The translations under genes were made by a program, and so were the position numbers. From positions 13,589 through 77,588 of the forward strand of contig PFGC01000037.1 of assembly GCA_002781785.1 (NCBI GenBank): DNA of 64,000 nucleotides, given 5' to 3'. The notes below the pieces were generated by a model, which saw nothing but the letters and a program-made list of their open reading frames with translations, did not search any database and was not told the origin of the DNA. The stretch's first letter is position 1, and each line of letters opens with the position of its first letter. Shown here in pieces: positions 1-64,000 of the stretch. Origin of the DNA: Candidatus Kerfeldbacteria bacterium CG15_BIG_FIL_POST_REV_8_21_14_020_45_12. GTDB taxonomy: Bacteria > Patescibacteriota > Patescibacteriia > UBA9570 > XYC2-FULL-38-9.

Positions 1-348
1 TTGAACGGAGCAGAAATTGCCAGAACCGAAAAAGTTTCTCAGGGGCGTTTGCCATTGCATACCTTGAGAGCAAACATCGACTACAGTCGAGGTATTGCAA
101 AAACTATTTATGGTGTGATCGGAATTAAGGTTTGGGTATATTCTGGAGAAAGTTTTGGAAATGAAGAGGAAGAGGAAGTAAAACCCAAGAAGAGTCGACG
201 GCCACAGCAGAGAAAGCGTAAGAAAAGTGCCTATAAGCCAGATGCAGGGGATAAGACGGCAACAATTTTACGTAAGAAAGTTGATGTAGAGAAAGAGAAG
301 GCTGAGAAGATAGTGCCAGTTGTTCCGAGTGAAGAAACAAATTCCTGA
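1..348 (+). CDS. rpsC: 30S ribosomal protein S3, C-terminal fragment (5' end lies upstream of the window)
   Basis: Translation [10 protein letters not shown]... followed by a K/E-rich tail, as at the S3 C-terminus. It sits immediately upstream of rplP, in the conserved order. Confidence 0.8.
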
Positions 349-364
349 TAGTCACTTTTGACCT

Positions 365-784
365 ATGATGATCCCAAGAAAAGTTAAACATAGAAAGTGG
401 CATAATAAGCCGCTGACAGGAAGTCAGGTTGCTGGACGCAAGACGACCATTGCTTTTTGTGAGTACGCGCTTAAGAGTCTTGAGGCTTCTCGGATCACTG
501 CTCGTCAGTTAGAGGCTGCTCGTAGAGCCATGACTAGGTTTGTTCAGCGTGGTGGTAAGATCTGGATCCGTATTTTTCCGCAGCGTCCAGTTACTCTCAA
601 GGGTGGTGAAATTCGCATGGGTGGAGGTAAGGGTGCTGTAGATCATTATGTGGCTCACATCAAGCCAGGAACAATATTGTTTGAGATTGATGGTGTAACA
701 GAGGAGCAGGCGCGTGAAGCCATGCGTTTGGCAGCACATAAGTTACCAGTGAAGACTAAGTTTTTGAGCAAGCATACATCTTAA
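365..784 (+). CDS. rplP: 50S ribosomal protein L16
   Basis: 139 aa; [11 protein letters not shown]...[10 protein letters not shown]...RMGGGKG matches the L16 signature. Confidence 0.95.
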
Positions 785-788
785 GCAT

Positions 789-983
789 ATGGAAACTCAC
801 GAGTTGATGAAAAAAACACCAGCAGACCTTGCCAAGATGATTGGAAGCGGTCGCGAAGAGTTGCGCCAGTTGCGATTTGAGGTGGCTAACTTGTCTCAAA
901 AAGATGTCAGACGTGTACGAAAGCTGCGCAAAGACATCGCGAGAATGCAAACTGTGCTAACTGTCTTAACCACTACTGCCTAA
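789..983 (+). CDS. rpmC: 50S ribosomal protein L29
   Basis: 64 aa helical K/R-rich protein in the L16-L29-S17 order. Confidence 0.9.
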   Translation: METHELMKKTPADLAKMIGSGREELRQLRFEVANLSQKDVRRVRKLRKDIARMQTVLTVLTTTA

Positions 984-984
984 A

Positions 985-1278
985 TTGACGATTATGACTG
1001 ATGATAAGAAAACAACTGAGGCACGACCAAAGCTGATTCGCCGCTTTAAGGGAGTTGTGGTTTCTGACGTAAATGACCAAACTATTGTTGTGAAGGTTGA
1101 ACGTCGGTTGCGTCACAAGTTGTATGGTAAGCTGTACAGCCGATCACGGAAGTTTCATGTTCATGATCCAAAGAACCAATATGTAATAGGGGATAAGGTG
1201 GAATTCATGGCTTGCAGACCAATGAGCAAGTTAAAGCGATGGCGCGTTATTTATACAGGTGAGAAGGTAGGAGAATAA
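985..1278 (+). CDS. rpsQ: 30S ribosomal protein S17
   Basis: 97 aa; GVVVSDVNDQTIVVKVERR...HDPKN...GDKV OB-fold signature. Confidence 0.9.
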   Translation: MTIMTDDKKTTEARPKLIRRFKGVVVSDVNDQTIVVKVERRLRHKLYGKLYSRSRKFHVHDPKNQYVIGDKVEFMACRPMSKLKRWRVIYTGEKVGE

Positions 1279-1293
1279 ACTCGATATAGAACT

Positions 1294-1662
1294 ATGATCC
1301 AAGTAGAGTCAAAACTGAAAGTAGCAGACAACAGCGGCGCCCGTATGGTGAAGTGTATTAAGGTACTTAAAGGCTACAAGCGCCGGTATGCTCGTATTGG
1401 AGATGTTATAGTTGTTACTGTAAAGCTGGCTCAGCCACACGCCACTGTGAAGAAGAGTGAGGTGAAAAGAGCGGTCATTGTTCGCCAGAGAAAAGAAATG
1501 AGACGCAAGGACGGTACTTACATCAGATTTGGGGAAAATGCGTGTGTGATCATTGAGGCAAATGGTGAACCGGTAGGAACGCGTATTTTTGGACCAATCG
1601 GACGTGAGGTCAAGAATGCTGGTTATAATAAGATTGCATCATTAGCACCAGAAGTACTCTAA
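1294..1662 (+). CDS. rplN: 50S ribosomal protein L14
   Basis: 122 aa; [16 protein letters not shown]. Confidence 0.95.
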
Positions 1663-1666
1663 GCGT

Positions 1667-2008
1667 ATGAAAGGAATAAAGAACACATTTAGAATAAAGG
1701 TTGGTGACAAGGTGCAAGTCATCGCTGGAGATGATAAGGGAAAAGTTGGAAAAGTCACTCAGGTCTTAGCCCAGGATGCTCTAGTAGTTGTGGAAGGGGT
1801 AAACCAGCGAGTGAAGCACTTGAAGTCTAGCCGGAAAGATGAAAAAGGACAGCGCATTGAGTTTTTTGGACCAATTCACATATCTAATGTCATGTTGGTT
1901 GATCCGGAAACTCAGAAGCCAACCCGAGTTGGAGCTGAAATTGTGAAAGGTGAAGATGGGAAAACCCGCAAGTTCCGTAAGAGTAAGAAATCTAAAGCCA
2001 CATTCTAG
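1667..2008 (+). CDS. rplX: 50S ribosomal protein L24
   Basis: 113 aa; KVGDKVQVIAGDDKGKVGKV KOW motif. Confidence 0.9.
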   Translation: MKGIKNTFRIKVGDKVQVIAGDDKGKVGKVTQVLAQDALVVVEGVNQRVKHLKSSRKDEKGQRIEFFGPIHISNVMLVDPETQKPTRVGAEIVKGEDGKTRKFRKSKKSKATF

Positions 2009-2010
2009 GT

Positions 2011-2568
2011 ATGAATCGATTGGCAGAAAAATACAAGAAGGAGGCGGTCCCAAAGCTGATTGAGCAGTTCTCAATTGGTAATGCCATTGCTGTACCTAAG
2101 ATTACTAAAATCGTGATCAACGCCGGTTTGAGTAAATCTATTCAAGATAGTGCGTATACTGACGCTGCGGTTGATGTGTTAACTCGAATTACCGGTCAAG
2201 CGCCGATCAAGACGCTGGCCCGTAAGTCGATTAGTAACTTTAAGATCAGGCAGGGTATGGTAGTTGGAGCTAAGGTAACTTTACGTGGAGAGCGAATGTG
2301 GGCATTCCTTGATAAGATGATCAATGTTACGCTCCCTCGAGTTAGAGATTTCCGTGGTCTTTCTCAAAAGGCCTTTGATGGACAGGGGAATTACTCAATC
2401 GGATTTAGAGAGCACAATGTGTTCCCTGAGATATCGACGGATGATGTTGAAAAGATTGTTGGTTTGGAAGCGAATATTGTTACAACGGCTGAAACAGATG
2501 AGCAAGCTAAGGCACTGTTGACGGCGTTGGGGTTCCCATTTGAAAAGATTGAAGACAAGAAGAAGTAG
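2011..2568 (+). CDS. rplE: 50S ribosomal protein L5
   Basis: 185 aa; in the conserved L24-L5-S14 order. Confidence 0.95.
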   Translation: MNRLAEKYKKEAVPKLIEQFSIGNAIAVPKITKIVINAGLSKSIQDSAYTDAAVDVLTRITGQAPIKTLARKSISNFKIRQGMVVGAKVTLRGERMWAFLDKMINVTLPRVRDFRGLSQKAFDGQGNYSIGFREHNVFPEISTDDVEKIVGLEANIVTTAETDEQAKALLTALGFPFEKIEDKKK

Positions 2569-2574
2569 ATATAT

Positions 2575-2769
2575 ATGGCAAAGAAATCACAGATAATCAA
2601 ATCACAACGATCACGTCGGAACGCCAAGTTCTCGACACGTATTGTTCGTCGTTGCTGGAAGTGCGGTCGAGATAAGGGATACATGAGAGATTTCGACCTC
2701 TGCCGTATCTGCTTCCGCGAGCTCGCGGCTAAGGGAGCGATTCCGGGAATAAAGAAATCAAGTTGGTAA
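2575..2769 (+). CDS. rpsZ: 30S ribosomal protein S14 type Z (zinc-binding)
   Basis: 64 aa; CWKCGR...CRICFRE is the CxxC...CxxC zinc ribbon. Confidence 0.9.
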
Positions 2770-2778
2770 CCCCAGGCT

Positions 2779-3174
2779 ATGACAGATCCAATTGCAGACA
2801 TGTTAACACGCATCAGAAACGCCCAGGCCGCGAAGAAGCCTGAGGTATTGATGCCTTACTCAAAACTAAAGCACACGTTGGCTGATATTTTAGCAACCGA
2901 AGGTTTTATTTCCTCGGTATCAGTGGACGACGGTGAAGGTAGTGTAAAGAAAATGCTTACACTAGGCCTAAAATATAGTGGAGGAAAGCCAGTTATTCGT
3001 CGAATCGATAGAATTTCGACTCCTGGACGTCGAGTTTATGTAGGCGTGAAGAAGCTGCCGTATGTTTTCGATAACTTGGGCATTGCTATCATTTCTACCT
3101 CAAAAGGTTTAATGAGCAATAAGCAAGCACGTAAAGAGCGCATGGGCGGTGAAGTAATTTGTGAAGTGTTCTAA
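2779..3174 (+). CDS. rpsH: 30S ribosomal protein S8
   Basis: 131 aa; MTDPIADMLTRIRNA. Confidence 0.95.
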   Translation: MTDPIADMLTRIRNAQAAKKPEVLMPYSKLKHTLADILATEGFISSVSVDDGEGSVKKMLTLGLKYSGGKPVIRRIDRISTPGRRVYVGVKKLPYVFDNLGIAIISTSKGLMSNKQARKERMGGEVICEVF

Positions 3175-3179
3175 TCTCT

Positions 3180-3725
3180 ATGTCACGTATTGGAAAACAA
3201 CCTATTGCTATCCCAGATAAAGTTACCGTTGAGGTAAAAGGTGGATTGATTGTAGTTAAAGGACCGAAGGGCGAACTATCTGAGTCGGTTCATTCATGCA
3301 CAACCGTAACGATTACTGAGGCTGGAGTTGAGGTCGCCATTGCTGATCTAAGCGAAAAGTCACAACGATCGATGTGGGGAACTATGGCTGCCTTAATTAG
3401 AAATATGATTATTGGTGTCACAGATGGTTTTACCCGTAAACTAGAGATTAATGGAGTTGGATATGGTTGGCAGGTATCAGGAAAGAAGCTGACGGTAAAG
3501 GCCGGCTATTCACACCCAATTGATGTTACATTGCCAGAGGGAATTGATGCTTCTGCAGAAGGAAACGTACTGACAATTTCTGGAATCAACAAGCAGTTAG
3601 TTGGTGAGGTAGCGGCAAATATTAGAAAAATTCGCACCCCAGAACCATATAAGGGTTCTGGAATTAAGTATGATGATGAACAGATCCGTCGCAAGGCTGG
3701 CAAGCAGGCTGGCGGTGACGCATAA
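3180..3725 (+). CDS. rplF: 50S ribosomal protein L6
   Basis: 181 aa; [14 protein letters not shown]. Confidence 0.95.
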
Positions 3726-3733
3726 GGAAGACT

Positions 3734-4081
3734 ATGAGTATTGCACAAAAAAAACGAATGTCTCGAGGTCGACGCGCTCATCGAACGCGATCGCGATTCC
3801 ATGGTACAGCAGAGCGACCTCGCCTGTCTGTATTCCGATCTAACTTGCATATTTCTGCACAAGTTATTGATGATGTGTCCGGTGTAACCGTGGCGCAAGC
3901 TGATGACCGTGATTTAACTGGAACCAAGCGAGAAATTGCTCTAGCTGTTGGAAAGAGAATAGCTGAGGTGGCTAAAGCCAAGGGGATTGAAAGCATCGTC
4001 TTTGATCGCGGTGGTTATTTATATCATGGACGAGTCAAGGCATTAGCCGATGGAGCTCGTGAAGGCGGTTTGAAATTTTAA
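3734..4081 (+). CDS. rplR: 50S ribosomal protein L18
   Basis: 115 aa; [16 protein letters not shown]...FDRGGY.YHGRV. Confidence 0.9.
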
Positions 4082-4089
4082 GCACGATT

Positions 4090-4755
4090 ATGGCAGATAA
4101 CACGGAAGAAAAAAAAGTGACAACACCAGCGGAGAGCAAGAAGACTGTTGCCGCACCAGCAGCCAAGGCTGTTCAGGCTACCCCACGAAGTGGTGGAGGT
4201 AATAATAGAGGTGGTGGTCGCAATAATAGCAGCAACGATGGTGGAGATCGCGGAAATCGCAAACGCGGTGGACGCCGTAGACGAACTGATAAGCCGCAGG
4301 AGGAATTCGAATCCAAGATAGTTGATTTGGCTCGTGTTACTCGTGTGATGGCTGGAGGTAAACGAATGAGCTTTAGGGCTTGCGTCATCATCGGAGACAA
4401 AAAAGGACGTGTAGCCATGGGCGTAAAAAAAGGAGCTGATGTTCAATTAGCAGTTCAGAAGGCAACTGATTATGCAAAGAAGCACTTGATTCATGTTCCG
4501 ATTGTTGCTGGCACTATCCCCCATACTATCGAAAGTAAATTTAAGGGAGCTAAGGTACTAATCAAACCAGCCAAGGCTGGTACTGGAATTATTGCCGGTG
4601 GTCCAATGCGTGTAGCTCTTGAAATGGCTGGAGTGCATAATGCAGTTGCTAAAATGAAGGGTTCAAATAATAAGATCAACAATCTCACCGCAGTATTGAA
4701 TGCCCTTGATGAATTGCGAACCGCAGAAGAGATTTCCAAGTTAACAAAGAACTAG
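4090..4755 (+). CDS. rpsE: 30S ribosomal protein S5, with a G/R-rich N-terminal extension
   Basis: 221 aa; the S5 core (VTRVMAGGKRMSFRA...GTGIIAGG) follows an N-terminal low-complexity GGRNN/RRR tail. Confidence 0.9.
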   Translation: MADNTEEKKVTTPAESKKTVAAPAAKAVQATPRSGGGNNRGGGRNNSSNDGGDRGNRKRGGRRRRTDKPQEEFESKIVDLARVTRVMAGGKRMSFRACVIIGDKKGRVAMGVKKGADVQLAVQKATDYAKKHLIHVPIVAGTIPHTIESKFKGAKVLIKPAKAGTGIIAGGPMRVALEMAGVHNAVAKMKGSNNKINNLTAVLNALDELRTAEEISKLTKN

Positions 4756-4756
4756 T

Positions 4757-5266
4757 ATGTTGTCCGCATCACAACTTCCAAAAACACCAGGGCGAAAGAA
4801 AAAACGTGTTGGTCGTGGAGATTCAAGTAGTGGAAACTACTCTGGTCGCGGTATGAAGGGGCAGAGATCCCGTTCTGGCGGTAAGGGTGGTTTGAAATTG
4901 CGTGGTTTGAAGCAAAGCATGATGGCGGCTCCAAAGAAAAAAGGTTTTAGCCCTCGTTATCCCGCTTCTCAAATTGTTAATCTTACAGAGCTCGATAAGC
5001 ACTTTACAGCTGGCGCTGAAGTAAACGCTGCTGTATTGTATGAGAAGGATTTGGTTGTTAGTCCGTTTAAGGCGATCAAAATTCTTGGTGATGGAAAGTT
5101 GACAAAGAAGCTGTCAATTAAAGTACAAGCAGCATCTAAGAGTGCTCAAGAGGCTATTACTGCTGCTGGAGGAGAGTTCGAGGCTATTCCACTGCCTGGA
5201 CGACAAAAGAAAACACTGTCAGATAAAGCCAAGGTAAAAGCCAAAGCGAAGCCATCGGCTTCATAG
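4757..5266 (+). CDS. rplO: 50S ribosomal protein L15
   Basis: 169 aa; glycine-rich N-terminus (GRGxxSGxGK). It directly follows S5, with no L30 gene between them. Confidence 0.9.
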   Translation: MLSASQLPKTPGRKKKRVGRGDSSSGNYSGRGMKGQRSRSGGKGGLKLRGLKQSMMAAPKKKGFSPRYPASQIVNLTELDKHFTAGAEVNAAVLYEKDLVVSPFKAIKILGDGKLTKKLSIKVQAASKSAQEAITAAGGEFEAIPLPGRQKKTLSDKAKVKAKAKPSAS

Positions 5267-5296
5267 AGTTACGTTCATCAATTAGGGGGGAGCTCC

Positions 5297-6571
5297 ATGC
5301 TTGATAAACTCAAACAAATTTGGAAGTCTAAGGATCTGCGCTCAAAGATGCTGTTCGTTGGTTTTATGATGGTTATTTTCCGAGTAGCGGCACACATTCC
5401 GATTCCGGGAGTAAACGCAGGTGCTCTCCAGACTCTATTTGCTCAAAATCAAGTATTAGGACTCTTCAATGTATTTTCTGGTGGTGCTCTGGAGAATTTT
5501 TCAATTGTCATGCTTGGCGTTGGGCCGTATATTACAGCTTCGATTATCTTTCAGTTGCTTCAGCTAGTCGTTCCGAAAATTGAAGATCTAGCGAAGGAAG
5601 GTGGATCGGGACAAAATAAAATCAATACCTATACACGTTATCTAACAGTGCCCCTGGCAGTTCTACAGGGCTACGGAACTATAACCTTGTTACAAAGCGC
5701 TTCTGGAGCTTCAATTCTTGATTCAAATTTTACGATATTAAACTGGATTGTGGCTTTGACAGTAGTGACTGCTGGTTCGATATTTTTAATGTGGATTGGT
5801 GAGTTGATTACCGAAAAAAATATAGGAAACGGTGTTTCGCTACTAATCTTTGCTGGTATAATCGCGGGAATGCCATCTAGTTTGCAAAACGTTTTTGTAA
5901 ATTTTGATGCCTCTCAACTGCCTCAATTACTTGGATTTGCCGTTATTGCACTACTGACAATCATTGGTGTTGTATTTATTACTGAAGGACAACGTAATAT
6001 TCCCATCTCTCACGCGCGCCACCATTCTGCTGAGGGTCAGAAGAGTTATCTGCCGATTCGCGTAAATCAAGCTGGTGTTATTCCTATTATCTTTGCGGTT
6101 TCTTTAGTCCTGGCTCCAGGCTTTATAGGTCAATTTGCTATTCAGAGTGGCGTGGTCTGGTTGGTAGGTCCTGGTCAGTGGTTAGTTGATACTTTTAATA
6201 ATCAAATTGTTTACGGTGCCGCTTACTTCTTACTAGTCTTCATTTTTACATATTTCTACACGGCGGTTATCTTTCATCCTGATCGAATTGCCGAGAATCT
6301 TCAGCGTGGAGGTAGTTTTGTTCCAGGAGTTCGTCCAGGCACGGATACACAGATGTATTTAAAGCAGGTATCAAATAGAATTTTGTTGGCCGGCGCGCTG
6401 TTTTTGGGAGCAATTGCAGTCTTGCCTTTAGTCTTGCAAGCGGCTGTATCAGGTTCATTGCAAAACCTAGCAATTGGAGGCACTAGTTTGTTGATTATTG
6501 TATCTGTAGCCATTGAAACGGTAAAACAAGTTGAAGCTCAACTCTTGTTACGTGATTACGACAAGTTTTGA
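5297..6571 (+). CDS. secY: Preprotein translocase subunit SecY
   Basis: 424 aa polytopic membrane protein after rplO; GVNAG...NVFSGGALE is conserved SecY. Confidence 0.95.
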   Translation: MLDKLKQIWKSKDLRSKMLFVGFMMVIFRVAAHIPIPGVNAGALQTLFAQNQVLGLFNVFSGGALENFSIVMLGVGPYITASIIFQLLQLVVPKIEDLAKEGGSGQNKINTYTRYLTVPLAVLQGYGTITLLQSASGASILDSNFTILNWIVALTVVTAGSIFLMWIGELITEKNIGNGVSLLIFAGIIAGMPSSLQNVFVNFDASQLPQLLGFAVIALLTIIGVVFITEGQRNIPISHARHHSAEGQKSYLPIRVNQAGVIPIIFAVSLVLAPGFIGQFAIQSGVVWLVGPGQWLVDTFNNQIVYGAAYFLLVFIFTYFYTAVIFHPDRIAENLQRGGSFVPGVRPGTDTQMYLKQVSNRILLAGALFLGAIAVLPLVLQAAVSGSLQNLAIGGTSLLIIVSVAIETVKQVEAQLLLRDYDKF

Positions 6572-7236
6572 TAACATCTTCAGCCATGGTTGACGAAACA
6601 ACACCGAAAAAAATTTGTTTGTTTGGCCCTCAGGGTTCTGGAAAAGGAACACAGGCTGAGCGATTGGTAGGTCTATTTGGTGTTCCGCATGTATCACCTG
6701 GTAATATTTTTAGACAGGCAGTTGCCGAGGGCTCTGAACTGGGTTTGAAAGTAGAGAGTATAATTAATTCGGGTTCATTAGTGCCTGACGAAGTTACCAA
6801 TCAGTTGGTCAAGGAGAGGCTTGAACTGGAAGACTGTTTGGATGGTTTTGTACTAGACGGGTATCCTCGAAACGAAGTTCAGGCAGTTGCTTTAGATGAG
6901 GTGTCTACATTGACTCATGTAATTGTTATAGAAATTCCTGATGAGGAGTCTATTTCTAGGATTTCTATGCGTCGAACTTGCAGTAATTGTGGCATGACAT
7001 ATCACTTGCAATCAAAGCCTTCTAAGGTAGAGGGTGTTTGTGATAGTTGTGGATCCGAATTGGTTCAGCGCGATGATGATAAGCCGGAGGCTATCAGGCA
7101 TAGACTTAATATCTATCACCAGGAAACTGAGCCGTTGATCAAAAGATACGAAGATCGTGGAGTGCTTCATAGAATTGATGGGCGCGGCTCAATTGATGCT
7201 GTTTGGGAAAGAGTGCAAAGCTGCTTTTTTTCATAA
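6568..7236 (+). CDS. adk: Adenylate kinase (Zn-lid type)
   Basis: P-loop GPQGSGKGTQA and lid cysteines CSNCG...CDSCG. Confidence 0.9.
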   Translation: MITSSAMVDETTPKKICLFGPQGSGKGTQAERLVGLFGVPHVSPGNIFRQAVAEGSELGLKVESIINSGSLVPDEVTNQLVKERLELEDCLDGFVLDGYPRNEVQAVALDEVSTLTHVIVIEIPDEESISRISMRRTCSNCGMTYHLQSKPSKVEGVCDSCGSELVQRDDDKPEAIRHRLNIYHQETEPLIKRYEDRGVLHRIDGRGSIDAVWERVQSCFFS

Positions 7237-7238
7237 AC

Positions 7239-7988
7239 ATGAGCTTAATTAAGACACCTGATGAGATTTTGATCCTGGTTGAGAGTGGGCGAATTTTGGC
7301 TGAGTCGGTGACTAAGGTGTTAAGTGTAGTAGAGTCAGGAGTAACTACTTCTGATCTTGATGATTTTTTTGTAGAGACAATTAGAAAGCTTGGTGCAAAG
7401 CCAGCATTTCTAGGATATAAGGGATACACCAAAACAATTTGCACATCGGTTAATGACCAAGTTGTTCACGCTATTCCTGGTAAAGTTACTTTGGCAGATG
7501 GTGATATTATTGGTGTAGATTGCGGAGTTGTTTTCGAGGGCATGTACACTGACATGGCCCGCACGGTGGCGGTTGGTAGCATCACTGACGAAGCACGTCG
7601 TTTGATTGAGGTTACTAAAGAGGCTCTGCAAGCAGGTATTCAGCAAATGATTGTTGGCAACACCGTGGGAGATATTAGCGCTGCTGTTCAGGCGGTAGGG
7701 GATCGTGAGAAACTTGGAATTGTACGCGATCTTGTAGGACATGGTGTGGGTCACGCCGTGCATGAGGAGCCAGCGGTCCCAAACTATGGAAGAGCTGGAA
7801 CTGGCCTACGTTTAGAGGTTGGAATGGTTTTAGCAGTTGAGCCAATGTTTACATTAGGCGGTGACGATGTCATCTTTGAAAAAGACGGATGGACTGTGAC
7901 AACAGCCGATGGTACACTGTCCGCACATTTCGAGGACACCATAGTCGTAACTGAAGCAGGTCCTCACATTGTAACCAAAACAGCATAA
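7239..7988 (+). CDS. map: Methionine aminopeptidase type I
   Basis: Metal ligands in DIIGVDCG, HGVGH and EPM context. The start is taken at the internal ATG (MSLIKTP) to avoid a 34-nt overlap with adk. Confidence 0.9.
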   Translation: MSLIKTPDEILILVESGRILAESVTKVLSVVESGVTTSDLDDFFVETIRKLGAKPAFLGYKGYTKTICTSVNDQVVHAIPGKVTLADGDIIGVDCGVVFEGMYTDMARTVAVGSITDEARRLIEVTKEALQAGIQQMIVGNTVGDISAAVQAVGDREKLGIVRDLVGHGVGHAVHEEPAVPNYGRAGTGLRLEVGMVLAVEPMFTLGGDDVIFEKDGWTVTTADGTLSAHFEDTIVVTEAGPHIVTKTA

Positions 7989-8392
7989 TGAAATACCTAG
8001 GAATGGATTATGGAACTAAGCGCACTGGCCTGTCTATTTCAGACGTGTCTGGGCGCGTTGCTGTTCTCAAGGAAACTATCGAGGAAGATAGTCAGGACAA
8101 GGTGATTGAAAGAATAAAAGAGATAGTAATTGATGATGATGTTGAGGCCGTAGTCATAGGATTGCCGGTGAACATGAATGGAGAGTCAACTGCGATGACG
8201 GAACAAGTTGAGCGATTTATTGAAAAATTGCGAAATCATTTGACGGTTCCTGTGCAAACAGCTGATGAGAGATTGACGACAGAGATGGCAAAAAAATTAC
8301 TTAGAGGGGTTAAAAAAGAAGAAAGAGATCAGGTGGCAGCGCAAATTCTTTTGCAGAATTTTCTTGACGAACAGAACGCATTAACAGAGTAG
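7988..8392 (+). CDS. ruvX: Holliday-junction resolvase-like pre-16S rRNA nuclease YqgF/RuvX
   Basis: 134 aa; LGMDYGTKRTGLSISD is the RNase H-like YqgF motif. Confidence 0.85.
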   Translation: MKYLGMDYGTKRTGLSISDVSGRVAVLKETIEEDSQDKVIERIKEIVIDDDVEAVVIGLPVNMNGESTAMTEQVERFIEKLRNHLTVPVQTADERLTTEMAKKLLRGVKKEERDQVAAQILLQNFLDEQNALTE

Positions 8393-8395
8393 ACC

Positions 8396-9478
8396 ATGCA
8401 GCAATTGCCGACCATGTTGGTGGTGAGTGGGTTGACGCTGCTGACGTCAATTGTCGCGACAATATTTGTTAGAGCAATGGCGAAGCGTTTTGATATTTTG
8501 GATAAGCCAGAGGAGGATCGAAAAAAACACCAATATCCAACGCCGCTATTAGGTGGTGTCGCGGTTATTTTTGCAGTAGCAGTAGGTCTAGTTTTCGCCT
8601 GGAGTTCTTTGATTGGAGGTTATCTATTGCCAAAGCATCTGGTAGGGTTTTTGGCGGCGGCTATGGTTTTGCTGGTTGGAGGCGTGCTAGATGATAGGTT
8701 AAATTTATCGCCGAAGAGACAAATTATTTTTCCAGTTTGTGCAGCGCTGATTGTTATGGCGTCAGGAATTGGCATCGATTACATATCAAATCCACTGGGT
8801 GGAGTATTTCGTTTTGATAGTTGGCAGCTGGAGATATTCCGATTTAATGGATTGCCTTATTTCATTACTGTTTGGGCAGATTTATTCACCTTTTTTTGGT
8901 TGTTAGGGATGATCTATACAACTAAGTTTTTGGATGGTTTGGATGGACTGACTTCCGGAGTTACTGTAATTGGCTCGCTTATTATAGCGGCCTTGTCTTT
9001 AACTGCGACGGTTTTTCAACCAGAAACCGCACTTTTGTCTTTAATTGTGGCAGCAGCGTTTTTAGGATTTTTAATATTTAATTGGAATCCTGCGTCAATT
9101 TTTTTGGGAGAGTCTGGTTCACTCTTTGCGGGCTTTTCGCTTGGCGTATTGGCAATTATTTCTGGAGGAAAAATTGCGACAGCATTACTGATTTTAGGAA
9201 TTCCAATTTTGGATGTAGCTTGGGTTATATTGCGTCGGTTGTTTTATCGTCGGTCACCGTTTTCTGCTGATCGAGGACACTTGCATTTGCGTTTGGTAGA
9301 CAGCGGCCTGTCAGTCAGGGTTGTGGTGATAGTACTATACGTTTTAACAATACTATTTGGCCTTAGTTCATTATTTTTGCAGTCACGGGCAAAAGTGTTA
9401 GCTTTGGTATTTTTGGGAGTTACGGTATTTTTTGTGGGCGGTGTCTTAATTCATTTTATAAGGAAGCGCGTTTCATGA
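8396..9478 (+). CDS. Glycosyltransferase family 4 polyprenyl-phosphate sugar-1-phosphate transferase (MraY/WecA family)
   Basis: 360 aa with 10+ TM segments; DDRLNLSP and NWNPASIFLGESGSLFAGF motifs. Confidence 0.75.
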   Translation: MQQLPTMLVVSGLTLLTSIVATIFVRAMAKRFDILDKPEEDRKKHQYPTPLLGGVAVIFAVAVGLVFAWSSLIGGYLLPKHLVGFLAAAMVLLVGGVLDDRLNLSPKRQIIFPVCAALIVMASGIGIDYISNPLGGVFRFDSWQLEIFRFNGLPYFITVWADLFTFFWLLGMIYTTKFLDGLDGLTSGVTVIGSLIIAALSLTATVFQPETALLSLIVAAAFLGFLIFNWNPASIFLGESGSLFAGFSLGVLAIISGGKIATALLILGIPILDVAWVILRRLFYRRSPFSADRGHLHLRLVDSGLSVRVVVIVLYVLTILFGLSSLFLQSRAKVLALVFLGVTVFFVGGVLIHFIRKRVS

Positions 9479-9936
9479 AACGTTTTTTGGTAATTGGAGT
9501 TATATTGTTAGTTCTAGGCATCGCGCTGCTTGTTTTTTTACAACAGTTTTATGTGGGTAAAAAAATGGCTAATGTGACTATTGGTGGTAGGTCATTTAGC
9601 CTTGAGGTAGCAGATACAGCTATAGAGCGATCAAGAGGATTACAGGGTAGAGCAGAGTTGGCCGATGGGAATGGAATGTTGTTTATTTTTAGTGAACCAG
9701 TGTCAGCTGATTTTTGGATGAAAGATACATTAATTCCACTTGATCTTATTTGGATTGCAGACGGCAAGGTTGCTGGAATTACTCCAGACGTGCAGCCGCA
9801 GCCGGGAGTGGGTGATGCTGAGCTTGAATTGTATAAGTCACCTGGGTTAGTGACGCAAGTGATTGAACTTAGTGCCGGGTCAGTAATGGACTTGGGGATA
9901 AAGGTAGGAGACCAGGTTTTGGTTGAGCTTCAATAA
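9475..9936 (+). CDS. DUF192-family secreted/membrane-anchored protein
   Basis: N-terminal TM, then a LFIFSEP...DFWMKDTLIPLDLIW core typical of DUF192. Confidence 0.55.
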   Translation: MKRFLVIGVILLVLGIALLVFLQQFYVGKKMANVTIGGRSFSLEVADTAIERSRGLQGRAELADGNGMLFIFSEPVSADFWMKDTLIPLDLIWIADGKVAGITPDVQPQPGVGDAELELYKSPGLVTQVIELSAGSVMDLGIKVGDQVLVELQ

Positions 9937-10019
9937 TATAGCTAATATTCGCGCATTCTTGACACTAATCGACGGTGCAGCTATACTGTGGTTCGCGTCT
10001 ATTATTGAATGTGACATAC

Positions 10020-10337
10020 ATGATCGCTGTTATTTCAACCGGTGGAAAGCAATACAAAGTTTCTGAGGGAGGCACCCTGAAAATCGAAAAACTTGAGGTA
10101 GAAGAAGGAAAGAATATTTCTTTTGATGAAGTTTTGTTGGTTTCAAAACCTGACGGTTCTGATGTAAAGCTTGGCACGCCAACGCTTGAGGGAGCCAAGG
10201 TCACGGCTAAAGTTTTGAAACAAGCCCGCGCCAAAAAAATCGAGGTTAGTAAGTTCAAGGCCAAGAGTCGTTACTCAAAAACTTACGGACACAGACAGCC
10301 ATATACTGAGGTAGAGATTACCAAAATTGCTGTTTAG
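10020..10337 (+). CDS. rplU: 50S ribosomal protein L21
   Basis: MIAVISTGGKQYKVSEG...; the start is taken at the internal ATG. No rpmA (L27) follows. Confidence 0.9.
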   Translation: MIAVISTGGKQYKVSEGGTLKIEKLEVEEGKNISFDEVLLVSKPDGSDVKLGTPTLEGAKVTAKVLKQARAKKIEVSKFKAKSRYSKTYGHRQPYTEVEITKIAV

Positions 10338-10349
10338 AAATCAGGATAC

Positions 10350-10380
10350 AAAAAAACTCCCGCTTAGACGGGAGTTTTTG
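10350..10380. terminator. Bidirectional rho-independent terminator
   Basis: AAAAAACTCCCG-cttaga-CGGGAGTTTTT between the convergent rplU and recR. Confidence 0.8.
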
Positions 10381-10453
10381 TTTACAAATTATTTTTTTGA
10401 TATATAGCGTTGTGGCTAATATCCATAACTTATAATGAATTCCAATATATTTG

Positions 10454-11056
10454 TTAGATATTTTGGCGACCAGACATGGCATTTCCCAGTGTGATCTCAT
10501 CGGCAAACTCAATGTTTCCACCCATTGGGAGTCCACGAGCAATTTTAGTAATCTGAATTGAAGATTGATCCTTCAGTTGTTTCGCGATAAAAGCCGCAGT
10601 TGTTTCACCTTCCATGTCAGGATTTGTTGCCAGAATAATTTCAGTAACTCCGCCGCTAGCTACACGTGTTAGTAGTTCTTTAATGCGGAGTTGATCTGGC
10701 CCAGTGCCGTGTGCGTGATCTATAACACCGCCGAGTACGTGATAGACACCAGAGTAGGTGCCGGTTTTTTCGAACGCCATGACATCTTTGGGCTCGGCTA
10801 CAACGCAGATTATTTGTTTACTCCTTTCTGGATTTTCGCAGATTCCACAAAAATCATTTTCAGACACAGTGAAGCAGTCGGAACATAGTCTGATGGTATC
10901 CTTCAGTTCGTGAAGGCTACGAGCTAAGGCTTCGATTTCTGCAGTGGGTTGACGAAGCAAGTGAAAAACAAAACGTTCACTGGTTTTACTGCCAATGCCA
11001 GGTAGTTTATTAAACTCCCTAATTAAGCGTTGAATTGGTAGAGGTATTGAACGCAT
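10454..11056 (-). CDS. recR: Recombination protein RecR
   Basis: LPGIGSKTSERF helix-hairpin-helix, a CxxC..CxxC zinc finger and a Toprim domain. The start is taken at the ATG 6 nt inside the ORF. Confidence 0.9.
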   Translation of the reverse strand: MRSIPLPIQRLIREFNKLPGIGSKTSERFVFHLLRQPTAEIEALARSLHELKDTIRLCSDCFTVSENDFCGICENPERSKQIICVVAEPKDVMAFEKTGTYSGVYHVLGGVIDHAHGTGPDQLRIKELLTRVASGGVTEIILATNPDMEGETTAAFIAKQLKDQSSIQITKIARGLPMGGNIEFADEITLGNAMSGRQNI

Positions 11057-11065
11057 AGGCAAAAA

Positions 11066-11094
11066 AACCGGGGTGAAGCCGGTTTCTGTTTTAG
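11066..11094 (-). terminator. Terminator-like hairpin between ybaB and recR, possibly an attenuator
   Basis: Minus strand: AACCGG-cttcacc-CCGGTT followed by TTTTTTT, ending 4 nt before the recR ATG. Confidence 0.5.
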
Positions 11095-11396
11095 CCGAGA
11101 CTACTCATGTCTGGCATTTGGAGTTCTCCAGACTTGATCTTTTGTAACATGACGCGCTGAAGTTTTTTCATGGCGTTTTCAATGGCTTCTTTAACGCCAG
11201 CCTCTACTTTTGTTTTATTTTCAGGTGAGAAAAGTGAGGCATCGATGTCGATCGAAAGGATCTTTTGATTGCCATCCATAACTACACCGATAAGGCCGCC
11301 TACGGCATCGGCGTGTACTGTCTCCTTTTCTAGAACACCCTGGGCTGTCTTAGCGGTATCGCGTAAATCTTTGTACTGTTTGAGTTTTTGAAACAT
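11091..11396 (-). CDS. ybaB: Nucleoid-associated protein YbaB/EbfC
   Basis: 101 aa from the internal ATG (MFQKLKQ...); sits upstream of recR as in many bacteria. Confidence 0.85.
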   Translation of the reverse strand: MFQKLKQYKDLRDTAKTAQGVLEKETVHADAVGGLIGVVMDGNQKILSIDIDASLFSPENKTKVEAGVKEAIENAMKKLQRVMLQKIKSGELQMPDMSSLG

Positions 11397-11459
11397 ATCA
11401 GCTGTTATCGAATAATTGATGCTTATTGTATCGGTTTTAACCAATTTTGCAAGTCAGGG

Positions 11460-12866
11460 CTAGAAGGCCTCTGGTGGTGGGGGAGGAGGAGTACTGCCTG
11501 GGCCAAAGCGTCGTTCTAGGTTTTTGAAGGATGCTTTTTCACCATCGAAGAATAATTCTACCTGGCCAGTTGGACCATTTCGATGCTTGGCAATGAGAAT
11601 GTCAGCAATATTCTTTCGTTCGCTATCTCGTTTGTAATATTCTTCACGATAAATAAACATGACTACATCGGCGTCCTGCTCAATGGCTCCTGATTCACGC
11701 AAATGAGACAGTTTTGGGATTGGAGGGGACAGCTGTTCAACGGCACGAGACAACTGAGACAGAGCCAGGATTGGAATGTTCAATTCACGAGCGATAGATT
11801 TAAGACCACGTGAAATTTCTGCAATTTGTTGAACACGATTATCTGCGCTAGCACCACCAGCGTGACCTTCCATTAATTGTAGGTAATCGACAATCAAGAA
11901 GCCGATACCGTGTTCCATTTGAAGGCGACGCGCCTTTGTCCTAATTTCCATGATGTTCATATTGGCTGAATCATCAATAAACAAAGGAGCTTCCGCTAAC
12001 GCACCCATTGCCCGACCGATGCTGGAAAAATCCTCGTCGTTTTGTAACTTGCCAGTGCGCATTTTCCAAAGATCAACACCAGCCTCAGCGCAAAGCATAC
12101 GATCTCCCAGTTGATCTTTGCTCATTTCCAAAGATACAATTGCGGTTGGAACCTTTTCATTCACGGCGACGTGGCGGGCTAAGTCTAAGGCTAAACCAGT
12201 CTTACCCATAGAAGGTCTGGCCGCCAAGACAATCAGGTCTGACTTCTGGAAGCCTCCTAGCATATCGTCTAGGGCTGCGAAGCCAGTCGGGACGCCGCGT
12301 AGTTTTCCCTCATTACGGTGAATTTCATCTAGCCTATCAAAGGCGTCAGTCAGGACTGAGTGCAGGGGTACAAAATTTTGGCGCATGAATTTTTGAGAAA
12401 CCCCAAAGAGTGACTGCTCAGATTTGTCTAGCAGGTTCTCCACTGAATCATTTTCTTCTTGTCCAAAATTAACGATGTTGTGGCCGGCTTTAATTAAGCG
12501 CCTTAGTGTGGCCTTTTGCTGAACAATGCGGGCGTAATGAAGAATATTACTGGCGGTTGGGACTGAATTTGCTAGCGATGCCAAAAAAGCGCGTCCACCA
12601 ATATCTTCAAGTAGATTACGATCACTCAGCTTGCCGGCCAGTGATAAGGCGTCGACTGGCTCACGTTTGCTGTATAGTTCACTGATCGAATCAAAGATAA
12701 GGCGGTGTTTTTCAGCGTAAAAATCGTCGGCTGTGATTAAGTCGGCGATCTTAATCATGGCGTCTTGATCAATCAAAATAGAGCCCAATACAGCTTCTTC
12801 TGCTTCTCGGTTGTGTGGCGGTACATTCTTGAGTTCTTCCGCAGACGGTTGGTTTGTGGTGTCCAT
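11460..12866 (-). CDS. dnaB: Replicative DNA helicase DnaB
   Basis: Walker A PSMGKTGLALD, Walker B LIVDYLQLM, and a DnaB N-terminal domain. An ATG with an AAGGA ribosome-binding site at 12866 is preferred over the GTG at 12926. Confidence 0.9.
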   Translation of the reverse strand: MDTTNQPSAEELKNVPPHNREAEEAVLGSILIDQDAMIKIADLITADDFYAEKHRLIFDSISELYSKREPVDALSLAGKLSDRNLLEDIGGRAFLASLANSVPTASNILHYARIVQQKATLRRLIKAGHNIVNFGQEENDSVENLLDKSEQSLFGVSQKFMRQNFVPLHSVLTDAFDRLDEIHRNEGKLRGVPTGFAALDDMLGGFQKSDLIVLAARPSMGKTGLALDLARHVAVNEKVPTAIVSLEMSKDQLGDRMLCAEAGVDLWKMRTGKLQNDEDFSSIGRAMGALAEAPLFIDDSANMNIMEIRTKARRLQMEHGIGFLIVDYLQLMEGHAGGASADNRVQQIAEISRGLKSIARELNIPILALSQLSRAVEQLSPPIPKLSHLRESGAIEQDADVVMFIYREEYYKRDSERKNIADILIAKHRNGPTGQVELFFDGEKASFKNLERRFGPGSTPPPPPPEAF

Positions 12867-13036
12867 TTTTCCTTTGGTAATAGGAGATTTATTGTACAGA
12901 AAAAGCTGGTTTGAAGCGAGGGTCACAAGTCACAAGATGTCCCTTTGTTATCCACGTTATTATCCCCTTAAATCAGCGGGTGCATTCCGTTGACATAGAG
13001 TTTATCGGGTGATATGTTAAGAGCCGGTTTTTATAT

Positions 13037-13109
13037 GGGACGTTAGCTCAGTTGGTAGAGCAGCAGCCTTTTAAGCTGATGGTCGCAGGTTCAATCCCTG
13101 CACGTCCCA
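13037..13109 (+). tRNA. tRNA-Lys (anticodon TTT)
   Basis: Cloverleaf GGGACGT/ACGTCCC acceptor, anticodon loop CTTTTAA, T-loop TTCAATC. CCA is not encoded. A hairpin terminator follows at 13112-13132. Confidence 0.9.
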
Positions 13110-13135
13110 CAATAGCGCCTTCGGGCGCTTTTATG

Positions 13136-13164
13136 TTGAATTTATAGATAGATATTGTTATACT
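13136..13164 (+). promoter_or_regulatory. Sigma70-like promoter (TTGAAT-17-TATACT) for the small ORF
   Basis: -35/-10 hexamers with 17-nt spacing, 13 nt upstream of the ORF. Confidence 0.5.
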
Positions 13165-13176
13165 CTTCAGCAGATT

Positions 13177-13365
13177 ATGTCTAAAACCAAAGATTTAATG
13201 GATGAGGTTGACGATCTAGGCCAAGATCTCACCAAGGGAGCTATGCTTAGCCGAGCACTGGGGGTTGCCTTTGCAGTTTTCTTTTTCGCAGTTTTTTTAT
13301 TTATTGGAGTGGTTGTGTTATTTGCTAAGTTAGCAACTAAAATTGGTCCTGGCGGAGCTCAGTAG
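13177..13365 (+). CDS. Small single-pass membrane protein (62 aa), own promoter and terminator, immediately upstream of the P-type ATPase
   Basis: Acidic N-terminus, then a 25-residue hydrophobic helix (AFAVFFFAVFLFIGVVVLFA). A terminator follows (AGCGCtgcgGCGCT then T-run). Confidence 0.4.
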   Translation: MSKTKDLMDEVDDLGQDLTKGAMLSRALGVAFAVFFFAVFLFIGVVVLFAKLATKIGPGGAQ

Positions 13366-13437
13366 GTTTGGTTGGATTTGTATTGTGAGCGCTGCGGCGC
13401 TTGATTTTTTTGGCTAGAAATGGTATGATGATCGATA

Positions 13438-16134
13438 ATGAGTGATTCAATGAAAACTTTTTACGACTTATCAGCTGAAGAGGCCTTGAAGCTTTTTAAT
13501 TGCACTGAAGTTGGGCTAGATGAGGAGGTTATTGAGCAGCGTCTGATTAAGTACGGACGAAACGTGCTTCCAGAGCCAGCTAGCACTCCTTGGTTTGTGC
13601 TGCTCTTTAATCAAGTTAAGAGCTTTTTGATAATTTTATTAATTGTTGCGGCTATTGTCAGTTATATACTTGGAGACACAGCTGATGCCATGATTATTAT
13701 TGTCGCTGTAGTAATAAACATGGTGGTTGGTTTTATTCAGGAGTGGAAAGCTGAAAAGTCAGTGGAGGCTTTACGTCGAGTGATTGCTCAGCAAGCTAAG
13801 GTTAGGCGGGGAGGAAAAGAGGCTTTAATTCCAGTCGAGCAGTTGGTACCGGGAGATATATTATTGCTTGATGCTGGAGACAAGGTTCCGGCGGACGCTA
13901 GATTATTGAAGTTAAATGATTTCACGACGAATGAGGCTCCCTTAACTGGAGAATCTAATGAGGTAGTAAAGTCACTTGAAAAAATTGATGCTAGCGCGGT
14001 AATAGGGGATCGAGTGAATATGGTCTTTTTGGGGACGACTGTTTTACAAGGGTCCGCTGAAGCGGTGGTGACACACACAGGCGTCAATACTGAAATTGGT
14101 AAAATTGCTGCCTTGCTCGATAAAGCTGATTCAGGAGAAACTCCACTGCAAAAAAAATTAGATAGATTTGCTCGTGGAGTTGGTATCGCAGTTATTTTGA
14201 TTTGTGTTGCTCTGTTTATTGTAGGTGTGCTAGTTGGGATGGACCCCTTAGAAATATTTACTATATCAGTAGCGGTAGCTGTTTCAGCCATACCTGAAGG
14301 CTTGGTAGTGGCGGTTACGGTAATTTTGGCTCTTGGCATGCAGCGAATATTAAAGCGCAACGCCTTGGTTAGAAATTTACAAGCTGCTGAGACTTTGGGA
14401 TCAACGAGTGTTATTTGTACAGATAAGACCGGCACAATTACAGAAGGGAAGATGGAAGTTGTGTCAGTGGTTACGGCCAAGCAAGAATTTCAGGATCTTC
14501 ATCATGTGAGAAGAAATGATCCAACGGAGCTTAGTGAACTTATTTTTGCAGTGCAACTTGGCATGCTCTGTAATGATGCTCATGTTACTGAAAATGATTC
14601 TGGCTTGAAAGATTCAATTATAGTTGGAAATCTTACTGAGCAGGCTCTGCTTAGGGCCGGCATGGCCGTAGGCATTGATCATGTGATATTAAAAAGTGAG
14701 GAGCCTCGCATATCTACAATACCGTTCAATTCGAAAAATAAGTTTATGGCGACCCTCCATAAACACCCAGAGCTTGGAAAACGTATTTACATGAAGGGTG
14801 CGCCAGAAAAAATTGTGGCTATGTCAACGCAGGTCAGGTCCGGAGAGCAGGCGATTGCTTTTGATGACGAGATGAAGAGTAAATTTGAAAATGAGTTTGA
14901 GAAATGTTCTCGCAAGGGTTTAAGAATTTTGGGGTTAGCATATAAAAATGTTTTAGAATCAACTGAGGAGATAGCTGAGCAAGATTGCACTGATATGATT
15001 TTTGCTGGTTTTGTGGGGATTAAAGATCCACTTCGTCCTAATATAGCTGAAACTTTTGCTAAAACTAAAGCTGCTGGTATTCGTACAGTGATGATCACCG
15101 GTGATCACAAATTAACGGCTCAGGCTATCGCTGCTGAAGTAGGTTTATTGGTTGAGGATAAAAATATCCTAACGGGTGATGAGTTGCATGCCATGACACA
15201 GGAAGAGTTAAATAGTCGAGTAGAAGATATTACGGTTTATGCGCGTGTGTCTCCAGAAGACAAACTTAATATTATCAATGCTTGGAAATCACGCGGTAAA
15301 GTGGTAGCTATGACAGGTGATGGTGTGAATGATTCGCCGGCTCTCAAAACTGCCTCGATTGGAGTGGCGCTGGGGTCTGGTACTGACGTGGCTAAAGAGG
15401 CGGCTGACATTGTTTTATTGGATGATAGATTTGAAACCATTGTAGCGGCAGTAGAGGAGGGTAGGGGTATTTTTGATAATATCCGCAAAGTAGTTTTATT
15501 TTTGATGTCGGATTCCTTTTCTGAGGTTGTGGTTATTTCTTTTGCGATAATGTTGGGACTTCCAGTGCCGTTGACGGCTGCTCAAATTCTTTGGATAAAT
15601 TTAGTGAGTGATGGTTTTCCGAGTGTTGCATTAACAGTTGATCCCAAAGACGAGGGTATCATGGATGAGCCGCCGAGATCGTTGCGTGAGTCAGTTTTAA
15701 ATAATGAGATGAAGATATTGATTTTTATAATTAGTGTAGTGACAGGAATTTTAAACATATTGGTTTTTTGGTATTACTTGAAGACGACCAATAATCTTGA
15801 GTTATCTCGCTCTGTAGTATTTCTGAGCTTGTCTATAGACTCTTTGATTTATGTATTTTCGATTCGACAGTTACGCCGACCTTTGTTTAGCCGAGGCATT
15901 TTTAAAAACCGTTGGTTATTATTGGGCGTCGCAGCATCATTTTTTATTCAGTTATCAGCCTTCTATGTACCGCCGTTATCTCGATTGATGAAAACAGTAC
16001 CATTAGGTTTGCGTGACTGGGGTGTAGCTATAACTATAGCCACACTTGTAATTATGGTAACTGAGATAATAAAGTATATTTTCAATAGAAGACATCGTCG
16101 AACTAATTATAAAAATAGATCAGCACTGGCATGA
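13438..16134 (+). CDS. P-type cation-transporting ATPase (P2-type Ca2+/Mg2+-like)
   Basis: 898 aa; DKTGTIT phosphorylation site, TGDHKLTA, GDGVNDSPALK, and 10 TM segments. It has its own TTGATT-17-TATGAT promoter. Confidence 0.9.
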   Translation: MSDSMKTFYDLSAEEALKLFNCTEVGLDEEVIEQRLIKYGRNVLPEPASTPWFVLLFNQVKSFLIILLIVAAIVSYILGDTADAMIIIVAVVINMVVGFIQEWKAEKSVEALRRVIAQQAKVRRGGKEALIPVEQLVPGDILLLDAGDKVPADARLLKLNDFTTNEAPLTGESNEVVKSLEKIDASAVIGDRVNMVFLGTTVLQGSAEAVVTHTGVNTEIGKIAALLDKADSGETPLQKKLDRFARGVGIAVILICVALFIVGVLVGMDPLEIFTISVAVAVSAIPEGLVVAVTVILALGMQRILKRNALVRNLQAAETLGSTSVICTDKTGTITEGKMEVVSVVTAKQEFQDLHHVRRNDPTELSELIFAVQLGMLCNDAHVTENDSGLKDSIIVGNLTEQALLRAGMAVGIDHVILKSEEPRISTIPFNSKNKFMATLHKHPELGKRIYMKGAPEKIVAMSTQVRSGEQAIAFDDEMKSKFENEFEKCSRKGLRILGLAYKNVLESTEEIAEQDCTDMIFAGFVGIKDPLRPNIAETFAKTKAAGIRTVMITGDHKLTAQAIAAEVGLLVEDKNILTGDELHAMTQEELNSRVEDITVYARVSPEDKLNIINAWKSRGKVVAMTGDGVNDSPALKTASIGVALGSGTDVAKEAADIVLLDDRFETIVAAVEEGRGIFDNIRKVVLFLMSDSFSEVVVISFAIMLGLPVPLTAAQILWINLVSDGFPSVALTVDPKDEGIMDEPPRSLRESVLNNEMKILIFIISVVTGILNILVFWYYLKTTNNLELSRSVVFLSLSIDSLIYVFSIRQLRRPLFSRGIFKNRWLLLGVAASFFIQLSAFYVPPLSRLMKTVPLGLRDWGVAITIATLVIMVTEIIKYIFNRRHRRTNYKNRSALA

Positions 16135-16904
16135 GAGTTACTAAACAGGATATTTTCAACGTTAAAACTCAGTTGCAGCAGGAGATTCAGCAATATGAAA
16201 AGCAGTTGCAAGAGTTAATTGTTAAGCAGGGCATGATTACCAAGGTGGCTGAGTTAGCTCAATCAATTTTGGAATACAATGAACTAGAGCGAAATATTGG
16301 TGATCGAACCTATATTTTTGCATTACTGTCTTCCCCTCCAGAGTCGCTGAGGAACCCTTTGGTGAAGTCTAATTTATTTTCCTATATTGAGGCCGCTGAA
16401 ACGGTCAGTGTTGAGTTGGTTGATTTTTTGTTAAATGATTTTATTCAGCAGATCAAATTTGATATTCAAAATGGTGAAGATGATGACCCTGGCTTGGTTC
16501 AAGCTGAGTATAAAGAGTACATTATTCCAGGTAAAATAATCGCCGAGAGATTTGATGAAATCGAACCCTTACTCGAAGAGATGAACCGTTTCTGTAAAGT
16601 GCTTCAGCCTAACTATGATGCCAATGAGGCTCAAACGGTTTTAGAGTATGGAATTCGTAAGTCAATATCGGCAGACACTAGAATGGATCCAACACTTCAT
16701 TTATTAAAGGAGGTTAAGTTACAATATTTAACACCAGAAGCACGGGCAAGATTAGTGGATGAGGTTGAGGAGCATTTGGCCATAATTAGATTTGAGGTGG
16801 CGAAGGATCAGAATATTGCTATGGATAAGGCCATCACAATGCTGGAGGCAAGAGAGATGAATCATGGAATTCCTGATTCTGCACCAACTCCGCCGCAAAG
16901 TTAA
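16131..16904 (+). CDS. Hypothetical protein (helical, acidic)
   Basis: 257-aa intact ORF with native-like composition; no family recognised. Confidence 0.4.
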   Translation: MRVTKQDIFNVKTQLQQEIQQYEKQLQELIVKQGMITKVAELAQSILEYNELERNIGDRTYIFALLSSPPESLRNPLVKSNLFSYIEAAETVSVELVDFLLNDFIQQIKFDIQNGEDDDPGLVQAEYKEYIIPGKIIAERFDEIEPLLEEMNRFCKVLQPNYDANEAQTVLEYGIRKSISADTRMDPTLHLLKEVKLQYLTPEARARLVDEVEEHLAIIRFEVAKDQNIAMDKAITMLEAREMNHGIPDSAPTPPQS

Positions 16905-16914
16905 CAAAATATAT

Positions 16915-17340
16915 ATGGGCGATAAAGTTGTTCGATTCGACTTTGTGAAAAAACGTCGCTTAGAGCCAGGTGAGCCTGATGTTGAAGAATTTGCTAAACC
17001 GGAGCCAGTGTTGGATACGGAGCCACACCCTCAATCGAGTCCTGATGCCAGCATTAAAAGAGAGCGCTCAGGGGTGGTGCCGCCTGAAGATAGATTTGAT
17101 TTTGAAAGGCTGATTGCTACCTTAAACGGTTTAGCGGCTTTGCGTGAGGCCAGTGGCATTGCTCGTCGGCCAGACAGAGTGATGACCAGGCACGCTGCCG
17201 CTCAAATGGATGGATGGACAGTAGGGGAATTATGGCGTGCCATCAATCAGGGAAATGAACGAGATTGGGCTAAGCAGCCATCATATTACGATGCTGTGAT
17301 TGAAGAGCTGACACGACGAGGTTTATTGCCTACGCGTTAG
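16915..17340 (+). CDS. Hypothetical protein
   Basis: 141 aa from the internal ATG; no family recognised. Confidence 0.35.
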   Translation: MGDKVVRFDFVKKRRLEPGEPDVEEFAKPEPVLDTEPHPQSSPDASIKRERSGVVPPEDRFDFERLIATLNGLAALREASGIARRPDRVMTRHAAAQMDGWTVGELWRAINQGNERDWAKQPSYYDAVIEELTRRGLLPTR

Positions 17341-17402
17341 AGCGTTGTCAAATTGAAAAACTGGTGATACTCTTGGGTCTCATTCATTGAGTTATTTGTT
17401 TT

Positions 17403-18746
17403 ATGCATGTATTTATTAAAGATTTTGGTGCGCACGTCGACGAAGAGGTAGTAGTACGAGGGTGGGTTTATAATATGCGCTCTTCCGGAAAGATCGCCTT
17501 TTTGCAGCTGAGAGATGGTTCTGGCTTTACCCAAGCCATTGTTTCTCAACATGACGCACCTGAGCCAGTTTGGGAGGCGGTCGGCACGCTGACTATTGAG
17601 ACATCTGTCGAAATTTCTGGGGTGGTCTCAAAGCACCCAAAAAAGGAAGAGTATGAATTGCAGGTTCGTGACGTGAAGGTTTTGCATTTAGCAGAAGAGT
17701 ATCCCATTGGAAAAAAAGAGCACGGTCCGGATTTCTTGTTGAATAATCGACATCTCTGGTTACGTGCCCCAAGGCAGTGGGCAATTCAACGGATTCGTCA
17801 CACGATTTTTTACGCGATTCATGAGCATCTGGCTAGCGAAGGGTTTACGCGATTTGATACTCCTATTCTAACACCGACTTCGTGTGAGGATACCACGGAG
17901 TTGTTTGAAATGGATTATTTCCCAAAGGAAAATAGTGGTACCTCAGAGCTATCTGAAGATGGCACAGAGATGAGCGTGCACGATAAGGCGTATCTTACCC
18001 AAAGTGGCCAGTTGTATTCTGAGGCAGCTATTTTCTCTCTTGGTCGGGTCTTTGATTTTGGGCCGGTCTTTCGAGCAGAGAAATCAAAAACTCGGCGTCA
18101 TCTGACGGAATTTTGGATGATGGATGCCGAGATTGCTTTTGCTGATTGGAAAGAAAACATGGATGTTCAAGAGAGAATGGTGCAAGCTATTATTAAGACC
18201 GTGCTCGAGCGCAATCAACAGGAATTACAGATTTTAGAGAGAGACACTAGCAAACTTGAGGCCTGCCTAGTACCATTTGCACGCATGACCCATGCAGAGG
18301 CAGTAGCAAAGTTACAGAGCATGGGTTCTGATATCCAACCAGATCAGGATATGGGTGCCGATGATGAAACTATGCTAATGCAAGAGTTCACTACGCCACT
18401 CTTTATTGAAAAGTACCCAGCCAAGGTGAAGGCTTTTTATATGAAGCCTGACCCAGAAGATTCCTCGCGCGTCTTATGTTCTGACCTACTTGCTCCAGAA
18501 GGATATGGAGAGGTAATTGGTGGTTCTGAGCGTATTGCTGATTATGATTTGTTGGTAGCTAAAATGGCTGAGTTCAATTTAGATCGCAAACCATTTGAGT
18601 GGTATTTGGATCTTCGCCGCTATGGTTCTGTGCCACACGCTGGTTTTGGAATTGGACTGGAACGTACGGTAGCTTGGATTTGTGGGTTAAAACATGTCCG
18701 TGAAACCATTCCTTTTCCACGAATGATTAATCGGTTGACTCCGTAG
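17403..18746 (+). CDS. asnS: Asparaginyl-tRNA synthetase
   Basis: Class IIb synthetase: N-terminal OB fold, motif 2 FRAEKSKTRRHLTEFWMMDAE, and C-terminal GFGIGLERTVAW. Confidence 0.85.
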   Translation: MHVFIKDFGAHVDEEVVVRGWVYNMRSSGKIAFLQLRDGSGFTQAIVSQHDAPEPVWEAVGTLTIETSVEISGVVSKHPKKEEYELQVRDVKVLHLAEEYPIGKKEHGPDFLLNNRHLWLRAPRQWAIQRIRHTIFYAIHEHLASEGFTRFDTPILTPTSCEDTTELFEMDYFPKENSGTSELSEDGTEMSVHDKAYLTQSGQLYSEAAIFSLGRVFDFGPVFRAEKSKTRRHLTEFWMMDAEIAFADWKENMDVQERMVQAIIKTVLERNQQELQILERDTSKLEACLVPFARMTHAEAVAKLQSMGSDIQPDQDMGADDETMLMQEFTTPLFIEKYPAKVKAFYMKPDPEDSSRVLCSDLLAPEGYGEVIGGSERIADYDLLVAKMAEFNLDRKPFEWYLDLRRYGSVPHAGFGIGLERTVAWICGLKHVRETIPFPRMINRLTP

Positions 18747-18949
18747 CTTAGATAGGTTAGAGTCGCTTTATGAAATTTTGCGTGAACAATAATGACAACA
18801 ACGATACCCAGCTCCAGCTGGTTCCGTTGTCGTAGTGACTCACGACAGATAGTAGACGGACCGGCCTAAGGAGCCGGTCGTTTTCTTTCTAGGAGCAGAC
18901 GTCAGACCAAAAAATATGCTATTCTACTAACAAGAATTCAACACTATTT

Positions 18950-20341
18950 ATGAAAAGAACTTGGATAATCGAAACAACAGAGCAGGTCGGCGAGGAGGTA
19001 AAAGTCAGTGGCTGGGTGCATGTACGCCGAGATATGGGAAAGCTGATTTTCATTGAACTTCGTGATAAAACCGGCCTAATTCAGGTAGTATTTTTGCCGA
19101 ATTATGCTGAGTTATTGGCGCAGGCTAGTTCGTTACGATCTGAATTTGTTGTCTCAATTACTGGACGAGTGAACGCTCGCCCAGAAAAACAGGTGAAAGA
19201 TGATCACCCCACTGGCACAGTTGAGTTGGAGGCACTCTCAATGGAAATTCTAAGTGAGGCTGCCACCCCTCCATTTGAACTGACTGAAGATACCAGTAAG
19301 ATTGATGAGAATATTCGCTTGAAATATAGATATCTAGATATTCGAACACAGCGTCTTCAAAATAATTTAGAGATGCGCAGTAAGTTTGTGCAGAGTGCTC
19401 GAGAGTACCTGTTTGAAAATAGATTTACTGAGGTTGAAACACCGTTACTGACCAAATCAACACCAGAAGGTTCGCGAGATTTTCTAGTCCCGTCACGTCA
19501 TGCTAGAGGTTCGTTCTATGCACTGCCTCAATCTCCGCAGCAGTATAAACAGTTGCTAGTTGGTGGGGGAGTCGAGCGGTACTTTCAAATTGCCCGAGCT
19601 ATTCGTGATGAGGATCTAAGAGCTGACCGAGGTTATGAGCATAGTCAAATCGATATTGAGATGGCCTTTGTCGAACAGGAAGATATCCTGAGCACGGTTG
19701 AAGCCATGATGATTCAAACGGTTGAGGCGATGGGATTTACGATTAAGGAAAAACCATTTCCTCGTATTACCTATGCGGAGTCGATGGAGAAGTATGGAGC
19801 TGATAAGTTTGACTTACGTACGGAAGAAGATAAAGCTGCGGGTGTTCTCGCCTACGCTTGGGTGGTTGATTTTCCATTTTTTGAAAAGACGGAAAATGGT
19901 GGATGGACCTTTAGTCACAACCCATTCTCCATGCCTAAGCCTGAACATGTTGAGTGGTTGATGGAAGGAAAAAATATTGACCAGATTATTACTCAGCAGT
20001 ATGACTTGGTTTGCAATGGGTACGAGGCAGGAGGTGGTAGTATTCGAGCGCATAAGGCAGAGATCCTGAGAGCCACTTATAAAATTATGGGTTACTCAGA
20101 AGCAGAGACTGAGGAGAGCGTTGGTCACATGCTTGAAGCCTTCTCATATGGTTTTCCGCCCCATGGTGGCATCGCGCTTGGTATTGAACGCAACCTTATG
20201 AATCTGACGGGTGAAACCTTTCTTCGTGAAGTACAGGCTTTCCCAATGTCATCACAAGGTCGCACTGCGGTAATGGATGCTCCAGGGCAAGTGAGCCAAC
20301 AGCAGCTAGATGAACTTGGTTTGATCATTCAGAAAGACTAG
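18950..20341 (+). CDS. aspS: Aspartyl-tRNA synthetase, short archaeal/eukaryote-type (no GAD insertion domain)
   Basis: 463 aa; FQIARAIRDEDLRADR and GGGSIR class II motifs. Its length rules out the ~590-aa bacterial type. Confidence 0.85.
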   Translation: MKRTWIIETTEQVGEEVKVSGWVHVRRDMGKLIFIELRDKTGLIQVVFLPNYAELLAQASSLRSEFVVSITGRVNARPEKQVKDDHPTGTVELEALSMEILSEAATPPFELTEDTSKIDENIRLKYRYLDIRTQRLQNNLEMRSKFVQSAREYLFENRFTEVETPLLTKSTPEGSRDFLVPSRHARGSFYALPQSPQQYKQLLVGGGVERYFQIARAIRDEDLRADRGYEHSQIDIEMAFVEQEDILSTVEAMMIQTVEAMGFTIKEKPFPRITYAESMEKYGADKFDLRTEEDKAAGVLAYAWVVDFPFFEKTENGGWTFSHNPFSMPKPEHVEWLMEGKNIDQIITQQYDLVCNGYEAGGGSIRAHKAEILRATYKIMGYSEAETEESVGHMLEAFSYGFPPHGGIALGIERNLMNLTGETFLREVQAFPMSSQGRTAVMDAPGQVSQQQLDELGLIIQKD

Positions 20342-20667
20342 TGCGTCTATCCGCGCTTCAACAATATATTTTAAGTCAAACACTTGAAGAGGGTGGGCGT
20401 GTTGGACGCACCCTCTTTTTGGTTTTTTATGAAGGTGAGGAGAGAGACACAAAAGAGCAACTACGCGGAAAAATTATCACTCATAGCATAGAACGATTAA
20501 TCGACCGTGGTTATTTAATTGGACATGGTCACCGTACTCAGGAGAAGTGGTTTATTGATAAGGTTTCATTAACACCAGCAGGTACGAAAGAGGCGAGGCT
20601 CTTGATTGCTCAGCAGCAGACACTGCCTCTAAAGAAGCGATCGGCTAGAAAAAATGGTAATCAATAG
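20341..20667 (+). CDS. Hypothetical small basic protein (possible winged helix)
   Basis: 108 aa with a GTG start overlapping the aspS stop. Confidence 0.3.
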   Translation: MRLSALQQYILSQTLEEGGRVGRTLFLVFYEGEERDTKEQLRGKIITHSIERLIDRGYLIGHGHRTQEKWFIDKVSLTPAGTKEARLLIAQQQTLPLKKRSARKNGNQ

Positions 20668-20706
20668 ACGGCAGATGAAATATTCGGTATTCTTTCTCAC
20701 AGCTAT

Positions 20707-21405
20707 ATGAATAAAGAGTTTCAGTTAGAAAAATTCTCCGGACCCCTTGATTTGTTATTGCAACTGATTGAGCAAAAAGAACTGCAAATTACAGACATTG
20801 CCTTGGCTGATGTCACCGAGCAGTTTATTCAATATCTGGAAGAGGTCGAGGAGCGCTATCCGCATGAGTTGGCAGATTTTTTAACTATAGCCACGCGATT
20901 GTTGTTGTTAAAATCTCAGGCCCTCATGCCTTATCTTCAGGTTGATGAAGAGGAAGACTTGGGAGACTTAGAGGTTCAACTGAAGATGTACCGAAAGTAC
21001 GTGGATGCCATGAGGGGGATCGAGGACTTATTGGCTGCTGGTAAAGTACTTCATCCGCGCAAGGCTTTTAAGAGTCAGGAGGTTGTGTTTAGACCACCAG
21101 AGGGCGTTGGGCCAGATCAATTGAGAGAATACTTTGTTGATGTGCTGCAAAGTCTGGAGCCAATTGTTCGGATACCAAGATCCGCGGTAGAAAAGGTTGT
21201 TAGCTTGCGAGAGAAATTTACCCAAATTCATGATCTTTTGAAAAATAATGCTACCTTAGTTTTTGCCGAGCTGATGTCTGAAAATGCGGATCGGGCCGAA
21301 GTAGTTGTAACATTCTTGGCCCTGCTTGAATTGGTAAAACAGCAATCTATTTACGTTAGACAAGAAACGCCCTTGGCAGAAATTGTCATAGAGCGAGTTT
21401 CGTAA
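20707..21405 (+). CDS. scpA: Segregation and condensation protein A
   Basis: FSGPLDLLLQLIEQKELQITDIALADVTEQF is the ScpA N-terminus. Confidence 0.85.
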   Translation: MNKEFQLEKFSGPLDLLLQLIEQKELQITDIALADVTEQFIQYLEEVEERYPHELADFLTIATRLLLLKSQALMPYLQVDEEEDLGDLEVQLKMYRKYVDAMRGIEDLLAAGKVLHPRKAFKSQEVVFRPPEGVGPDQLREYFVDVLQSLEPIVRIPRSAVEKVVSLREKFTQIHDLLKNNATLVFAELMSENADRAEVVVTFLALLELVKQQSIYVRQETPLAEIVIERVS

Positions 21406-21487
21406 TTAATACAATTATAAATAGCTAAAGTTCGTATTTTTCATGAATGTTGATATACTTGATATTGTTAATTAGTTACTAAAGTAT

Positions 21488-22405
21488 ATGCCTACACAAA
21501 ATTTAGTGACCCGTTCAACGGTAGTTGGAGTAGTTAGTCTCTTAGGGGTTTTAGGATTTTTTTCTGTGGCTCAGGCTGAACCGGGAATTGATTCAAATCC
21601 AATCAGTTCATTAGTTGTTGAGCAGTCATCTGTAGTCACTACTGAGTCAGCAGATTATGACATTACAATAACCATTGATGAACCGATTGTCCCAGCTGAT
21701 TTTGAGGGGAATGAGGCAACTTCGACACCAGAATTAGTTTTTTTTGACGGGCTAGATGGTAGTGATGAGGCAAGGGGTAATTTGGATTTTTCAAATGCCA
21801 CCATTACTTTTGATGAGGATCATGGTGATTTGGTTTACGATACCAACATGGGAGTCGATGGCTTCACGGTGATATACAATACAGACACAACGTTGCCTGC
21901 TGCCGACTATTCTTTCCATCTTAGCGGTGTGACTAGTAGGTCAATTAATGCGGGCTTTGCTGGTCACTTTATCGGGGTGGCTATCTACGGTTTCTCAACG
22001 GCTACTGACTATTGCGGTGGACAGTATGATAGAGCTGATGGTGAATTCATGTGCACATTATCGGACGCGTTCGTGTTGCACAATGAAGATTGGGCACAGG
22101 ATTTTGGAACCTTATCAGTGGTTAAGGTAAAAAAGAGAAGCGCTACCGTTAAGTGGGAAGATGCTAATTATTGGTTGGGGGCAGATTCAATTAAAATTCA
22201 ATTAAAAACCAAGAAAGGTAAGAGGTTAAAAACCTACACTATTCCTCGATCTGATCTGTATGAAGGTGTTTCAACAAAGATTATTTCCAAGAAATTCTTG
22301 AGAAAAGGACGTCGATATAAGGTTAGGGCGCGAACTTTTTACGATACCGGTGATATGGGAGATTGGAGTGCGTATCGGTCATTTAAAACTAAAGGAAAGA
22401 AGTAA
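21488..22405 (+). CDS. Secreted protein with a C-terminal fibronectin-III-like domain
   Basis: Signal/TM peptide, acidic D/E-rich middle, and a C-terminal ~90-aa beta module (VKVKKRSATVKWED...YKVRARTFYDTGDMGDWS). It is inserted between scpA and scpB. Confidence 0.5.
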   Translation: MPTQNLVTRSTVVGVVSLLGVLGFFSVAQAEPGIDSNPISSLVVEQSSVVTTESADYDITITIDEPIVPADFEGNEATSTPELVFFDGLDGSDEARGNLDFSNATITFDEDHGDLVYDTNMGVDGFTVIYNTDTTLPAADYSFHLSGVTSRSINAGFAGHFIGVAIYGFSTATDYCGGQYDRADGEFMCTLSDAFVLHNEDWAQDFGTLSVVKVKKRSATVKWEDANYWLGADSIKIQLKTKKGKRLKTYTIPRSDLYEGVSTKIISKKFLRKGRRYKVRARTFYDTGDMGDWSAYRSFKTKGKK

Positions 22406-22475
22406 TGTTATAAATCAGCCCCTGAGGGGTCTGATTTTTTATTCTCTGACATATGACGCCTTATTGAGCTAGCCT

Positions 22476-22504
22476 TTGACCGGCTGAGTTTTGCACGGTA
22501 CAAT
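22476..22504 (+). promoter_or_regulatory. Sigma70-like promoter TTGACC-17-TACAAT upstream of scpB
   Basis: Near-consensus hexamers with a 17-nt spacer. Confidence 0.5.
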
Positions 22505-22512
22505 GTTCCCGT

Positions 22513-23112
22513 ATGAATGAATTACAAGGAAAAATTGATTCGATTCTATTCTTGGAATCTCGCCCATTTACGTTGAAGAAATTGGCTTCAGTTACCGGGT
22601 CCACCGTAGCTGAGGTTGAGGAGGCGGTTCAGGCTTTGCAGACAGAGTATGAACAGCGCAGTGGGGGAGTGACGGTTGTGCGAGAGGGCAATGATGTGCA
22701 ATTGATGACAGCGGCTACTCATGCTGATTTTGTGGCAGAATATCTAGCGGAACAGGAGGCAGCTGAACTGACTAGACCATCTTTAGAGACACTCACCATC
22801 GTGGCTTATAGAGGCCCAGTCGCTAAGTCTGAAATCGAGTTGATACGTGGTGTAAATTGCAGCTTGATTTTACGTAATTTAATGATCAGAGGACTCGTTG
22901 AAGAGCTTGGCGAGACCGAGGCTGGATCGCCGATTTATCGGGTAACAGTGGATTTTTTAGCCTTGCTTGGTGTAAATAAAACAGCAGATTTACCCGATTA
23001 CACAGAGCTTAATACCAACGTTCACTTAGAGGAAATGTTAGCTGCGTCACCTGATAAAGATGATTTTTTCGCGGCTCGTGAGATTCCTGCAGCTCAGCAA
23101 CCTGACGCCTAA
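22513..23112 (+). CDS. scpB: Segregation and condensation protein B
   Basis: Tandem winged-helix ScpB pattern (IDSILFLESRPFTLKKLA...). Confidence 0.85.
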   Translation: MNELQGKIDSILFLESRPFTLKKLASVTGSTVAEVEEAVQALQTEYEQRSGGVTVVREGNDVQLMTAATHADFVAEYLAEQEAAELTRPSLETLTIVAYRGPVAKSEIELIRGVNCSLILRNLMIRGLVEELGETEAGSPIYRVTVDFLALLGVNKTADLPDYTELNTNVHLEEMLAASPDKDDFFAAREIPAAQQPDA

Positions 23113-23115
23113 GCC

Positions 23116-23793
23116 ATGCGTGTAAATAGATGGCTGGCTCGAGCAGGGGTGACGTCACGTCGTGGAGCAGATGCGATGGTTACAGCTAAGCGAGTGACGG
23201 TCAACGGTCAAACGATCTCTGATTTTTCATTTCAGGTCTTGGATGGTGACGTGGTGACTCTGGATGGTGTTCCAGTTGAAGCCATCTCTGATACTGTGAT
23301 TATTGCATTGAATAAGCCAAGAGGTGTGACCACAACCTTATCTGATCCTTTTGCTAAACGGACGATAACGCAATATATACCAGCAGGGGCCAAGGGCTTG
23401 GTGCCAGTCGGTCGGCTCGACAAGGATTCAGAAGGCCTGCTGCTTATGACTAACGATGGCGAGTTGGTAAATAAACTGACTCATCCATCTTTTGAGCACG
23501 AAAAGGAATATATTGTTACTACTAATCGTAGTTTGTCTAATACAGAGCTTGAGAAATTAGCCAAAGGTGTGCGTCTGGCGGAAGGATTTACAGGTGGATC
23601 AGACGTGACTAGATTGTCGCGTAATTCTTTTTCTATCATTCTGACTCAAGGATGGAAGCGACAAATCCGTCGCATGGTAGAAACCGTTGGCGCTGAGGTT
23701 ACTAAACTGCAGAGGGTCCGAATAGGGAAGTTGTCGATTGATAATCTTGCGCCTGGGCGGACCAAGGTTGTTCAGGAGAATGATATTATATAG
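23116..23793 (+). CDS. rluB: rRNA pseudouridine synthase (RsuA/RluB family)
   Basis: S4 domain (RVNRWLARAGVTSRR) plus catalytic GRLDKDSEGLLL. Confidence 0.85.
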   Translation: MRVNRWLARAGVTSRRGADAMVTAKRVTVNGQTISDFSFQVLDGDVVTLDGVPVEAISDTVIIALNKPRGVTTTLSDPFAKRTITQYIPAGAKGLVPVGRLDKDSEGLLLMTNDGELVNKLTHPSFEHEKEYIVTTNRSLSNTELEKLAKGVRLAEGFTGGSDVTRLSRNSFSIILTQGWKRQIRRMVETVGAEVTKLQRVRIGKLSIDNLAPGRTKVVQENDII

Positions 23794-23795
23794 AT

Positions 23796-24782
23796 ATGTT
23801 GAAGTATTTTTTTACAACTGTATTCGTAATTTCTCAGCTGATGGGATTATCCATCCCTGAAGCTTTGCAAGAGACTGACTACGTTTATATTGTACCAACT
23901 GTTGCTAGTGGAATCGTTGAGCATGAGGGAGGGGACTTGCCAATTGATCGATTTCAGTGGCAGTTAGATGATAAAAAAGAAACTGAGGTTGCACCACCTG
24001 TTCCAAGAGGTGACCTGTATGGGCCGCCATTGGAGGTTACTACCGCCATAGTGGTTGATGTTGAAACTGGACAGGTGCTGTGGCAGAAAAATCCAGATAG
24101 AGTAGTACCTATTGCATCTATTACTAAGCTGATGACGGCGTTAGTCTGGTTTGATTATCAGCCGGCTGATGGCTTTAACCATGTGCATACCTTTGCTCCA
24201 GAAGAAGACACTCCGGCGGGTAAGGAATTAAATCTGCCTCACGGAGCTCAGCTAACAGCCTTTGATTTATTGCGCAGTAGTTTAATAGGATCAGATAATG
24301 ATACTGCTCTGGCTTTAGCGCACACTACTGAGATGAGCGACGATGATTTTATCTTGGCCATGAATCGCAAGGCATCCGCACTATCAATGGATCAGTCTAC
24401 TTTTGCGGATCAAACTGGCTTGAGTGATAAGAACACAGCCTCTGCTCACGACGTGGCCAGGCTGGCTATTGCAGCCTTTAATAATCCTGAAATTGAAGAA
24501 CCAGCAGGAATGACTGAACATCTACAAGAGACTGCAGATGAGGGTGTTTTTTCTAGAGTCCTCACGACAGATGAATTATTATATGATTCTGAGTTTAATG
24601 TGGTCGCTGGAAAAACAGGTTACACCGATGAGGCTGGTTACTGCTTGGTGGTAAAGGTAAAAGTTCCAAACAGTGAACGAGAAGTAGTGAGTGTCGTACT
24701 GGGAACACCTTCAAATGATGGTCGCTTTAATTCAACAAAAACTTTAATAGATTGGACCTTTACTCATTATGACTGGAATTAA
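23796..24782 (+). CDS. D-alanyl-D-alanine carboxypeptidase (PBP5/6-like serine peptidase S11)
   Basis: SITK (SxxK), SDN and KTG motifs plus an N-terminal signal. Confidence 0.8.
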   Translation: MLKYFFTTVFVISQLMGLSIPEALQETDYVYIVPTVASGIVEHEGGDLPIDRFQWQLDDKKETEVAPPVPRGDLYGPPLEVTTAIVVDVETGQVLWQKNPDRVVPIASITKLMTALVWFDYQPADGFNHVHTFAPEEDTPAGKELNLPHGAQLTAFDLLRSSLIGSDNDTALALAHTTEMSDDDFILAMNRKASALSMDQSTFADQTGLSDKNTASAHDVARLAIAAFNNPEIEEPAGMTEHLQETADEGVFSRVLTTDELLYDSEFNVVAGKTGYTDEAGYCLVVKVKVPNSEREVVSVVLGTPSNDGRFNSTKTLIDWTFTHYDWN

Positions 24783-25260
24783 TTTTGTACAGTGGTTTGT
24801 TAATTTTCCACCAGAGCTAGCTACTGGGATTATTGCTATGCTGCCAATTGCAGAGTTGCGTGGTGCTATACCGGCTGGCTTGGTGATGGGTCTGAGTTGG
24901 CAACAAGCAGCCTTTTACGCTGTAATCGGAAATCTAATTCCAGTGGTAATTATTGTATATGTGATTGAACCGGTGTCTAATTTTTTACGCCAACGGGTAC
25001 CAATTTTTGATCGTTTTTTCACCTGGTTATTTGCGCGTACGCGCGAGAAATTTTATGAAAAGCACGCCAAGTGGGGTGACTTTGCGTTAGTAGTTTTTGT
25101 AGCTATTCCGTTGCCGGTAACAGGGGCTTGGACAGGAGCCTTGGCCTCTTGGCTCTTCGGAATTGCCCCAAAACGGGCTTTGCCGCTCATTTCAATCGGT
25201 GTTATACTAGCGGCCATAATCGTGACTGCACTGTCAGTTGGTGTGGTCTCACTGTTTTAA
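24769..25260 (+). CDS. Putative small multidrug export protein family (PF06695-like) membrane protein
   Basis: LPIAELRGAIP and IPLPVTGAWTGALASW motifs; 4 TM segments. Confidence 0.7.
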   Translation: MTGINFVQWFVNFPPELATGIIAMLPIAELRGAIPAGLVMGLSWQQAAFYAVIGNLIPVVIIVYVIEPVSNFLRQRVPIFDRFFTWLFARTREKFYEKHAKWGDFALVVFVAIPLPVTGAWTGALASWLFGIAPKRALPLISIGVILAAIIVTALSVGVVSLF

Positions 25261-25277
25261 ACCTAACTCTCAATTCC

Positions 25278-26300
25278 ATGGCAAAAACACGCATTGCAAT
25301 CAACGGATTCGGTCGAATTGGAAAAATGGCTTTCAAAATAGCGCTTGAAGAGCATGGAGATAATGTCGAGATTGTTGGAATTAATGACCTTGGTCCGGCT
25401 GAGCAGGCCGTCCAAGGCTTGAAGTACGATTCGGTTTACCCTTCATTTGATCATGATATTGACTTTGGAGATGACTTTATCAGTGTGGATGGAGTTAAGG
25501 TGCCAAAGTATGCTGAAATGGAGCCAGAGAAGTTACCTTGGAAGGATTTAAAGGTTGATGTTGTCCTTGAGTGCACTGGTGTCTTTACAAGTAAAGAAGG
25601 AGCTAGCAAGCATCTGACTGCTGGAGCTAAGACAGTAATTATTTCTGCTCCTGCTAAGGGTGATGATCCCGTGGGAACTTTTGTGATGGGTGTTAATCAT
25701 GATGAGCATGACGCCGCTAAGGATCCGGTATTGTCTAATGCTTCTTGCACTACAAATTGTATTGCGCCTGTGATGCAGGTATTGCACGATGAGTTTGGTG
25801 TTGAGAAGGCGATGATGTCAACCATTCATGGTTATACGGCTGATCAGCGATTAGTGGATGGTGTTCATAAAGATCCTCGTAGAGCTCGGGCCGCTGCGAT
25901 AAATACAATTCCTACTTCAACTGGTGCGGCTGTGGCTACTGCAGAAACCATTCCAGAACTAGTTGGTATTTTTGATGGCATGGCCTTTCGTGTGCCGGTG
26001 CCAGTTGGTTCGGTTAGCGATATTACTGCAGTTTTAAAAAAGGATGTGACGGTGGAGGAGGTTAACGCTGCTTTATCTAAGGCGGCAGATTCTGAGAGAT
26101 ACGCTGGAGTGCTTGGGGTAACGACTGATCCAATTGTATCTTCTGACATTATTGGAAATAAATTATCTTCCTTGGTTGATTTGCCACTGACGATGGTAGT
26201 GGGCGGCAATATGGTAAAAGTAGTGGCTTGGTATGACAATGAATATGGATATTCAAATAGACTTGTTGAACAAGCCGTTGAGGTTGGTAAAGATCTTTAA
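25278..26300 (+). CDS. gap: Glyceraldehyde-3-phosphate dehydrogenase
   Basis: NGFGRIGK Rossmann fold, catalytic SNASCTTNC. The start is taken at the internal ATG (MAKTRIA). A terminator follows at 26319-26347. Confidence 0.95.
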   Translation: MAKTRIAINGFGRIGKMAFKIALEEHGDNVEIVGINDLGPAEQAVQGLKYDSVYPSFDHDIDFGDDFISVDGVKVPKYAEMEPEKLPWKDLKVDVVLECTGVFTSKEGASKHLTAGAKTVIISAPAKGDDPVGTFVMGVNHDEHDAAKDPVLSNASCTTNCIAPVMQVLHDEFGVEKAMMSTIHGYTADQRLVDGVHKDPRRARAAAINTIPTSTGAAVATAETIPELVGIFDGMAFRVPVPVGSVSDITAVLKKDVTVEEVNAALSKAADSERYAGVLGVTTDPIVSSDIIGNKLSSLVDLPLTMVVGGNMVKVVAWYDNEYGYSNRLVEQAVEVGKDL

Positions 26301-26562
26301 GATAGTTTGTTGATTTTTAAAAAGGTCCCCGGCGAGGGGCCTTTTTGGTAAAAAATTGGAGCCGGTTGAGAAGCTCCTGTGCTAGTAGACGAACACACCG
26401 GTAAAGGTGAGCTGGCCTCCCATGCTGGCGCTGAGGCCCCATCAGGACAAGTCGCTTTGGGAAGTCTTATATCGTGCAAGTGCCCCCTTAAAGGCTGGGC
26501 CAGTGAATCTGTTTTGATTATCAATGCCAAGATTAAAATTGATATAGAAATACCATATTCTT

Positions 26563-26591
26563 GACATATTACACTGTCAGGCTAGAATAGA
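26563..26591 (+). promoter_or_regulatory. Sigma70-like promoter TTGACA-16-TAGAAT for tRNA-Glu
   Basis: Consensus -35 box ~40 nt upstream of the tRNA 5' end. Confidence 0.55.
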
Positions 26592-26605
26592 TTGCACGAA
26601 AATTT

Positions 26606-26680
26606 GCCCGCATCGTCTAACGGCTAGGACGCCAGGTTCTCATCCTGGTAATCGGAGTTCGATTCTCCGTGCGGGTACCA
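26606..26680 (+). tRNA. tRNA-Glu (anticodon CTC), CCA encoded
   Basis: GCCCGCA acceptor, ATCGTCTAACGGCTAGGAC D-arm typical of tRNA-Glu, anticodon loop TTCTCAT, T-loop TTCGATT, then ACCA. Confidence 0.9.
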
Positions 26681-26685
26681 GAGCA

Positions 26686-26717
26686 GCATCACACTAGGTA
26701 AGTGTGATGTTTTTGTT
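26686..26717 (+). terminator. Rho-independent terminator after tRNA-Glu
   Basis: CATCACACT-aggtaa-GTGTGATG then TTTTTGTTT. Confidence 0.8.
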
Positions 26718-26800
26718 TAAAGATTGCTGTTTTTGTGGATTATTTGATCTTTTTTTTAGGTTTATTTATACTTCGGCCACCTCACTCTGTTTGTGGGGTA

Positions 26801-27490
26801 ATGCCGTTGAGGTGTTGTGTGACCTTACTTGATCTTATTCAAAAGTCGTACCCTGGCCTCTCGTTCGAAGATGCTCAGCTTCTGACGATCAGTGATCGAT
26901 GTGAAGCGGTGGCGAGGGGGCGCCGTGTTCCGGTGGTGGCCGATCACCTGGCCTACGTTCGCTCTGGCTTCGTCATGGAGTGCTACGGCGAACCCTGCGG
27001 ATCTGGTCAGTGGTCTCTCTTCCTGGGCACTCAGCTGTTCATGAATCCTGGGGCCTACTTCGGAACGTCTGATCCTGACATCGAGGCGTTGACCAGGACC
27101 AGGGTGCAGTACATCCCGCTCGAGGCGGTGAGGGCTGTGTGTCGACGGTCATCGTACCTGACCACGGTTTTGCAGGGCGGGATCATCGCTCAACGAGACC
27201 GTTTGGCCAGCTCGCTGGCCATGACCGGTCAGTCTGTGGAGGCACGCTTCACTCAGGTTCTGGCTGAAATGGTGATGACGATTGGACTGAGAGATGAGGA
27301 TGGAGTCTTCGTTCCCATCAAGATCAATCGGACTCAGCTGGCTCAGATGGTGGGCTGTAGAACAGAGACGGCCATCAGGGCTTGGAGGAGCTGCGCTGAT
27401 GGTGGTCAAATCATCGAGCGTCTGGAGGGATTCGTGATTCCTCATGACTCTTGCTTCATGGACCTGCTTGAGAAGAGAAGCGTCGCATAG
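26801..27490 (+). CDS. Crp/Fnr-family transcriptional regulator, encoded in a GC-rich island
   Basis: 229 aa; C-terminal helix-turn-helix INRTQLAQMVGCRTETAIRAWRSCADGGQI matches the HTH_Crp pattern, preceded by a cNMP-like beta-roll region. Codon usage is GC3-rich, unlike its neighbours. Confidence 0.65.
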   Translation: MPLRCCVTLLDLIQKSYPGLSFEDAQLLTISDRCEAVARGRRVPVVADHLAYVRSGFVMECYGEPCGSGQWSLFLGTQLFMNPGAYFGTSDPDIEALTRTRVQYIPLEAVRAVCRRSSYLTTVLQGGIIAQRDRLASSLAMTGQSVEARFTQVLAEMVMTIGLRDEDGVFVPIKINRTQLAQMVGCRTETAIRAWRSCADGGQIIERLEGFVIPHDSCFMDLLEKRSVA

Positions 27491-27636
27491 CTCACAGAAC
27501 CCATTCTCTGAAGACACGGTCTCGTGTTGTGTTTTCAGAAAATTGATTCGGTGGGAAATACGTTGCCGTGCTCTGTAAGAGGGGTGCGGCTCTTTTTTTA
27601 GGTACGTACTGAGCTCTTCTGCTATAATGATATTCT

Positions 27637-29139
27637 ATGGTCAGTAAAAGAGCTCACACAAATTATCTACCAACCGTTTTTACTATATTTGGTATTACTG
27701 GTGACCTAGCTAAACGTAAGCTGATTCCAGCTATTTATCACTTGTATTGTCATGGCTTGTTGCCAGAGGAAATTCATTTTGTAGGAGTAGGGCGACGGGA
27801 TTTATCGCTAGGTGATTACGGAGAAATGATTAAGCAAAGCGTAACTTATGCTGAAGGCAAGGTAGACGCAGACAAGCTGGCAAGTTTTGCGGCTCTATTT
27901 TCATATGTTGAAGGTGATATTAAGAGCCCAAAGGCATACGCTGATATTGGACAGGAGATTGCCAAGAGAGATAAAGATTGTGGCCATGGCCATCAGACGG
28001 TATTTTATTTGGCAGTGGCTCCGCAGATGTTTATCAGGATTATTGAGCACTTGAAGGAAGCTAGCTTAACGGGACCTTGTTATGAGCTAGGCATTAAGGG
28101 AAAGATAGTAATTGAAAAACCGTTTGGTCACAGTGTTGAGTCGGCCCGTCAGTTAAGTGAAGCTGTCATGACTTATGCTGACGAAGAGCAGATTTATCGA
28201 ATGGATCATTACCTAGGCAAGGAGACAGTTCAAAATATATTATTGTTTCGATTTACCAATCCAGTTATTAATGATTCTTGGAATCCTGAGGCGATAGATC
28301 ATATTCAAATCACCGCCTCTGAGGATATAGGAGTAGAGGATCGAGCTGGTTATTATGATAGCTCTGGAGCGCTTCGTGACATGATTCAGAGTCATTGTTT
28401 AGCGCTAGCCACTTTAGTGATGATGGATGAGCCAATGAGTTTGAATTCGGCTGATATCCATCGGCGTAAGGTTGAAATGTTGCAAACTTTTTCATTAGAT
28501 TCTAATCCAGCTGAGTCAGCGGTGCGAGCTCAGTACGATGGTTATAGAGCTATAGAAACTGTGGCTGAGCATTCTGTAACGGAAACTTTTGCCGCCATGC
28601 AATTAAAATCTTCTCATCCACGGTGGAAGGATGTACCTATTTTTATTAGGACTGGTAAGCGGATGGCTCAAAAGGAAACCAATATTGCTATTCATTTTGC
28701 ACCATGTAAATCTGATATCTGTAAGGCTGTCGGCATTAGAACAGAACCAAATGTCTTAAATATTCGAGTACAGCCTATGGAAGGAATAGGTTTATTATTG
28801 TATGCTAAGAAACCAGGTTTTTCTATTGAGACTGAGCAGGTCTATATGAATTTTACCTATCAGACTGAATTTACTGATGAACAGCCCTCGCCGTATGAGC
28901 GCTTGATCCATGATGTAATTATTGGTGACCAGTCACTCTTTCCAACCACTGAGGAAGTCATGGAACAATGGCGGATTGTTCAGCCAGTGCTTGACGCATG
29001 GAGTGATCAAGCTTTACCGATGCATAGTTACGCTCCGGGTGAGGATGGTCCGCAAGCAGCTCATGATTTGATAGGTCAGTGGCACGATTCAACTTGGACA
29101 GCAGGTGTGGGAAAACAAATGAATAGTGATGCTCAATGA
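27637..29139 (+). CDS. zwf: Glucose-6-phosphate 1-dehydrogenase
   Basis: GITGDLAKRK NADP site and the MDHYLGKE signature. Confidence 0.9.
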   Translation: MVSKRAHTNYLPTVFTIFGITGDLAKRKLIPAIYHLYCHGLLPEEIHFVGVGRRDLSLGDYGEMIKQSVTYAEGKVDADKLASFAALFSYVEGDIKSPKAYADIGQEIAKRDKDCGHGHQTVFYLAVAPQMFIRIIEHLKEASLTGPCYELGIKGKIVIEKPFGHSVESARQLSEAVMTYADEEQIYRMDHYLGKETVQNILLFRFTNPVINDSWNPEAIDHIQITASEDIGVEDRAGYYDSSGALRDMIQSHCLALATLVMMDEPMSLNSADIHRRKVEMLQTFSLDSNPAESAVRAQYDGYRAIETVAEHSVTETFAAMQLKSSHPRWKDVPIFIRTGKRMAQKETNIAIHFAPCKSDICKAVGIRTEPNVLNIRVQPMEGIGLLLYAKKPGFSIETEQVYMNFTYQTEFTDEQPSPYERLIHDVIIGDQSLFPTTEEVMEQWRIVQPVLDAWSDQALPMHSYAPGEDGPQAAHDLIGQWHDSTWTAGVGKQMNSDAQ

Positions 29140-29205
29140 GACTTGCTTGACAAAGTAAATATTTCAAGTAGTCTCAGTAATATCTAATTCATCCCTCGAC
29201 TGCAT

Positions 29206-29379
29206 ATGGCAGATTATCAGTACAACCGAGAGACGCTCCTGGTTCGCATGAACGCAGGAATCAGTCAGGCTGTTTTTGCTATGGTCCGCTTCATGGTAGG
29301 TGGCCAGAGCGCAGGCGTTCCCGCTGCTGTTATGGCAGAAGATGCGCGTCGGAGTAGGGTGAATCACGTTCAATCGTAG
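29206..29379 (+). CDS. Small GC-rich ORF (57 aa), hypothetical
   Basis: ATG-initiated ORF MADYQYNRETLLVRMNAGISQ... inside a ~240-bp GC-rich patch. A perfect 9-bp inverted repeat and a strong terminator follow. It may instead be a non-coding RNA. Confidence 0.25.
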   Translation: MADYQYNRETLLVRMNAGISQAVFAMVRFMVGGQSAGVPAAVMAEDARRSRVNHVQS

Positions 29380-29390
29380 ATAACGATTGA
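29366..29390. promoter_or_regulatory. Perfect inverted repeat GTTCAATCG-N7-CGATTGAAC (operator-like)
   Basis: 9-bp arms with a 7-bp spacer, overlapping the stop codon of the small ORF. Confidence 0.35.
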
Positions 29391-29405
29391 ACAGAAGTCA
29401 TTAAA

Positions 29406-29433
29406 CCCTCTCCGGCCCCGGTGAGGGTTTTTT
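29406..29433 (+). terminator. Rho-independent terminator
   Basis: CCCTCTCCGG-cc-CCGGTGAGGG then TTTTTT. Confidence 0.8.
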
Positions 29434-29445
29434 AAAATCACAACT

Positions 29446-31221
29446 ATGAAATCATTCAATTCAATACAAACTAATTTACGCTATATTTGGCCATATATTT
29501 GGCGATATCGAAAGTGGTCAGCTCTGGTTATTCTCTTTGTCTTGCTGAAAGAGTTATCGGTACTGGGAGAGCCGTTAATTTATCGTCAGGTCATCCTGGT
29601 CTTTGAATCGTTATTTGCCCTTGAAATTACCCATGACTTAGCTATCCAAAAAACCATCTTCTTAATCATTGGCTTTGTTTGCCTGCAGGGGTTGGTCATT
29701 GTCTCTAACGGTTTGATGTTACATTTTACCAATCGCTTGGATGCTTCAGCTATGCGAGATGGTGCAAACGACTTTGTTGGTAAGGTGCTTAACTTATCAT
29801 TTAGGTTTCACTCCGAACGTAAAACTGGAAAACTAGCCAAGGAATTTGCTCGGGGTGTTAATGGTATTGAGGCATTTCTGGATGCCTTTGTCTTCAACCT
29901 AATACCGTTGTTAATTCGTTTGACTGTAATATTCATTGTCTACGTTGTTATTGAGTGGCGCATTGCTCTGGTTCTGTTGGTTCAAGCTATTGTATTTTGT
30001 GTCTTCACGATTATCGCCTCTATCAAAATGCAGCATCGGCGTGATACCGCTAATTCGTTCGACGATGAAGGTTCAAGAAAGGCGATGGATGCTCTAATGA
30101 ATGCGGAGGTAGTTAAGTACTTTCATCAAGAACAAGAAGAGATAAAGTCATTCAAAAAGACTAGGCAGGTTTGGAAAGACAACAAGCAGTATGAGTGGGA
30201 CGGTTGGAAATGGGTTAGTAGCGGCCAGATTCTGATTAACGTCTCTTCGGTCGTAATACTATTGATGATAGCTATCCCATTACTTATATCTGGAGATATG
30301 GGCCTAGCTAACTTCGTCTTGGTGATCAGTTACCTTGGTTACCTTGTTGGTATCTTGTGGGACTTTCAGCATCACGTTCGTCGTTTGCAAGAAGCTCTAA
30401 CCGATTTAACCGCCTTCTTCAGCTACTTTGGAAAGGAGAATGAAATCTCCGATGCAGCTTCAGCTAAAACATTAGAAGTTAAGCAGGGCTTAATCCGTTT
30501 TGAACAGGTGCAGTTTGCCTACCAGGGAAGTAGTGGAGTGTTTGAGGATCTATCTTTCACAGTGCCGGCTGGAAAGAGTGTTGCGCTGGTTGGTCCATCG
30601 GGAGTTGGTAAGTCAACTATCATAAAAATGTTATATAGGTTTTATGAACCAACTGGCGGGTATATCACGATTGATGGTCAAAACATTAACGAGGTAACCC
30701 AGCAATCATTGAGGCAGCAGTTGTCCATTGTGCCGCAAGAAACAGCGCTGTTTAATGAAACGGTTGCTTACAACATTGCTTACGGTACTAAGGCTGTTAC
30801 CCGAGAACAGATTGAAACAGCGGCTCGCGAGGCCCACGCCGACGAACTGATTGCCAACTTACCACAAGGTTATGATACCTTGGTTGGTGAAAGAGGTGTG
30901 AAGTTGTCAGGTGGGGAGAAGCAGCGTATTGCCATAGCTCGAGCCTTCCTGCGCGACGCGCCAATCCTAGTATTAGACGAAGCTACCTCAAGTTTGGATT
31001 CAGCCTCAGAGGCAGAAATTCAACTGGCGCTTAAAGGCTTAATGAATGGTAGAACCACTCTAATTATTGCTCATCGATTATCGACAATAATGTCGGCCGA
31101 TCTGATAATTGTGCTCAGCGACGGTGGTATTGTTCAACAAGGGACACATGAGGAATTGCTAGAACATGGTGGATTATACCAAAAGCTTTGGGAACTCCAG
31201 GCTGGCGGTTATATCGAATAG
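29446..31221 (+). CDS. ABC transporter permease/ATPase fusion (MsbA-like exporter)
   Basis: 591 aa; 6 TM segments, Walker A GPSGVGKST, signature LSGGEKQR, Walker B ILVLDEATS. Confidence 0.85.
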   Translation: MKSFNSIQTNLRYIWPYIWRYRKWSALVILFVLLKELSVLGEPLIYRQVILVFESLFALEITHDLAIQKTIFLIIGFVCLQGLVIVSNGLMLHFTNRLDASAMRDGANDFVGKVLNLSFRFHSERKTGKLAKEFARGVNGIEAFLDAFVFNLIPLLIRLTVIFIVYVVIEWRIALVLLVQAIVFCVFTIIASIKMQHRRDTANSFDDEGSRKAMDALMNAEVVKYFHQEQEEIKSFKKTRQVWKDNKQYEWDGWKWVSSGQILINVSSVVILLMIAIPLLISGDMGLANFVLVISYLGYLVGILWDFQHHVRRLQEALTDLTAFFSYFGKENEISDAASAKTLEVKQGLIRFEQVQFAYQGSSGVFEDLSFTVPAGKSVALVGPSGVGKSTIIKMLYRFYEPTGGYITIDGQNINEVTQQSLRQQLSIVPQETALFNETVAYNIAYGTKAVTREQIETAAREAHADELIANLPQGYDTLVGERGVKLSGGEKQRIAIARAFLRDAPILVLDEATSSLDSASEAEIQLALKGLMNGRTTLIIAHRLSTIMSADLIIVLSDGGIVQQGTHEELLEHGGLYQKLWELQAGGYIE

Positions 31222-31292
31222 AATTGAGGCGCTCTATTGGTGGGGCGCTTCTTTTCTTTGCCAAAAATGCCTAGTATGGTATGTAGTGTTAT

Positions 31293-32447
31293 ATGAATAC
31301 TGTTAGCAAAGAAATAATTTATCTGGATCATGCTGCTACAACCCCAGTTCGGGAAGAAGTTGCGGCAGCGATGTTGTCCTGGCAGGCAGTAGAATTTGGA
31401 AACCCCTCAAGTCAGTATAGTTTGGGTTATTCAGCGCGGCAGGCGCTTGATGACGCTAGGGCTCAGGTAGCCGCAGCTTTAGGTTGCTCACCGCAAGAGG
31501 TTGTTTTTACCGGCGGTGGAACTGAGAGTGCCAATTTGGCAGTTTTGGGTTCAGCTAGATTTATTGGGCAGGGGAGTGTAGTGACCACTGCTATTGAGCA
31601 TGCTGCCGTTTTGGATAGCTGTCAGCAACTTGAGCGGGAAGGATTTACTCGCAAAATAGTTAAGGTGCCAAAAAACGGAATTGTTGATGCTCACTCAGTC
31701 GCAGCTATGGTGGATGAATCAACGGTGTTGGTGAGTGTGATGTTGGCTAATAATGAAATCGGAACCATTCAACCAGTTTCTAAAATTGTTCAGGCGGTTA
31801 AAGCTAAAAATCCAAAAACGTTAGTTCATACCGATGCTTGCCAGGCTACGGGATCCTTGAGTATTAATGTTGATGAGCTGGGAGTTGATTTGTTAACCTT
31901 AAATTCTAGTAAGATTTATGGTCCAAAGGGAGTTGGCGCTTTGTATGTGAAACGTGGTGTTAAGCTGCAGCCGCTAATGTTTGGTGGCGACCAAGAGCAG
32001 TCCCTGCGGCCAGGTACAGAAAATGTTTCTGGTATTGTCGGATTTGGTTTAGCGGTAGAGCTAGCTGTTGCAGAACGTGAGACTGAGAGTGAACGCCTGA
32101 GCAAATTGCGAGATGAGTTAATTGATGAGCTTATTCAGAAAATTCCAGGAGCAGAGCTAAATGGTGCCCGTGAACCGCGACTGCCCAATAATATTAATAT
32201 ATTTTTTCCAAATATTGATGGTGAAGCGTTGCTGGTGTATCTTAATCAGGCGGGGGTAGCCGCTTCATTAGGGTCGGCTTGTGCCGCCGGATCGCTTGAT
32301 CCGTCACACGTACTGTTGGCACTGGGCTATTCCAAAGCAGATGCTCGTCGTAGTCTACGGCTAACCCTTGGTCGGGCGACTACTAGTCAACAGATTGATA
32401 GAGTAATTAAAATCGTTGTTGATATTATTAACAAAGTGACTCAATAA
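31293..32447 (+). CDS. Cysteine desulfurase (NifS/IscS class I)
   Basis: LDHAATTP N-terminus, pyridoxal-phosphate lysine context SSKIYGPKG, active-site GSACAAGS. Confidence 0.85.
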   Translation: MNTVSKEIIYLDHAATTPVREEVAAAMLSWQAVEFGNPSSQYSLGYSARQALDDARAQVAAALGCSPQEVVFTGGGTESANLAVLGSARFIGQGSVVTTAIEHAAVLDSCQQLEREGFTRKIVKVPKNGIVDAHSVAAMVDESTVLVSVMLANNEIGTIQPVSKIVQAVKAKNPKTLVHTDACQATGSLSINVDELGVDLLTLNSSKIYGPKGVGALYVKRGVKLQPLMFGGDQEQSLRPGTENVSGIVGFGLAVELAVAERETESERLSKLRDELIDELIQKIPGAELNGAREPRLPNNINIFFPNIDGEALLVYLNQAGVAASLGSACAAGSLDPSHVLLALGYSKADARRSLRLTLGRATTSQQIDRVIKIVVDIINKVTQ

Positions 32448-32452
32448 ATATT

Positions 32453-32674
32453 ATGGCTTATTCCGTAGAGGTTATTCGTGAGGCTTGTATCGGCGCTGGT
32501 AGTTGCGCTGTGTTGGCGGCTGGAACCATCGAGATGGACGATGAGAACATTGCTGTTGTCGTTAAACAGAATGGAGATTCTGACGAGGATATTTTGGCGG
32601 CCGCTCAGTCCTGCCCGGTGGACGCGATTATAGTGCGTGACGAGACTGGAAATCAAATTTGGCCAGAGGCTTAG
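32453..32674 (+). CDS. Small single-cluster ferredoxin
   Basis: 73 aa with C..GAGSC....C..CP spacing; sits 6 nt downstream of nifS. Confidence 0.7.
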   Translation: MAYSVEVIREACIGAGSCAVLAAGTIEMDDENIAVVVKQNGDSDEDILAAAQSCPVDAIIVRDETGNQIWPEA

Positions 32675-32698
32675 TTAGTTTTTTTGCACGTACAGACA

Positions 32699-32727
32699 TT
32701 GACGAAATTGTCTTTTTTTGCTACAAT
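32699..32727 (+). promoter_or_regulatory. Strong sigma70-like promoter TTGACG-17-TACAAT
   Basis: Near-consensus hexamers with an exact 17-nt spacer in the AT-rich intergenic DNA after the ferredoxin gene. Confidence 0.55.
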
Positions 32728-32769
32728 AGATACAGAACGTAAATAAAAAGAAAAACAAACAAAAAAGGT

Positions 32770-32880
32770 ATGCAGATCGATCATAGGACCGAGCGCTTGA
32801 TGTTTCGCATCTCTGTGCTCTTTGTCGGGGTGTCTAGCTTGCTAACACTGGCTATGATATCGCCGATGGTAATAGGGTAA
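32770..32880 (+). CDS. Orphan small hydrophobic peptide (36 aa; internal ATG gives 26 aa), possibly a type I toxin-like peptide or sRNA
   Basis: MQIDHRTERLMFRISVLFVGVSSLLTLAMISPMVIG lies between a consensus promoter and a terminator. It was not in the supplied ORF track because it is under 60 aa. Confidence 0.25.
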   Translation: MQIDHRTERLMFRISVLFVGVSSLLTLAMISPMVIG

Positions 32881-32902
32881 GTTATATAAAATAGTCTTAC
32901 CA

Positions 32903-32925
32903 CCCCGCAGTTTTGCGGGGTTTTT
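32903..32925 (+). terminator. Rho-independent terminator
   Basis: CCCCGC-agtttt-GCGGGG then TTTTT. Confidence 0.75.
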
Positions 32926-32968
32926 AGTAAAAAAAAGAAGCCCGGTCGATCGCAGGTGATCGAACGGA

Positions 32969-33499
32969 CTAGTGGCTCGCGAAGCTCAGGCTGGGGCGAG
33001 TAGCGCCGCCAAAGTGCTCGGCGAGCCACGAGCGCATCTTGTCGGTCGGGAAGGGGGCGATGTTGCCAGTTCCCGGATCGCGGACGAGCTGCAGCCAGCC
33101 TTCGGTGTAGGCCCAGTCCCCGGGGAGGACGGGGAAGCTGGCGCGGAAGCGGTGTCCGACAGGGTCGGGAAGCCCGAAGCGAGCGTCTCCGAGGTCGTTC
33201 TGGATGACGGCCATTGCGGAGGTGTTGTCGCCGTACTGGCGCAGGACGGCCACGCAGAGCAGGCAGTCCCAGCAGCGGCCGGGGCCAAGCAGGTCGGGCA
33301 GTCGCCGCCATTCCAGCCGATCGGTGCTCAGGGGTACCGCTGTGTTGGGATGCTCCCATCGGACGATGCCCTGGTGGATGGCGACTGTAATCGGCCACAG
33401 GGTGCCGATGATCGAGTGCGCCCTGAGATCGCGGAGGGCATGGGGTGAGGAGGGGGGCCCTTCGGCGGTGGGCACCCAGGTTGCAGGACGATGCTTCAT
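32969..33499 (-). CDS. Hypothetical protein (177 aa) in a GC-rich island, with a CxxCxxC motif
   Basis: ATG at 33499 with a GGAG ribosome-binding site. The amino-acid composition is balanced (MKHRPATWVP...GRCWDCLLC...WLAEHFGG), whereas overlapping frames are Arg/Pro/Ala low-complexity. GC3-rich codons. Confidence 0.45.
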   Translation of the reverse strand: MKHRPATWVPTAEGPPSSPHALRDLRAHSIIGTLWPITVAIHQGIVRWEHPNTAVPLSTDRLEWRRLPDLLGPGRCWDCLLCVAVLRQYGDNTSAMAVIQNDLGDARFGLPDPVGHRFRASFPVLPGDWAYTEGWLQLVRDPGTGNIAPFPTDKMRSWLAEHFGGATRPSLSFASH

Positions 33500-33614
33500 C
33501 GAGACTCCACGGGTTTGTCGGCTTACTGTCTGCCGAGCTGAGGAAACGAACACCTCAATGGGTGTTGCCTGTATGTATCAAGAATACCCTGGCTCGTCAA
33601 TGATTCGGCCCCTC

Positions 33615-33642
33615 TTGACACTGCAAAATAGGTGAGTATACT
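33615..33642 (+). promoter_or_regulatory. hrcA promoter TTGACA-16-TATACT
   Basis: Consensus -35 box immediately upstream of the CIRCE element. Confidence 0.6.
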
Positions 33643-33646
33643 GCTA

Positions 33647-33673
33647 TTAGCACTCAGCCAATGAGAGTGCTAA
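33647..33673 (+). promoter_or_regulatory. CIRCE operator (HrcA binding site) TTAGCACTC-N9-GAGTGCTAA
   Basis: Perfect match to the canonical CIRCE inverted repeat, 25 nt upstream of hrcA. Confidence 0.9.
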
Positions 33674-33697
33674 ATCAGGCACTAAATCCCTGGAAAT

Positions 33698-34423
33698 ATG
33701 GGAAAAAAAGAACGACAAGAGAACTTACTCCGGGTCATTGTGCAGGAGTATATTGCCACCGCAAAGCCAGTTAGCTCCAAGCAGCTGGTGGAGAGTGGTG
33801 AGTTTGATTGTTCCCCAGCTACTTTGAGGAATGACATGGCTGAGTTAGAGGGCGAGGGCTTTATCGCTCAACCGCATACTTCGGCCGGACGCGTTCCAAC
33901 TGAAAAGGGCTATCAGTACTATATTAAGCACTTTATCGTGCCACAGCAATTAAAGGGTGCGCGAAAAGAGGCGATTGATCAGGCCGTGCAACGTCAGCCG
34001 GATGAGCGACAACTGCTCAAGGTGTTGGCCAAAACGCTAGCTGATCTGACCGACGAGACGGTCGTAATATCAATGTCCGGGCAAAACTATTACTACACTG
34101 GCATTGCGCATATGTTCCGAAAGCCGGAATTTGCTGCCCAAGCCGATTTGCTACAGGAGATTGGTGAAATGTTCGACCAAATCGACGAGGTTATGAAACA
34201 AGTTAACCATTCGGTTAGCCGCACCATGCAGGTCTTGGTTGGTCGGGAAAATCCTTTTTCGCACAACTGTTCAATGATTGTCTCCGAGCATCGCTTGGCA
34301 GACGAACAGGCAGGGGTGTTAGGGATTGTTGGACCGATGCGCATGGACTATGACGCCAACATTGCAATGTTGTCTTATGTCGAATCATTAATGGATGACT
34401 TATACGATGAGTACCGACGATAA
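33698..34423 (+). CDS. hrcA: Heat-inducible transcription repressor HrcA
   Basis: N-terminal winged helix (RVIVQEYIATAKPVSSKQL); CIRCE upstream; grpE-dnaK-dnaJ downstream. Confidence 0.9.
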   Translation: MGKKERQENLLRVIVQEYIATAKPVSSKQLVESGEFDCSPATLRNDMAELEGEGFIAQPHTSAGRVPTEKGYQYYIKHFIVPQQLKGARKEAIDQAVQRQPDERQLLKVLAKTLADLTDETVVISMSGQNYYYTGIAHMFRKPEFAAQADLLQEIGEMFDQIDEVMKQVNHSVSRTMQVLVGRENPFSHNCSMIVSEHRLADEQAGVLGIVGPMRMDYDANIAMLSYVESLMDDLYDEYRR

Positions 34424-34952
34424 TAAAACTTCGCAGGATCCGTTTGATCCAATCGCTGATCAGCCCAACGATGAGGCTGACACACGTAAAACAGCGAAGG
34501 CCAAGAAGAAAGATGAGCTGGTAACTTTAAAGGAGCAGTGCGCCGAGTATCTTGGGGGCTGGCAGCGAGCCAGGGCTGACTACGACAATTTACAGAGAGA
34601 AACCACCCGACGAATCGGCGAAACCATTAGACACGCTAATGAAGAGTTCATTCTTGAGCTACTGCCGATGGCTGATTACTTCTCTTATGCTTTCAAAGGT
34701 GTGCCAGAGGAAGATAGGGGATCAGACTGGCTGACCGGTATTGAGCACATTCAAACTAACTTCATGCGCATTATGGAAAGCCATGGTGTGACACCAATCG
34801 AAACAGTTGGACAGCCCTTTGATCCACATGTGCACGAAGCGCTCGAAGAGGTAGCTGGAGGCGAGAGTGGAATCATTGCCGAGGAAGTAGCTGCGGGGTT
34901 CAAGTTAAACGACAAGGTGATTCGTATCGCCAAAGTCAAAATCTATAAATAA
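34395..34952 (+). CDS. grpE: Nucleotide exchange factor GrpE
   Basis: Long coiled-coil, then C-terminal beta domain (GQPFDPHVHEA...). Overlaps the hrcA 3' end. Confidence 0.9.
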   Translation: MTYTMSTDDNKTSQDPFDPIADQPNDEADTRKTAKAKKKDELVTLKEQCAEYLGGWQRARADYDNLQRETTRRIGETIRHANEEFILELLPMADYFSYAFKGVPEEDRGSDWLTGIEHIQTNFMRIMESHGVTPIETVGQPFDPHVHEALEEVAGGESGIIAEEVAAGFKLNDKVIRIAKVKIYK

Positions 34953-34979
34953 TTACTGAAAATATCTAATACAACCACT

Positions 34980-36944
34980 ATGGGAAAAATTCTAGGAATC
35001 GATCTTGGAACCACGAACTCCTGTGTCGCGATTTTGGAGGGTGGTCAACCAAAGGTCATTGAAAACAAAGAAGGTAACCGTACTACACCTTCTATTGTAG
35101 CAGAGAGTAAAACTGGCGAACTGATCGTTGGACTGGCTGCTAAACGACAAGCGGTAACTAATCCAGAAAATACAGTCTTTTCAGTTAAGCGACTAATTGG
35201 TCGCCGTTGGGAAGACGAAGAAGTTCAAAAAGATGTAAAGCTGATGCCGTATGAGATCAAGCACGAGGGTGATCGCGTGACGGTAAAGATGGGGGAGAAG
35301 GAATATACTCCACAGGAAATCTCTGCAAAGATTTTACAGAAGCTAAAGACAGACGCTGAAGAAAAACTTGGTGAAAAAATTACCGAGGCGGTTATTACTG
35401 TGCCGGCTTATTTTGACGATTCACAGCGTCAGGCCACTAAGGATGCTGGAAAGATCGCTGGTCTGGATGTTAAGCGTATCATCAATGAACCGACAGCGGC
35501 GGCGTTGGCTTACGGATTTGATAAAAAGAAAGACGAAAAAATTATTGTATATGATTTGGGTGGCGGCACCTTTGATGTTTCTGTTCTAGAAGTTGGCTCT
35601 GACACCGTAGAGGTTCGGGCTACTCATGGCGACACTCATTTGGGTGGAGATGACTTCGACCAGATCTTGATTCACTGGATTTTAGAAGAGTACAAGAAGC
35701 AAGAAGGTGTTGATCTAGCCCAGGACAACCTGGCTTTACAGCGTTTAAAATCGGCTGCAGAAAAGGCGAAGATTGAACTGTCTAGTGCTATGGAGACAGA
35801 GATCAACGAGCCATTTATCGCTAACGATCCTTCCAGCGGACCAAAGCATTTGGTCATGAAGATTTCTCGAGCTAAGTTGGAGGAGCTGTGTGCTGATTTG
35901 GTAAAACGAACCTTTGGTCCAGTGGAAGAAGCTTTGAAAGACGCTGGAATGAGCAAGGGAGATATAAACGAAATCGTGCTGGTCGGTGGTCAGACTCGCA
36001 TGCCAATGATTCAACAGCAGGTAGAGGAGTACTTTGGCAAAAAGCCAAACTCCACTGTTAATCCTGACGAAGTTGTGGCCATGGGCGCAGCTGTTCAAGC
36101 TGGAGTACTGCAAGGAGATGTTAAAGATGTCTTACTGCTTGATGTTATTCCATTGTCACTTGGTATTGAAACCTTGGGTGGTGTAGCTACTAAGCTCATC
36201 GAACGTAATACTACTATCCCAACACAGAAACAGCAGATTTTTTCGACTGCCGCTGATAACCAAACTTCAGTTGAAGTACACGTTGTGCAGGGTGAGCGTG
36301 AGTTAGCTAACGATAACAAGTCTCTTGGAAGATTTATTCTCTCTGGCATTCCACCGTCTCCGCGTGGCGTTCCTCAAGTGGAAGTTGCCTTTGATGTGGA
36401 TGCTAACGGTATCTTGAATGTTACCGCTAAGGATAAAGCTACCAACAAAGAACAATCTATTCGGATTGAGGCTTCTAGTGGTTTGAGCGATGACGAGATT
36501 CAAAAAATGACCAAGGATGCTGAAGAGCACGCCGATGAAGATAGAAAGAAGAAGGAGTTAATCGAGTCAAAGAATATCGGTGAGACGATGATCTACACTA
36601 CTGAGAAGGCTTTGAAAGATGCGGAAGAGCACGTGAAGTCAGGTGAGATCAGTCAAGATGATGTAAAAAATATTCAAGACAAGATTGAGGACCTGAAAAA
36701 GAAGTTGGAAGGTGAAGACCTTGAGGCAATTAAAAAAGCTGGTGACGATTTATCAACGGCCGCTCAAAAAATTGGTGAGATTCTCTACGCTAAAGAACAG
36801 GAGAAATCTGGCGCGGAGGCAGGCGAAGGTGCTACTCCAGGCGAAGAAAAAACTGACGACGTGGTTGATGCTGACTTCGAAGAAAAAACAGACAACGAGT
36901 CAGAAGAAAAGTCAGACGATGCGGCGAAGGGTGAAGATAAATAG
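34980..36944 (+). CDS. dnaK: Chaperone DnaK (Hsp70)
   Basis: [22 protein letters not shown] and the full Hsp70 architecture. Confidence 0.97.
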
Positions 36945-36973
36945 TTTACTCTAGGTAAATAAAAACAAACCTT

Positions 36974-37630
36974 ATGAAGAAAGCTCATCTGCTCACCATT
37001 TCACTAATCACAGCTACTGCTTTAATGTATGCAGTTGGAACACAGGCAGTTAGTGATTCGCCAGCTGGATTTGTTGATACGCCACTTGATACCAAGCCAG
37101 TTAAGGCAATTGATAAGGATTCAGGAAAGGGTGTTGTCGTTCTAAAAAATAAACTGACCGGCAAAGAGCTGGAACGATTTACAGCTTTTAGTGGCGGCGG
37201 TGTTGATGCGCGCTTGGCTAACGTTGGTACGAGTGGTGAGCAGAAGGGTGTTTTGGCCATGCAAGAGCAAAAAGGCAAGTTTATGAAGTTGTACACGCGT
37301 GATGGAGAGTTATTAGCCACCCGCAAGGTGTCCAATAAAAAAGTGCATCATGAATACACCGCCGGTAAGTTAGTGGCAGACGATGATGAAAATTACATCG
37401 TAGCCGCGCGCAAAACTGGAAGTGATGATCAGGTTCTGTTGCTAGTTTATAGCTATAATGAAGACAACCGGACACTTGATCGAGTAACTTCCAAAACTGT
37501 AACTGGACTTGATAGCACAGTGATTGATGACGGCTTCGGTCTGATTATTGGTAAAAGGAAGTTGAAGTTAAATGATGAAAAGGGTAATAATCTAGCGACT
37601 CTGGAACTTGATGGTAGGACGTTACAATAA
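36974..37630 (+). CDS. Secreted hypothetical protein inserted between dnaK and dnaJ
   Basis: 218 aa with an N-terminal signal peptide (MKKAHLLTISLITATALMYAVGTQA); no family recognised. Confidence 0.45.
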   Translation: MKKAHLLTISLITATALMYAVGTQAVSDSPAGFVDTPLDTKPVKAIDKDSGKGVVVLKNKLTGKELERFTAFSGGGVDARLANVGTSGEQKGVLAMQEQKGKFMKLYTRDGELLATRKVSNKKVHHEYTAGKLVADDDENYIVAARKTGSDDQVLLLVYSYNEDNRTLDRVTSKTVTGLDSTVIDDGFGLIIGKRKLKLNDEKGNNLATLELDGRTLQ

Positions 37631-37723
37631 TAAGTTAATTAGGCTCGCTGCTTAACGGCGCCACCCCGTCAGTCCAGTTGGGCTGACGGGGTCCCCGTCG
37701 CCTCGCGCGCTCGCAGTAAATTC

Positions 37724-38815
37724 ATGTCTAAAGACTATTACAACATACTCGGGGTGGAGAAGGGCGTTAGTGAAGATGAGCTAAAGAAGGCCTATCGGAA
37801 ACTAGCGCATAAGTATCACCCAGATAAAGAAGGTGGCGACGAAGCCAAATTTAAGGAGGTTAACGAGGCCTATCAGGTTTTGAGTAGCCCAGACAAGCGC
37901 AAAATGTACGACCAGTACGGCGAGGCCGGCGTCAACGGTGCCGCTGGTGGCGGACCAGGCGGAATGAATTGGGAAGACATCATGCGTCAAGGTGGTTTTG
38001 CCGGAGGTGGTCAGGGTGTTGAATTTGACCTAGGAGATATTTTTTCAGAGTTTTTTGGCGGCGGTGGACGCCGAGGTCAAAAACAGCAACAGCGCGGTAG
38101 TGATATTCAGATGGACTTGACCATGACCTTTAAAGAGGCTGCCTTTGGTCTTAAAAAAACCCTTAACGTGTTAAAGGGGTCTACTTGCAGTACTTGTTCT
38201 GGCAATGGTGCCAAGCCTGGTACTCCTATTAAAGAATGTACTACTTGCAAAGGGGCTGGTGTGGTTGAACAATTACAGCGCAGCGTGTTTGGAGCGGTTA
38301 GGTCGCACGTGGCCTGTGAGGCTTGTAAAGGTCGCGGTAAAACTGTCGAGACAGCTTGTGAGACCTGTCATGGAAAGGGCGTTGAACGCAAAGACACTGC
38401 CTTGGAAGTAGACATTCCAGCTGGCATTGATGATGGTCAAACAATTCGTATTACTGGCCAAGGAGAGGCCGGAGAATTTGGCGCACAGTCTGGTGATTTA
38501 TTTGTAACGGTTCATGTTAAATCCCACGATGGCTGGGAGCGCGATGGCGATAATATTTATTCAGAAACAGAAATTCCGTTTGCTACTTTAGTAATGGGTG
38601 GGACTATTATAGTGGATACCCTGGACGGTAAGATGGAAGTAAAAGTACCTAGTGGTACCGGCAGTGGTAAGCAGCTTAGGTTACGCGGAACCGGGGTAAC
38701 CCGTTTGCATGGTGGAGGCCGAGGCGATCACATTATTACCGTTCAAGTTGAGGTGCCTAAAAAAGTTTCGAGTAAGTATAAAAAGATTCTCAAGCAACTG
38801 TCTGAACTAGACTAA
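37724..38815 (+). CDS. dnaJ: Chaperone DnaJ
   Basis: J-domain HPD (KYHPDKE), G/F-rich region, and four CxxCxGxG zinc-finger repeats. Confidence 0.95.
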   Translation: MSKDYYNILGVEKGVSEDELKKAYRKLAHKYHPDKEGGDEAKFKEVNEAYQVLSSPDKRKMYDQYGEAGVNGAAGGGPGGMNWEDIMRQGGFAGGGQGVEFDLGDIFSEFFGGGGRRGQKQQQRGSDIQMDLTMTFKEAAFGLKKTLNVLKGSTCSTCSGNGAKPGTPIKECTTCKGAGVVEQLQRSVFGAVRSHVACEACKGRGKTVETACETCHGKGVERKDTALEVDIPAGIDDGQTIRITGQGEAGEFGAQSGDLFVTVHVKSHDGWERDGDNIYSETEIPFATLVMGGTIIVDTLDGKMEVKVPSGTGSGKQLRLRGTGVTRLHGGGRGDHIITVQVEVPKKVSSKYKKILKQLSELD

Positions 38816-38819
38816 GTAA

Positions 38820-38842
38820 CACCGCCAATCGGCGGTGTTTTT
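38820..38842 (+). terminator. Rho-independent terminator after dnaJ
   Basis: CACCGCC-aatc-GGCGGTG then TTTTT. A second bidirectional hairpin (ATCCC-ctcat-GGGAT flanked by A/T runs) lies at 38849-38878. Confidence 0.8.
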
Positions 38843-38889
38843 ACAAACAAAAAATCCCCTCATGGGATCAATTTTTTTATAGAAAAGAG

Positions 38890-39172
38890 AGGTGGAGCTG
38901 GGTGGGAGGTCGGCCGAAGCTTACCCCCACCCAGCTAGCACTGTTGGTATGATCACTGTGGACTCCCCAGTCCAACGCAGGGCTTCCGAGGCCCTACTCG
39001 CCGGTCCCGCAGGCGTTATCGTTCCTTGCGTGGGGTCTCCAGTCCCACCGATAAAGCCAAGCCAGCTCAGTAATCACGGCTCTGGCCGATGCCCATGCGG
39101 CTCATCGACCAAAGGTCCCTCGTCAACGAGTGACAGCCCTCCAGCTGGTTCGTTAACGTCACCTCTAGCGCC
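38890..39172 (-). ncRNA. Candidate novel structured RNA (~280 nt, GC-rich) with its own promoter; family unassigned
   Basis: On the minus strand, a TTGACT-17-TAGAGT promoter sits at 39179-39207 on plus-strand coordinates. Downstream is a GC-rich region packed with hairpins, ending in a perfect 11-bp stem (AGCTGGGTGGG...CCCACCCAGCT) followed by CAGCTCCACC and a U-rich tract. Every frame gives low-complexity Pro/Ser/Gly or Arg translation. Confidence 0.3.
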
Positions 39173-39213
39173 GTCGGCACTCTATCTGAAGGGCCTTATT
39201 TAGTCAAATATAA

Positions 39214-39270
39214 AAAAAGAGGCGGGTCGATCAGCAGCTCTCCGAAATATTCCAGAGACCGATCGATCCG
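39214..39270 (-). terminator. Terminator hairpin for paralog A (minus strand)
   Basis: Long imperfect hairpin CGGATCGATC...GATCGACCCG followed on the minus strand by CCTCTTTTTTT; it overlaps the stop codon. Confidence 0.5.
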
Positions 39271-40068
39271 CTATTTGTTGCCAGGCGCGGCTGGGCTAGT
39301 GACCAGCACCAGTAGGCCATCACGGTTGGCGCGACAGCCGCCACTGGCCATTGCCTCCCTGACGATGGCTTCCAGCTGATCCGCCACTTGAGGTGATGGA
39401 TCCTCATCCTCATCGTTGATGAAGTAGATTCCACAGATGTAGCTCTCCTGGTCGCCATCATCGACCCCGAGCATGACCCGAGTGCCGATGGGCAGATCCT
39501 CGATGCTGCTCAGACGATCCTGGATGGTTTCGAGCAGTTCAGCCACGGCAATGCCTAGCTCGGCGGTTTCGAGCAGGGGCATGTCCACCTTGCTGTCACC
39601 GGAGAGTTGGATCTTCATGCGGGAGCGTTCAGACCAGTCCTTGATCTGGGCATCGCAGACGATGGTTGCTGCGATCAGGTCGCTCAGGCTTGCGTTGCCG
39701 ATCGGTACAGTCCTAGCGAACGGAAGATCGAGGTACACGTGGAAGCTGTGCTGTCGCCGGTGCTTGAGCCCCAGGGCCTCTACCATCTCGGCGAGATTGA
39801 AGAGCATTTCGACGGCTCGGGGCAGGCAGGCAGGTCCCAGTTCGCCGACCGGCAGCAGGATCAGCATGGTGTCTTCACCATCGAGCGCCACCGGGTTGTT
39901 CGAGTCCATCAGGTCGATGCCTTCCTCGATGAGATCGGCACAGACCTCTTCCAGGGTGTTGGGGAAGGGTTGACCCAGAAGTGAGGTCAGGTGACCTGCC
40001 GAGTCAGTAGCTGTGAACAGGATCGTCACCGATCCGCTTGCTCCAGTGAAGATGTCAGTCGGTGTCAT
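39271..40068 (-). CDS. Unknown-function protein, paralog A of a tandem triad (GC-rich island)
   Basis: 265 aa from the ATG at 40068, which has a ctGGAGGacagATG ribosome-binding site. It shares blocks with B and C (VTILFTATDS.. / ..MLILLPVGELGPA). GC3-rich codons; promoter TTGACT-17-TAAGGT at 40105-40133 on the minus strand. Confidence 0.5.
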   Translation of the reverse strand: MTPTDIFTGASGSVTILFTATDSAGHLTSLLGQPFPNTLEEVCADLIEEGIDLMDSNNPVALDGEDTMLILLPVGELGPACLPRAVEMLFNLAEMVEALGLKHRRQHSFHVYLDLPFARTVPIGNASLSDLIAATIVCDAQIKDWSERSRMKIQLSGDSKVDMPLLETAELGIAVAELLETIQDRLSSIEDLPIGTRVMLGVDDGDQESYICGIYFINDEDEDPSPQVADQLEAIVREAMASGGCRANRDGLLVLVTSPAAPGNK

Positions 40069-40201
40069 CTGTCCTCCAGTAGCACTCACCTTGAGCGCGA
40101 TCTTACCTTAATAGCAAGGGTCGATCTAGTCAATAAAAAAAGAGACCCTACACGCACCTGGAGAGGTGGGTAGGGGTGAGAGAGACTTGCTGCGCCTCTG
40201 C

Positions 40202-40918
40202 TCAGGAGCTGGGGTTGTCCGTGCGGCGCCGGGAACCTCCCGCGCCGAAGCGGCGGAGGAGCTCCAGCAGCGACTCGCTGCCGTCGGTCTGGTCGCGGAA
40301 GATGTCTTCGACGTCGAAGCCGGGGCTGAAGCCGACGAACCGCACTCGGACCAGCGTCGGACCACGCGAGGTGGGATGGCCGCTGTTGAAGACGCCGTCG
40401 ATGGCATCTTTGGCTGCGGCGAGCTCCTTGAGCTCACGGCAGACCCAGGTGGGGTCCGTGAACACCCCGACGCTCGAGGAGACGCGACCGGTGGTGAGCA
40501 GATTGGTGATCCGTCCGAAGCTCAGCCCTCCGAGCAGGGCGAGGGCCCAGCTGACCTCGTCGTTGGAGACCTGCCAGAGATCGGACGGATCGATGGCGAT
40601 GGCCACGTCGGCGAGGTTCTGGTTGGTGACGTTGGCGACGATCTGTCGTCCCGCCATCGTCAGGCGGTTTGCCAGGCCTTCGTCGATCGCCCCCACCGGT
40701 ACGAACATGACCTTGCGGCCAGTCTGGGTGGTGTAGATCGTCGAGGCGGCCAGAGCATCACCGCGGATGCGGCGATGATCGGCGTTGAAGATGGCTTCAG
40801 CCTCGACGTCCTGGTGGAAGCCGAAGAGGGGGACGCGACCGAGGCCGCAGTAGCAGGTGCTGACCAGGATGACGGTCACGGCGGGGAGCTTTCCAGAGAA
40901 CAGGGGACGGGGCTGCAT
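40202..40918 (-). CDS. Unknown-function protein, paralog B of the tandem triad
   Basis: 238 aa; ATG with a GGAGG ribosome-binding site. Blocks AVTVILVSTCY and KVMFVPVGAIDEGLA align with A. Own promoter TTGACA-18-TATTGT (40999-41028, minus strand) and a downstream hairpin plus T-run. Confidence 0.5.
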   Translation of the reverse strand: MQPRPLFSGKLPAVTVILVSTCYCGLGRVPLFGFHQDVEAEAIFNADHRRIRGDALAASTIYTTQTGRKVMFVPVGAIDEGLANRLTMAGRQIVANVTNQNLADVAIAIDPSDLWQVSNDEVSWALALLGGLSFGRITNLLTTGRVSSSVGVFTDPTWVCRELKELAAAKDAIDGVFNSGHPTSRGPTLVRVRFVGFSPGFDVEDIFRDQTDGSESLLELLRRFGAGGSRRRTDNPSS

Positions 40919-41105
40919 GTTGCCTCCAGGCTACAGCTGTGATGTTTGCTCGAAACCGAAACTTTTGAATTTGGGGATTTTACCCCTCGAGCCGCCTGAC
41001 AATACCGGATTAATTTGGTCTTTGTCAAGGGTTTTTAAAAAAAGATCGCGCGGCAGACTCGGAGTCTAGCGCACGCGAAGGTGGCGGGTGTGACCTGATC
41101 CTTCT

Positions 41106-41789
41106 CTAATCGCGGTAGAAGGGGGCCACGTCGATGGCCCAGCCACTGTTCCGCTCGATGGCGGCAAGCAGACGGTCGCCGAGGCGGCCGGCAGCCTTGC
41201 GTGGGTGTCGGATCGTCTGGCTGGTCTTGCGCCAGGTCTCCGCCAGTCGCTCTGACCGCTGCGCCCATGTCAGCCAGCTGCTGTGGATCCAGGCCATATC
41301 CCTGGCCGTCTGGTCGTCCACGACCTCCGGGCAGGTCACGAGCACCTGCGGGGCGAAGGGGGTGTTGCGCCAGCGAGCCATGGTAGCGACGGTCTCCATG
41401 CAGCCCATGATCAGCTGCATCAGGCAGGTGCCTCGCAGCTGGCCGGGGTCGAGTACCAGGCAGGTATGCGTGACCGAGAGGTGCTTCTGAATCAGCAGAG
41501 CTCCCAGGTACTGGCCGATGTGGCGGTAGTACAGGCTGCTCAGGTCACGCCAGTCCTGTCCGAGCCCGACCATGATCAGGGTGGCCGTACCCGAGACGGT
41601 GATCAGGGACATCACGTTGAGCTGGCCGGTGATGTCTGGGAAGCGGACGGCCGCGTCCATGATCGAGTTGAAGTAGCCTTCCGGCAGCTTGTCCGGGCTC
41701 GAGATGAGCACGGGCTGGTTGTTGTCATCGCGGCCCGTGAAGACGACGACGAAGCGGGTTGGTGCCAGGGTGAAAGGAACGGGGAGCAT
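41106..41789 (-). CDS. Unknown-function protein, paralog C of the tandem triad
   Basis: 228 aa from the ATG at 41789 (GGAGGcagtacATG). Blocks TRFVVVFTGRDD and VMSLITVSGTA resemble A and B. Own promoter TTGACC-17-TACACT (41843-41871, minus strand), divergent from the 41939 gene. Confidence 0.5.
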   Translation of the reverse strand: MLPVPFTLAPTRFVVVFTGRDDNNQPVLISSPDKLPEGYFNSIMDAAVRFPDITGQLNVMSLITVSGTATLIMVGLGQDWRDLSSLYYRHIGQYLGALLIQKHLSVTHTCLVLDPGQLRGTCLMQLIMGCMETVATMARWRNTPFAPQVLVTCPEVVDDQTARDMAWIHSSWLTWAQRSERLAETWRKTSQTIRHPRKAAGRLGDRLLAAIERNSGWAIDVAPFYRD

Positions 41790-41887
41790 GTACTGCCTCC
41801 AGTACGTCAGGGTGGTGCCGGCAGAAACTACCAAGCCGCCGCAGTGTATCCAAATATTTATTATAGGTCAACGCTTATTGTTAAATA

Positions 41888-41916
41888 TCTAACTTTGTGG
41901 TATAATTATTTTAGAA
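41888..41916 (+). promoter_or_regulatory. Promoter TTGTTA-17-TATAAT for the membrane protein, divergent from the paralog C promoter
   Basis: Consensus -10 box and 17-nt spacer. Confidence 0.5.
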
Positions 41917-41938
41917 AAAAAATCATTCGCAACTAGCG

Positions 41939-42628
41939 ATGAATGTAGAGGAACAGCCGATTTCAATGCGGTTGGCACAAGCCACCACTGAACAGGCGTC
42001 AAAGAAAAAAAAGAAAACTACAGACAAACAGGCAGATCAACAGGTTGAATCAGTTGAGGAGGTCGTCGAGTCAGGTAATACGACGGAAGCTACCACAACT
42101 CAGCCACCGGTTGCTGACCAGCTTGCTGAGATGTTTAATTTGGCTAACCCCACTTGGGATCTTTTTATTATAGTATTTTTTGCTGTATCGGCTTTGTTGT
42201 ATGGAATGTCCCTAGGACGTGATCGAATTATAGTAATTCTTGTATCAATCTATATGTCCTTGGCGGTAGTACAGGCTGTGCCAGACTTTGTGCTTAACAT
42301 CACGGTTAATCAAAGCTTTGCCTTTCAGTTTACAACCTTTATATCGTTGTTTGTTGTCTTCTTTTTTATGATCTCGCGATCGGCCTTGCTGCGAACGATT
42401 GGTTCAGGTGGGCAGCGCGGTGGATTTATAGCCACAATTATCTTTTCAATTTTGCACGTTGGTTTGTTGTTGTCGATTGCCATGTCATTCATGCCGCCAG
42501 AATTTTTACAACGCTTTGCGCCACTAACTCAAACTGTTTTTACAAACGAGTGGGCGGTGTTTGGTTGGATTTTGGCACCGATTGCCGCCATGATTGTATT
42601 TGGTCGGAGAGAGATTGAGGAAAAATAA
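41939..42628 (+). CDS. Hypothetical integral membrane protein (4 TM; CvpA-like topology)
   Basis: Acidic, T-rich N-terminus followed by four hydrophobic helices. Confidence 0.4.
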   Translation: MNVEEQPISMRLAQATTEQASKKKKKTTDKQADQQVESVEEVVESGNTTEATTTQPPVADQLAEMFNLANPTWDLFIIVFFAVSALLYGMSLGRDRIIVILVSIYMSLAVVQAVPDFVLNITVNQSFAFQFTTFISLFVVFFFMISRSALLRTIGSGGQRGGFIATIIFSILHVGLLLSIAMSFMPPEFLQRFAPLTQTVFTNEWAVFGWILAPIAAMIVFGRREIEEK

Positions 42629-42670
42629 AAGAACCAAACAGTAGACTACTGTTCGCTTAAATTTTTTTAT

Positions 42671-43642
42671 TTAAAGTTCAGCAGGAGCTTCGCGGCGGAT
42701 GTCTTGTACTATAGCTTCAACGTCTTCAATTGAGTCAACCTGAACGAGACGTTTTCTGTAAGAAGAAGCATGAGGAATGTCGCGCACGTACCATCCCATT
42801 ATTTTCCTGACTTCTACAAAAGGTCGGTCAGAATTAAGTTGACTGGCCAGGCGAGCATGTTCGACCATGGCATCAAGAATTTCGTTTGTAGTTAGTTCGT
42901 GATATGTGCCGGTTTCAAGATAGTCTTTGATTTGTTTACCTATCCAAGGTTTTCCAAAGGAACCACGAGCCAAAGCAACCCCAGCGCAGCCAGTATAATC
43001 TAGTGTGTGTTTAGCGGCTTCGGGAGTATGAGCATTGCCAGAGGCGATAACTGGGAACGGCACTATGTTCATAACTTCTTTTATGCAATCAAGATCTGCT
43101 GCTCCAACGTAGGGTTTTTCAAAACTACGTCCATGTACACACAGAGCCGCAATGGGTAAGTCTGAAATCAAACTAGCAAACTCACGGACGTGAGTATTTT
43201 TATAGCTCACTCTAGTTTTTACTGACACAGGAACTCGGCCGGCCACTCCGTCTAGAGTTGCTTCAATCACGGCTTTGGATAATCCAAGATCACCAAGTAG
43301 GGCACACCCGCCGCCGTTTTTAGCAACTTTTGGTGCCGGGCATCCAAAATTTATATCCACACCATCAAAGCCTAGGTCAACAATTTTTTTAGCAGCCTCG
43401 TAAAAATAATCTGGTTCAGAGCCAAATACTTGGGCTACTATAGGCCTTTCCAGATCGTCAAACTCCAGCATCTTCAAAGTTTTCTCTGAATTATGGTGCA
43501 GAGCATAAATTGAAATAAACTCGGGAAACAAAATATCTGAGTGGTACTTCTTGACCATCTGTCGATAGGCCTTATTGGTAATCCCGCTCATTGGAGCCAG
43601 ATAAATTAACGGTTTTGGTAGGTTTTCCCAAAAATTATTCAT
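42671..43642 (-). CDS. dus: tRNA-dihydrouridine synthase
   Basis: LAPMSGITN...VDINFGCP..K FMN-binding TIM-barrel motifs. Confidence 0.85.
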   Translation of the reverse strand: MNNFWENLPKPLIYLAPMSGITNKAYRQMVKKYHSDILFPEFISIYALHHNSEKTLKMLEFDDLERPIVAQVFGSEPDYFYEAAKKIVDLGFDGVDINFGCPAPKVAKNGGGCALLGDLGLSKAVIEATLDGVAGRVPVSVKTRVSYKNTHVREFASLISDLPIAALCVHGRSFEKPYVGAADLDCIKEVMNIVPFPVIASGNAHTPEAAKHTLDYTGCAGVALARGSFGKPWIGKQIKDYLETGTYHELTTNEILDAMVEHARLASQLNSDRPFVEVRKIMGWYVRDIPHASSYRKRLVQVDSIEDVEAIVQDIRREAPAEL

Positions 43643-43706
43643 AATCGGCTGGGGCGTGCTGATTTAGGCAAGCTATCAATGCATTTAAAATATTGTGCGT
43701 AGCCTA

Positions 43707-45110
43707 CTAGAGTCCAAGTTGATCGTCAATTGGTTTTAGCACCGGACCGTCTTCGGTGTCGTCTACGGCAAAACCAAGTTTGGCAATTTTGTCTCGTAGC
43801 TCATCAGCGGTGGTATAGTCTTTGGCGGTGCGCGCCTCTTCTCGTTTTCCTATAAGCTTATCCATTTTTTTGCCGGCCTTCTGTAAACGCTCACGAAGTG
43901 AGTTGCTTTGCCGCATTAGATCTAGACCGAGTATTTTATCCATCTCAAATATGGTTATAGCTTTTACGGCCGATGTATCATTTGACTTTACCACTTCCCA
44001 CAATGCAGCCATGGCCTCTGGTAGATTTAAATCATCGTTGATGGCTGAGTGAAATTTTTCTAAAGAATCCGCGTTGCCGGTGGAGGCCGGTTCATCCCAA
44101 GTTGATAATAGATAGACAAGTTTATTGTACGCGTGTTGTGATTTGTCTAGAGTTTCCCAGCTAAAATTTAACTTTGAGCGATAGTGCGCGGTTAATGCAA
44201 AGTAACGGTAGGCTAGGGGATTAAAGCCTTTGTCGATGAGGTTGGATAAGGTAATAAAATTACCCACTGATTTCCCCATACGACCGTCATTGATTAGGAG
44301 AAACTCTCCATGCATCCACCAGCGGGCAAAAGGCTGATCGGTGACAGCCTCTGATTGAGCAATTTCGTTGGTGTGATGAACTGGCATATGATCGACTCCG
44401 CCGGTATGGATATCAAGAGTTTTTCCGAGATATTTCATGGCCATGGCAGAGCATTCTAAATGCCAACCTGGAAAGCCAGTGCCCCAAGGTGATTCCCATT
44501 CCATAGCTCGTTTTGAGTCTGTTGGGGAAAGTTTCCACAGCGCAAAATCTGTCGGGTGATGCTTTTCAATACTTTTTTCTACTCGAGCCCCTTCTTGTAG
44601 TCCGGAAATGTCTAGTCGAGCCATTTTTCCGTAATCTGGAAACTTAGATGTATCAAAATAAATTCCATCAGAGGTTGCATAGGTGTAGCCTTTGGCTTCG
44701 AGTTGCTTAACAAGCTCTATTTGCTCAGGAATATGTTCTGTGGCTCGAGGGCGTTGGCTAGCCGGTAAGATGTTGAGACGCTTAATATCGTTATGAAAGG
44801 CCTCTTCATAAAACTGAGCAACTTGCCAAACAGTCTTGCCCTCGCGGGCGGCTCCTTTTTCCATTTTATCATCGCCGGCATCAGCGTCGTCAGTTAGGTG
44901 ACCAACGTCAGTGATGTTCATCACGTGATTTACATCGTACCCGTTAACTTGCAGGGCACGGCGCAGGATGTCGTAAAACAAAAAAGTGCGCAGGTTGCCA
45001 ATATGCGCGTAATCATAAACAGTCGGACCACAGGTGTAGAGAGTGACGTAGTCGGGCTTAGCTGGAGTGAACTCCTCCTTCGATCGAGTCAGCGAGTTAT
45101 ACAGTTTCAT
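43707..45110 (-). CDS. cysS: Cysteinyl-tRNA synthetase
   Basis: HIGN (HIGH) motif, KMGKS motif, and zinc-binding cysteines. Confidence 0.9.
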   Translation of the reverse strand: MKLYNSLTRSKEEFTPAKPDYVTLYTCGPTVYDYAHIGNLRTFLFYDILRRALQVNGYDVNHVMNITDVGHLTDDADAGDDKMEKGAAREGKTVWQVAQFYEEAFHNDIKRLNILPASQRPRATEHIPEQIELVKQLEAKGYTYATSDGIYFDTSKFPDYGKMARLDISGLQEGARVEKSIEKHHPTDFALWKLSPTDSKRAMEWESPWGTGFPGWHLECSAMAMKYLGKTLDIHTGGVDHMPVHHTNEIAQSEAVTDQPFARWWMHGEFLLINDGRMGKSVGNFITLSNLIDKGFNPLAYRYFALTAHYRSKLNFSWETLDKSQHAYNKLVYLLSTWDEPASTGNADSLEKFHSAINDDLNLPEAMAALWEVVKSNDTSAVKAITIFEMDKILGLDLMRQSNSLRERLQKAGKKMDKLIGKREEARTAKDYTTADELRDKIAKLGFAVDDTEDGPVLKPIDDQLGL

Positions 45111-46049
45111 TTATTTGAGCCAGTGCTTTTTTGCGAAATACACGAATAGAATTGAAGTAGCGCAAATCATCACGATTATTATTTTCCAAAAATCATAAGG
45201 ATGACCATTAAATGGGCCAAATTTGGTATTCATTCCAAAAATTCCGGCCAGCACAGCACTTGGTAGTAGTAGAGTTGAAATGCCTGTGAGAGTTTTAAAA
45301 ATTTCGTTGAGGTTATGTCCGATTAAGCCGTCATTGGCCTCTTGCAGTGCCTCAACTTCTTCTTTGTTGGAATCAAGGGCTTCCCAGATATCAGCAGCGT
45401 CATTTACCAGTCCTTCGAGAAGTTTATTGTCTGAAAAAATTATCAACCCGCCTTTTTGTAGTGCGGTATCATTAAAATGCTGAAAGACGCCACTGTAACC
45501 TCGAACCGCTTTACGCATGTCAGTAATATTTTGTCGCATTCTGAGAATTTCCTTAACCAAACTTCGTCTGTCTTCAGTTTCATCGTAGATAGCATTTTTT
45601 ATTTTCTCTAACTCTTGATCAATGTGATCGATCATAGGATAGGTGCGATCAATTACCTCGTGCAGCATTTTGGCGATGAACTTGGAGCAATTATCGTTCA
45701 GTAATTCGTTCAACTTTTTTTTATCGGTTTTTAATTCCTCCCACAGTTCTTTTAAGGAAGGAATTTTCCCATCGTGAATAGTTACGATCCAATCCTTGCC
45801 GATAAAGGTATCAACTTCATCAATTTGGATGGTCCGAGATACTGGATCGAAAATTGGAACAACCAAGATCATGTAGGTGTAATTCTCGCGAATAACGATT
45901 TGTGAACGAAAAGTGCTGCGGAAAGCGTCCTTAAAATCAGCATCGTGAAAAGAAAAAGTTGATTTTAGTTCAGACTTATCTTTAGCGCTTGGCCTGATGA
46001 TGTTTGTCCAACGAAGGCCTTGTTGGCTTTTAATCTCTTGGGTGCTCAT
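45111..46049 (-). CDS. corA: Magnesium/cobalt transporter CorA
   Basis: C-terminal 2 TM segments with the GMN motif (IFGMNTKF). Confidence 0.85.
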   Translation of the reverse strand: MSTQEIKSQQGLRWTNIIRPSAKDKSELKSTFSFHDADFKDAFRSTFRSQIVIRENYTYMILVVPIFDPVSRTIQIDEVDTFIGKDWIVTIHDGKIPSLKELWEELKTDKKKLNELLNDNCSKFIAKMLHEVIDRTYPMIDHIDQELEKIKNAIYDETEDRRSLVKEILRMRQNITDMRKAVRGYSGVFQHFNDTALQKGGLIIFSDNKLLEGLVNDAADIWEALDSNKEEVEALQEANDGLIGHNLNEIFKTLTGISTLLLPSAVLAGIFGMNTKFGPFNGHPYDFWKIIIVMICATSILFVYFAKKHWLK

Positions 46050-46154
46050 ATGCTCTATTGTATCAGACTGACGGATTTGGTGGAAGCTGCCTATTGAATT
46101 TGTGTCCTATTTATGCTATATTGAAACTCATAAATGAAATGATCTACTAGTGGT

Positions 46155-46766
46155 ATGGTTGCCTTATTCGGAAAAAAAGAAAAGGAATTATCTATGGACC
46201 CTGCGGAACATGCGATAGGACGGGTAGCTACTCCTCATGATGTAGGGGGAGAACCTGGTTTTACTCGGGAGGGGACTCCAGTTGTAACTGAGAAACCACA
46301 AATTCCCGATCAGGCACTGCCTCAAGAAACTGTAGTTGAGGTCGCTCCGTCAATCGATCAGAATGTCGAGAATAACGAGCCTTTACCGGCGCCAACCGGG
46401 CAGTCGGTGATAGCTAGTGATGATCAGCCGGTTTCTATGGCTACGGCGGCTATAAAATCAGCAGCTCGCAAGCAGGTGGAAGAAATTTTATCGGAAGGAC
46501 TTACCCAGGTGTATCAAGGCATGACTCCGCAGGAGCAGCTAGAGTTTAGGAAAAAAGGTGAGGAGGCAGCCACTAAAATTGAAGCTTTAATGACCGGATT
46601 TAAGGCATCCGCCAAAAAAATTGTGGATATTATTCGTACTTGGTTGGCTACAATTCCTCGGGTGAACAGATATTTTTTGGAGCAGGAATCAAAACTGAAG
46701 ACAGATGATATTATTAAGTTGCAACGGAAGTTAAAAAAGAGTCGTCGGTCACGCATCGACGTATAA
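46155..46766 (+). CDS. Hypothetical protein
   Basis: 203 aa; Pro/Glu-rich N-terminus and helical C-terminus; no family recognised. Confidence 0.35.
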   Translation: MVALFGKKEKELSMDPAEHAIGRVATPHDVGGEPGFTREGTPVVTEKPQIPDQALPQETVVEVAPSIDQNVENNEPLPAPTGQSVIASDDQPVSMATAAIKSAARKQVEEILSEGLTQVYQGMTPQEQLEFRKKGEEAATKIEALMTGFKASAKKIVDIIRTWLATIPRVNRYFLEQESKLKTDDIIKLQRKLKKSRRSRIDV

Positions 46767-46777
46767 CGGCTAGTTTC

Positions 46778-49318
46778 ATGGAGGCATTTTTAGCTGGAAT
46801 AGACACATCAATGCTGATAGCGATATACGTTATAGGATCTTTGGCATTTTTGTTTTTTGTTGTTATGACGGTACGTTGGTTTGTTAGGCGTAGTTTGGAG
46901 AAGCCAAACGCCTTTCAAATGTCAGTGATGATGATTACCGTCCCGAAAGAAGGTCAAGCGGAAGATCAGCAAATGGGATTGTCATCTGATCAGGCTAAAG
47001 AGCGTATTTCAGTGGCTGAGGTTTTCTTTTCAACTTTAGGTGGAGTTAAAGCACAGCGCGGGTTAGCAGCTTGGTGGTACGGACGCAACGATCATTTTGC
47101 TTTGGAGATTGTAGCTGATCGTGAAGGTTTAGTGACTTTTTACGCAGCTGTACCAAGGTATATGCAACAGTACTTTGAGCAACAAATTCACGCGCAGTGG
47201 GAAGATGCCAAGATAGATGAAGTGGAAGATTATAATATTTTTGAACCACAAGGCGTAGTCGTTGGCTCAACCTTAAAGCTCACTAGGAGCCAGATTTTTC
47301 CGATTACGACTTACGATAAAATGGAGTCAGATCCACTTAATTCTCTGACCAACATTTTATCTCGATTTGAAAAGGAAGAGGGAGCGGCTGTGCAGATTGT
47401 TATTCGATCAGCTCGACCTGAGTGGCATAGGTTGCCCACCCAAGTCGCTAGAACCATGCAGCAAGGTAAAAGTGTGGACAGGGCTTACAGTGAAGTAACG
47501 GCAAATCTTTTTTCTAAGGTTTGGCGAGAGTTTGCCAGAGTGATCTCGCAAAAGCAAAATAAAACAGAAGCTGGAATTGATCCCCGGACAGACCGAGAGT
47601 ACCGAATCTCTCCAATGGAAGAGGAGGTAGTTAAGGCCCTAGAGGAAAAAACCAGCAAGGCCGGATTTGATGTAAATATTAGAGTGGTGGTGTCGGCGGC
47701 TAGGCAAGACGTGGCTACCTATAAACTGAATAATGTATTAAACGCTTTTACTCAGTATGCCGGCTATCAGTATGGAAATAAGTTTGTAGCTAGTAAACCG
47801 AGCACTAGTCCTGATTTGGTGAAAGATTTTATTTATCGTAATTTTGATGATAGGAAAAGTTACGTTTTGAATACAAAAGAAATGGCCTCGCTATGGCACT
47901 TGCCGTTACAGAACACCGAGACCCCTAATATTCGTTGGTTGATGTCCAAAAAATCACCACCTCCTTCAAACCTTCCAAAAGAGGGCGTTATTATTGGCGT
48001 GGTTGAATATCGCGGCAAGGAGCAGATGGTTAGAATCCAGCGAGCAGATAGAACCAGGCACATGTATATTATTGGTAAGTCTGGTTCTGGTAAGTCTGTT
48101 TTACTTACTTCAATGGTTATCCAGGATATCCAAAATGGTGAAGGCGTTGGCGTTATCGATCCGCACGGAGAATTGATTGAAGACATTTTGCCGCACATTC
48201 CAAAAGATCGCGCCGATGATGTGATTATTTTTGACCCGTCATATACTGATTATCCGATGGGTTTGAATATGCTCGAATATGAAAATGATGACCAGCGTGA
48301 TTTTGCAGTTCAAGAGATGGTCGCTATTTTCTATAAATTATTTGGAGAAGAGATGATTGGTCCGATGTTTGAGCATTACATGCGTAATGCGATGTTGGCG
48401 TTAATGGAAGATAAAGAGGCTGGCGCGACCTTGATTGAAGTCCCGCGCATGTTTACGGATGACAAGTTCCGCAAGGATAAAGTTAGCAAGGTAAAGAATT
48501 TAATCGTGAAGAATTTCTGGGAACAGGAATACGAACAGTCACAACAAGGTCAACAGGCAGCAGACATGTTGTCGTATGTTATCTCCAAGATTGGTAGGTT
48601 TTTGACTAATGACACGATGCGAAACATTATTGGTCAAAAAAAATCGGCCTTTAATTTTAAGGAGGTCATGGACAAGCAGAGTATTTTGTTAGTTAACCTG
48701 TCTAAGGGAAAAATTGGAGAAGTTAACTCATCATTGCTCGGATTAATTTGTGTCACAAAGCTGCAAATGGCAGCTATGGCCAGAGCTAGTCAGGCCAAGG
48801 CTGACCGCAAAGATTTTTATCTATACATGGATGAGTTTCAAAATTTTACTACAGATTCGATTGCAACTATTTTGTCTGAGGCACGTAAATATCGTTTGAA
48901 CTTAATCATGGCCCATCAGTATATTGGACAGCTGTCTGAAAATAACGACACTTCAATTCGAGATGCTGTTTTTGGTAATGCGGGCACGATGTTGTCTTTT
49001 AGAGTTGGTGCAGAAGATGCTGATTTCTTGGTAAAAGAGTACGCTCCAGTTTTTGATGAAAATGACATTATTAATGTTGATCAGTACACAGCTAATACGA
49101 AGCTATTGATAGATAATACAGCTTCTCGTCCATTTAATATGAAAACCATCATGCCGCCGGAGGGGGATCCTCATATGAGTGATGTGCTCAAAGAGATGGC
49201 TAAGTTAAAATATGGCAGTCCGCGGCAGGCCGTTGAAGACGATATTCGAGAGCGAGGAGCCTTAGATCGCCTTGGAAAACAAGGCCCATCGCCACTTGGG
49301 CCAGATTCGTTTATCTAG
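46778..49318 (+). CDS. Membrane-anchored FtsK/HerA-superfamily ATPase (VirB4/TraC-like, AAA_10/DUF87)
   Basis: 846 aa; N-terminal TM; Walker A YIIGKSGSGKS followed by GVIDPHGEL (HerA/VirB4 hallmark); Walker B LYMDEFQNF; HQYIGQL. Confidence 0.65.
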   Translation: MEAFLAGIDTSMLIAIYVIGSLAFLFFVVMTVRWFVRRSLEKPNAFQMSVMMITVPKEGQAEDQQMGLSSDQAKERISVAEVFFSTLGGVKAQRGLAAWWYGRNDHFALEIVADREGLVTFYAAVPRYMQQYFEQQIHAQWEDAKIDEVEDYNIFEPQGVVVGSTLKLTRSQIFPITTYDKMESDPLNSLTNILSRFEKEEGAAVQIVIRSARPEWHRLPTQVARTMQQGKSVDRAYSEVTANLFSKVWREFARVISQKQNKTEAGIDPRTDREYRISPMEEEVVKALEEKTSKAGFDVNIRVVVSAARQDVATYKLNNVLNAFTQYAGYQYGNKFVASKPSTSPDLVKDFIYRNFDDRKSYVLNTKEMASLWHLPLQNTETPNIRWLMSKKSPPPSNLPKEGVIIGVVEYRGKEQMVRIQRADRTRHMYIIGKSGSGKSVLLTSMVIQDIQNGEGVGVIDPHGELIEDILPHIPKDRADDVIIFDPSYTDYPMGLNMLEYENDDQRDFAVQEMVAIFYKLFGEEMIGPMFEHYMRNAMLALMEDKEAGATLIEVPRMFTDDKFRKDKVSKVKNLIVKNFWEQEYEQSQQGQQAADMLSYVISKIGRFLTNDTMRNIIGQKKSAFNFKEVMDKQSILLVNLSKGKIGEVNSSLLGLICVTKLQMAAMARASQAKADRKDFYLYMDEFQNFTTDSIATILSEARKYRLNLIMAHQYIGQLSENNDTSIRDAVFGNAGTMLSFRVGAEDADFLVKEYAPVFDENDIINVDQYTANTKLLIDNTASRPFNMKTIMPPEGDPHMSDVLKEMAKLKYGSPRQAVEDDIRERGALDRLGKQGPSPLGPDSFI

Positions 49319-49421
49319 GGGTTTTAAGCCTTAGTCTTGACAAATTCGGAAATCTGTGTTAATAAGAGAGGGCTTTAAGATCAATTTCGTATTTATATAC
49401 AATATATATAAAGAATTCGTT

Positions 49422-49580
49422 ATGAATCCAGAACGAGGCATTAAACCAGTTGAGCGGACCGAGCTTTCCCCCGAGGTAGAGGCTCTGCGTTTGGCTATGG
49501 TCGAGGCTACACTTGAGGCGGCGGCTGGACGTGGAAACGCCGAGGCCGGTGAGGCAGCTTGGAAAGCTGTGGCTCAATAG
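49422..49580 (+). CDS. Small hypothetical protein (52 aa)
   Basis: Internal ATG of the listed ORF; Ala/Glu-rich helical peptide. Confidence 0.25.
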   Translation: MNPERGIKPVERTELSPEVEALRLAMVEATLEAAAGRGNAEAGEAAWKAVAQ

Positions 49581-49619
49581 TTTTGATTGTGGTATAAGAA
49601 GGAGAGCAGAACAGCTACC

Positions 49620-49943
49620 ATGACAATGGACGACTTTTTTACAGACGAGCAGTGGTCGGAAGATTGGGACGAAGGTGAGGACATGATTCCCACTGACCCG
49701 CTCGAACAACTGAATAAACGGGAGCAAGATTTGTTTTTCCGAATGGTTGATTTAGTTCCAGATAACCAACGCGAAAAAGCAATTATTTATTTCATGGATC
49801 ATCCCGCAAAGATTCGCGCAGTTGTCGACAATATAAAACAGAAGCGAGAGCTCATTACCAATGGCGATAAAGAAGGACTGGCAGATCTACTGAAGAGTGA
49901 AGGGGTGGATTTTTCCAAGGTAGAGGAGCTTGAGTTGTTCTAA
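49620..49943 (+). CDS. Hypothetical acidic protein
   Basis: 107 aa; followed by the terminator GGCCC-gttct-GGGCC then TTTTT at 49961-49984. Confidence 0.3.
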   Translation: MTMDDFFTDEQWSEDWDEGEDMIPTDPLEQLNKREQDLFFRMVDLVPDNQREKAIIYFMDHPAKIRAVVDNIKQKRELITNGDKEGLADLLKSEGVDFSKVEELELF

Positions 49944-50049
49944 AGAAACTTTTTTGTATAAAAGGCCCGTTCTGGGCCTTTTTCTTTACATTTTTTCTTG
50001 GACATTGTAATATTATCCAGCTGTAATAAGAAAAGAAACAGAAAACAAA

Positions 50050-50739
50050 ATGGAAAATGATAGTCTGAGGGCTTTGGAGGATATCCATCGCCTCATTGAA
50101 GATATTGAGGGTCAATTAGCGCACCTTAAGCAACGGGTATCAGAGCTTGGGCCGGTTGATCATAATCGTTATGCAAAGGAAAAAGCGCAGGATTTTGGAA
50201 GCAGTGATGGTAATGTCACAGAGGGTGTTTTTGATGGACAAAATATGGTTGGTCCTGACGGAAAGATTTATACTATTCCAGCTAACTATGCTAGTAAGTC
50301 CAAGTTGGTTGAGGGCGATATTATGAAACTAACTATCAAGGATGATGGTACGTTTATCTATAAGCAAATTGGTCCTGTCGAGCGAAAGCGAATGACGGCG
50401 ACTTTGGTTAGAACGGATAGTGGAGGCTATAAAGCCGTGGCTAAGTCTGGCCATAGCTACAAGTTATTAACCGCTAGCGTTACCTATTATAGAGGAGAGG
50501 TCGGCAACACAGCTATTATATTGGTGCCACCAGATGGGATGTCTAACTGGGCAGCGGTTGAAAACATTGTTTCGGAAATAGAAGACGCTGATTTGTTGCT
50601 TGAACAAGGCGATAATTTGTTGGCGGACGGGCAAGAAATGCTGCTGGAGGATGGAGATGAAGAGTTATTACCACCGCCCCACGGCGAACTTTCATTCAGT
50701 GAAGAGATAGTAACTGGAGATGATGATGAAGAGGAATAA
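50050..50739 (+). CDS. Hypothetical protein with an acidic C-terminal tail
   Basis: 229 aa; followed by the hairpin CCCCCGGGATCACGGGGG then TTTTG. Confidence 0.35.
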   Translation: MENDSLRALEDIHRLIEDIEGQLAHLKQRVSELGPVDHNRYAKEKAQDFGSSDGNVTEGVFDGQNMVGPDGKIYTIPANYASKSKLVEGDIMKLTIKDDGTFIYKQIGPVERKRMTATLVRTDSGGYKAVAKSGHSYKLLTASVTYYRGEVGNTAIILVPPDGMSNWAAVENIVSEIEDADLLLEQGDNLLADGQEMLLEDGDEELLPPPHGELSFSEEIVTGDDDEEE

Positions 50740-50827
50740 GGATTAGTTTTCCCTATTTGCGTTGCTCGGGGAAAGGCGGTACACTGAAGAAAATAAATGA
50801 CAATTCACCCCCGGGATCACGGGGGTT

Positions 50828-52492
50828 TTGTATCGCATGTCTACCTCACTCTACCAAAAATATCGACCCCAGCGCTTTGCCGAATTGGTTAATCAAGCGC
50901 ATGTTAGAACAACTTTGTTAAATGAGTTAAAGCAAGGATCAACCTCTCATGCCTATCTCTTTTCTGGACCGCGCGGAGTTGGGAAAACCACTACTGCTAG
51001 ATTATTAGCGAGGGCAGTTAATTGTCAGAACCCAACGGAGGGCGAGCCCTGTAATGAATGTGATAATTGTAAGTTGATAACTTCTGGCCGGGCCTTGGAT
51101 GTTGTTGAAATAGACGCCGCTTCGCATACGGGAGTAGATAATGTCCGCGAAAATATTATTGAGAATGCACGGGTAGCGCCCTCTCAATTAGCCATGAAGG
51201 TATTTATTATTGATGAGGTGCACATGCTTTCCACCTCAGCCTTTAATGCTTTATTGAAGACCTTAGAAGAACCGCCTAAGCAGGTGATTTTTATATTGGC
51301 GACAACCGAAATCCATAAGTTGCCAGCAACGATTATTTCTCGATGTGAGCGGTTTCAGTTTCGAAAAATTGGTTACAGTGAAATGGAAGATAGATTGCGT
51401 GATCTAGCACGGAGAGAAGGCATCATGGTTGCTGATGAGGTTATCTCGGCCATTGCCAAGCAGTCAGAAGGAGCTTTGCGTGATGGTGAGAGTTTACTTG
51501 GTCAAATACTGTCTTTGGATGACAAAGAAATTTCAATGGAGTTGGCGTCCATAGTGATGCCACACACTGATCTGCGTGAGGTGCTAGGACTCTGGACTGA
51601 GCTTTTACGCGGACAACTTAGCTTGGCTATTCAACGGATAAATCGCTTGCGTGATGAGGGAGTACTTCTGACCGAGTTTACCAAGGAGTTAATAGATTTT
51701 TTGCGCAAGGTTCTATTATATAGAGTGCAGGATTCATTGTCGCCATTGGAGTATCTAGACCTTTCGAATGAAGAAGTTGCGCAGGTTGGTCAGTTAGCAG
51801 CCAAGCTGTCGCCAAAAGATATTTCGGAAATGATTGAGGTTTTCATGGCAGCACAGGAGCAGCTAAAGGATGCGAGGATTATTCAGTTACCTCTGGAGCT
51901 GGCTGCGGTAAAGTTAACAGGTGACGCCACGGATAAACCGATACCGAGCGTGGTCGTTCCAAGCCAGCCAACTAGTCCTACGGTAAAATCAGAACCGGTT
52001 AAGCATAGCGATACACCAGTAGCACCCGTTGATGTTCCAGTCGAATCTGTTAAAGAAGTTCCAGTCACTGCAGCAGATCCGATGGTTGATCAGGATTCTA
52101 AACCGTTTTCTTTGGAACAGGTATATGAAAAATGGAATGATCTACTTGAAGAGATGAAGCGATTAAACCACGCTTTACACTTGACCATGAAGGTTGGCAA
52201 GGTGGTGTCGGTTGAAGATAACCGTTTGATTATAGGTTTTGAATACCAGTTTTATCAGGACCGTCTTAATGACGCGCATAACCGACCGGTCTTAGATAAG
52301 GCTTTTGCAAATGTTTTTGGTATTCCAGTGATAGTGGAAACTGTTATTGGGTCAGAGTATGCTTTGTCATCATCTACCAATTCCTCAAATATTGCTCAAC
52401 CGAGCCCAGACGAGGTAGCTAACGTATGGGAGCTGGCTAGTAGCACTTTCGGAAATCAATTCACTCCCCAGGGCGAGGGCGATCCTCAGTAA
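50828..52492 (+). CDS. dnaX: DNA polymerase III subunit gamma/tau
   Basis: YRPQRF, GPRGVGKTT, a zinc module CxxCxxC, and SRC. Confidence 0.9.
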   Translation: MYRMSTSLYQKYRPQRFAELVNQAHVRTTLLNELKQGSTSHAYLFSGPRGVGKTTTARLLARAVNCQNPTEGEPCNECDNCKLITSGRALDVVEIDAASHTGVDNVRENIIENARVAPSQLAMKVFIIDEVHMLSTSAFNALLKTLEEPPKQVIFILATTEIHKLPATIISRCERFQFRKIGYSEMEDRLRDLARREGIMVADEVISAIAKQSEGALRDGESLLGQILSLDDKEISMELASIVMPHTDLREVLGLWTELLRGQLSLAIQRINRLRDEGVLLTEFTKELIDFLRKVLLYRVQDSLSPLEYLDLSNEEVAQVGQLAAKLSPKDISEMIEVFMAAQEQLKDARIIQLPLELAAVKLTGDATDKPIPSVVVPSQPTSPTVKSEPVKHSDTPVAPVDVPVESVKEVPVTAADPMVDQDSKPFSLEQVYEKWNDLLEEMKRLNHALHLTMKVGKVVSVEDNRLIIGFEYQFYQDRLNDAHNRPVLDKAFANVFGIPVIVETVIGSEYALSSSTNSSNIAQPSPDEVANVWELASSTFGNQFTPQGEGDPQ

Positions 52493-52617
52493 TTAAATAG
52501 CCCTATAGTAATTCGGGCAAGGTAGCCTGCTCTTGATCTTTTTCTCTAGTTTTAGTAGATTACGTGAGCAAAACATAACTTGAATAATCTGTGTTTTGTG
52601 AAAAGGTACTGATATAT

Positions 52618-52688
52618 TGGGGAGTCGCCAAGTGGTAAGGCACACGGTTCTGGTCCGTGTATCCGGGGTTCGAATCCCTGCTCCCCAG
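52618..52688 (+). tRNA. tRNA-Gln (anticodon CTG)
   Basis: U1-A72 acceptor TGGGGAG/CTCCCCA typical of tRNA-Gln, D-arm GCCAAGTGGTAAGGC, anticodon loop TTCTGGT, T-loop TTCGAAT. Confidence 0.85.
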
Positions 52689-52756
52689 CACTCATTTTCA
52701 GCGAAAAGATTGTAGTCGAAATTAAGACGCAAAATTGTAGATACCCGAATTAGTTT

Positions 52757-53836
52757 ATGATAATTTTATACATACTATTACTACTCGTTAGTTTTTATAT
52801 TCTAGCGATTGTTTGTGAAAGATATTTTGTTCAAAGTCTTCAGATAATAGGTAATAAACTACGCTTATCGGATGATGTTGTGGGAGCAACTTTAATGGCG
52901 GCTGGTAGTAGTGCGCCGGAACTTTTTACTTCGCTGATTGCCACCTTTACAATTGGAGCAGAAGATATAGGAGCAGGCACAATCGTTGGTTCGGCTATTT
53001 TTAACATTTTGATTATTATTGGCGCTTCAGCTTATGTGGCTACGGCTAAATTAAAATGGCAGCCAGTAATTAGAGATTTATTGGTTTACATTCTTGCAAT
53101 CGGGCTACTATTTTTTACATTTCGTGATGGACGTGTGACGCTCACGGAAGTTTCATTATACTTAGGGTTGTACGCTGCTTATATTATTTTACTGAGTCAG
53201 TGGAAGAGAATTACCGGTTCAGACAAAGCTTCCAATTCTCTTACGGATATTAGTGATCAAGTTGAAAATATTGAACATGACCTAGAAAAAAATAAAGTTG
53301 GGTGGAGATTTACTCTGTATGTTATTGATAATATTGTAGACAAGTTTTTTCCTGATCTAAACAAAAGGCCGCAGTTGTACGGTATTACCTTTGCAATCTC
53401 AATTGTCATAATTATTGCTCTAAGTTGGATTTTGGTGGAATCAGCCGTGGGGGTTGCTCATATACTTTCTATCCCACAAGCGATCATAGCCCTAACTATT
53501 TTGGCTGCAGGAACCTCTATTCCGGATCTTATTTCGTCTATAGTTGTGGCTAGGCAGGGTAAAAGTGATATGGCGATAAGCAATGCGACTGGTAGTAATA
53601 TTTTTGATATCTTATTTGGTTTAGGCTTGCCGTGGGCAATCTTCACATTAGTTCATGGAGAGAGTTTGGTTGTGGCAACTGAAAATATAAATTCTTCAGT
53701 AATTCTATTATTAGCCTCGGCTATAGCGATAATTGCAATTCTAATTATTGCAAGATTTAAAATTGGAAAAAAGATTGGCGTTTCCCTGATGGCTGTGTAT
53801 TTGGGTTACGTTTTGTACACAATCTATTTAATTTAA
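52757..53836 (+). CDS. Ca2+:cation antiporter (CaCA/YrbG family)
   Basis: Two alpha-repeats (GATLMAAGSSAPELF and AAGTSIPDLISS) separated by a cytoplasmic loop. Confidence 0.8.
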   Translation: MIILYILLLLVSFYILAIVCERYFVQSLQIIGNKLRLSDDVVGATLMAAGSSAPELFTSLIATFTIGAEDIGAGTIVGSAIFNILIIIGASAYVATAKLKWQPVIRDLLVYILAIGLLFFTFRDGRVTLTEVSLYLGLYAAYIILLSQWKRITGSDKASNSLTDISDQVENIEHDLEKNKVGWRFTLYVIDNIVDKFFPDLNKRPQLYGITFAISIVIIIALSWILVESAVGVAHILSIPQAIIALTILAAGTSIPDLISSIVVARQGKSDMAISNATGSNIFDILFGLGLPWAIFTLVHGESLVVATENINSSVILLLASAIAIIAILIIARFKIGKKIGVSLMAVYLGYVLYTIYLI

Positions 53837-53929
53837 TATCGTAGTTTAGTTAGTATTGCTCTGGTTTTTTATGAGCAACAGTAAAGCCTTGGTTTGGTAT
53901 TATTGCTACTTCAGTTTATACTGCCTGCT

Positions 53930-55246
53930 ATGAAAACATCATCTTACTCGCCACGCACATATGTGGCAGATATCATTATTTGGTCTTTAGCTGGAGTGGC
54001 AGTTGTGCTGTGGGCCTTGGCTCCTAGGCTCGAACCGGCCTTTAGTAGTTTTGGAAGTTCGGCCACAGCGATTGGTCAGATTTTAGGGCTGGTTGGAGTG
54101 TCTTTGTTTGCGGTTAACTTGATACTTAGTGCCCGTCTTAAATGGATTGAGTATATTTTTCAGGGGCTGAATAGAATGTATGTGCAGCACAGTCGTTACG
54201 GGCAAATTGCTTTCATGGCACTGTTGTTTCACCCTCTGCTTTTATCAATTCAATATAGCGCTGGATCATTTCTAGGAGCCGCTAAGTTTATTTTTCCAAG
54301 CAGTAATGTGGCGATGGATCTAGGAATTTTTGGTCTCGGGTCAATGATACTTTTGATTGTACTGACACTTTATCTGAGGCCGAAGTATAATTTATGGAAA
54401 TGGACCCATAAATTTTTTGGATTCTCTTTCTTCCTTGGATATTTACACGTCTTATTGATTCCAAGCACAGTTTCATCTTATCAGCCTTTACGAATCTACG
54501 TGTTGGCTCTGGCTGCCCTGGGGCTTATGGCATTTTTCTACCGTACAGTATTGGGTCGCTTTTTAGTTAGGCGCTTTCATTATTCGGTTGTGGCTGTTCA
54601 GCAACTCAATGATACTATTACGCAGGTTGTGATGAGGCCAAAAGGGCAGCGGTTGAGCTATGTGCCAGGTCAATTTTTGTTTGTTGGTTTTGAAGATCCC
54701 GCAGTTGGCTCTGAGTCCCATCCGTTTAGTATCGTGTCGTCTCCAACCGATGAAAATTTAGAGATTGCGGTAAAGAATCTCGGCGACTATACGGCTCGCT
54801 TGCCACAGTTGTCGAGTGGTTCATCGGTATATTTAGAGGGTCCGTACGGTACTTTCTTTTCATCCCTTAGAGTTTCTAATCAGCATATTTGGGTAGCCGG
54901 CGGAATTGGCATTACTCCGTTTATTAGTAAAGCCAGATCATTAGTGGGGGATAGTAGCCAAAAAGTAGATCTGTATTATTGTGTAAAAAATATTGGAGAG
55001 GCAGCCTATGTGGATGAGTTGCGACAACTAGAACAGTCTTTACAGGGACGGTTTCGTTTGTTCATATTTTGTTCAGATGTGGATGGACGAATTACTGCTG
55101 ATTACATTTCGACGACATCTGGCGGCCTGAGCGATAAAGATATTTATTTATGCGCGCCTCCGGTTATGATTCAAGCGATGAAGGGCCAATTCGTAAAGCA
55201 GGGTATTAATCCACGTAGACTTCATTCTGAAGAATTTAATTTCTGA
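53930..55246 (+). CDS. NOX/ferric-reductase-domain flavocytochrome (6 TM bis-heme + FAD + NAD(P)H)
   Basis: Two His pairs spaced 13-14 residues in TM helices (HSRYGQIAFMALLFH; HKFFGFSFFLGYLH), FAD motif HPFSI, and NAD motif GGIGITPF. Confidence 0.75.
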   Translation: MKTSSYSPRTYVADIIIWSLAGVAVVLWALAPRLEPAFSSFGSSATAIGQILGLVGVSLFAVNLILSARLKWIEYIFQGLNRMYVQHSRYGQIAFMALLFHPLLLSIQYSAGSFLGAAKFIFPSSNVAMDLGIFGLGSMILLIVLTLYLRPKYNLWKWTHKFFGFSFFLGYLHVLLIPSTVSSYQPLRIYVLALAALGLMAFFYRTVLGRFLVRRFHYSVVAVQQLNDTITQVVMRPKGQRLSYVPGQFLFVGFEDPAVGSESHPFSIVSSPTDENLEIAVKNLGDYTARLPQLSSGSSVYLEGPYGTFFSSLRVSNQHIWVAGGIGITPFISKARSLVGDSSQKVDLYYCVKNIGEAAYVDELRQLEQSLQGRFRLFIFCSDVDGRITADYISTTSGGLSDKDIYLCAPPVMIQAMKGQFVKQGINPRRLHSEEFNF

Positions 55247-55248
55247 TT

Positions 55249-55905
55249 ATGAAAAAAATTACTTTAGTTGCACTAGTAATTTTTACCATTATCGTTGTCG
55301 GTGTGGGTATTTTGGGGGTTTTGTTTCCTCCAGTTAAATCAAATACCGTGCCTAGTAAGTCTGCCAATGTAAATGGGGTCAATCAGGGTGCGACGACTCA
55401 GTCCGAAACGGCTGGTATTTCTAAAACAGAAATTTCCAAGCACTCAACCGCTAGTGATTGTTATTTGTTGATTAATGGTAATGTGTATGACGTTTCTGCT
55501 TACATCGGAGTTCATCCAGGTGGTAGCAGTAGTATTACCTCACGTTGCGGAGGTGAGGTGACTAGCATTTTTACAGCGATACATTCTAATTTCGCGTGGA
55601 ACCTGTTGGGCAAGTATTATATTGGACCTCTTGAGACAACAGTAGCTACTGGATCGACTGCAGACACAGGCACTTCTGCACAAGATGTTTTTACAGTAAT
55701 TCAGACAGCGTTGTTGGATAAATATCCAAACGCGGAAATAATCGCGACCAAGCCCTCTAAGAGTTATTATGTATCAAAGTTAATTTATCAGGGGACTTTG
55801 TATGAGGTGCACACAGATGCATTGGGCACTGTCTTGGGTGAGGAGGTGCAAGACGACGAGAACGACTGGACCATTTGGGATACTGACGCTGACGATCTGG
55901 AATAG
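55249..55905 (+). CDS. Membrane-anchored cytochrome b5-like heme-binding domain protein
   Basis: N-terminal TM, then YDVSAYIGVHPGG (cytochrome b5 HPGG motif), then a C-terminal domain. Confidence 0.6.
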   Translation: MKKITLVALVIFTIIVVGVGILGVLFPPVKSNTVPSKSANVNGVNQGATTQSETAGISKTEISKHSTASDCYLLINGNVYDVSAYIGVHPGGSSSITSRCGGEVTSIFTAIHSNFAWNLLGKYYIGPLETTVATGSTADTGTSAQDVFTVIQTALLDKYPNAEIIATKPSKSYYVSKLIYQGTLYEVHTDALGTVLGEEVQDDENDWTIWDTDADDLE

Positions 55906-55918
55906 GCCGCTCTGAGTC

Positions 55919-56428
55919 TTGCAAAATTATTTTTTCCAGAAAATGGATATCATAAAATATATTATCGGATACGTTTTCATCACCGCCTTGATTGTTGGAT
56001 TGATAGCTGTATTTTTTATGGCTATCGCTGCAGCATTTTATGGTTTCTTTGCGATAATTTGGGGATCGGTGTCAGGTTTGCTTTGGATGTTCCGTAAACC
56101 AAAAAAGCCAACCCATGTTTGCCAAATGTGTTGGTCGGTTGAGTCTTTTGATGATCCTACTAGTGCGACTTACGGATGTGGTTTTTGCAACTCTGAACTA
56201 GCTGCGCAATCTTTCTATATACCGGCTGATGTGTTTTTTCAAAATAATTCTGAGTCTGATTTGGAAGAAAAAATTGTCGAACAGATAGTCAAAATCAAGG
56301 ATGTCTCTAAGGAAACTTATCCGAATCATAGAGCTGCTACCCATGCCAAGTTTCATCGAAAGAACGGACTGAAAAGATTGAATAATTTACTGAAAATTAG
56401 CCGGAGATATTATCCGGGCAAGCCTTAG
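55919..56428 (+). CDS. Hypothetical membrane protein with a zinc ribbon (CxxC...CxxC)
   Basis: 2 TM N-terminus, then CQMCW...CGFC. Confidence 0.35.
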   Translation: MQNYFFQKMDIIKYIIGYVFITALIVGLIAVFFMAIAAAFYGFFAIIWGSVSGLLWMFRKPKKPTHVCQMCWSVESFDDPTSATYGCGFCNSELAAQSFYIPADVFFQNNSESDLEEKIVEQIVKIKDVSKETYPNHRAATHAKFHRKNGLKRLNNLLKISRRYYPGKP

Positions 56429-56512
56429 ATGTGAAAACTTGACTTAGTTGCTTATAAAAGTAATAGTAGTAGGTAATTGGTCCCGTAAATACATCAAAAT
56501 TAAGATAAAAAA

Positions 56513-57877
56513 ATGAGACGTAAAACACAAGGAATATTGGTCACAGCAGTTGGAATTGGTTGTCTATGGGCATCGGCTGCTCTAGCGCTGAACTGGCCAG
56601 CCACAAGTGCTACTTTAGTTGGAAGTGCTAATTCACTTGGTGCTGGATATGAACCTAGTGGTATTGTCGCTTTAGCAGATGGACGAGTGGCTATGGTTGG
56701 AGATGATGGTGATGTAACTTTGATGTCTCAAGAAGGGCAGATTATAGGCAATTGGTCGCCAGGTGGAGATTTGGAAGGCATCACTGAAATTGGCGATGGT
56801 TACGTTTATGTAGCGGTTGAGCACCCAGATACCATTAAACAATTTAATTTATCAACTGGTCAGTTTACAGGTAAGTCTTGGGATTTAACTGGCTGGTTGA
56901 AGGGTAGTGACAATCTCGGCATGGAGGCACTGACCTTTGTGCCAAATGGTCATCATCCTTATGTCTCAGGTTTGGCAGGAGGATTGTTTTACGCTGGCCT
57001 GCAAGCAGACGGAAAGATTTATGTTATTAATGTTGATCTAACGACAACCAACGCGGCTGAATTAGTTGATGTGATAGATTTGGGTAAAACTTCTGATATC
57101 TCCGGACTTGATTTTGATGTTGACACTGGCTTGATGTATGCCTTGTATGATGGGTACAACGAGTTGTTAGAGGCGACTCCAGCTGGTGAGATTTTAAAAA
57201 CCTATTCTGTAGTTGGTAATGATCAAGAGGGTATTGCTTTGGTGCCAAATTGTGAAACGGGGACAGCTTCGGTATTTATCGCTGAGGATGTGGGTCCAGA
57301 AGTATGGAGATATAGCCCATATCCAATCACTTGCCAAGTGGAAGTCCCTCCGGTAGTTGAGGAGCCTCCAATTGAAGAGGTTCCACCAGTTGTGGAGACG
57401 CCTCCAGTAGTTGAGGATCCAGCTCCAGTTGAACCACCAGTTGCTGATCCGGTGCCCAGCGAAACTCCTCCCGCTGATGAAGTTCCGCCAACTACTGAGG
57501 TTCCTGACGAGCCGGTGCCAACCGAAGAGCCTGCACCTACTGCGCCAGTAGAGGATGGTAGTGGTGACGGTGTATCTGAAACAGAGACACCTGTGGTAGA
57601 TCCGCCAGTTGTACCGGAAGATTTTCGTAAACATCACATTAAGCCGCGTAAAGTTAAGGTGCGCTGGAGTGATGTAGCTGATCGATACGAATTGGACTTG
57701 TATACCAAAGGTCGTGGCAAATTGGTCACAAGGTTCACTGGTCTAAATGAAGCAAAAAAAGTCATTGGTAAAAAATATTTGAAGTCGGATAGAAAATACT
57801 GGATCAGAGCCAGGGCTTGCAATGAGGCTGGCTGTTCAGAATATACTCCATATATTAAAATCAAGAATGGTAAATAA
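56513..57877 (+). CDS. Secreted beta-propeller-like protein with a Pro-rich linker and C-terminal FN3-like domain
   Basis: Signal peptide; Gly/Asp-rich repeat domain; ~90-aa PPVVE/PAPVE linker; C-terminal module (KVKVRWSDVADRYELDLYTKG...YWIRARACNEAGCSEYTP) resembling the C-terminus of the 21488 protein. Confidence 0.5.
   Translation: MRRKTQGILVTAVGIGCLWASAALALNWPATSATLVGSANSLGAGYEPSGIVALADGRVAMVGDDGDVTLMSQEGQIIGNWSPGGDLEGITEIGDGYVYVAVEHPDTIKQFNLSTGQFTGKSWDLTGWLKGSDNLGMEALTFVPNGHHPYVSGLAGGLFYAGLQADGKIYVINVDLTTTNAAELVDVIDLGKTSDISGLDFDVDTGLMYALYDGYNELLEATPAGEILKTYSVVGNDQEGIALVPNCETGTASVFIAEDVGPEVWRYSPYPITCQVEVPPVVEEPPIEEVPPVVETPPVVEDPAPVEPPVADPVPSETPPADEVPPTTEVPDEPVPTEEPAPTAPVEDGSGDGVSETETPVVDPPVVPEDFRKHHIKPRKVKVRWSDVADRYELDLYTKGRGKLVTRFTGLNEAKKVIGKKYLKSDRKYWIRARACNEAGCSEYTPYIKIKNGK
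57350..57620 (+). repeat. Degenerate tandem Pro-rich repeats (PPVVE/EVPP-type) encoding a linker
   Basis: Reiterated ccaccagttgt/ggagcctcc units within the 56513 CDS. Confidence 0.5.
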
Positions 57878-57904
57878 GTGTTTATTTCTTGATCTATAAA
57901 TCAT

Positions 57905-58492
57905 ATGAGAAAAAATCTACTTTGGTCGGTTCCAATTATTGCGCTGGTACTGCTAGGAGCTGGTTGCGGTGAAAGTTTAGGTAAGAAGGTAGACGATCAG
58001 GTTGATTCAGCTCAAGCAACTGCTTCCGACAAGATTGCCCAGGAAGCGGCTGAGAGAGCCATGGAAAAAGAGCTTGAGAAAAATGGTCAAGATGGCAACG
58101 TGGACGTCGATGATAAATCAATCAGTATAACTACGGGTGAGGGAGAGTTTGCTATCGGTGAGAACGTGGCATTGCCGTCAGGTTTCCCAAGTGAAATTCC
58201 AATCTATAATGGTAGTAAGATTTCGACTGCCTCAGCTAGCTCAGAAACCAAAGAGTACTCTGCCTCATTAAATACGGAAGATACTTATGAAGATGTAGTA
58301 TCATTTTACAAAGATGCTTTGAATAGTAACGGCTGGACTCTAGGAGACACTAATACAGCTGATTTGAATGGTAGTGGTTTTACACACCTGGAAGCGACCG
58401 GCCATGATCTGTCGCTTAATGTTACAGTCACAAGTGGAGTCAGCTTTGGTGATGGTAAGATTCAGATTTTGCTTGCCACTGAAGCGAAGTAA
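57905..58492 (+). CDS. Lipoprotein, hypothetical
   Basis: Lipobox LLGAGC after the signal peptide; Ser/Thr/Asp-rich. Confidence 0.5.
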   Translation: MRKNLLWSVPIIALVLLGAGCGESLGKKVDDQVDSAQATASDKIAQEAAERAMEKELEKNGQDGNVDVDDKSISITTGEGEFAIGENVALPSGFPSEIPIYNGSKISTASASSETKEYSASLNTEDTYEDVVSFYKDALNSNGWTLGDTNTADLNGSGFTHLEATGHDLSLNVTVTSGVSFGDGKIQILLATEAK

Positions 58493-58503
58493 GATTATTT
58501 TAT

Positions 58504-58535
58504 AAAAACGCCCGCGAGCTGCGGGTGTTTTTATT
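58504..58535. terminator. Bidirectional rho-independent terminator
   Basis: AAAAACGCCCGC-gagct-GCGGGTGTTTTT between convergent genes. Confidence 0.8.
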
Positions 58536-59661
58536 TGCGTTCCAGTTTAGTGACAAGCTCGACGTGGGGTGTATGAGGAAACATATCGACCGCTCGCATA
58601 GCTGATACTTTATAATAATCCTGCAACTGCACCATTTCGCGAGCGAAGTTTTTATAGTTACATGATACATAGACAATGGTAGCCGGTGCTGCCGAAATAA
58701 CATCAGCTAGAGCTTTATCGTGCATGCCGCTGCGTGGAGGATCAAGAATAACCGTATCGGCACCCAGGTCCTTCCAATTAAAACTTTCAGTTTTGGCATC
58801 GTGCCACTCGGCGGTGACGCCATTTAAGGTGGCGTTAATTTTGGCGTCGGCGATGGCTTCTGGTACTAACTCTACTCCAATGGTTCGGTTGGTTTTAGCG
58901 GCCAAAGAAACGCCAAAAAAACCACTGCCACAGTATAGATCAAGCAGAGTTTGATTAGTTAGGTCACCTGCAAATTCAGTGACGGTAGATTGTAATAAAG
59001 CAGCAGCGTGGGGGTTGGTTTGAAAAAAAGCGTTTGGGGTAATACGAAAGGTAAATCCACCAATGCTTTCTTCAATGAATCCAGGACCAGACATGGTTTC
59101 CATTTTATCGCCAAAGGAGACATCAGTGATGGTTGAGTTAACTGACCAAATGATGGTAGTAGCATTACAATTATTAGATAGGGCTACTAAGGCTGCTCGC
59201 GTGGCCTGTTCTTCTATCTCGTCTGTGGGGGCGCTGGTCACAATATTTATCATGGTTTGTCCTAAGGTGCTCGAGCGGACAACCGCGTAACGTAAGAGTC
59301 CTTGATGGGCTTTGCGGTCAAAGAAAGTTAGACCACTGTCTGCCGTCCAGGCTTTGATTGCCACAAACAAATTTTCTATTTGGGTGTCGGCTAGAAAACA
59401 GTGATGACCATCTATTACCTTCCACCACTTTCCTTTTTGACGCATGCCGACGCGACCTTCGAAATCGATAACAAAGTCCATGCGATTACGGTAGTGCTCA
59501 GTCTTGGGAGAGGGGAGTATCTCTGTGCAGGTAAAATCTAATGCCTTCAACCGAAAAGATCCGTTAATGTCGGAGATCTTTTGTTGCAATTGTTTGTCAT
59601 AAGGTATGTGTGACCAGCCACAAGAGCCGCAGACATCTGGATTGGGACATAATGTAGACAT
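58531..59661 (-). CDS. rlmD: 23S rRNA (uracil-5)-methyltransferase RlmD/RumA family
   Basis: N-terminal 4-Cys cluster (CPNPDVCGSCGW), TRAM domain, SAM fold (LDLYCGSGFFG), C-terminal VDMFPHTPHVE. ATG at 59661. Confidence 0.8.
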   Translation of the reverse strand: MSTLCPNPDVCGSCGWSHIPYDKQLQQKISDINGSFRLKALDFTCTEILPSPKTEHYRNRMDFVIDFEGRVGMRQKGKWWKVIDGHHCFLADTQIENLFVAIKAWTADSGLTFFDRKAHQGLLRYAVVRSSTLGQTMINIVTSAPTDEIEEQATRAALVALSNNCNATTIIWSVNSTITDVSFGDKMETMSGPGFIEESIGGFTFRITPNAFFQTNPHAAALLQSTVTEFAGDLTNQTLLDLYCGSGFFGVSLAAKTNRTIGVELVPEAIADAKINATLNGVTAEWHDAKTESFNWKDLGADTVILDPPRSGMHDKALADVISAAPATIVYVSCNYKNFAREMVQLQDYYKVSAMRAVDMFPHTPHVELVTKLERK

Positions 59662-59760
59662 GACGTTCAGTGTACGGCAATTCTTTGGTTCAAACAATAG
59701 CCTTGCTGAAAAGTACTTTTTGTGGTACAATATTATAAATTAGTTCTTCTGATTCAAAGA

Positions 59761-61782
59761 ATGGAGTCTCGAACAAAAAAAACAATTGGATTAGTATCGC
59801 TATTAGTTTTGCTCATTGGAGCTACAGCCGTAGTCTGGTATTTAATATTATGGCCAAGGTATTTTGCGCCGGTTACTCAAGTTTCAGTTCAGCCTCAAGG
59901 TCAGCAGCAACAGCCGAGTAAAATAAAACCGGACTCAGCGGTAGTAGAAACAACTTCGAATGGTTTGATCAGCGTTGTTTCGGCAGAGGATTTAGCTGAT
60001 TATTTTGCTAGTAGTAACCTCAGCTATGGAGTTGGCGTGCTCCGGAGTGCTTCGGGAGTTGCCGAGACTGATGCTGCCTCAACTGAAACAATTGGTTTCG
60101 GTAGCTCTGATCAGACTGAGCGTTATTCAGAGACCAACGTGCAGGTTTCTGGAATAGACGAGCCTGACATTGTTAAAACAGATGGGGAACAATTATATAT
60201 CGCTCCAGATATTTTATACAGATATGCTTTTTCAAGTGATGTGTCGGAAAACCCCAAGGGAGGGGACGGACAGCAGTTGTCAAAAACAACTATCGTAGAT
60301 GCCTTGCCGGTAGAAGATATCTCTGTACTAGGAAATATAGATGAAGCAGCAACTGATTTATTGTTACACGATGATACCCTAATAGTTTTTTCAGATAGTG
60401 CTGTTACCGGATATGATGTTAAAACTTCAAGTGCGCCCAAGGACTTATGGTCATTGGCTCTAAATCAGGATCAATACTCTAGTGTGGTGATGGCGCGACT
60501 ATATAACGATAATTTGTATTTGGTGACAGTTACTTATCCAGATTCCGCGTTGCCTTGTCCATACGCGCCGTTGAGCACTGCAGCTTTTGATATTGAAATT
60601 TCATGTAGTGACATTTTACGTCCTCAGGCGACAACGGATAGTCGGGGTATTTATACAGTTTTAGTTATTAATCCAGGTACGGGAGAGGTTCAAGCTCAAG
60701 CCGCTTTGGCTGTCGAGAGCTATCAATCCGTCATGACAATGTTTGATGGAGGAATCTACCTGACTTACGTAGAACAGCCTGACCAGTTCTTGGTGTATAG
60801 AGATTTTTTTGCCAACGAAGGAGCGACCTTGATTGATGATGGTTTTACTGCACGTCTGGAAGAAATTGATAGCTACGATATTCATTCGGATAGTAAATTG
60901 ACGGAGTTGTACTATGAAATTCAAAAGCTTGATAGCTCTGCTGATATTGATCAGAATACTGGATTATCAGCCTTTGATTTAGCCTGGACTAAATATCAAG
61001 AAAGCCATGCCCGCGATTTAGAAAAAACTACAATCGTTAGAATGGCTTTGGATGATTTATCGATTGAAGCCACCGGCCAAGTGCCAGGGGATTTGTTAAA
61101 TCAATTTTCAATTGATGAGAGTGACGGATTTCTGAGGTTAGCAACTACTATCCATGGACCAAGCAATGACACTTCGGTGAATGATTTGTATGTGTTAGAT
61201 GAAAATCTTGCAATTGTTGGATCGGTGGCAGACCTAGGAGCGGGAGAGCGAATATATTCAGCTCGTTTCGTTGGAGCTGCTGGTTATATAGTAACTTATC
61301 GAGAGACTGATCCGTTCTTTGTATTTGATCTTTCAAATCCAGAGTTACCTAAGGTGGTGGGAGAGCTTAAGATTCCTGGTTATTCATCTTATCTACACCC
61401 GGTCGATGACGTGTCGGTTTTGGGAGTTGGTAAGAACGAGAAAGGAAAAATAAAATTATCTTGGTTTGACGTGACAGATCCAACAACGCCGGTTGAATCT
61501 AGTAAAGCAGTTATTGAGGAAGATTGGTCAGGCGTTCTTTCAACGCATCATGCTTTCTTACTTGATTCGGTACACTCTGTATTCTTTATACCAGCGGGAG
61601 ATAATGGATATGTTTATAGCTATGCAGGAGGCCTTCTTAAGCAAGTGCAAGAAGTGATTGACATCAAGGCCCGCCGTGCTGTTTATATTAATGATTATTT
61701 ATATATCATCGGAAGCAACTCAGTTGTAGTGCTGGATGAAAGCACTTGGAAAATAGTTGCTACCCTTAATTTAACGAAGTAA
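59761..61782 (+). CDS. Secreted beta-propeller-domain protein (COG4880-like)
   Basis: N-terminal TM anchor, ~650-aa extracytoplasmic domain. Extended -10 promoter TGGTACAAT at 59723-59731. Confidence 0.45.
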   Translation: MESRTKKTIGLVSLLVLLIGATAVVWYLILWPRYFAPVTQVSVQPQGQQQQPSKIKPDSAVVETTSNGLISVVSAEDLADYFASSNLSYGVGVLRSASGVAETDAASTETIGFGSSDQTERYSETNVQVSGIDEPDIVKTDGEQLYIAPDILYRYAFSSDVSENPKGGDGQQLSKTTIVDALPVEDISVLGNIDEAATDLLLHDDTLIVFSDSAVTGYDVKTSSAPKDLWSLALNQDQYSSVVMARLYNDNLYLVTVTYPDSALPCPYAPLSTAAFDIEISCSDILRPQATTDSRGIYTVLVINPGTGEVQAQAALAVESYQSVMTMFDGGIYLTYVEQPDQFLVYRDFFANEGATLIDDGFTARLEEIDSYDIHSDSKLTELYYEIQKLDSSADIDQNTGLSAFDLAWTKYQESHARDLEKTTIVRMALDDLSIEATGQVPGDLLNQFSIDESDGFLRLATTIHGPSNDTSVNDLYVLDENLAIVGSVADLGAGERIYSARFVGAAGYIVTYRETDPFFVFDLSNPELPKVVGELKIPGYSSYLHPVDDVSVLGVGKNEKGKIKLSWFDVTDPTTPVESSKAVIEEDWSGVLSTHHAFLLDSVHSVFFIPAGDNGYVYSYAGGLLKQVQEVIDIKARRAVYINDYLYIIGSNSVVVLDESTWKIVATLNLTK

Positions 61783-61792
61783 TAAATTCACT

Positions 61793-62968
61793 ATGGCATT
61801 TAGAGTAAGAAAAGAAGGGGGAGTAGGATCTAGTATTGCGGGTATGTTATTTGGTATTTTAATGATTGTTTTTGGAGCCCCTATTGCAGCTTGGTATGCT
61901 GAGTCTCAACATAGTGCCGAAGATTTTACTTCAGCTACAGTAGTTGAATCTAATACAGAGGCAGAAGGATACATAGTGGTGAAAGATATAGCGGTGTCTC
62001 AGGATGACCTTCTGTGCCCGTATCTGGGATTGAACGGATATGTAGCTGACGCTTCTGATGTAGAAGAATCTGGAAGCGGAGAAAGTGACGTTGCTGTTGT
62101 TTCAGAAAATGAATCTGCTATCCCAGCTCAAGATTCAAATAAATCTTGCTTATATGTAAGCACGACACAGGAACAGTATGAGCGTTCCGAGTACGAGCAC
62201 TGTGGAAAATTATCAAACGATCAAACTGTCATTAGACAACTTGATGATGTTTGTGACTCTAACGGAACTAATTGTGAGTCATGTTATTTAGTCGAGGAGT
62301 ACGATTGGTCTGATGTCGATGAAGGTGTGAGAACTGATTTTGGAGCATTTACGCTGGGAGATTACAACATTGATCCAGAAGATACGCCACGCTTTATTGG
62401 TCTTGAGAAGCTTGTTGAATACGAATTTTTAGAATCAAAAAATGATCCTGTAGAAGGAGACTTCCGCTGGAGCTATGAATTTTTTCCAACCGACCAAGAT
62501 GTATTAGTTGCTGGTAGTTCTGAAAAGAATGAGATTCGTGGAGCCTACGATGGTAAGCCATTTGTGATTTCAAACCTGGCCTATCAAGGAACTCTTGAAG
62601 CAATGCAGCAAAAAGATAAAACTGCTAAGTGGGGATTGAGAATTCTATCCCTCGGCTTTATGGTGTTTGGTATGATCTTGGTGACTGGTCCTCTGACTAT
62701 GTTTACCAATATATTTAGAGCCATCCCAATGGTTGGTAAGTACATGGACAAGGGGCTAGATGCCGTAGTTGGTTTTATAGCTGCCATCATGGGCTTCTTC
62801 TTCTGGGTGATACTTTACGGTATTGTCTTGGTATTAAAAAATATTGTCGCAATTATTATAGTTTTGGCACTGATTGGTGTGGCGATATTTTTCCTTGCAA
62901 AGCGAGGTAAAAAAGAAGATGGGGGAATCCCGCCAGCTTCGCCACCGCAAACACCAGTTTCTTCATAA
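61793..62968 (+). CDS. Hypothetical membrane protein (N-terminal TM + C-terminal 3 TM)
   Basis: Acidic extracytoplasmic middle domain containing cysteines; terminator AGGCGC-aattaaa-GCGCCT at 62995-63028. Confidence 0.4.
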   Translation: MAFRVRKEGGVGSSIAGMLFGILMIVFGAPIAAWYAESQHSAEDFTSATVVESNTEAEGYIVVKDIAVSQDDLLCPYLGLNGYVADASDVEESGSGESDVAVVSENESAIPAQDSNKSCLYVSTTQEQYERSEYEHCGKLSNDQTVIRQLDDVCDSNGTNCESCYLVEEYDWSDVDEGVRTDFGAFTLGDYNIDPEDTPRFIGLEKLVEYEFLESKNDPVEGDFRWSYEFFPTDQDVLVAGSSEKNEIRGAYDGKPFVISNLAYQGTLEAMQQKDKTAKWGLRILSLGFMVFGMILVTGPLTMFTNIFRAIPMVGKYMDKGLDAVVGFIAAIMGFFFWVILYGIVLVLKNIVAIIIVLALIGVAIFFLAKRGKKEDGGIPPASPPQTPVSS

Positions 62969-63022
62969 AGCCACGAGTAACAAAAAAGTGAAAATAAAAT
63001 AGGCGCAATTAAAGCGCCTATT

Positions 63023-63385
63023 TTATTTGTCTGCAAGAGCTTTGGTAATTGCTTGTACCGGAAGCAGGGCGCACTTTAGGCGAGTGGGTCCAAGTTCAAT
63101 GCCTAATAGATCAATAACGTCGTCAGGAGTAAGCTGTTTAGCTTTGGTAATTGCTTGTCCGGTAATATCTTCTGTGAGCATTGATGCAGCGGCTTGGCTG
63201 ATGGCGCATCCTTCACCAGTAAACATCACTTCTGCCACTTTTCCGTCGGCCAGTTTGAAAGAAAAAATTAGCTCGTCACCACAGGAACTATTTCGTTCCG
63301 TCTGGATGATGTCAGGATTCTCAACGCTACCGCTGTTTCTAGGGTGGCGATAGTGGTCTAAAATTTCTTCTTGGTAGATATCCAT
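63023..63385 (-). CDS. sufU: Fe-S cluster assembly scaffold SufU (NifU N-terminal family)
   Basis: 120 aa; NSSCGDEL, GEGCAIS and LKCALLP cysteine motifs. Confidence 0.85.
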   Translation of the reverse strand: MDIYQEEILDHYRHPRNSGSVENPDIIQTERNSSCGDELIFSFKLADGKVAEVMFTGEGCAISQAAASMLTEDITGQAITKAKQLTPDDVIDLLGIELGPTRLKCALLPVQAITKALADK

Positions 63386-63386
63386 T

Positions 63387-64000
63387 TTATGTCAGTAACT
63401 GTTGGGCTTTTTTGATACCATTGAGTAGAGCAGTAATATCTTCGCTGGTATTGTAAAAATATAAACTAGCACGAGTGGTAGAGGGGACTCCCCATTTCTG
63501 AAGCAGAGGCTGCGCACAGTGGTGACCAGCTCTGACGGCTACCTGACTTTCATCCAAAATAGATGCTACGTCATGGGCATGTACTCCGGCTACTGTAAAA
63601 GATACGATGCTAGTGCGGGCGGCTCGGTCTTTAGGTCCAAAGCTTGTAACTCCTTCAGCAGATTGAATGCCTTGCCAGAGCTCATTATAAAGTTCATCAA
63701 CTCGAGCATGAATAGCATCAAGGCCAATGTTTTGAAGGTATTTAATAGCGGTCCCTAATCCAATAACACCAGCAATATTGGGTGTGCCTGGCTCGTGCTT
63801 GGCAGGCAGAGCGGCCCAGGTTGATCGCTCTAAGGTAACTTTATCAATCATGCTCCCACCGCCGTAGACAGGTTCCAGCCGGTTTAGTAAATCGCGCTGG
63901 CCATATAATACGCCCACGCCAGTTGGTCCACATAATTTGTGTCCCGAGAAAGCTAGCATATCAGCTCCGAGGTCCTGAACATTGATGGGTTGGTGTGGAG
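63387..64000 (-). CDS. sufS: Cysteine desulfurase SufS, C-terminal part (gene continues past the window end)
   Basis: HKLCGPTGVGVLYG and RAGHHCAQP motifs. The ORF is open to the window edge. Confidence 0.85.
   Translation of the reverse strand, partial: PHQPINVQDLGADMLAFSGHKLCGPTGVGVLYGQRDLLNRLEPVYGGGSMIDKVTLERSTWAALPAKHEPGTPNIAGVIGLGTAIKYLQNIGLDAIHARVDELYNELWQGIQSAEGVTSFGPKDRAARTSIVSFTVAGVHAHDVASILDESQVAVRAGHHCAQPLLQKWGVPSTTRASLYFYNTSEDITALLNGIKKAQQLLT

Follow-up and report, generated by a model that had tools for sequence, protein, structure and literature searches.

The nearest solved relative of the flavocytochrome described here is SpNOX (8qq7, 8qt6), a single-chain protein with six transmembrane (TM) helices, two b hemes and a FAD/NAD(P)H domain; no cytochrome gene dedicated to it as a partner is mentioned in PMC5676040 or PMC11564096. 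The outer heme of purified SpNOX is solvent-exposed, and under anaerobic conditions a soluble cytochrome is reduced at 124.7 per min, as against 48 for O2 and 3.6 for Fe(III) (PMC11564096). Its authors judged the very low ferric-reductase activity to be probably not physiologically relevant, and they left open that something other than O2 may be the physiological acceptor. SpNOX has no O2-binding site like that of other NOXs, and the substitutions N84A and Y105F left its activity undiminished (PMC11564096). The eukaryotic FRE/FRO and NOX1-5/DUOX enzymes belong to the same superfamily and have the same X13/X12 histidine spacing and FAD/NADPH motifs.

Transfer from an exposed outer heme to a soluble extracytoplasmic partner is described for MsrQ/MsrP (E. 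coli YedZ/YedY), in which MsrQ is a bis-heme ferric-reductase-domain protein (PMC11564096). MsrQ has no fused dehydrogenase domain and takes its electrons from quinol or Fre, and it serves a molybdoenzyme rather than a cytochrome. The 'MsrQ-like' systems contain a PF01794 protein, usually fused to a NAD-binding domain, that pairs with extracytosolic flavinylated carriers, and electron flow from NAD(P)H to the carrier has been proposed (Meheust et al. 2021, PMC8238504). These systems are found mainly in Actinobacteria and are defined by ApbE and an FMN-binding carrier, whereas the putative carrier at the present locus is a heme protein. PF01794 is present in 1427 of 7645 CPR genomes, and 185 of these 1427 have a PF01794-PF00173 colocalisation. 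These 'pFre + cytochrome b5-domain' clusters were proposed to form a CPR-specific membrane complex of unknown function (Hehenberger/Cahill et al., bioRxiv 10.1101/2021.11.17.468889). The operons detailed in that preprint encode a Tyr-ligating MAPR-like cytb5MY, atypical CBLA/CBLB and a two-component system, and its text does not address topology.

The locus described here is a further case of this pairing. It lacks the two-component system of the operons in the preprint, and its only b5 is of the classical bis-His type. It lies in a 64,000-nt stretch (the window) of contig PFGC01000037.1 from Candidatus Kerfeldbacteria bacterium CG15_BIG_FIL_POST_REV_8_21_14_020_45_12. An earlier note had placed four open reading frames here, and all four were found at the same positions. 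Window coordinates are as follows.

52757..53836 (+): CaCA cation antiporter, YrbG/NCKX-like (PF01699, TIGR00367); adjoining gene outside the conserved unit
53930..55246 (+): NOX-like (SpNOX-type) flavocytochrome, 438 aa, ATG start (PF01794, PF08022, PF00175; SpNOX 8qq7, E 3.3e-33)
54188..54232 (+): putative TM3 heme ligands H87 (inner heme) and H101 (outer heme), X13, aligned with SpNOX H69 and H83
54407..54448 (+): putative TM5 heme ligands H160 (inner heme) and H173 (outer heme), X12, aligned with SpNOX H129 and H142
54719..54730 (+): HPFS FAD-binding motif at residue 264, inside the PF08022 match
54899..54922 (+): GGIGITPF NAD(P)H-binding motif at residue 324, inside the PF00175 match
55249..55905 (+): membrane-tethered cytochrome b5 protein, 218 aa (PF00173)
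55252..55323 (+): N-terminal signal-anchor TM helix, residues 2-25, predicted N-terminus inside
55324..55413 (+): flexible S/T/N-rich low-complexity linker, residues 26-55
55414..55632 (+): cytochrome b5 domain, residues 56-128; axial H89 (in HPGG) and H112, Cys pair C71/C100
55678..55848 (+): C-terminal PepSY-like/BLIP-like (DUF2874-type) alpha + 4-beta domain, residues 144-200
55849..55902 (+): conserved acidic Trp-containing tail, consensus EEVENDExDWSxWDxDxDD
55943..56428 (+): orphan Zn-ribbon protein with membrane hairpin, alternative TTG start at 55919; adjoining gene outside the conserved unit

The four genes share one strand and are separated by short gaps (93, 2 and 13-37 nt), and the earlier note had read them as one redox/ion module. 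Electron export by NOX-type enzymes is electrogenic, and cation export through the antiporter could sensibly offset the exported charge. The antiporter assignment itself is firm (PF01699, E 1.4e-54; TIGR00367, 231.6 bits against a cut-off of 179.65). The Zn-ribbon protein has 169 or 161 residues, depending on whether it starts at 55919 or 55943, and consists of two TM helices followed by CxxC-X15-CxxC (Cys 68/71/87/90 in the 169-aa numbering), with the zinc ribbon listed as cytoplasmic. It matched nothing in Pfam or NCBIfam and only itself among 5.8 billion proteins. A locus 61% identical to this one retains the NOX-like gene and a b5 gene with the PepSY-like extension, but its flanking genes encode an ABC ATPase and a HI0933-like flavoprotein. 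Neither there nor in any other relative do the CaCA and Zn-ribbon genes stand beside the pair, and the neighbours at 82 related loci include no CaCA or Zn-ribbon cluster. The comparative context contradicts a four-gene module, which we regard as very improbable; the antiporter and the Zn-ribbon protein are neighbours unrelated to the NOX-b5 pair.

The NOX-like protein is, as judged from its sequence, a bis-heme flavocytochrome of the NOX/ferric-reductase type, as had been claimed. The Ferric_reduct, FAD_binding_8 and NAD_binding_1 matches each exceed their Pfam cut-offs, giving a six-TM ferric-reductase domain followed by a cytoplasmic FAD/NAD(P)H dehydrogenase domain that ends in EEFNF. The HMMER match to SpNOX covers nearly the full length, and the two proteins align at the four heme histidines, the TM2 arginine, HPFS and GGIGITPF. 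All four histidines lie within TM helices and are invariant in 20 NOX-like homologues (SpNOX ligand numbering from PMC11564096). The spacing had been given as two His-X13-His pairs, which holds for H87-X13-H101 only; the second pair is H160-X12-H173, and X13/X12 is the canonical NOX/FRE arrangement. HPFS and GGIGITPF can be read directly in the sequence, as reported before, and H264, P265, G324, G325, G327, T329, P330 and F331 are invariant. Since the loops predicted to be cytoplasmic carry at least 8 K/R and the external ones 2, the N-terminus and the dehydrogenase domain are predicted to be cytoplasmic, with H101 and H173 near the outer face. The ATG at 53930 is backed by the homologue alignment, which makes an upstream TTG at 53894 a less likely start; the JGI start (GTG 54005) is also less likely, as it would remove TM1.

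The b5 gene begins 2 nt after the stop codon of the NOX-like gene (TGA-TT-ATG). Its product (PF00173, E 3.3e-19, 69.1 bits against a cut-off of 23.7) is 100% identical to a Candidatus Kerfeldbacteria protein, in keeping with a CPR source, and has five parts. The anchor is an AlphaFold2 (AF2) helix with pLDDT above 88 and a KD hydropathy of 3.02, and the homologues keep an N-terminal MKK ahead of it. The linker is disordered (pLDDT below 50 at residues 34-53) and variable in sequence and length among homologues. The b5 domain superimposes on known b5 structures with target-normalised Foldseek TM-scores of 0.83-0.88 at an rmsd of 1.1 A; its axial histidines align with b5/b2 heme ligands, and none of H89, H112, C71 and C100 varies among 27 homologues. 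The PepSY-like domain (AF2 pLDDT about 90) has no match in Pfam. A profile search matched it to 4fr9 at E 0.002, and the top Foldseek matches were 4hbr, 4fr9, 3u1w and 4k61 (rmsd 1.3 A over about 52 residues, probability 1.0). A search of 1.84 billion representative proteins finds the tail, in which E204, W207 and D213 are invariant, almost nowhere but on this b5 fusion.

The b5 domain is predicted to be extracytoplasmic and membrane-anchored, in line with the membrane-tethered b5 protein and extracytoplasmic electron-transfer pair of the earlier note. Of 45 homologues, 36 are more positively charged on the N-terminal side of the anchor than on its C-terminal side, 8 have equal flanks and 1 shows the reverse. 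In the protein of this locus both flanks carry +2, so its topology is assigned from the trend across the family together with the Cys pair and the homologies of its domains. The two cysteines, an invariant pair in each b5 domain, match those of the soluble periplasmic cytochrome b558 of Ectothiorhodospira vacuolata (1CXY), which also shares the b5 fold and the axial histidines (profile E 1.2e-16, Foldseek TM-score 0.83). Kostanjevecki and co-workers are said to have found, in 1999, a disulfide between the two cysteines of 1CXY. In contrast to the protein of this locus, b558 has no anchor, linker or PepSY-like domain, and it has an insertion before the second histidine. The only structural relatives of the PepSY-like domain are periplasmic Bacteroides proteins. 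A cytoplasmic b5 that takes electrons straight from the FAD/NAD(P)H domain, in the manner of NADH-cytochrome b5 reductase, and feeds a membrane desaturase or hydroxylase would fit the weak resemblance of the NAD-binding domain to such reductases (2eix, 7rom) and the source labels given to certain homologues ('cytochrome b involved in lipid metabolism', 'NADH-cytochrome b5'). The flank charges, the Cys pair, the periplasmic type of the C-terminal domain and the extracellular-style Thr/Pro linkers of relatives argue against it; it would also leave two transmembrane hemes without a purpose, and no desaturase is found nearby. We find such an arrangement scarcely credible.

The NOX-b5 unit is real and common in CPR-type lineages. 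At 37 of 82 related loci the NOX-like gene is followed within 100 nt, on the same strand, by a b5 ORF, much above chance expectation, and the count rises to 51 when divergent b5-like partners are included. Adjacency is kept with differing flanks in Gracilibacteria, Buchananbacteria, Paceibacteria, Wolfebacteria and others. The pairing extends beyond CPR to DPANN archaea, one example being a Micrarchaeota contig bearing archaeal ribosomal protein genes. Some relatives have two or three tandem b5 domains, which is consistent with an electron relay. The NOX-like family has at least 592 matches in a species-representative genome collection, mostly in CPR and DPANN; with the PF01794 frequency in CPR genomes cited above, this removes the surprise that the earlier note had attached to such a pair. 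At about 40% of the related loci no b5 can be recognised within 4 kb, so the NOX-like protein is evidently able to function in the absence of b5.

That absence would suit a true NADPH oxidase with O2 as acceptor, making superoxide/H2O2 at a symbiont-host interface or scavenging O2, with b5 as an accessory or unrelated protein. SpNOX itself consumes O2 and is described as a bacterial NOX. However, the tight b5 coupling across bacterial and archaeal lineages points to a functional partner, and the only PDB match to the TM domain is SpNOX, a weak one when that domain is taken alone (E 2e-4). Eukaryotic NOXs match through the dehydrogenase domain alone (DUOX1 1.5e-10, NOX5 4e-7, NOX2 1.8e-4). SpNOX N84, a candidate O2-site residue that proved dispensable there, is a proline here. 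The loop that follows TM3 exceeds that of SpNOX by about 11 residues. The large extracellular cap is absent from both SpNOX and the NOX-like protein, and, unlike eukaryotic FRE/NOX, the present system has no regulatory subunits or EF-hands and its acceptor is probably a protein. The CG-series name of the organism indicates a subsurface sample, in which O2 may be low. An oxidase role is unlikely in our judgement.

We consider it probable that the two proteins act together as a two-component transmembrane NAD(P)H:cytochrome b5 oxidoreductase whose final acceptor lies at the cell surface. The functional unit would be the two co-transcribed genes at 53930-55246 and 55249-55905. NAD(P)H from fermentation would reduce the FAD of the cytoplasmic dehydrogenase domain by hydride transfer, and single electrons would cross the membrane from the inner heme (H87/H160) to the outer heme (H101/H173) and then pass to the heme of the b5 domain, held on the outer side of the membrane by its anchor and about 30 residues of flexible linker. 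The reduced b5 may then hand its electrons to O2, to chelated Fe(III) or Cu(II), or to an envelope or host redox protein. In an organism without a respiratory chain, such a path would dispose of reducing equivalents and might also support reductive metal assimilation. Several lines of evidence point this way. The pair has the domain composition, cofactor-ligand residues, rule-based topology and conserved adjacency of such a unit: the SpNOX-type signatures are all present and invariant across 20 homologues, and the genes stay together while their flanks change. The exposed outer heme of SpNOX and its faster reduction of cytochrome than of O2 favour b5 as the electron acceptor. Typical potentials (about -320 mV for NAD(P)H, near 0 mV for b5) suggest flow in this direction. 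PF01794 and NAD-binding proteins with extracytosolic carriers are a parallel architecture, and ApbE, common to those systems and this clade, adjoins the NOX-like gene at 9 related loci; the window has no ApbE, and no MsrP-like gene was found at the locus. Other observations weigh against this reading. Many related loci have no b5, as noted above, and in the protein of this locus the charges on the two sides of the anchor do not differ. Near the pair there is no conserved gene for a terminal acceptor, an iron transporter or a reductase partner. The pair needs three b hemes, and no heme synthesis or uptake gene was seen among the window genes checked. To our knowledge, heme synthesis is mostly absent from CPR bacteria.

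An assimilatory ferric/cupric reductase is a possible but distinctly less probable reading, in which b5 would be an extension arm and extracellular Fe(III)/Cu(II) chelates would be reduced for uptake, the task of FRE enzymes in yeast and FRO enzymes in plants. The earlier note had suggested iron acquisition or reactive-oxygen production as roles, and both are possibilities. An iron/copper importer is conserved beside the pair neither in the window nor at most loci, and the low ferric-reductase activity of SpNOX also speaks against a metal reductase. Heavy-metal P1B ATPases and Cupredoxin_1 proteins do occur at 5-6 of the 82 related loci, few enough for coincidence. In its favour, Pfam places the NOX-like protein in the ferric-reductase superfamily, the iron transporter VIT1 is linked to 153 MsrQ-like clusters in other genomes (PMC8238504), the acidic tail could bind cations, and some PepSY-like structural relatives were deposited as calcium-binding. 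A metal reductase and the electron outlet proposed above differ just in terminal acceptor and purpose.

The NOX-like flavocytochrome and the membrane-anchored cytochrome b5 protein encoded beside it probably form a two-component transmembrane NAD(P)H:cytochrome b5 oxidoreductase that would serve as an electron conduit. The basis of this model is the cofactor ligands and motifs of the two proteins, their topology by sequence rules, and the conserved coupling of their genes. The genes lie within 52757-56428, where four plus-strand ORFs are found at the positions given by the earlier note.

52618-52689: tRNA-Gln, between dnaX (upstream) and the four-ORF block
52757-53836, + strand: CaCA antiporter, predicted YrbG-type Ca2+/Na+, 359 aa (PF01699, TIGR00367)
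53930-55246, + strand: NOX-like flavocytochrome, 438 aa from ATG (Ferric_reduct, FAD_binding_8, NAD_binding_1)
55249-55905, + strand: cytochrome b5 protein, 218 aa (Cyt-b5, PF00173)
55943-56428 (alternative start 55919), + strand: predicted Zn-ribbon membrane-hairpin protein, no family match

The coding regions of the NOX-like and b5 genes are 2 nt apart; a promoter and terminator scan over 52400-56700 was uninformative. The first ORF belongs by its profile matches to the CaCA family, with PF01699 in two repeats (E 1.4e-54) and a TIGR00367 score of 231.6 against a curated cut-off of 179.65; its YrbG-type ion specificity is predicted. The last ORF encodes a two-helix membrane hairpin followed by a basic stretch and a CxxC-X15-CxxC motif, a predicted zinc ribbon on the cytoplasmic side. 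It has no match in Pfam or NCBIfam, a collection of 5.8 billion proteins returned only the protein itself, and we treat it as a lineage-specific orphan. The CPR origin of the DNA is supported by the b5 protein, which is 100% identical to a Candidatus Kerfeldbacteria protein present on contigs of up to 746 kb.

The NOX-like protein exceeds all Pfam cut-offs (PF01794, 39.7 bits against a cut-off of 28; PF08022, E 1.7e-13; PF00175, E 1.7e-10). Among solved structures its closest relative is SpNOX, an NADPH oxidase of Streptococcus pneumoniae (8qq7, E 3.3e-33 over residues 65-438 of a 450-aa reading). Alignment of homologues supports the ATG at 53930 as the start, from which residues are numbered here. 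The public gene call (413 aa, from a GTG at 54005) removes TM1 together with its invariant Trp, and the mechanical ORF start (TTG 53894) is probably too long. A direct motif search located two His pairs, H87-X13-H101 in TM3 and H160-X12-H173 in TM5. The earlier note had described two His-X13-His helices; both pairs are present and lie within transmembrane helices, and the second spacing is corrected to X12, the X13 plus X12 combination being canonical for NOX/FRE proteins. The same search found HPFS at 264, GGIGITPF at 324 and a C-terminal EEFNF. The SpNOX ligands are H69/H129 for the inner heme and H83/H142 for the outer heme (PMC11564096), and the heme His residues of the NOX-like protein align to them. 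Across 20 homologues (42-61% identity), neither the four heme His nor the TM2 arginine R69 nor the motifs for flavin and nicotinamide vary. In the C-terminal HSEEFNF, residues E434, E435 and F436 are invariant, and the HMMER alignment to SpNOX ends short of this C-terminus; the flavin-gating C-terminal aromatic residue of SpNOX is F397.

As judged from its sequence, the protein has the six TM helices and two His pairs of SpNOX-type/NOX-FRE flavocytochromes, and the HPF(S/T) and GxGxxP motifs in a C-terminal FNR-like domain. Every testable sequence criterion assigns it to the SpNOX-like bacterial branch within the ferric-reductase-domain superfamily, any oxidase activity being putative. In sequence searches of the PDB its TM domain reached SpNOX alone and no eukaryotic NOX TM domain, so the His/Arg O2 site cannot be compared with that of eukaryotic NOX. 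In a six-helix model, the cytoplasmic-side loops carry at least 8 K/R and the external loops 2. By the positive-inside rule, this distribution places the N-terminus and the dehydrogenase domain in the cytoplasm and H101/H173 near the outer face.

The b5 protein scores 69.1 bits on Cyt-b5 (PF00173), where the cut-off is 23.7. Five parts can be told apart in it from an AlphaFold model (mean pLDDT 80) and 27 aligned full-length homologues.

Residues 2-25: membrane helix, with a conserved MKK in front
Residues 26-55: disordered, compositionally biased linker
Residues 56-128: b5 domain, with H89 (in VHPGG) and H112 invariant
Between the b5 and C-terminal domains: short linker
Residues 144-200: helix plus four-strand domain, followed by an acidic tail (conserved EEVENDExDWSxWDxDxDD)

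H89 and H112 align to the heme ligands of cytochromes b5, b2 and b558, and the domain model superposes on solved cytochromes b5 with target-normalised TM-scores of 0.83-0.88 and an rmsd of about 1.1 A. On alignment and model the protein is a bis-His cytochrome b5 (PF00173), predicted to bind heme. A hemophore or heme-scavenging role for the b5 domain was judged unlikely, because bis-His b5 domains bind heme tightly whether oxidised or reduced and because the partner's fused NAD(P)H domain would be left unexplained. C71 and C100 are invariant, and both align to the two cysteines of cytochrome b558 (1CXY), a soluble periplasmic protein from Ectothiorhodospira vacuolata. Those two reportedly form a disulfide, in work attributed to Kostanjevecki et al. 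from 1999. Two cysteines per b5 domain are also the rule in related loci, since most partners with one domain have 2 and those with two domains have 4. The domain thus reads as a classical bis-His b5 of the bacterial periplasmic b558 type, for which a disulfide and an extracytoplasmic location are predicted.

The C-terminal domain has no Pfam match at E <= 0.01. Its profile matches the BLIP-like protein 4fr9 in the PDB with E 0.002, and Foldseek places its model closest to 4hbr, 4fr9, 3u1w and 4k61 (probability 1.0, E ~1e-2, rmsd 1.3 A across about 52 residues). These closest structures belong to periplasmic PepSY-like/DUF2874 proteins of Bacteroides. The predicted fold agrees with PepSY-like/BLIP-like proteins (DUF2874, PF11396-type), and membership by sequence is borderline. 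When 1.84 billion representative proteins were searched exhaustively with a profile, 26 matched at E <= 1e-10, and the domain and tail were almost confined to the C-terminus of b5 proteins of 200-260 aa.

The earlier note had left the side faced by the b5 domain to topology prediction. The anchor of the window protein has no charge difference, with +2 on each side. Among 45 homologues, the N-flank exceeds the C-flank in positive charge in 36, matches it in 8 and falls below it in 1, with mean net charges of +1.9 and +0.3, respectively. Relatives of the protein also carry Thr/Pro-rich linkers. Together with the disulfide-type Cys pair and the periplasmic-type C-terminal domain, the homologue flank charges and linkers favour an N-in, C-out signal anchor that would hold the b5 domain outside the cell rather than in the cytoplasm.

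In the conduit model, NAD(P)H would deliver hydride to FAD, from which single electrons would pass through the inner heme to the outer heme across the membrane. The outer heme would then reduce the b5 heme tethered at the outer surface, which in turn would reduce an external acceptor. We infer the direction of flow from typical potentials, and the outer-heme-to-b5 step and the physiological purpose are likewise inferred. The outer-heme-to-b5 step gains plausibility from published work on SpNOX, whose outer heme, like that of MsrQ, is unusually exposed to solvent and which under anaerobic conditions passes electrons directly to cytochrome c, at 124.7 per min (PMC11564096). SpNOX rates are 48 per min with O2 and 3.6 per min with iron, no eukaryote-like O2 site was found, and the authors consider that O2 is possibly not the physiological acceptor (PMC11564096). 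A genetically linked b5, predicted to be extracytoplasmic, is a concrete candidate acceptor for SpNOX-type proteins.

The flavocytochrome has more than 1,300 homologues, whose named sources are Buchanan-, Komeili-, Gracili-, Woese- and Paceibacteria, other CPR and one Micrarchaeota archaeon. With one genome per species, at least 592 NOX-like loci were confirmed. The best 80 of these at least 592 loci come from DPANN archaea and CPR classes, apart from a few in MAGs that carry other taxonomic labels and are possibly mis-binned. A survey of CPR found PF01794 in 1427 of 7645 genomes (bioRxiv 10.1101/2021.11.17.468889). The idea that such a pair is unexpected in CPR bacteria must therefore be abandoned. 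Individual homologues illustrate how the b5 gene is retained while its surroundings change.

b5 partners and flanks of four flavocytochrome homologues
61%-identical homologue: b5 partner of 212 aa directly downstream; ABC ATPase and HI0933-like flavoprotein nearby; CaCA and Zn-ribbon absent
Gracilibacteria: b5 partner of 119 aa (anchor and b5 alone) directly downstream; flanks unlike the window; CaCA and Zn-ribbon absent
Buchananbacteria: b5 partner of 118 aa (anchor and b5 alone) directly downstream; flanks unlike the window; CaCA and Zn-ribbon absent
Micrarchaeota: b5 partner just upstream; archaeal ribosomal protein genes on the same contig

The coupling was quantified in 82 related loci with an HMM built from b5 partners. 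A b5 ORF lies within 4 kb in 44 of the 82, and in 37 it follows on the same strand within 100 nt downstream. A hydrophobic N-terminal start is present in 46 of 47 b5 partner ORFs. Counting divergent b5-like proteins identified by BLAST clustering, 51 of the 82 loci have such a partner. Neither the CaCA nor the Zn-ribbon family recurs beside NOX-like genes in these loci, and the Zn-ribbon protein lacks homologues among the 5.8 billion proteins searched. A single module of CaCA, NOX-like, b5 and Zn-ribbon genes was accordingly rejected and pruned to the NOX-like/b5 pair, the only part that recurs and hence the unit of function. This coupling conflicts with the alternative that the NOX-like protein is a dedicated O2-reducing NOX to which the b5 protein is incidental, a proposal that fits the SpNOX name but that we consider quite improbable. 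About 40% of the related loci have no b5 nearby, so the flavocytochrome evidently can use other acceptors.

Apart from b5, the recurrent neighbours of NOX-like genes are limited to DUF4352 proteins, ABC/FtsX permeases (9 loci), ApbE (FMN transferase; 9 loci), and P1B ATPases or Cupredoxin_1 proteins (5-6 loci); none of these recurrent neighbours is found in the window. Saccharibacteria have a conserved order of a NOX-like gene, a divergent b5-like protein and a DUF4352 membrane protein. The b5-like protein, with an NHPGP motif and a Thr/Pro linker, has a marginal Pfam match (E 0.02). In some CPR relatives, two or three tandem b5 domains follow one N-terminal anchor, which suggests a multi-heme relay.

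Variant neighbourhoods among the related loci (L numbers denote loci with NOX-like homologues)
DUF4352, Saccharibacteria (n=13): L038, L050, L051, L059-L061, L063-L065, L068, L071 (without the b5-like protein), L075, L087 (with a different b5-type partner)
Tandem-b5 partners: L027 1835-3253; L028 5257-6192; L031 1605-2522; L049 5245-6342; L066 5270-6097
ApbE directly upstream of the NOX-like gene, five DPANN archaeal loci (about 3070-4020): L048, L052, L080, L084, L088
ApbE near the NOX-like gene, four Saccharibacteria loci: L050, L060, L061, L071
Heavy-metal P1B ATPases (HMA domain) or small Cupredoxin_1 proteins beside the NOX-like/b5 genes: L022, L031, L042, L046, L052, L074

The P1B ATPase and Cupredoxin_1 neighbours hint weakly at a connection with the handling of copper or metals. 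Together with the acidic tail, these metal genes at a few loci lend weak support to an assimilatory Fe/Cu reductase, a reading that overlaps with the conduit model and that we regard as possible, though rather unlikely. No conserved iron transporter, MsrP, SOD or desaturase partner was found among the neighbours in the related loci.

The association of the two genes has already been reported. In 185 of the 1427 CPR genomes with PF01794, a PF00173 gene lies within 10 kb; the authors described the association as CPR-specific and of unknown function, and topology is absent from their treatment (bioRxiv 10.1101/2021.11.17.468889). The operons detailed there include a Tyr-ligated MAPR-like cytb5MY, CBLA/CBLB proteins and a two-component system (bioRxiv 10.1101/2021.11.17.468889). 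The window locus resembles this CPR pFre-cytb5 operon in that PF01794 and PF00173 genes lie within 10 kb, in fact 2 nt apart, in a CPR host. It differs from the putative ancestral form, as the lone b5 gene of the 64 kb is bis-His rather than Tyr-ligated. No two-component genes are present among the window neighbours examined. With one bis-His b5 and no two-component genes, the locus represents a simpler 'pFre + classical b5' subset. What is new is the b5 protein predicted to be outward-oriented and of the disulfide type, the tight two-gene unit, the PepSY-like/acidic-tail subfamily, the tandem-b5 and ApbE variants, and clear DPANN examples, by which the association is not strictly confined to CPR.

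PF01794 proteins with a fused NAD-binding domain also cluster with ApbE and FMN-binding carriers, and it has been proposed that they hand NAD(P)H electrons on to carriers outside the cytosol, sometimes for iron assimilation (PMC8238504). An MsrQ-like flavinylation system of this kind needs apbE and a gene for an FMN-binding carrier, whereas an ApbE HMM built from related loci has no match in the 64-kb window. By analogy, the pair may work like these systems, yet it falls outside their operational definition. Flavinylated carriers would have their heme equivalent in the b5 partner, and the ApbE-containing relatives fit this picture; no FMN-binding target for ApbE was identified in the nine ApbE loci.

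A conserved chain of one flavin and three hemes, leading from cytoplasmic NAD(P)H to the cell surface, would permit redox rebalancing, metal reduction or host interaction. Its need for three b hemes raises the question of the heme source in organisms thought to lack heme synthesis. A broader proposal is that the pair is a minimal quinone-independent extracellular electron-transfer chain shared by episymbiotic CPR and DPANN. Electrons would pass from NAD(P)H through FAD and two b hemes to one to three tethered b5 hemes, and the chain would be common to ultra-small CPR bacteria and DPANN archaea, probably via horizontal transfer. Fermentative reducing power would be discharged onto external acceptors or host-surface redox components, and ApbE-flavinylated carriers would replace the b5 carrier in relatives. 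With all these parts taken together, the proposal is unlikely; if true, it would amount to a form of respiration by proxy in organisms presumed to lack an electron-transport chain. For the window itself, the outcome is chiefly a solid annotation and the reduction of a four-gene module to two genes. The pair points to a hypothesis on what bacterial NOX-like enzymes naturally reduce and on electron export by episymbionts.

Other features of the window were also recorded. A weak HMM match suggesting a second NOX-like copy at 24751-25257 is spurious, as this ORF encodes a small multidrug export protein. The region 38900-41900 has a GC content of 0.53-0.61 against a background of about 0.43; amid plus-strand housekeeping genes, minus-strand ORFs occur at 39271-40089, 40202-40918 and 41106-41834 without Pfam matches, and the region is probably a foreign island. 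An 846-aa VirD4/TraG-type type IV secretion coupling protein (T4SS-DNA_transf, TrwB_AAD_bind) is encoded at 46778-49318. Downstream of the block lie genes for two large secreted beta-propeller proteins that are likely surface proteins, one SdiA-regulated/phytase-like with a long Pro-rich linker (56513-57877) and one of the PF09826 Beta_propel family (59722-61782).
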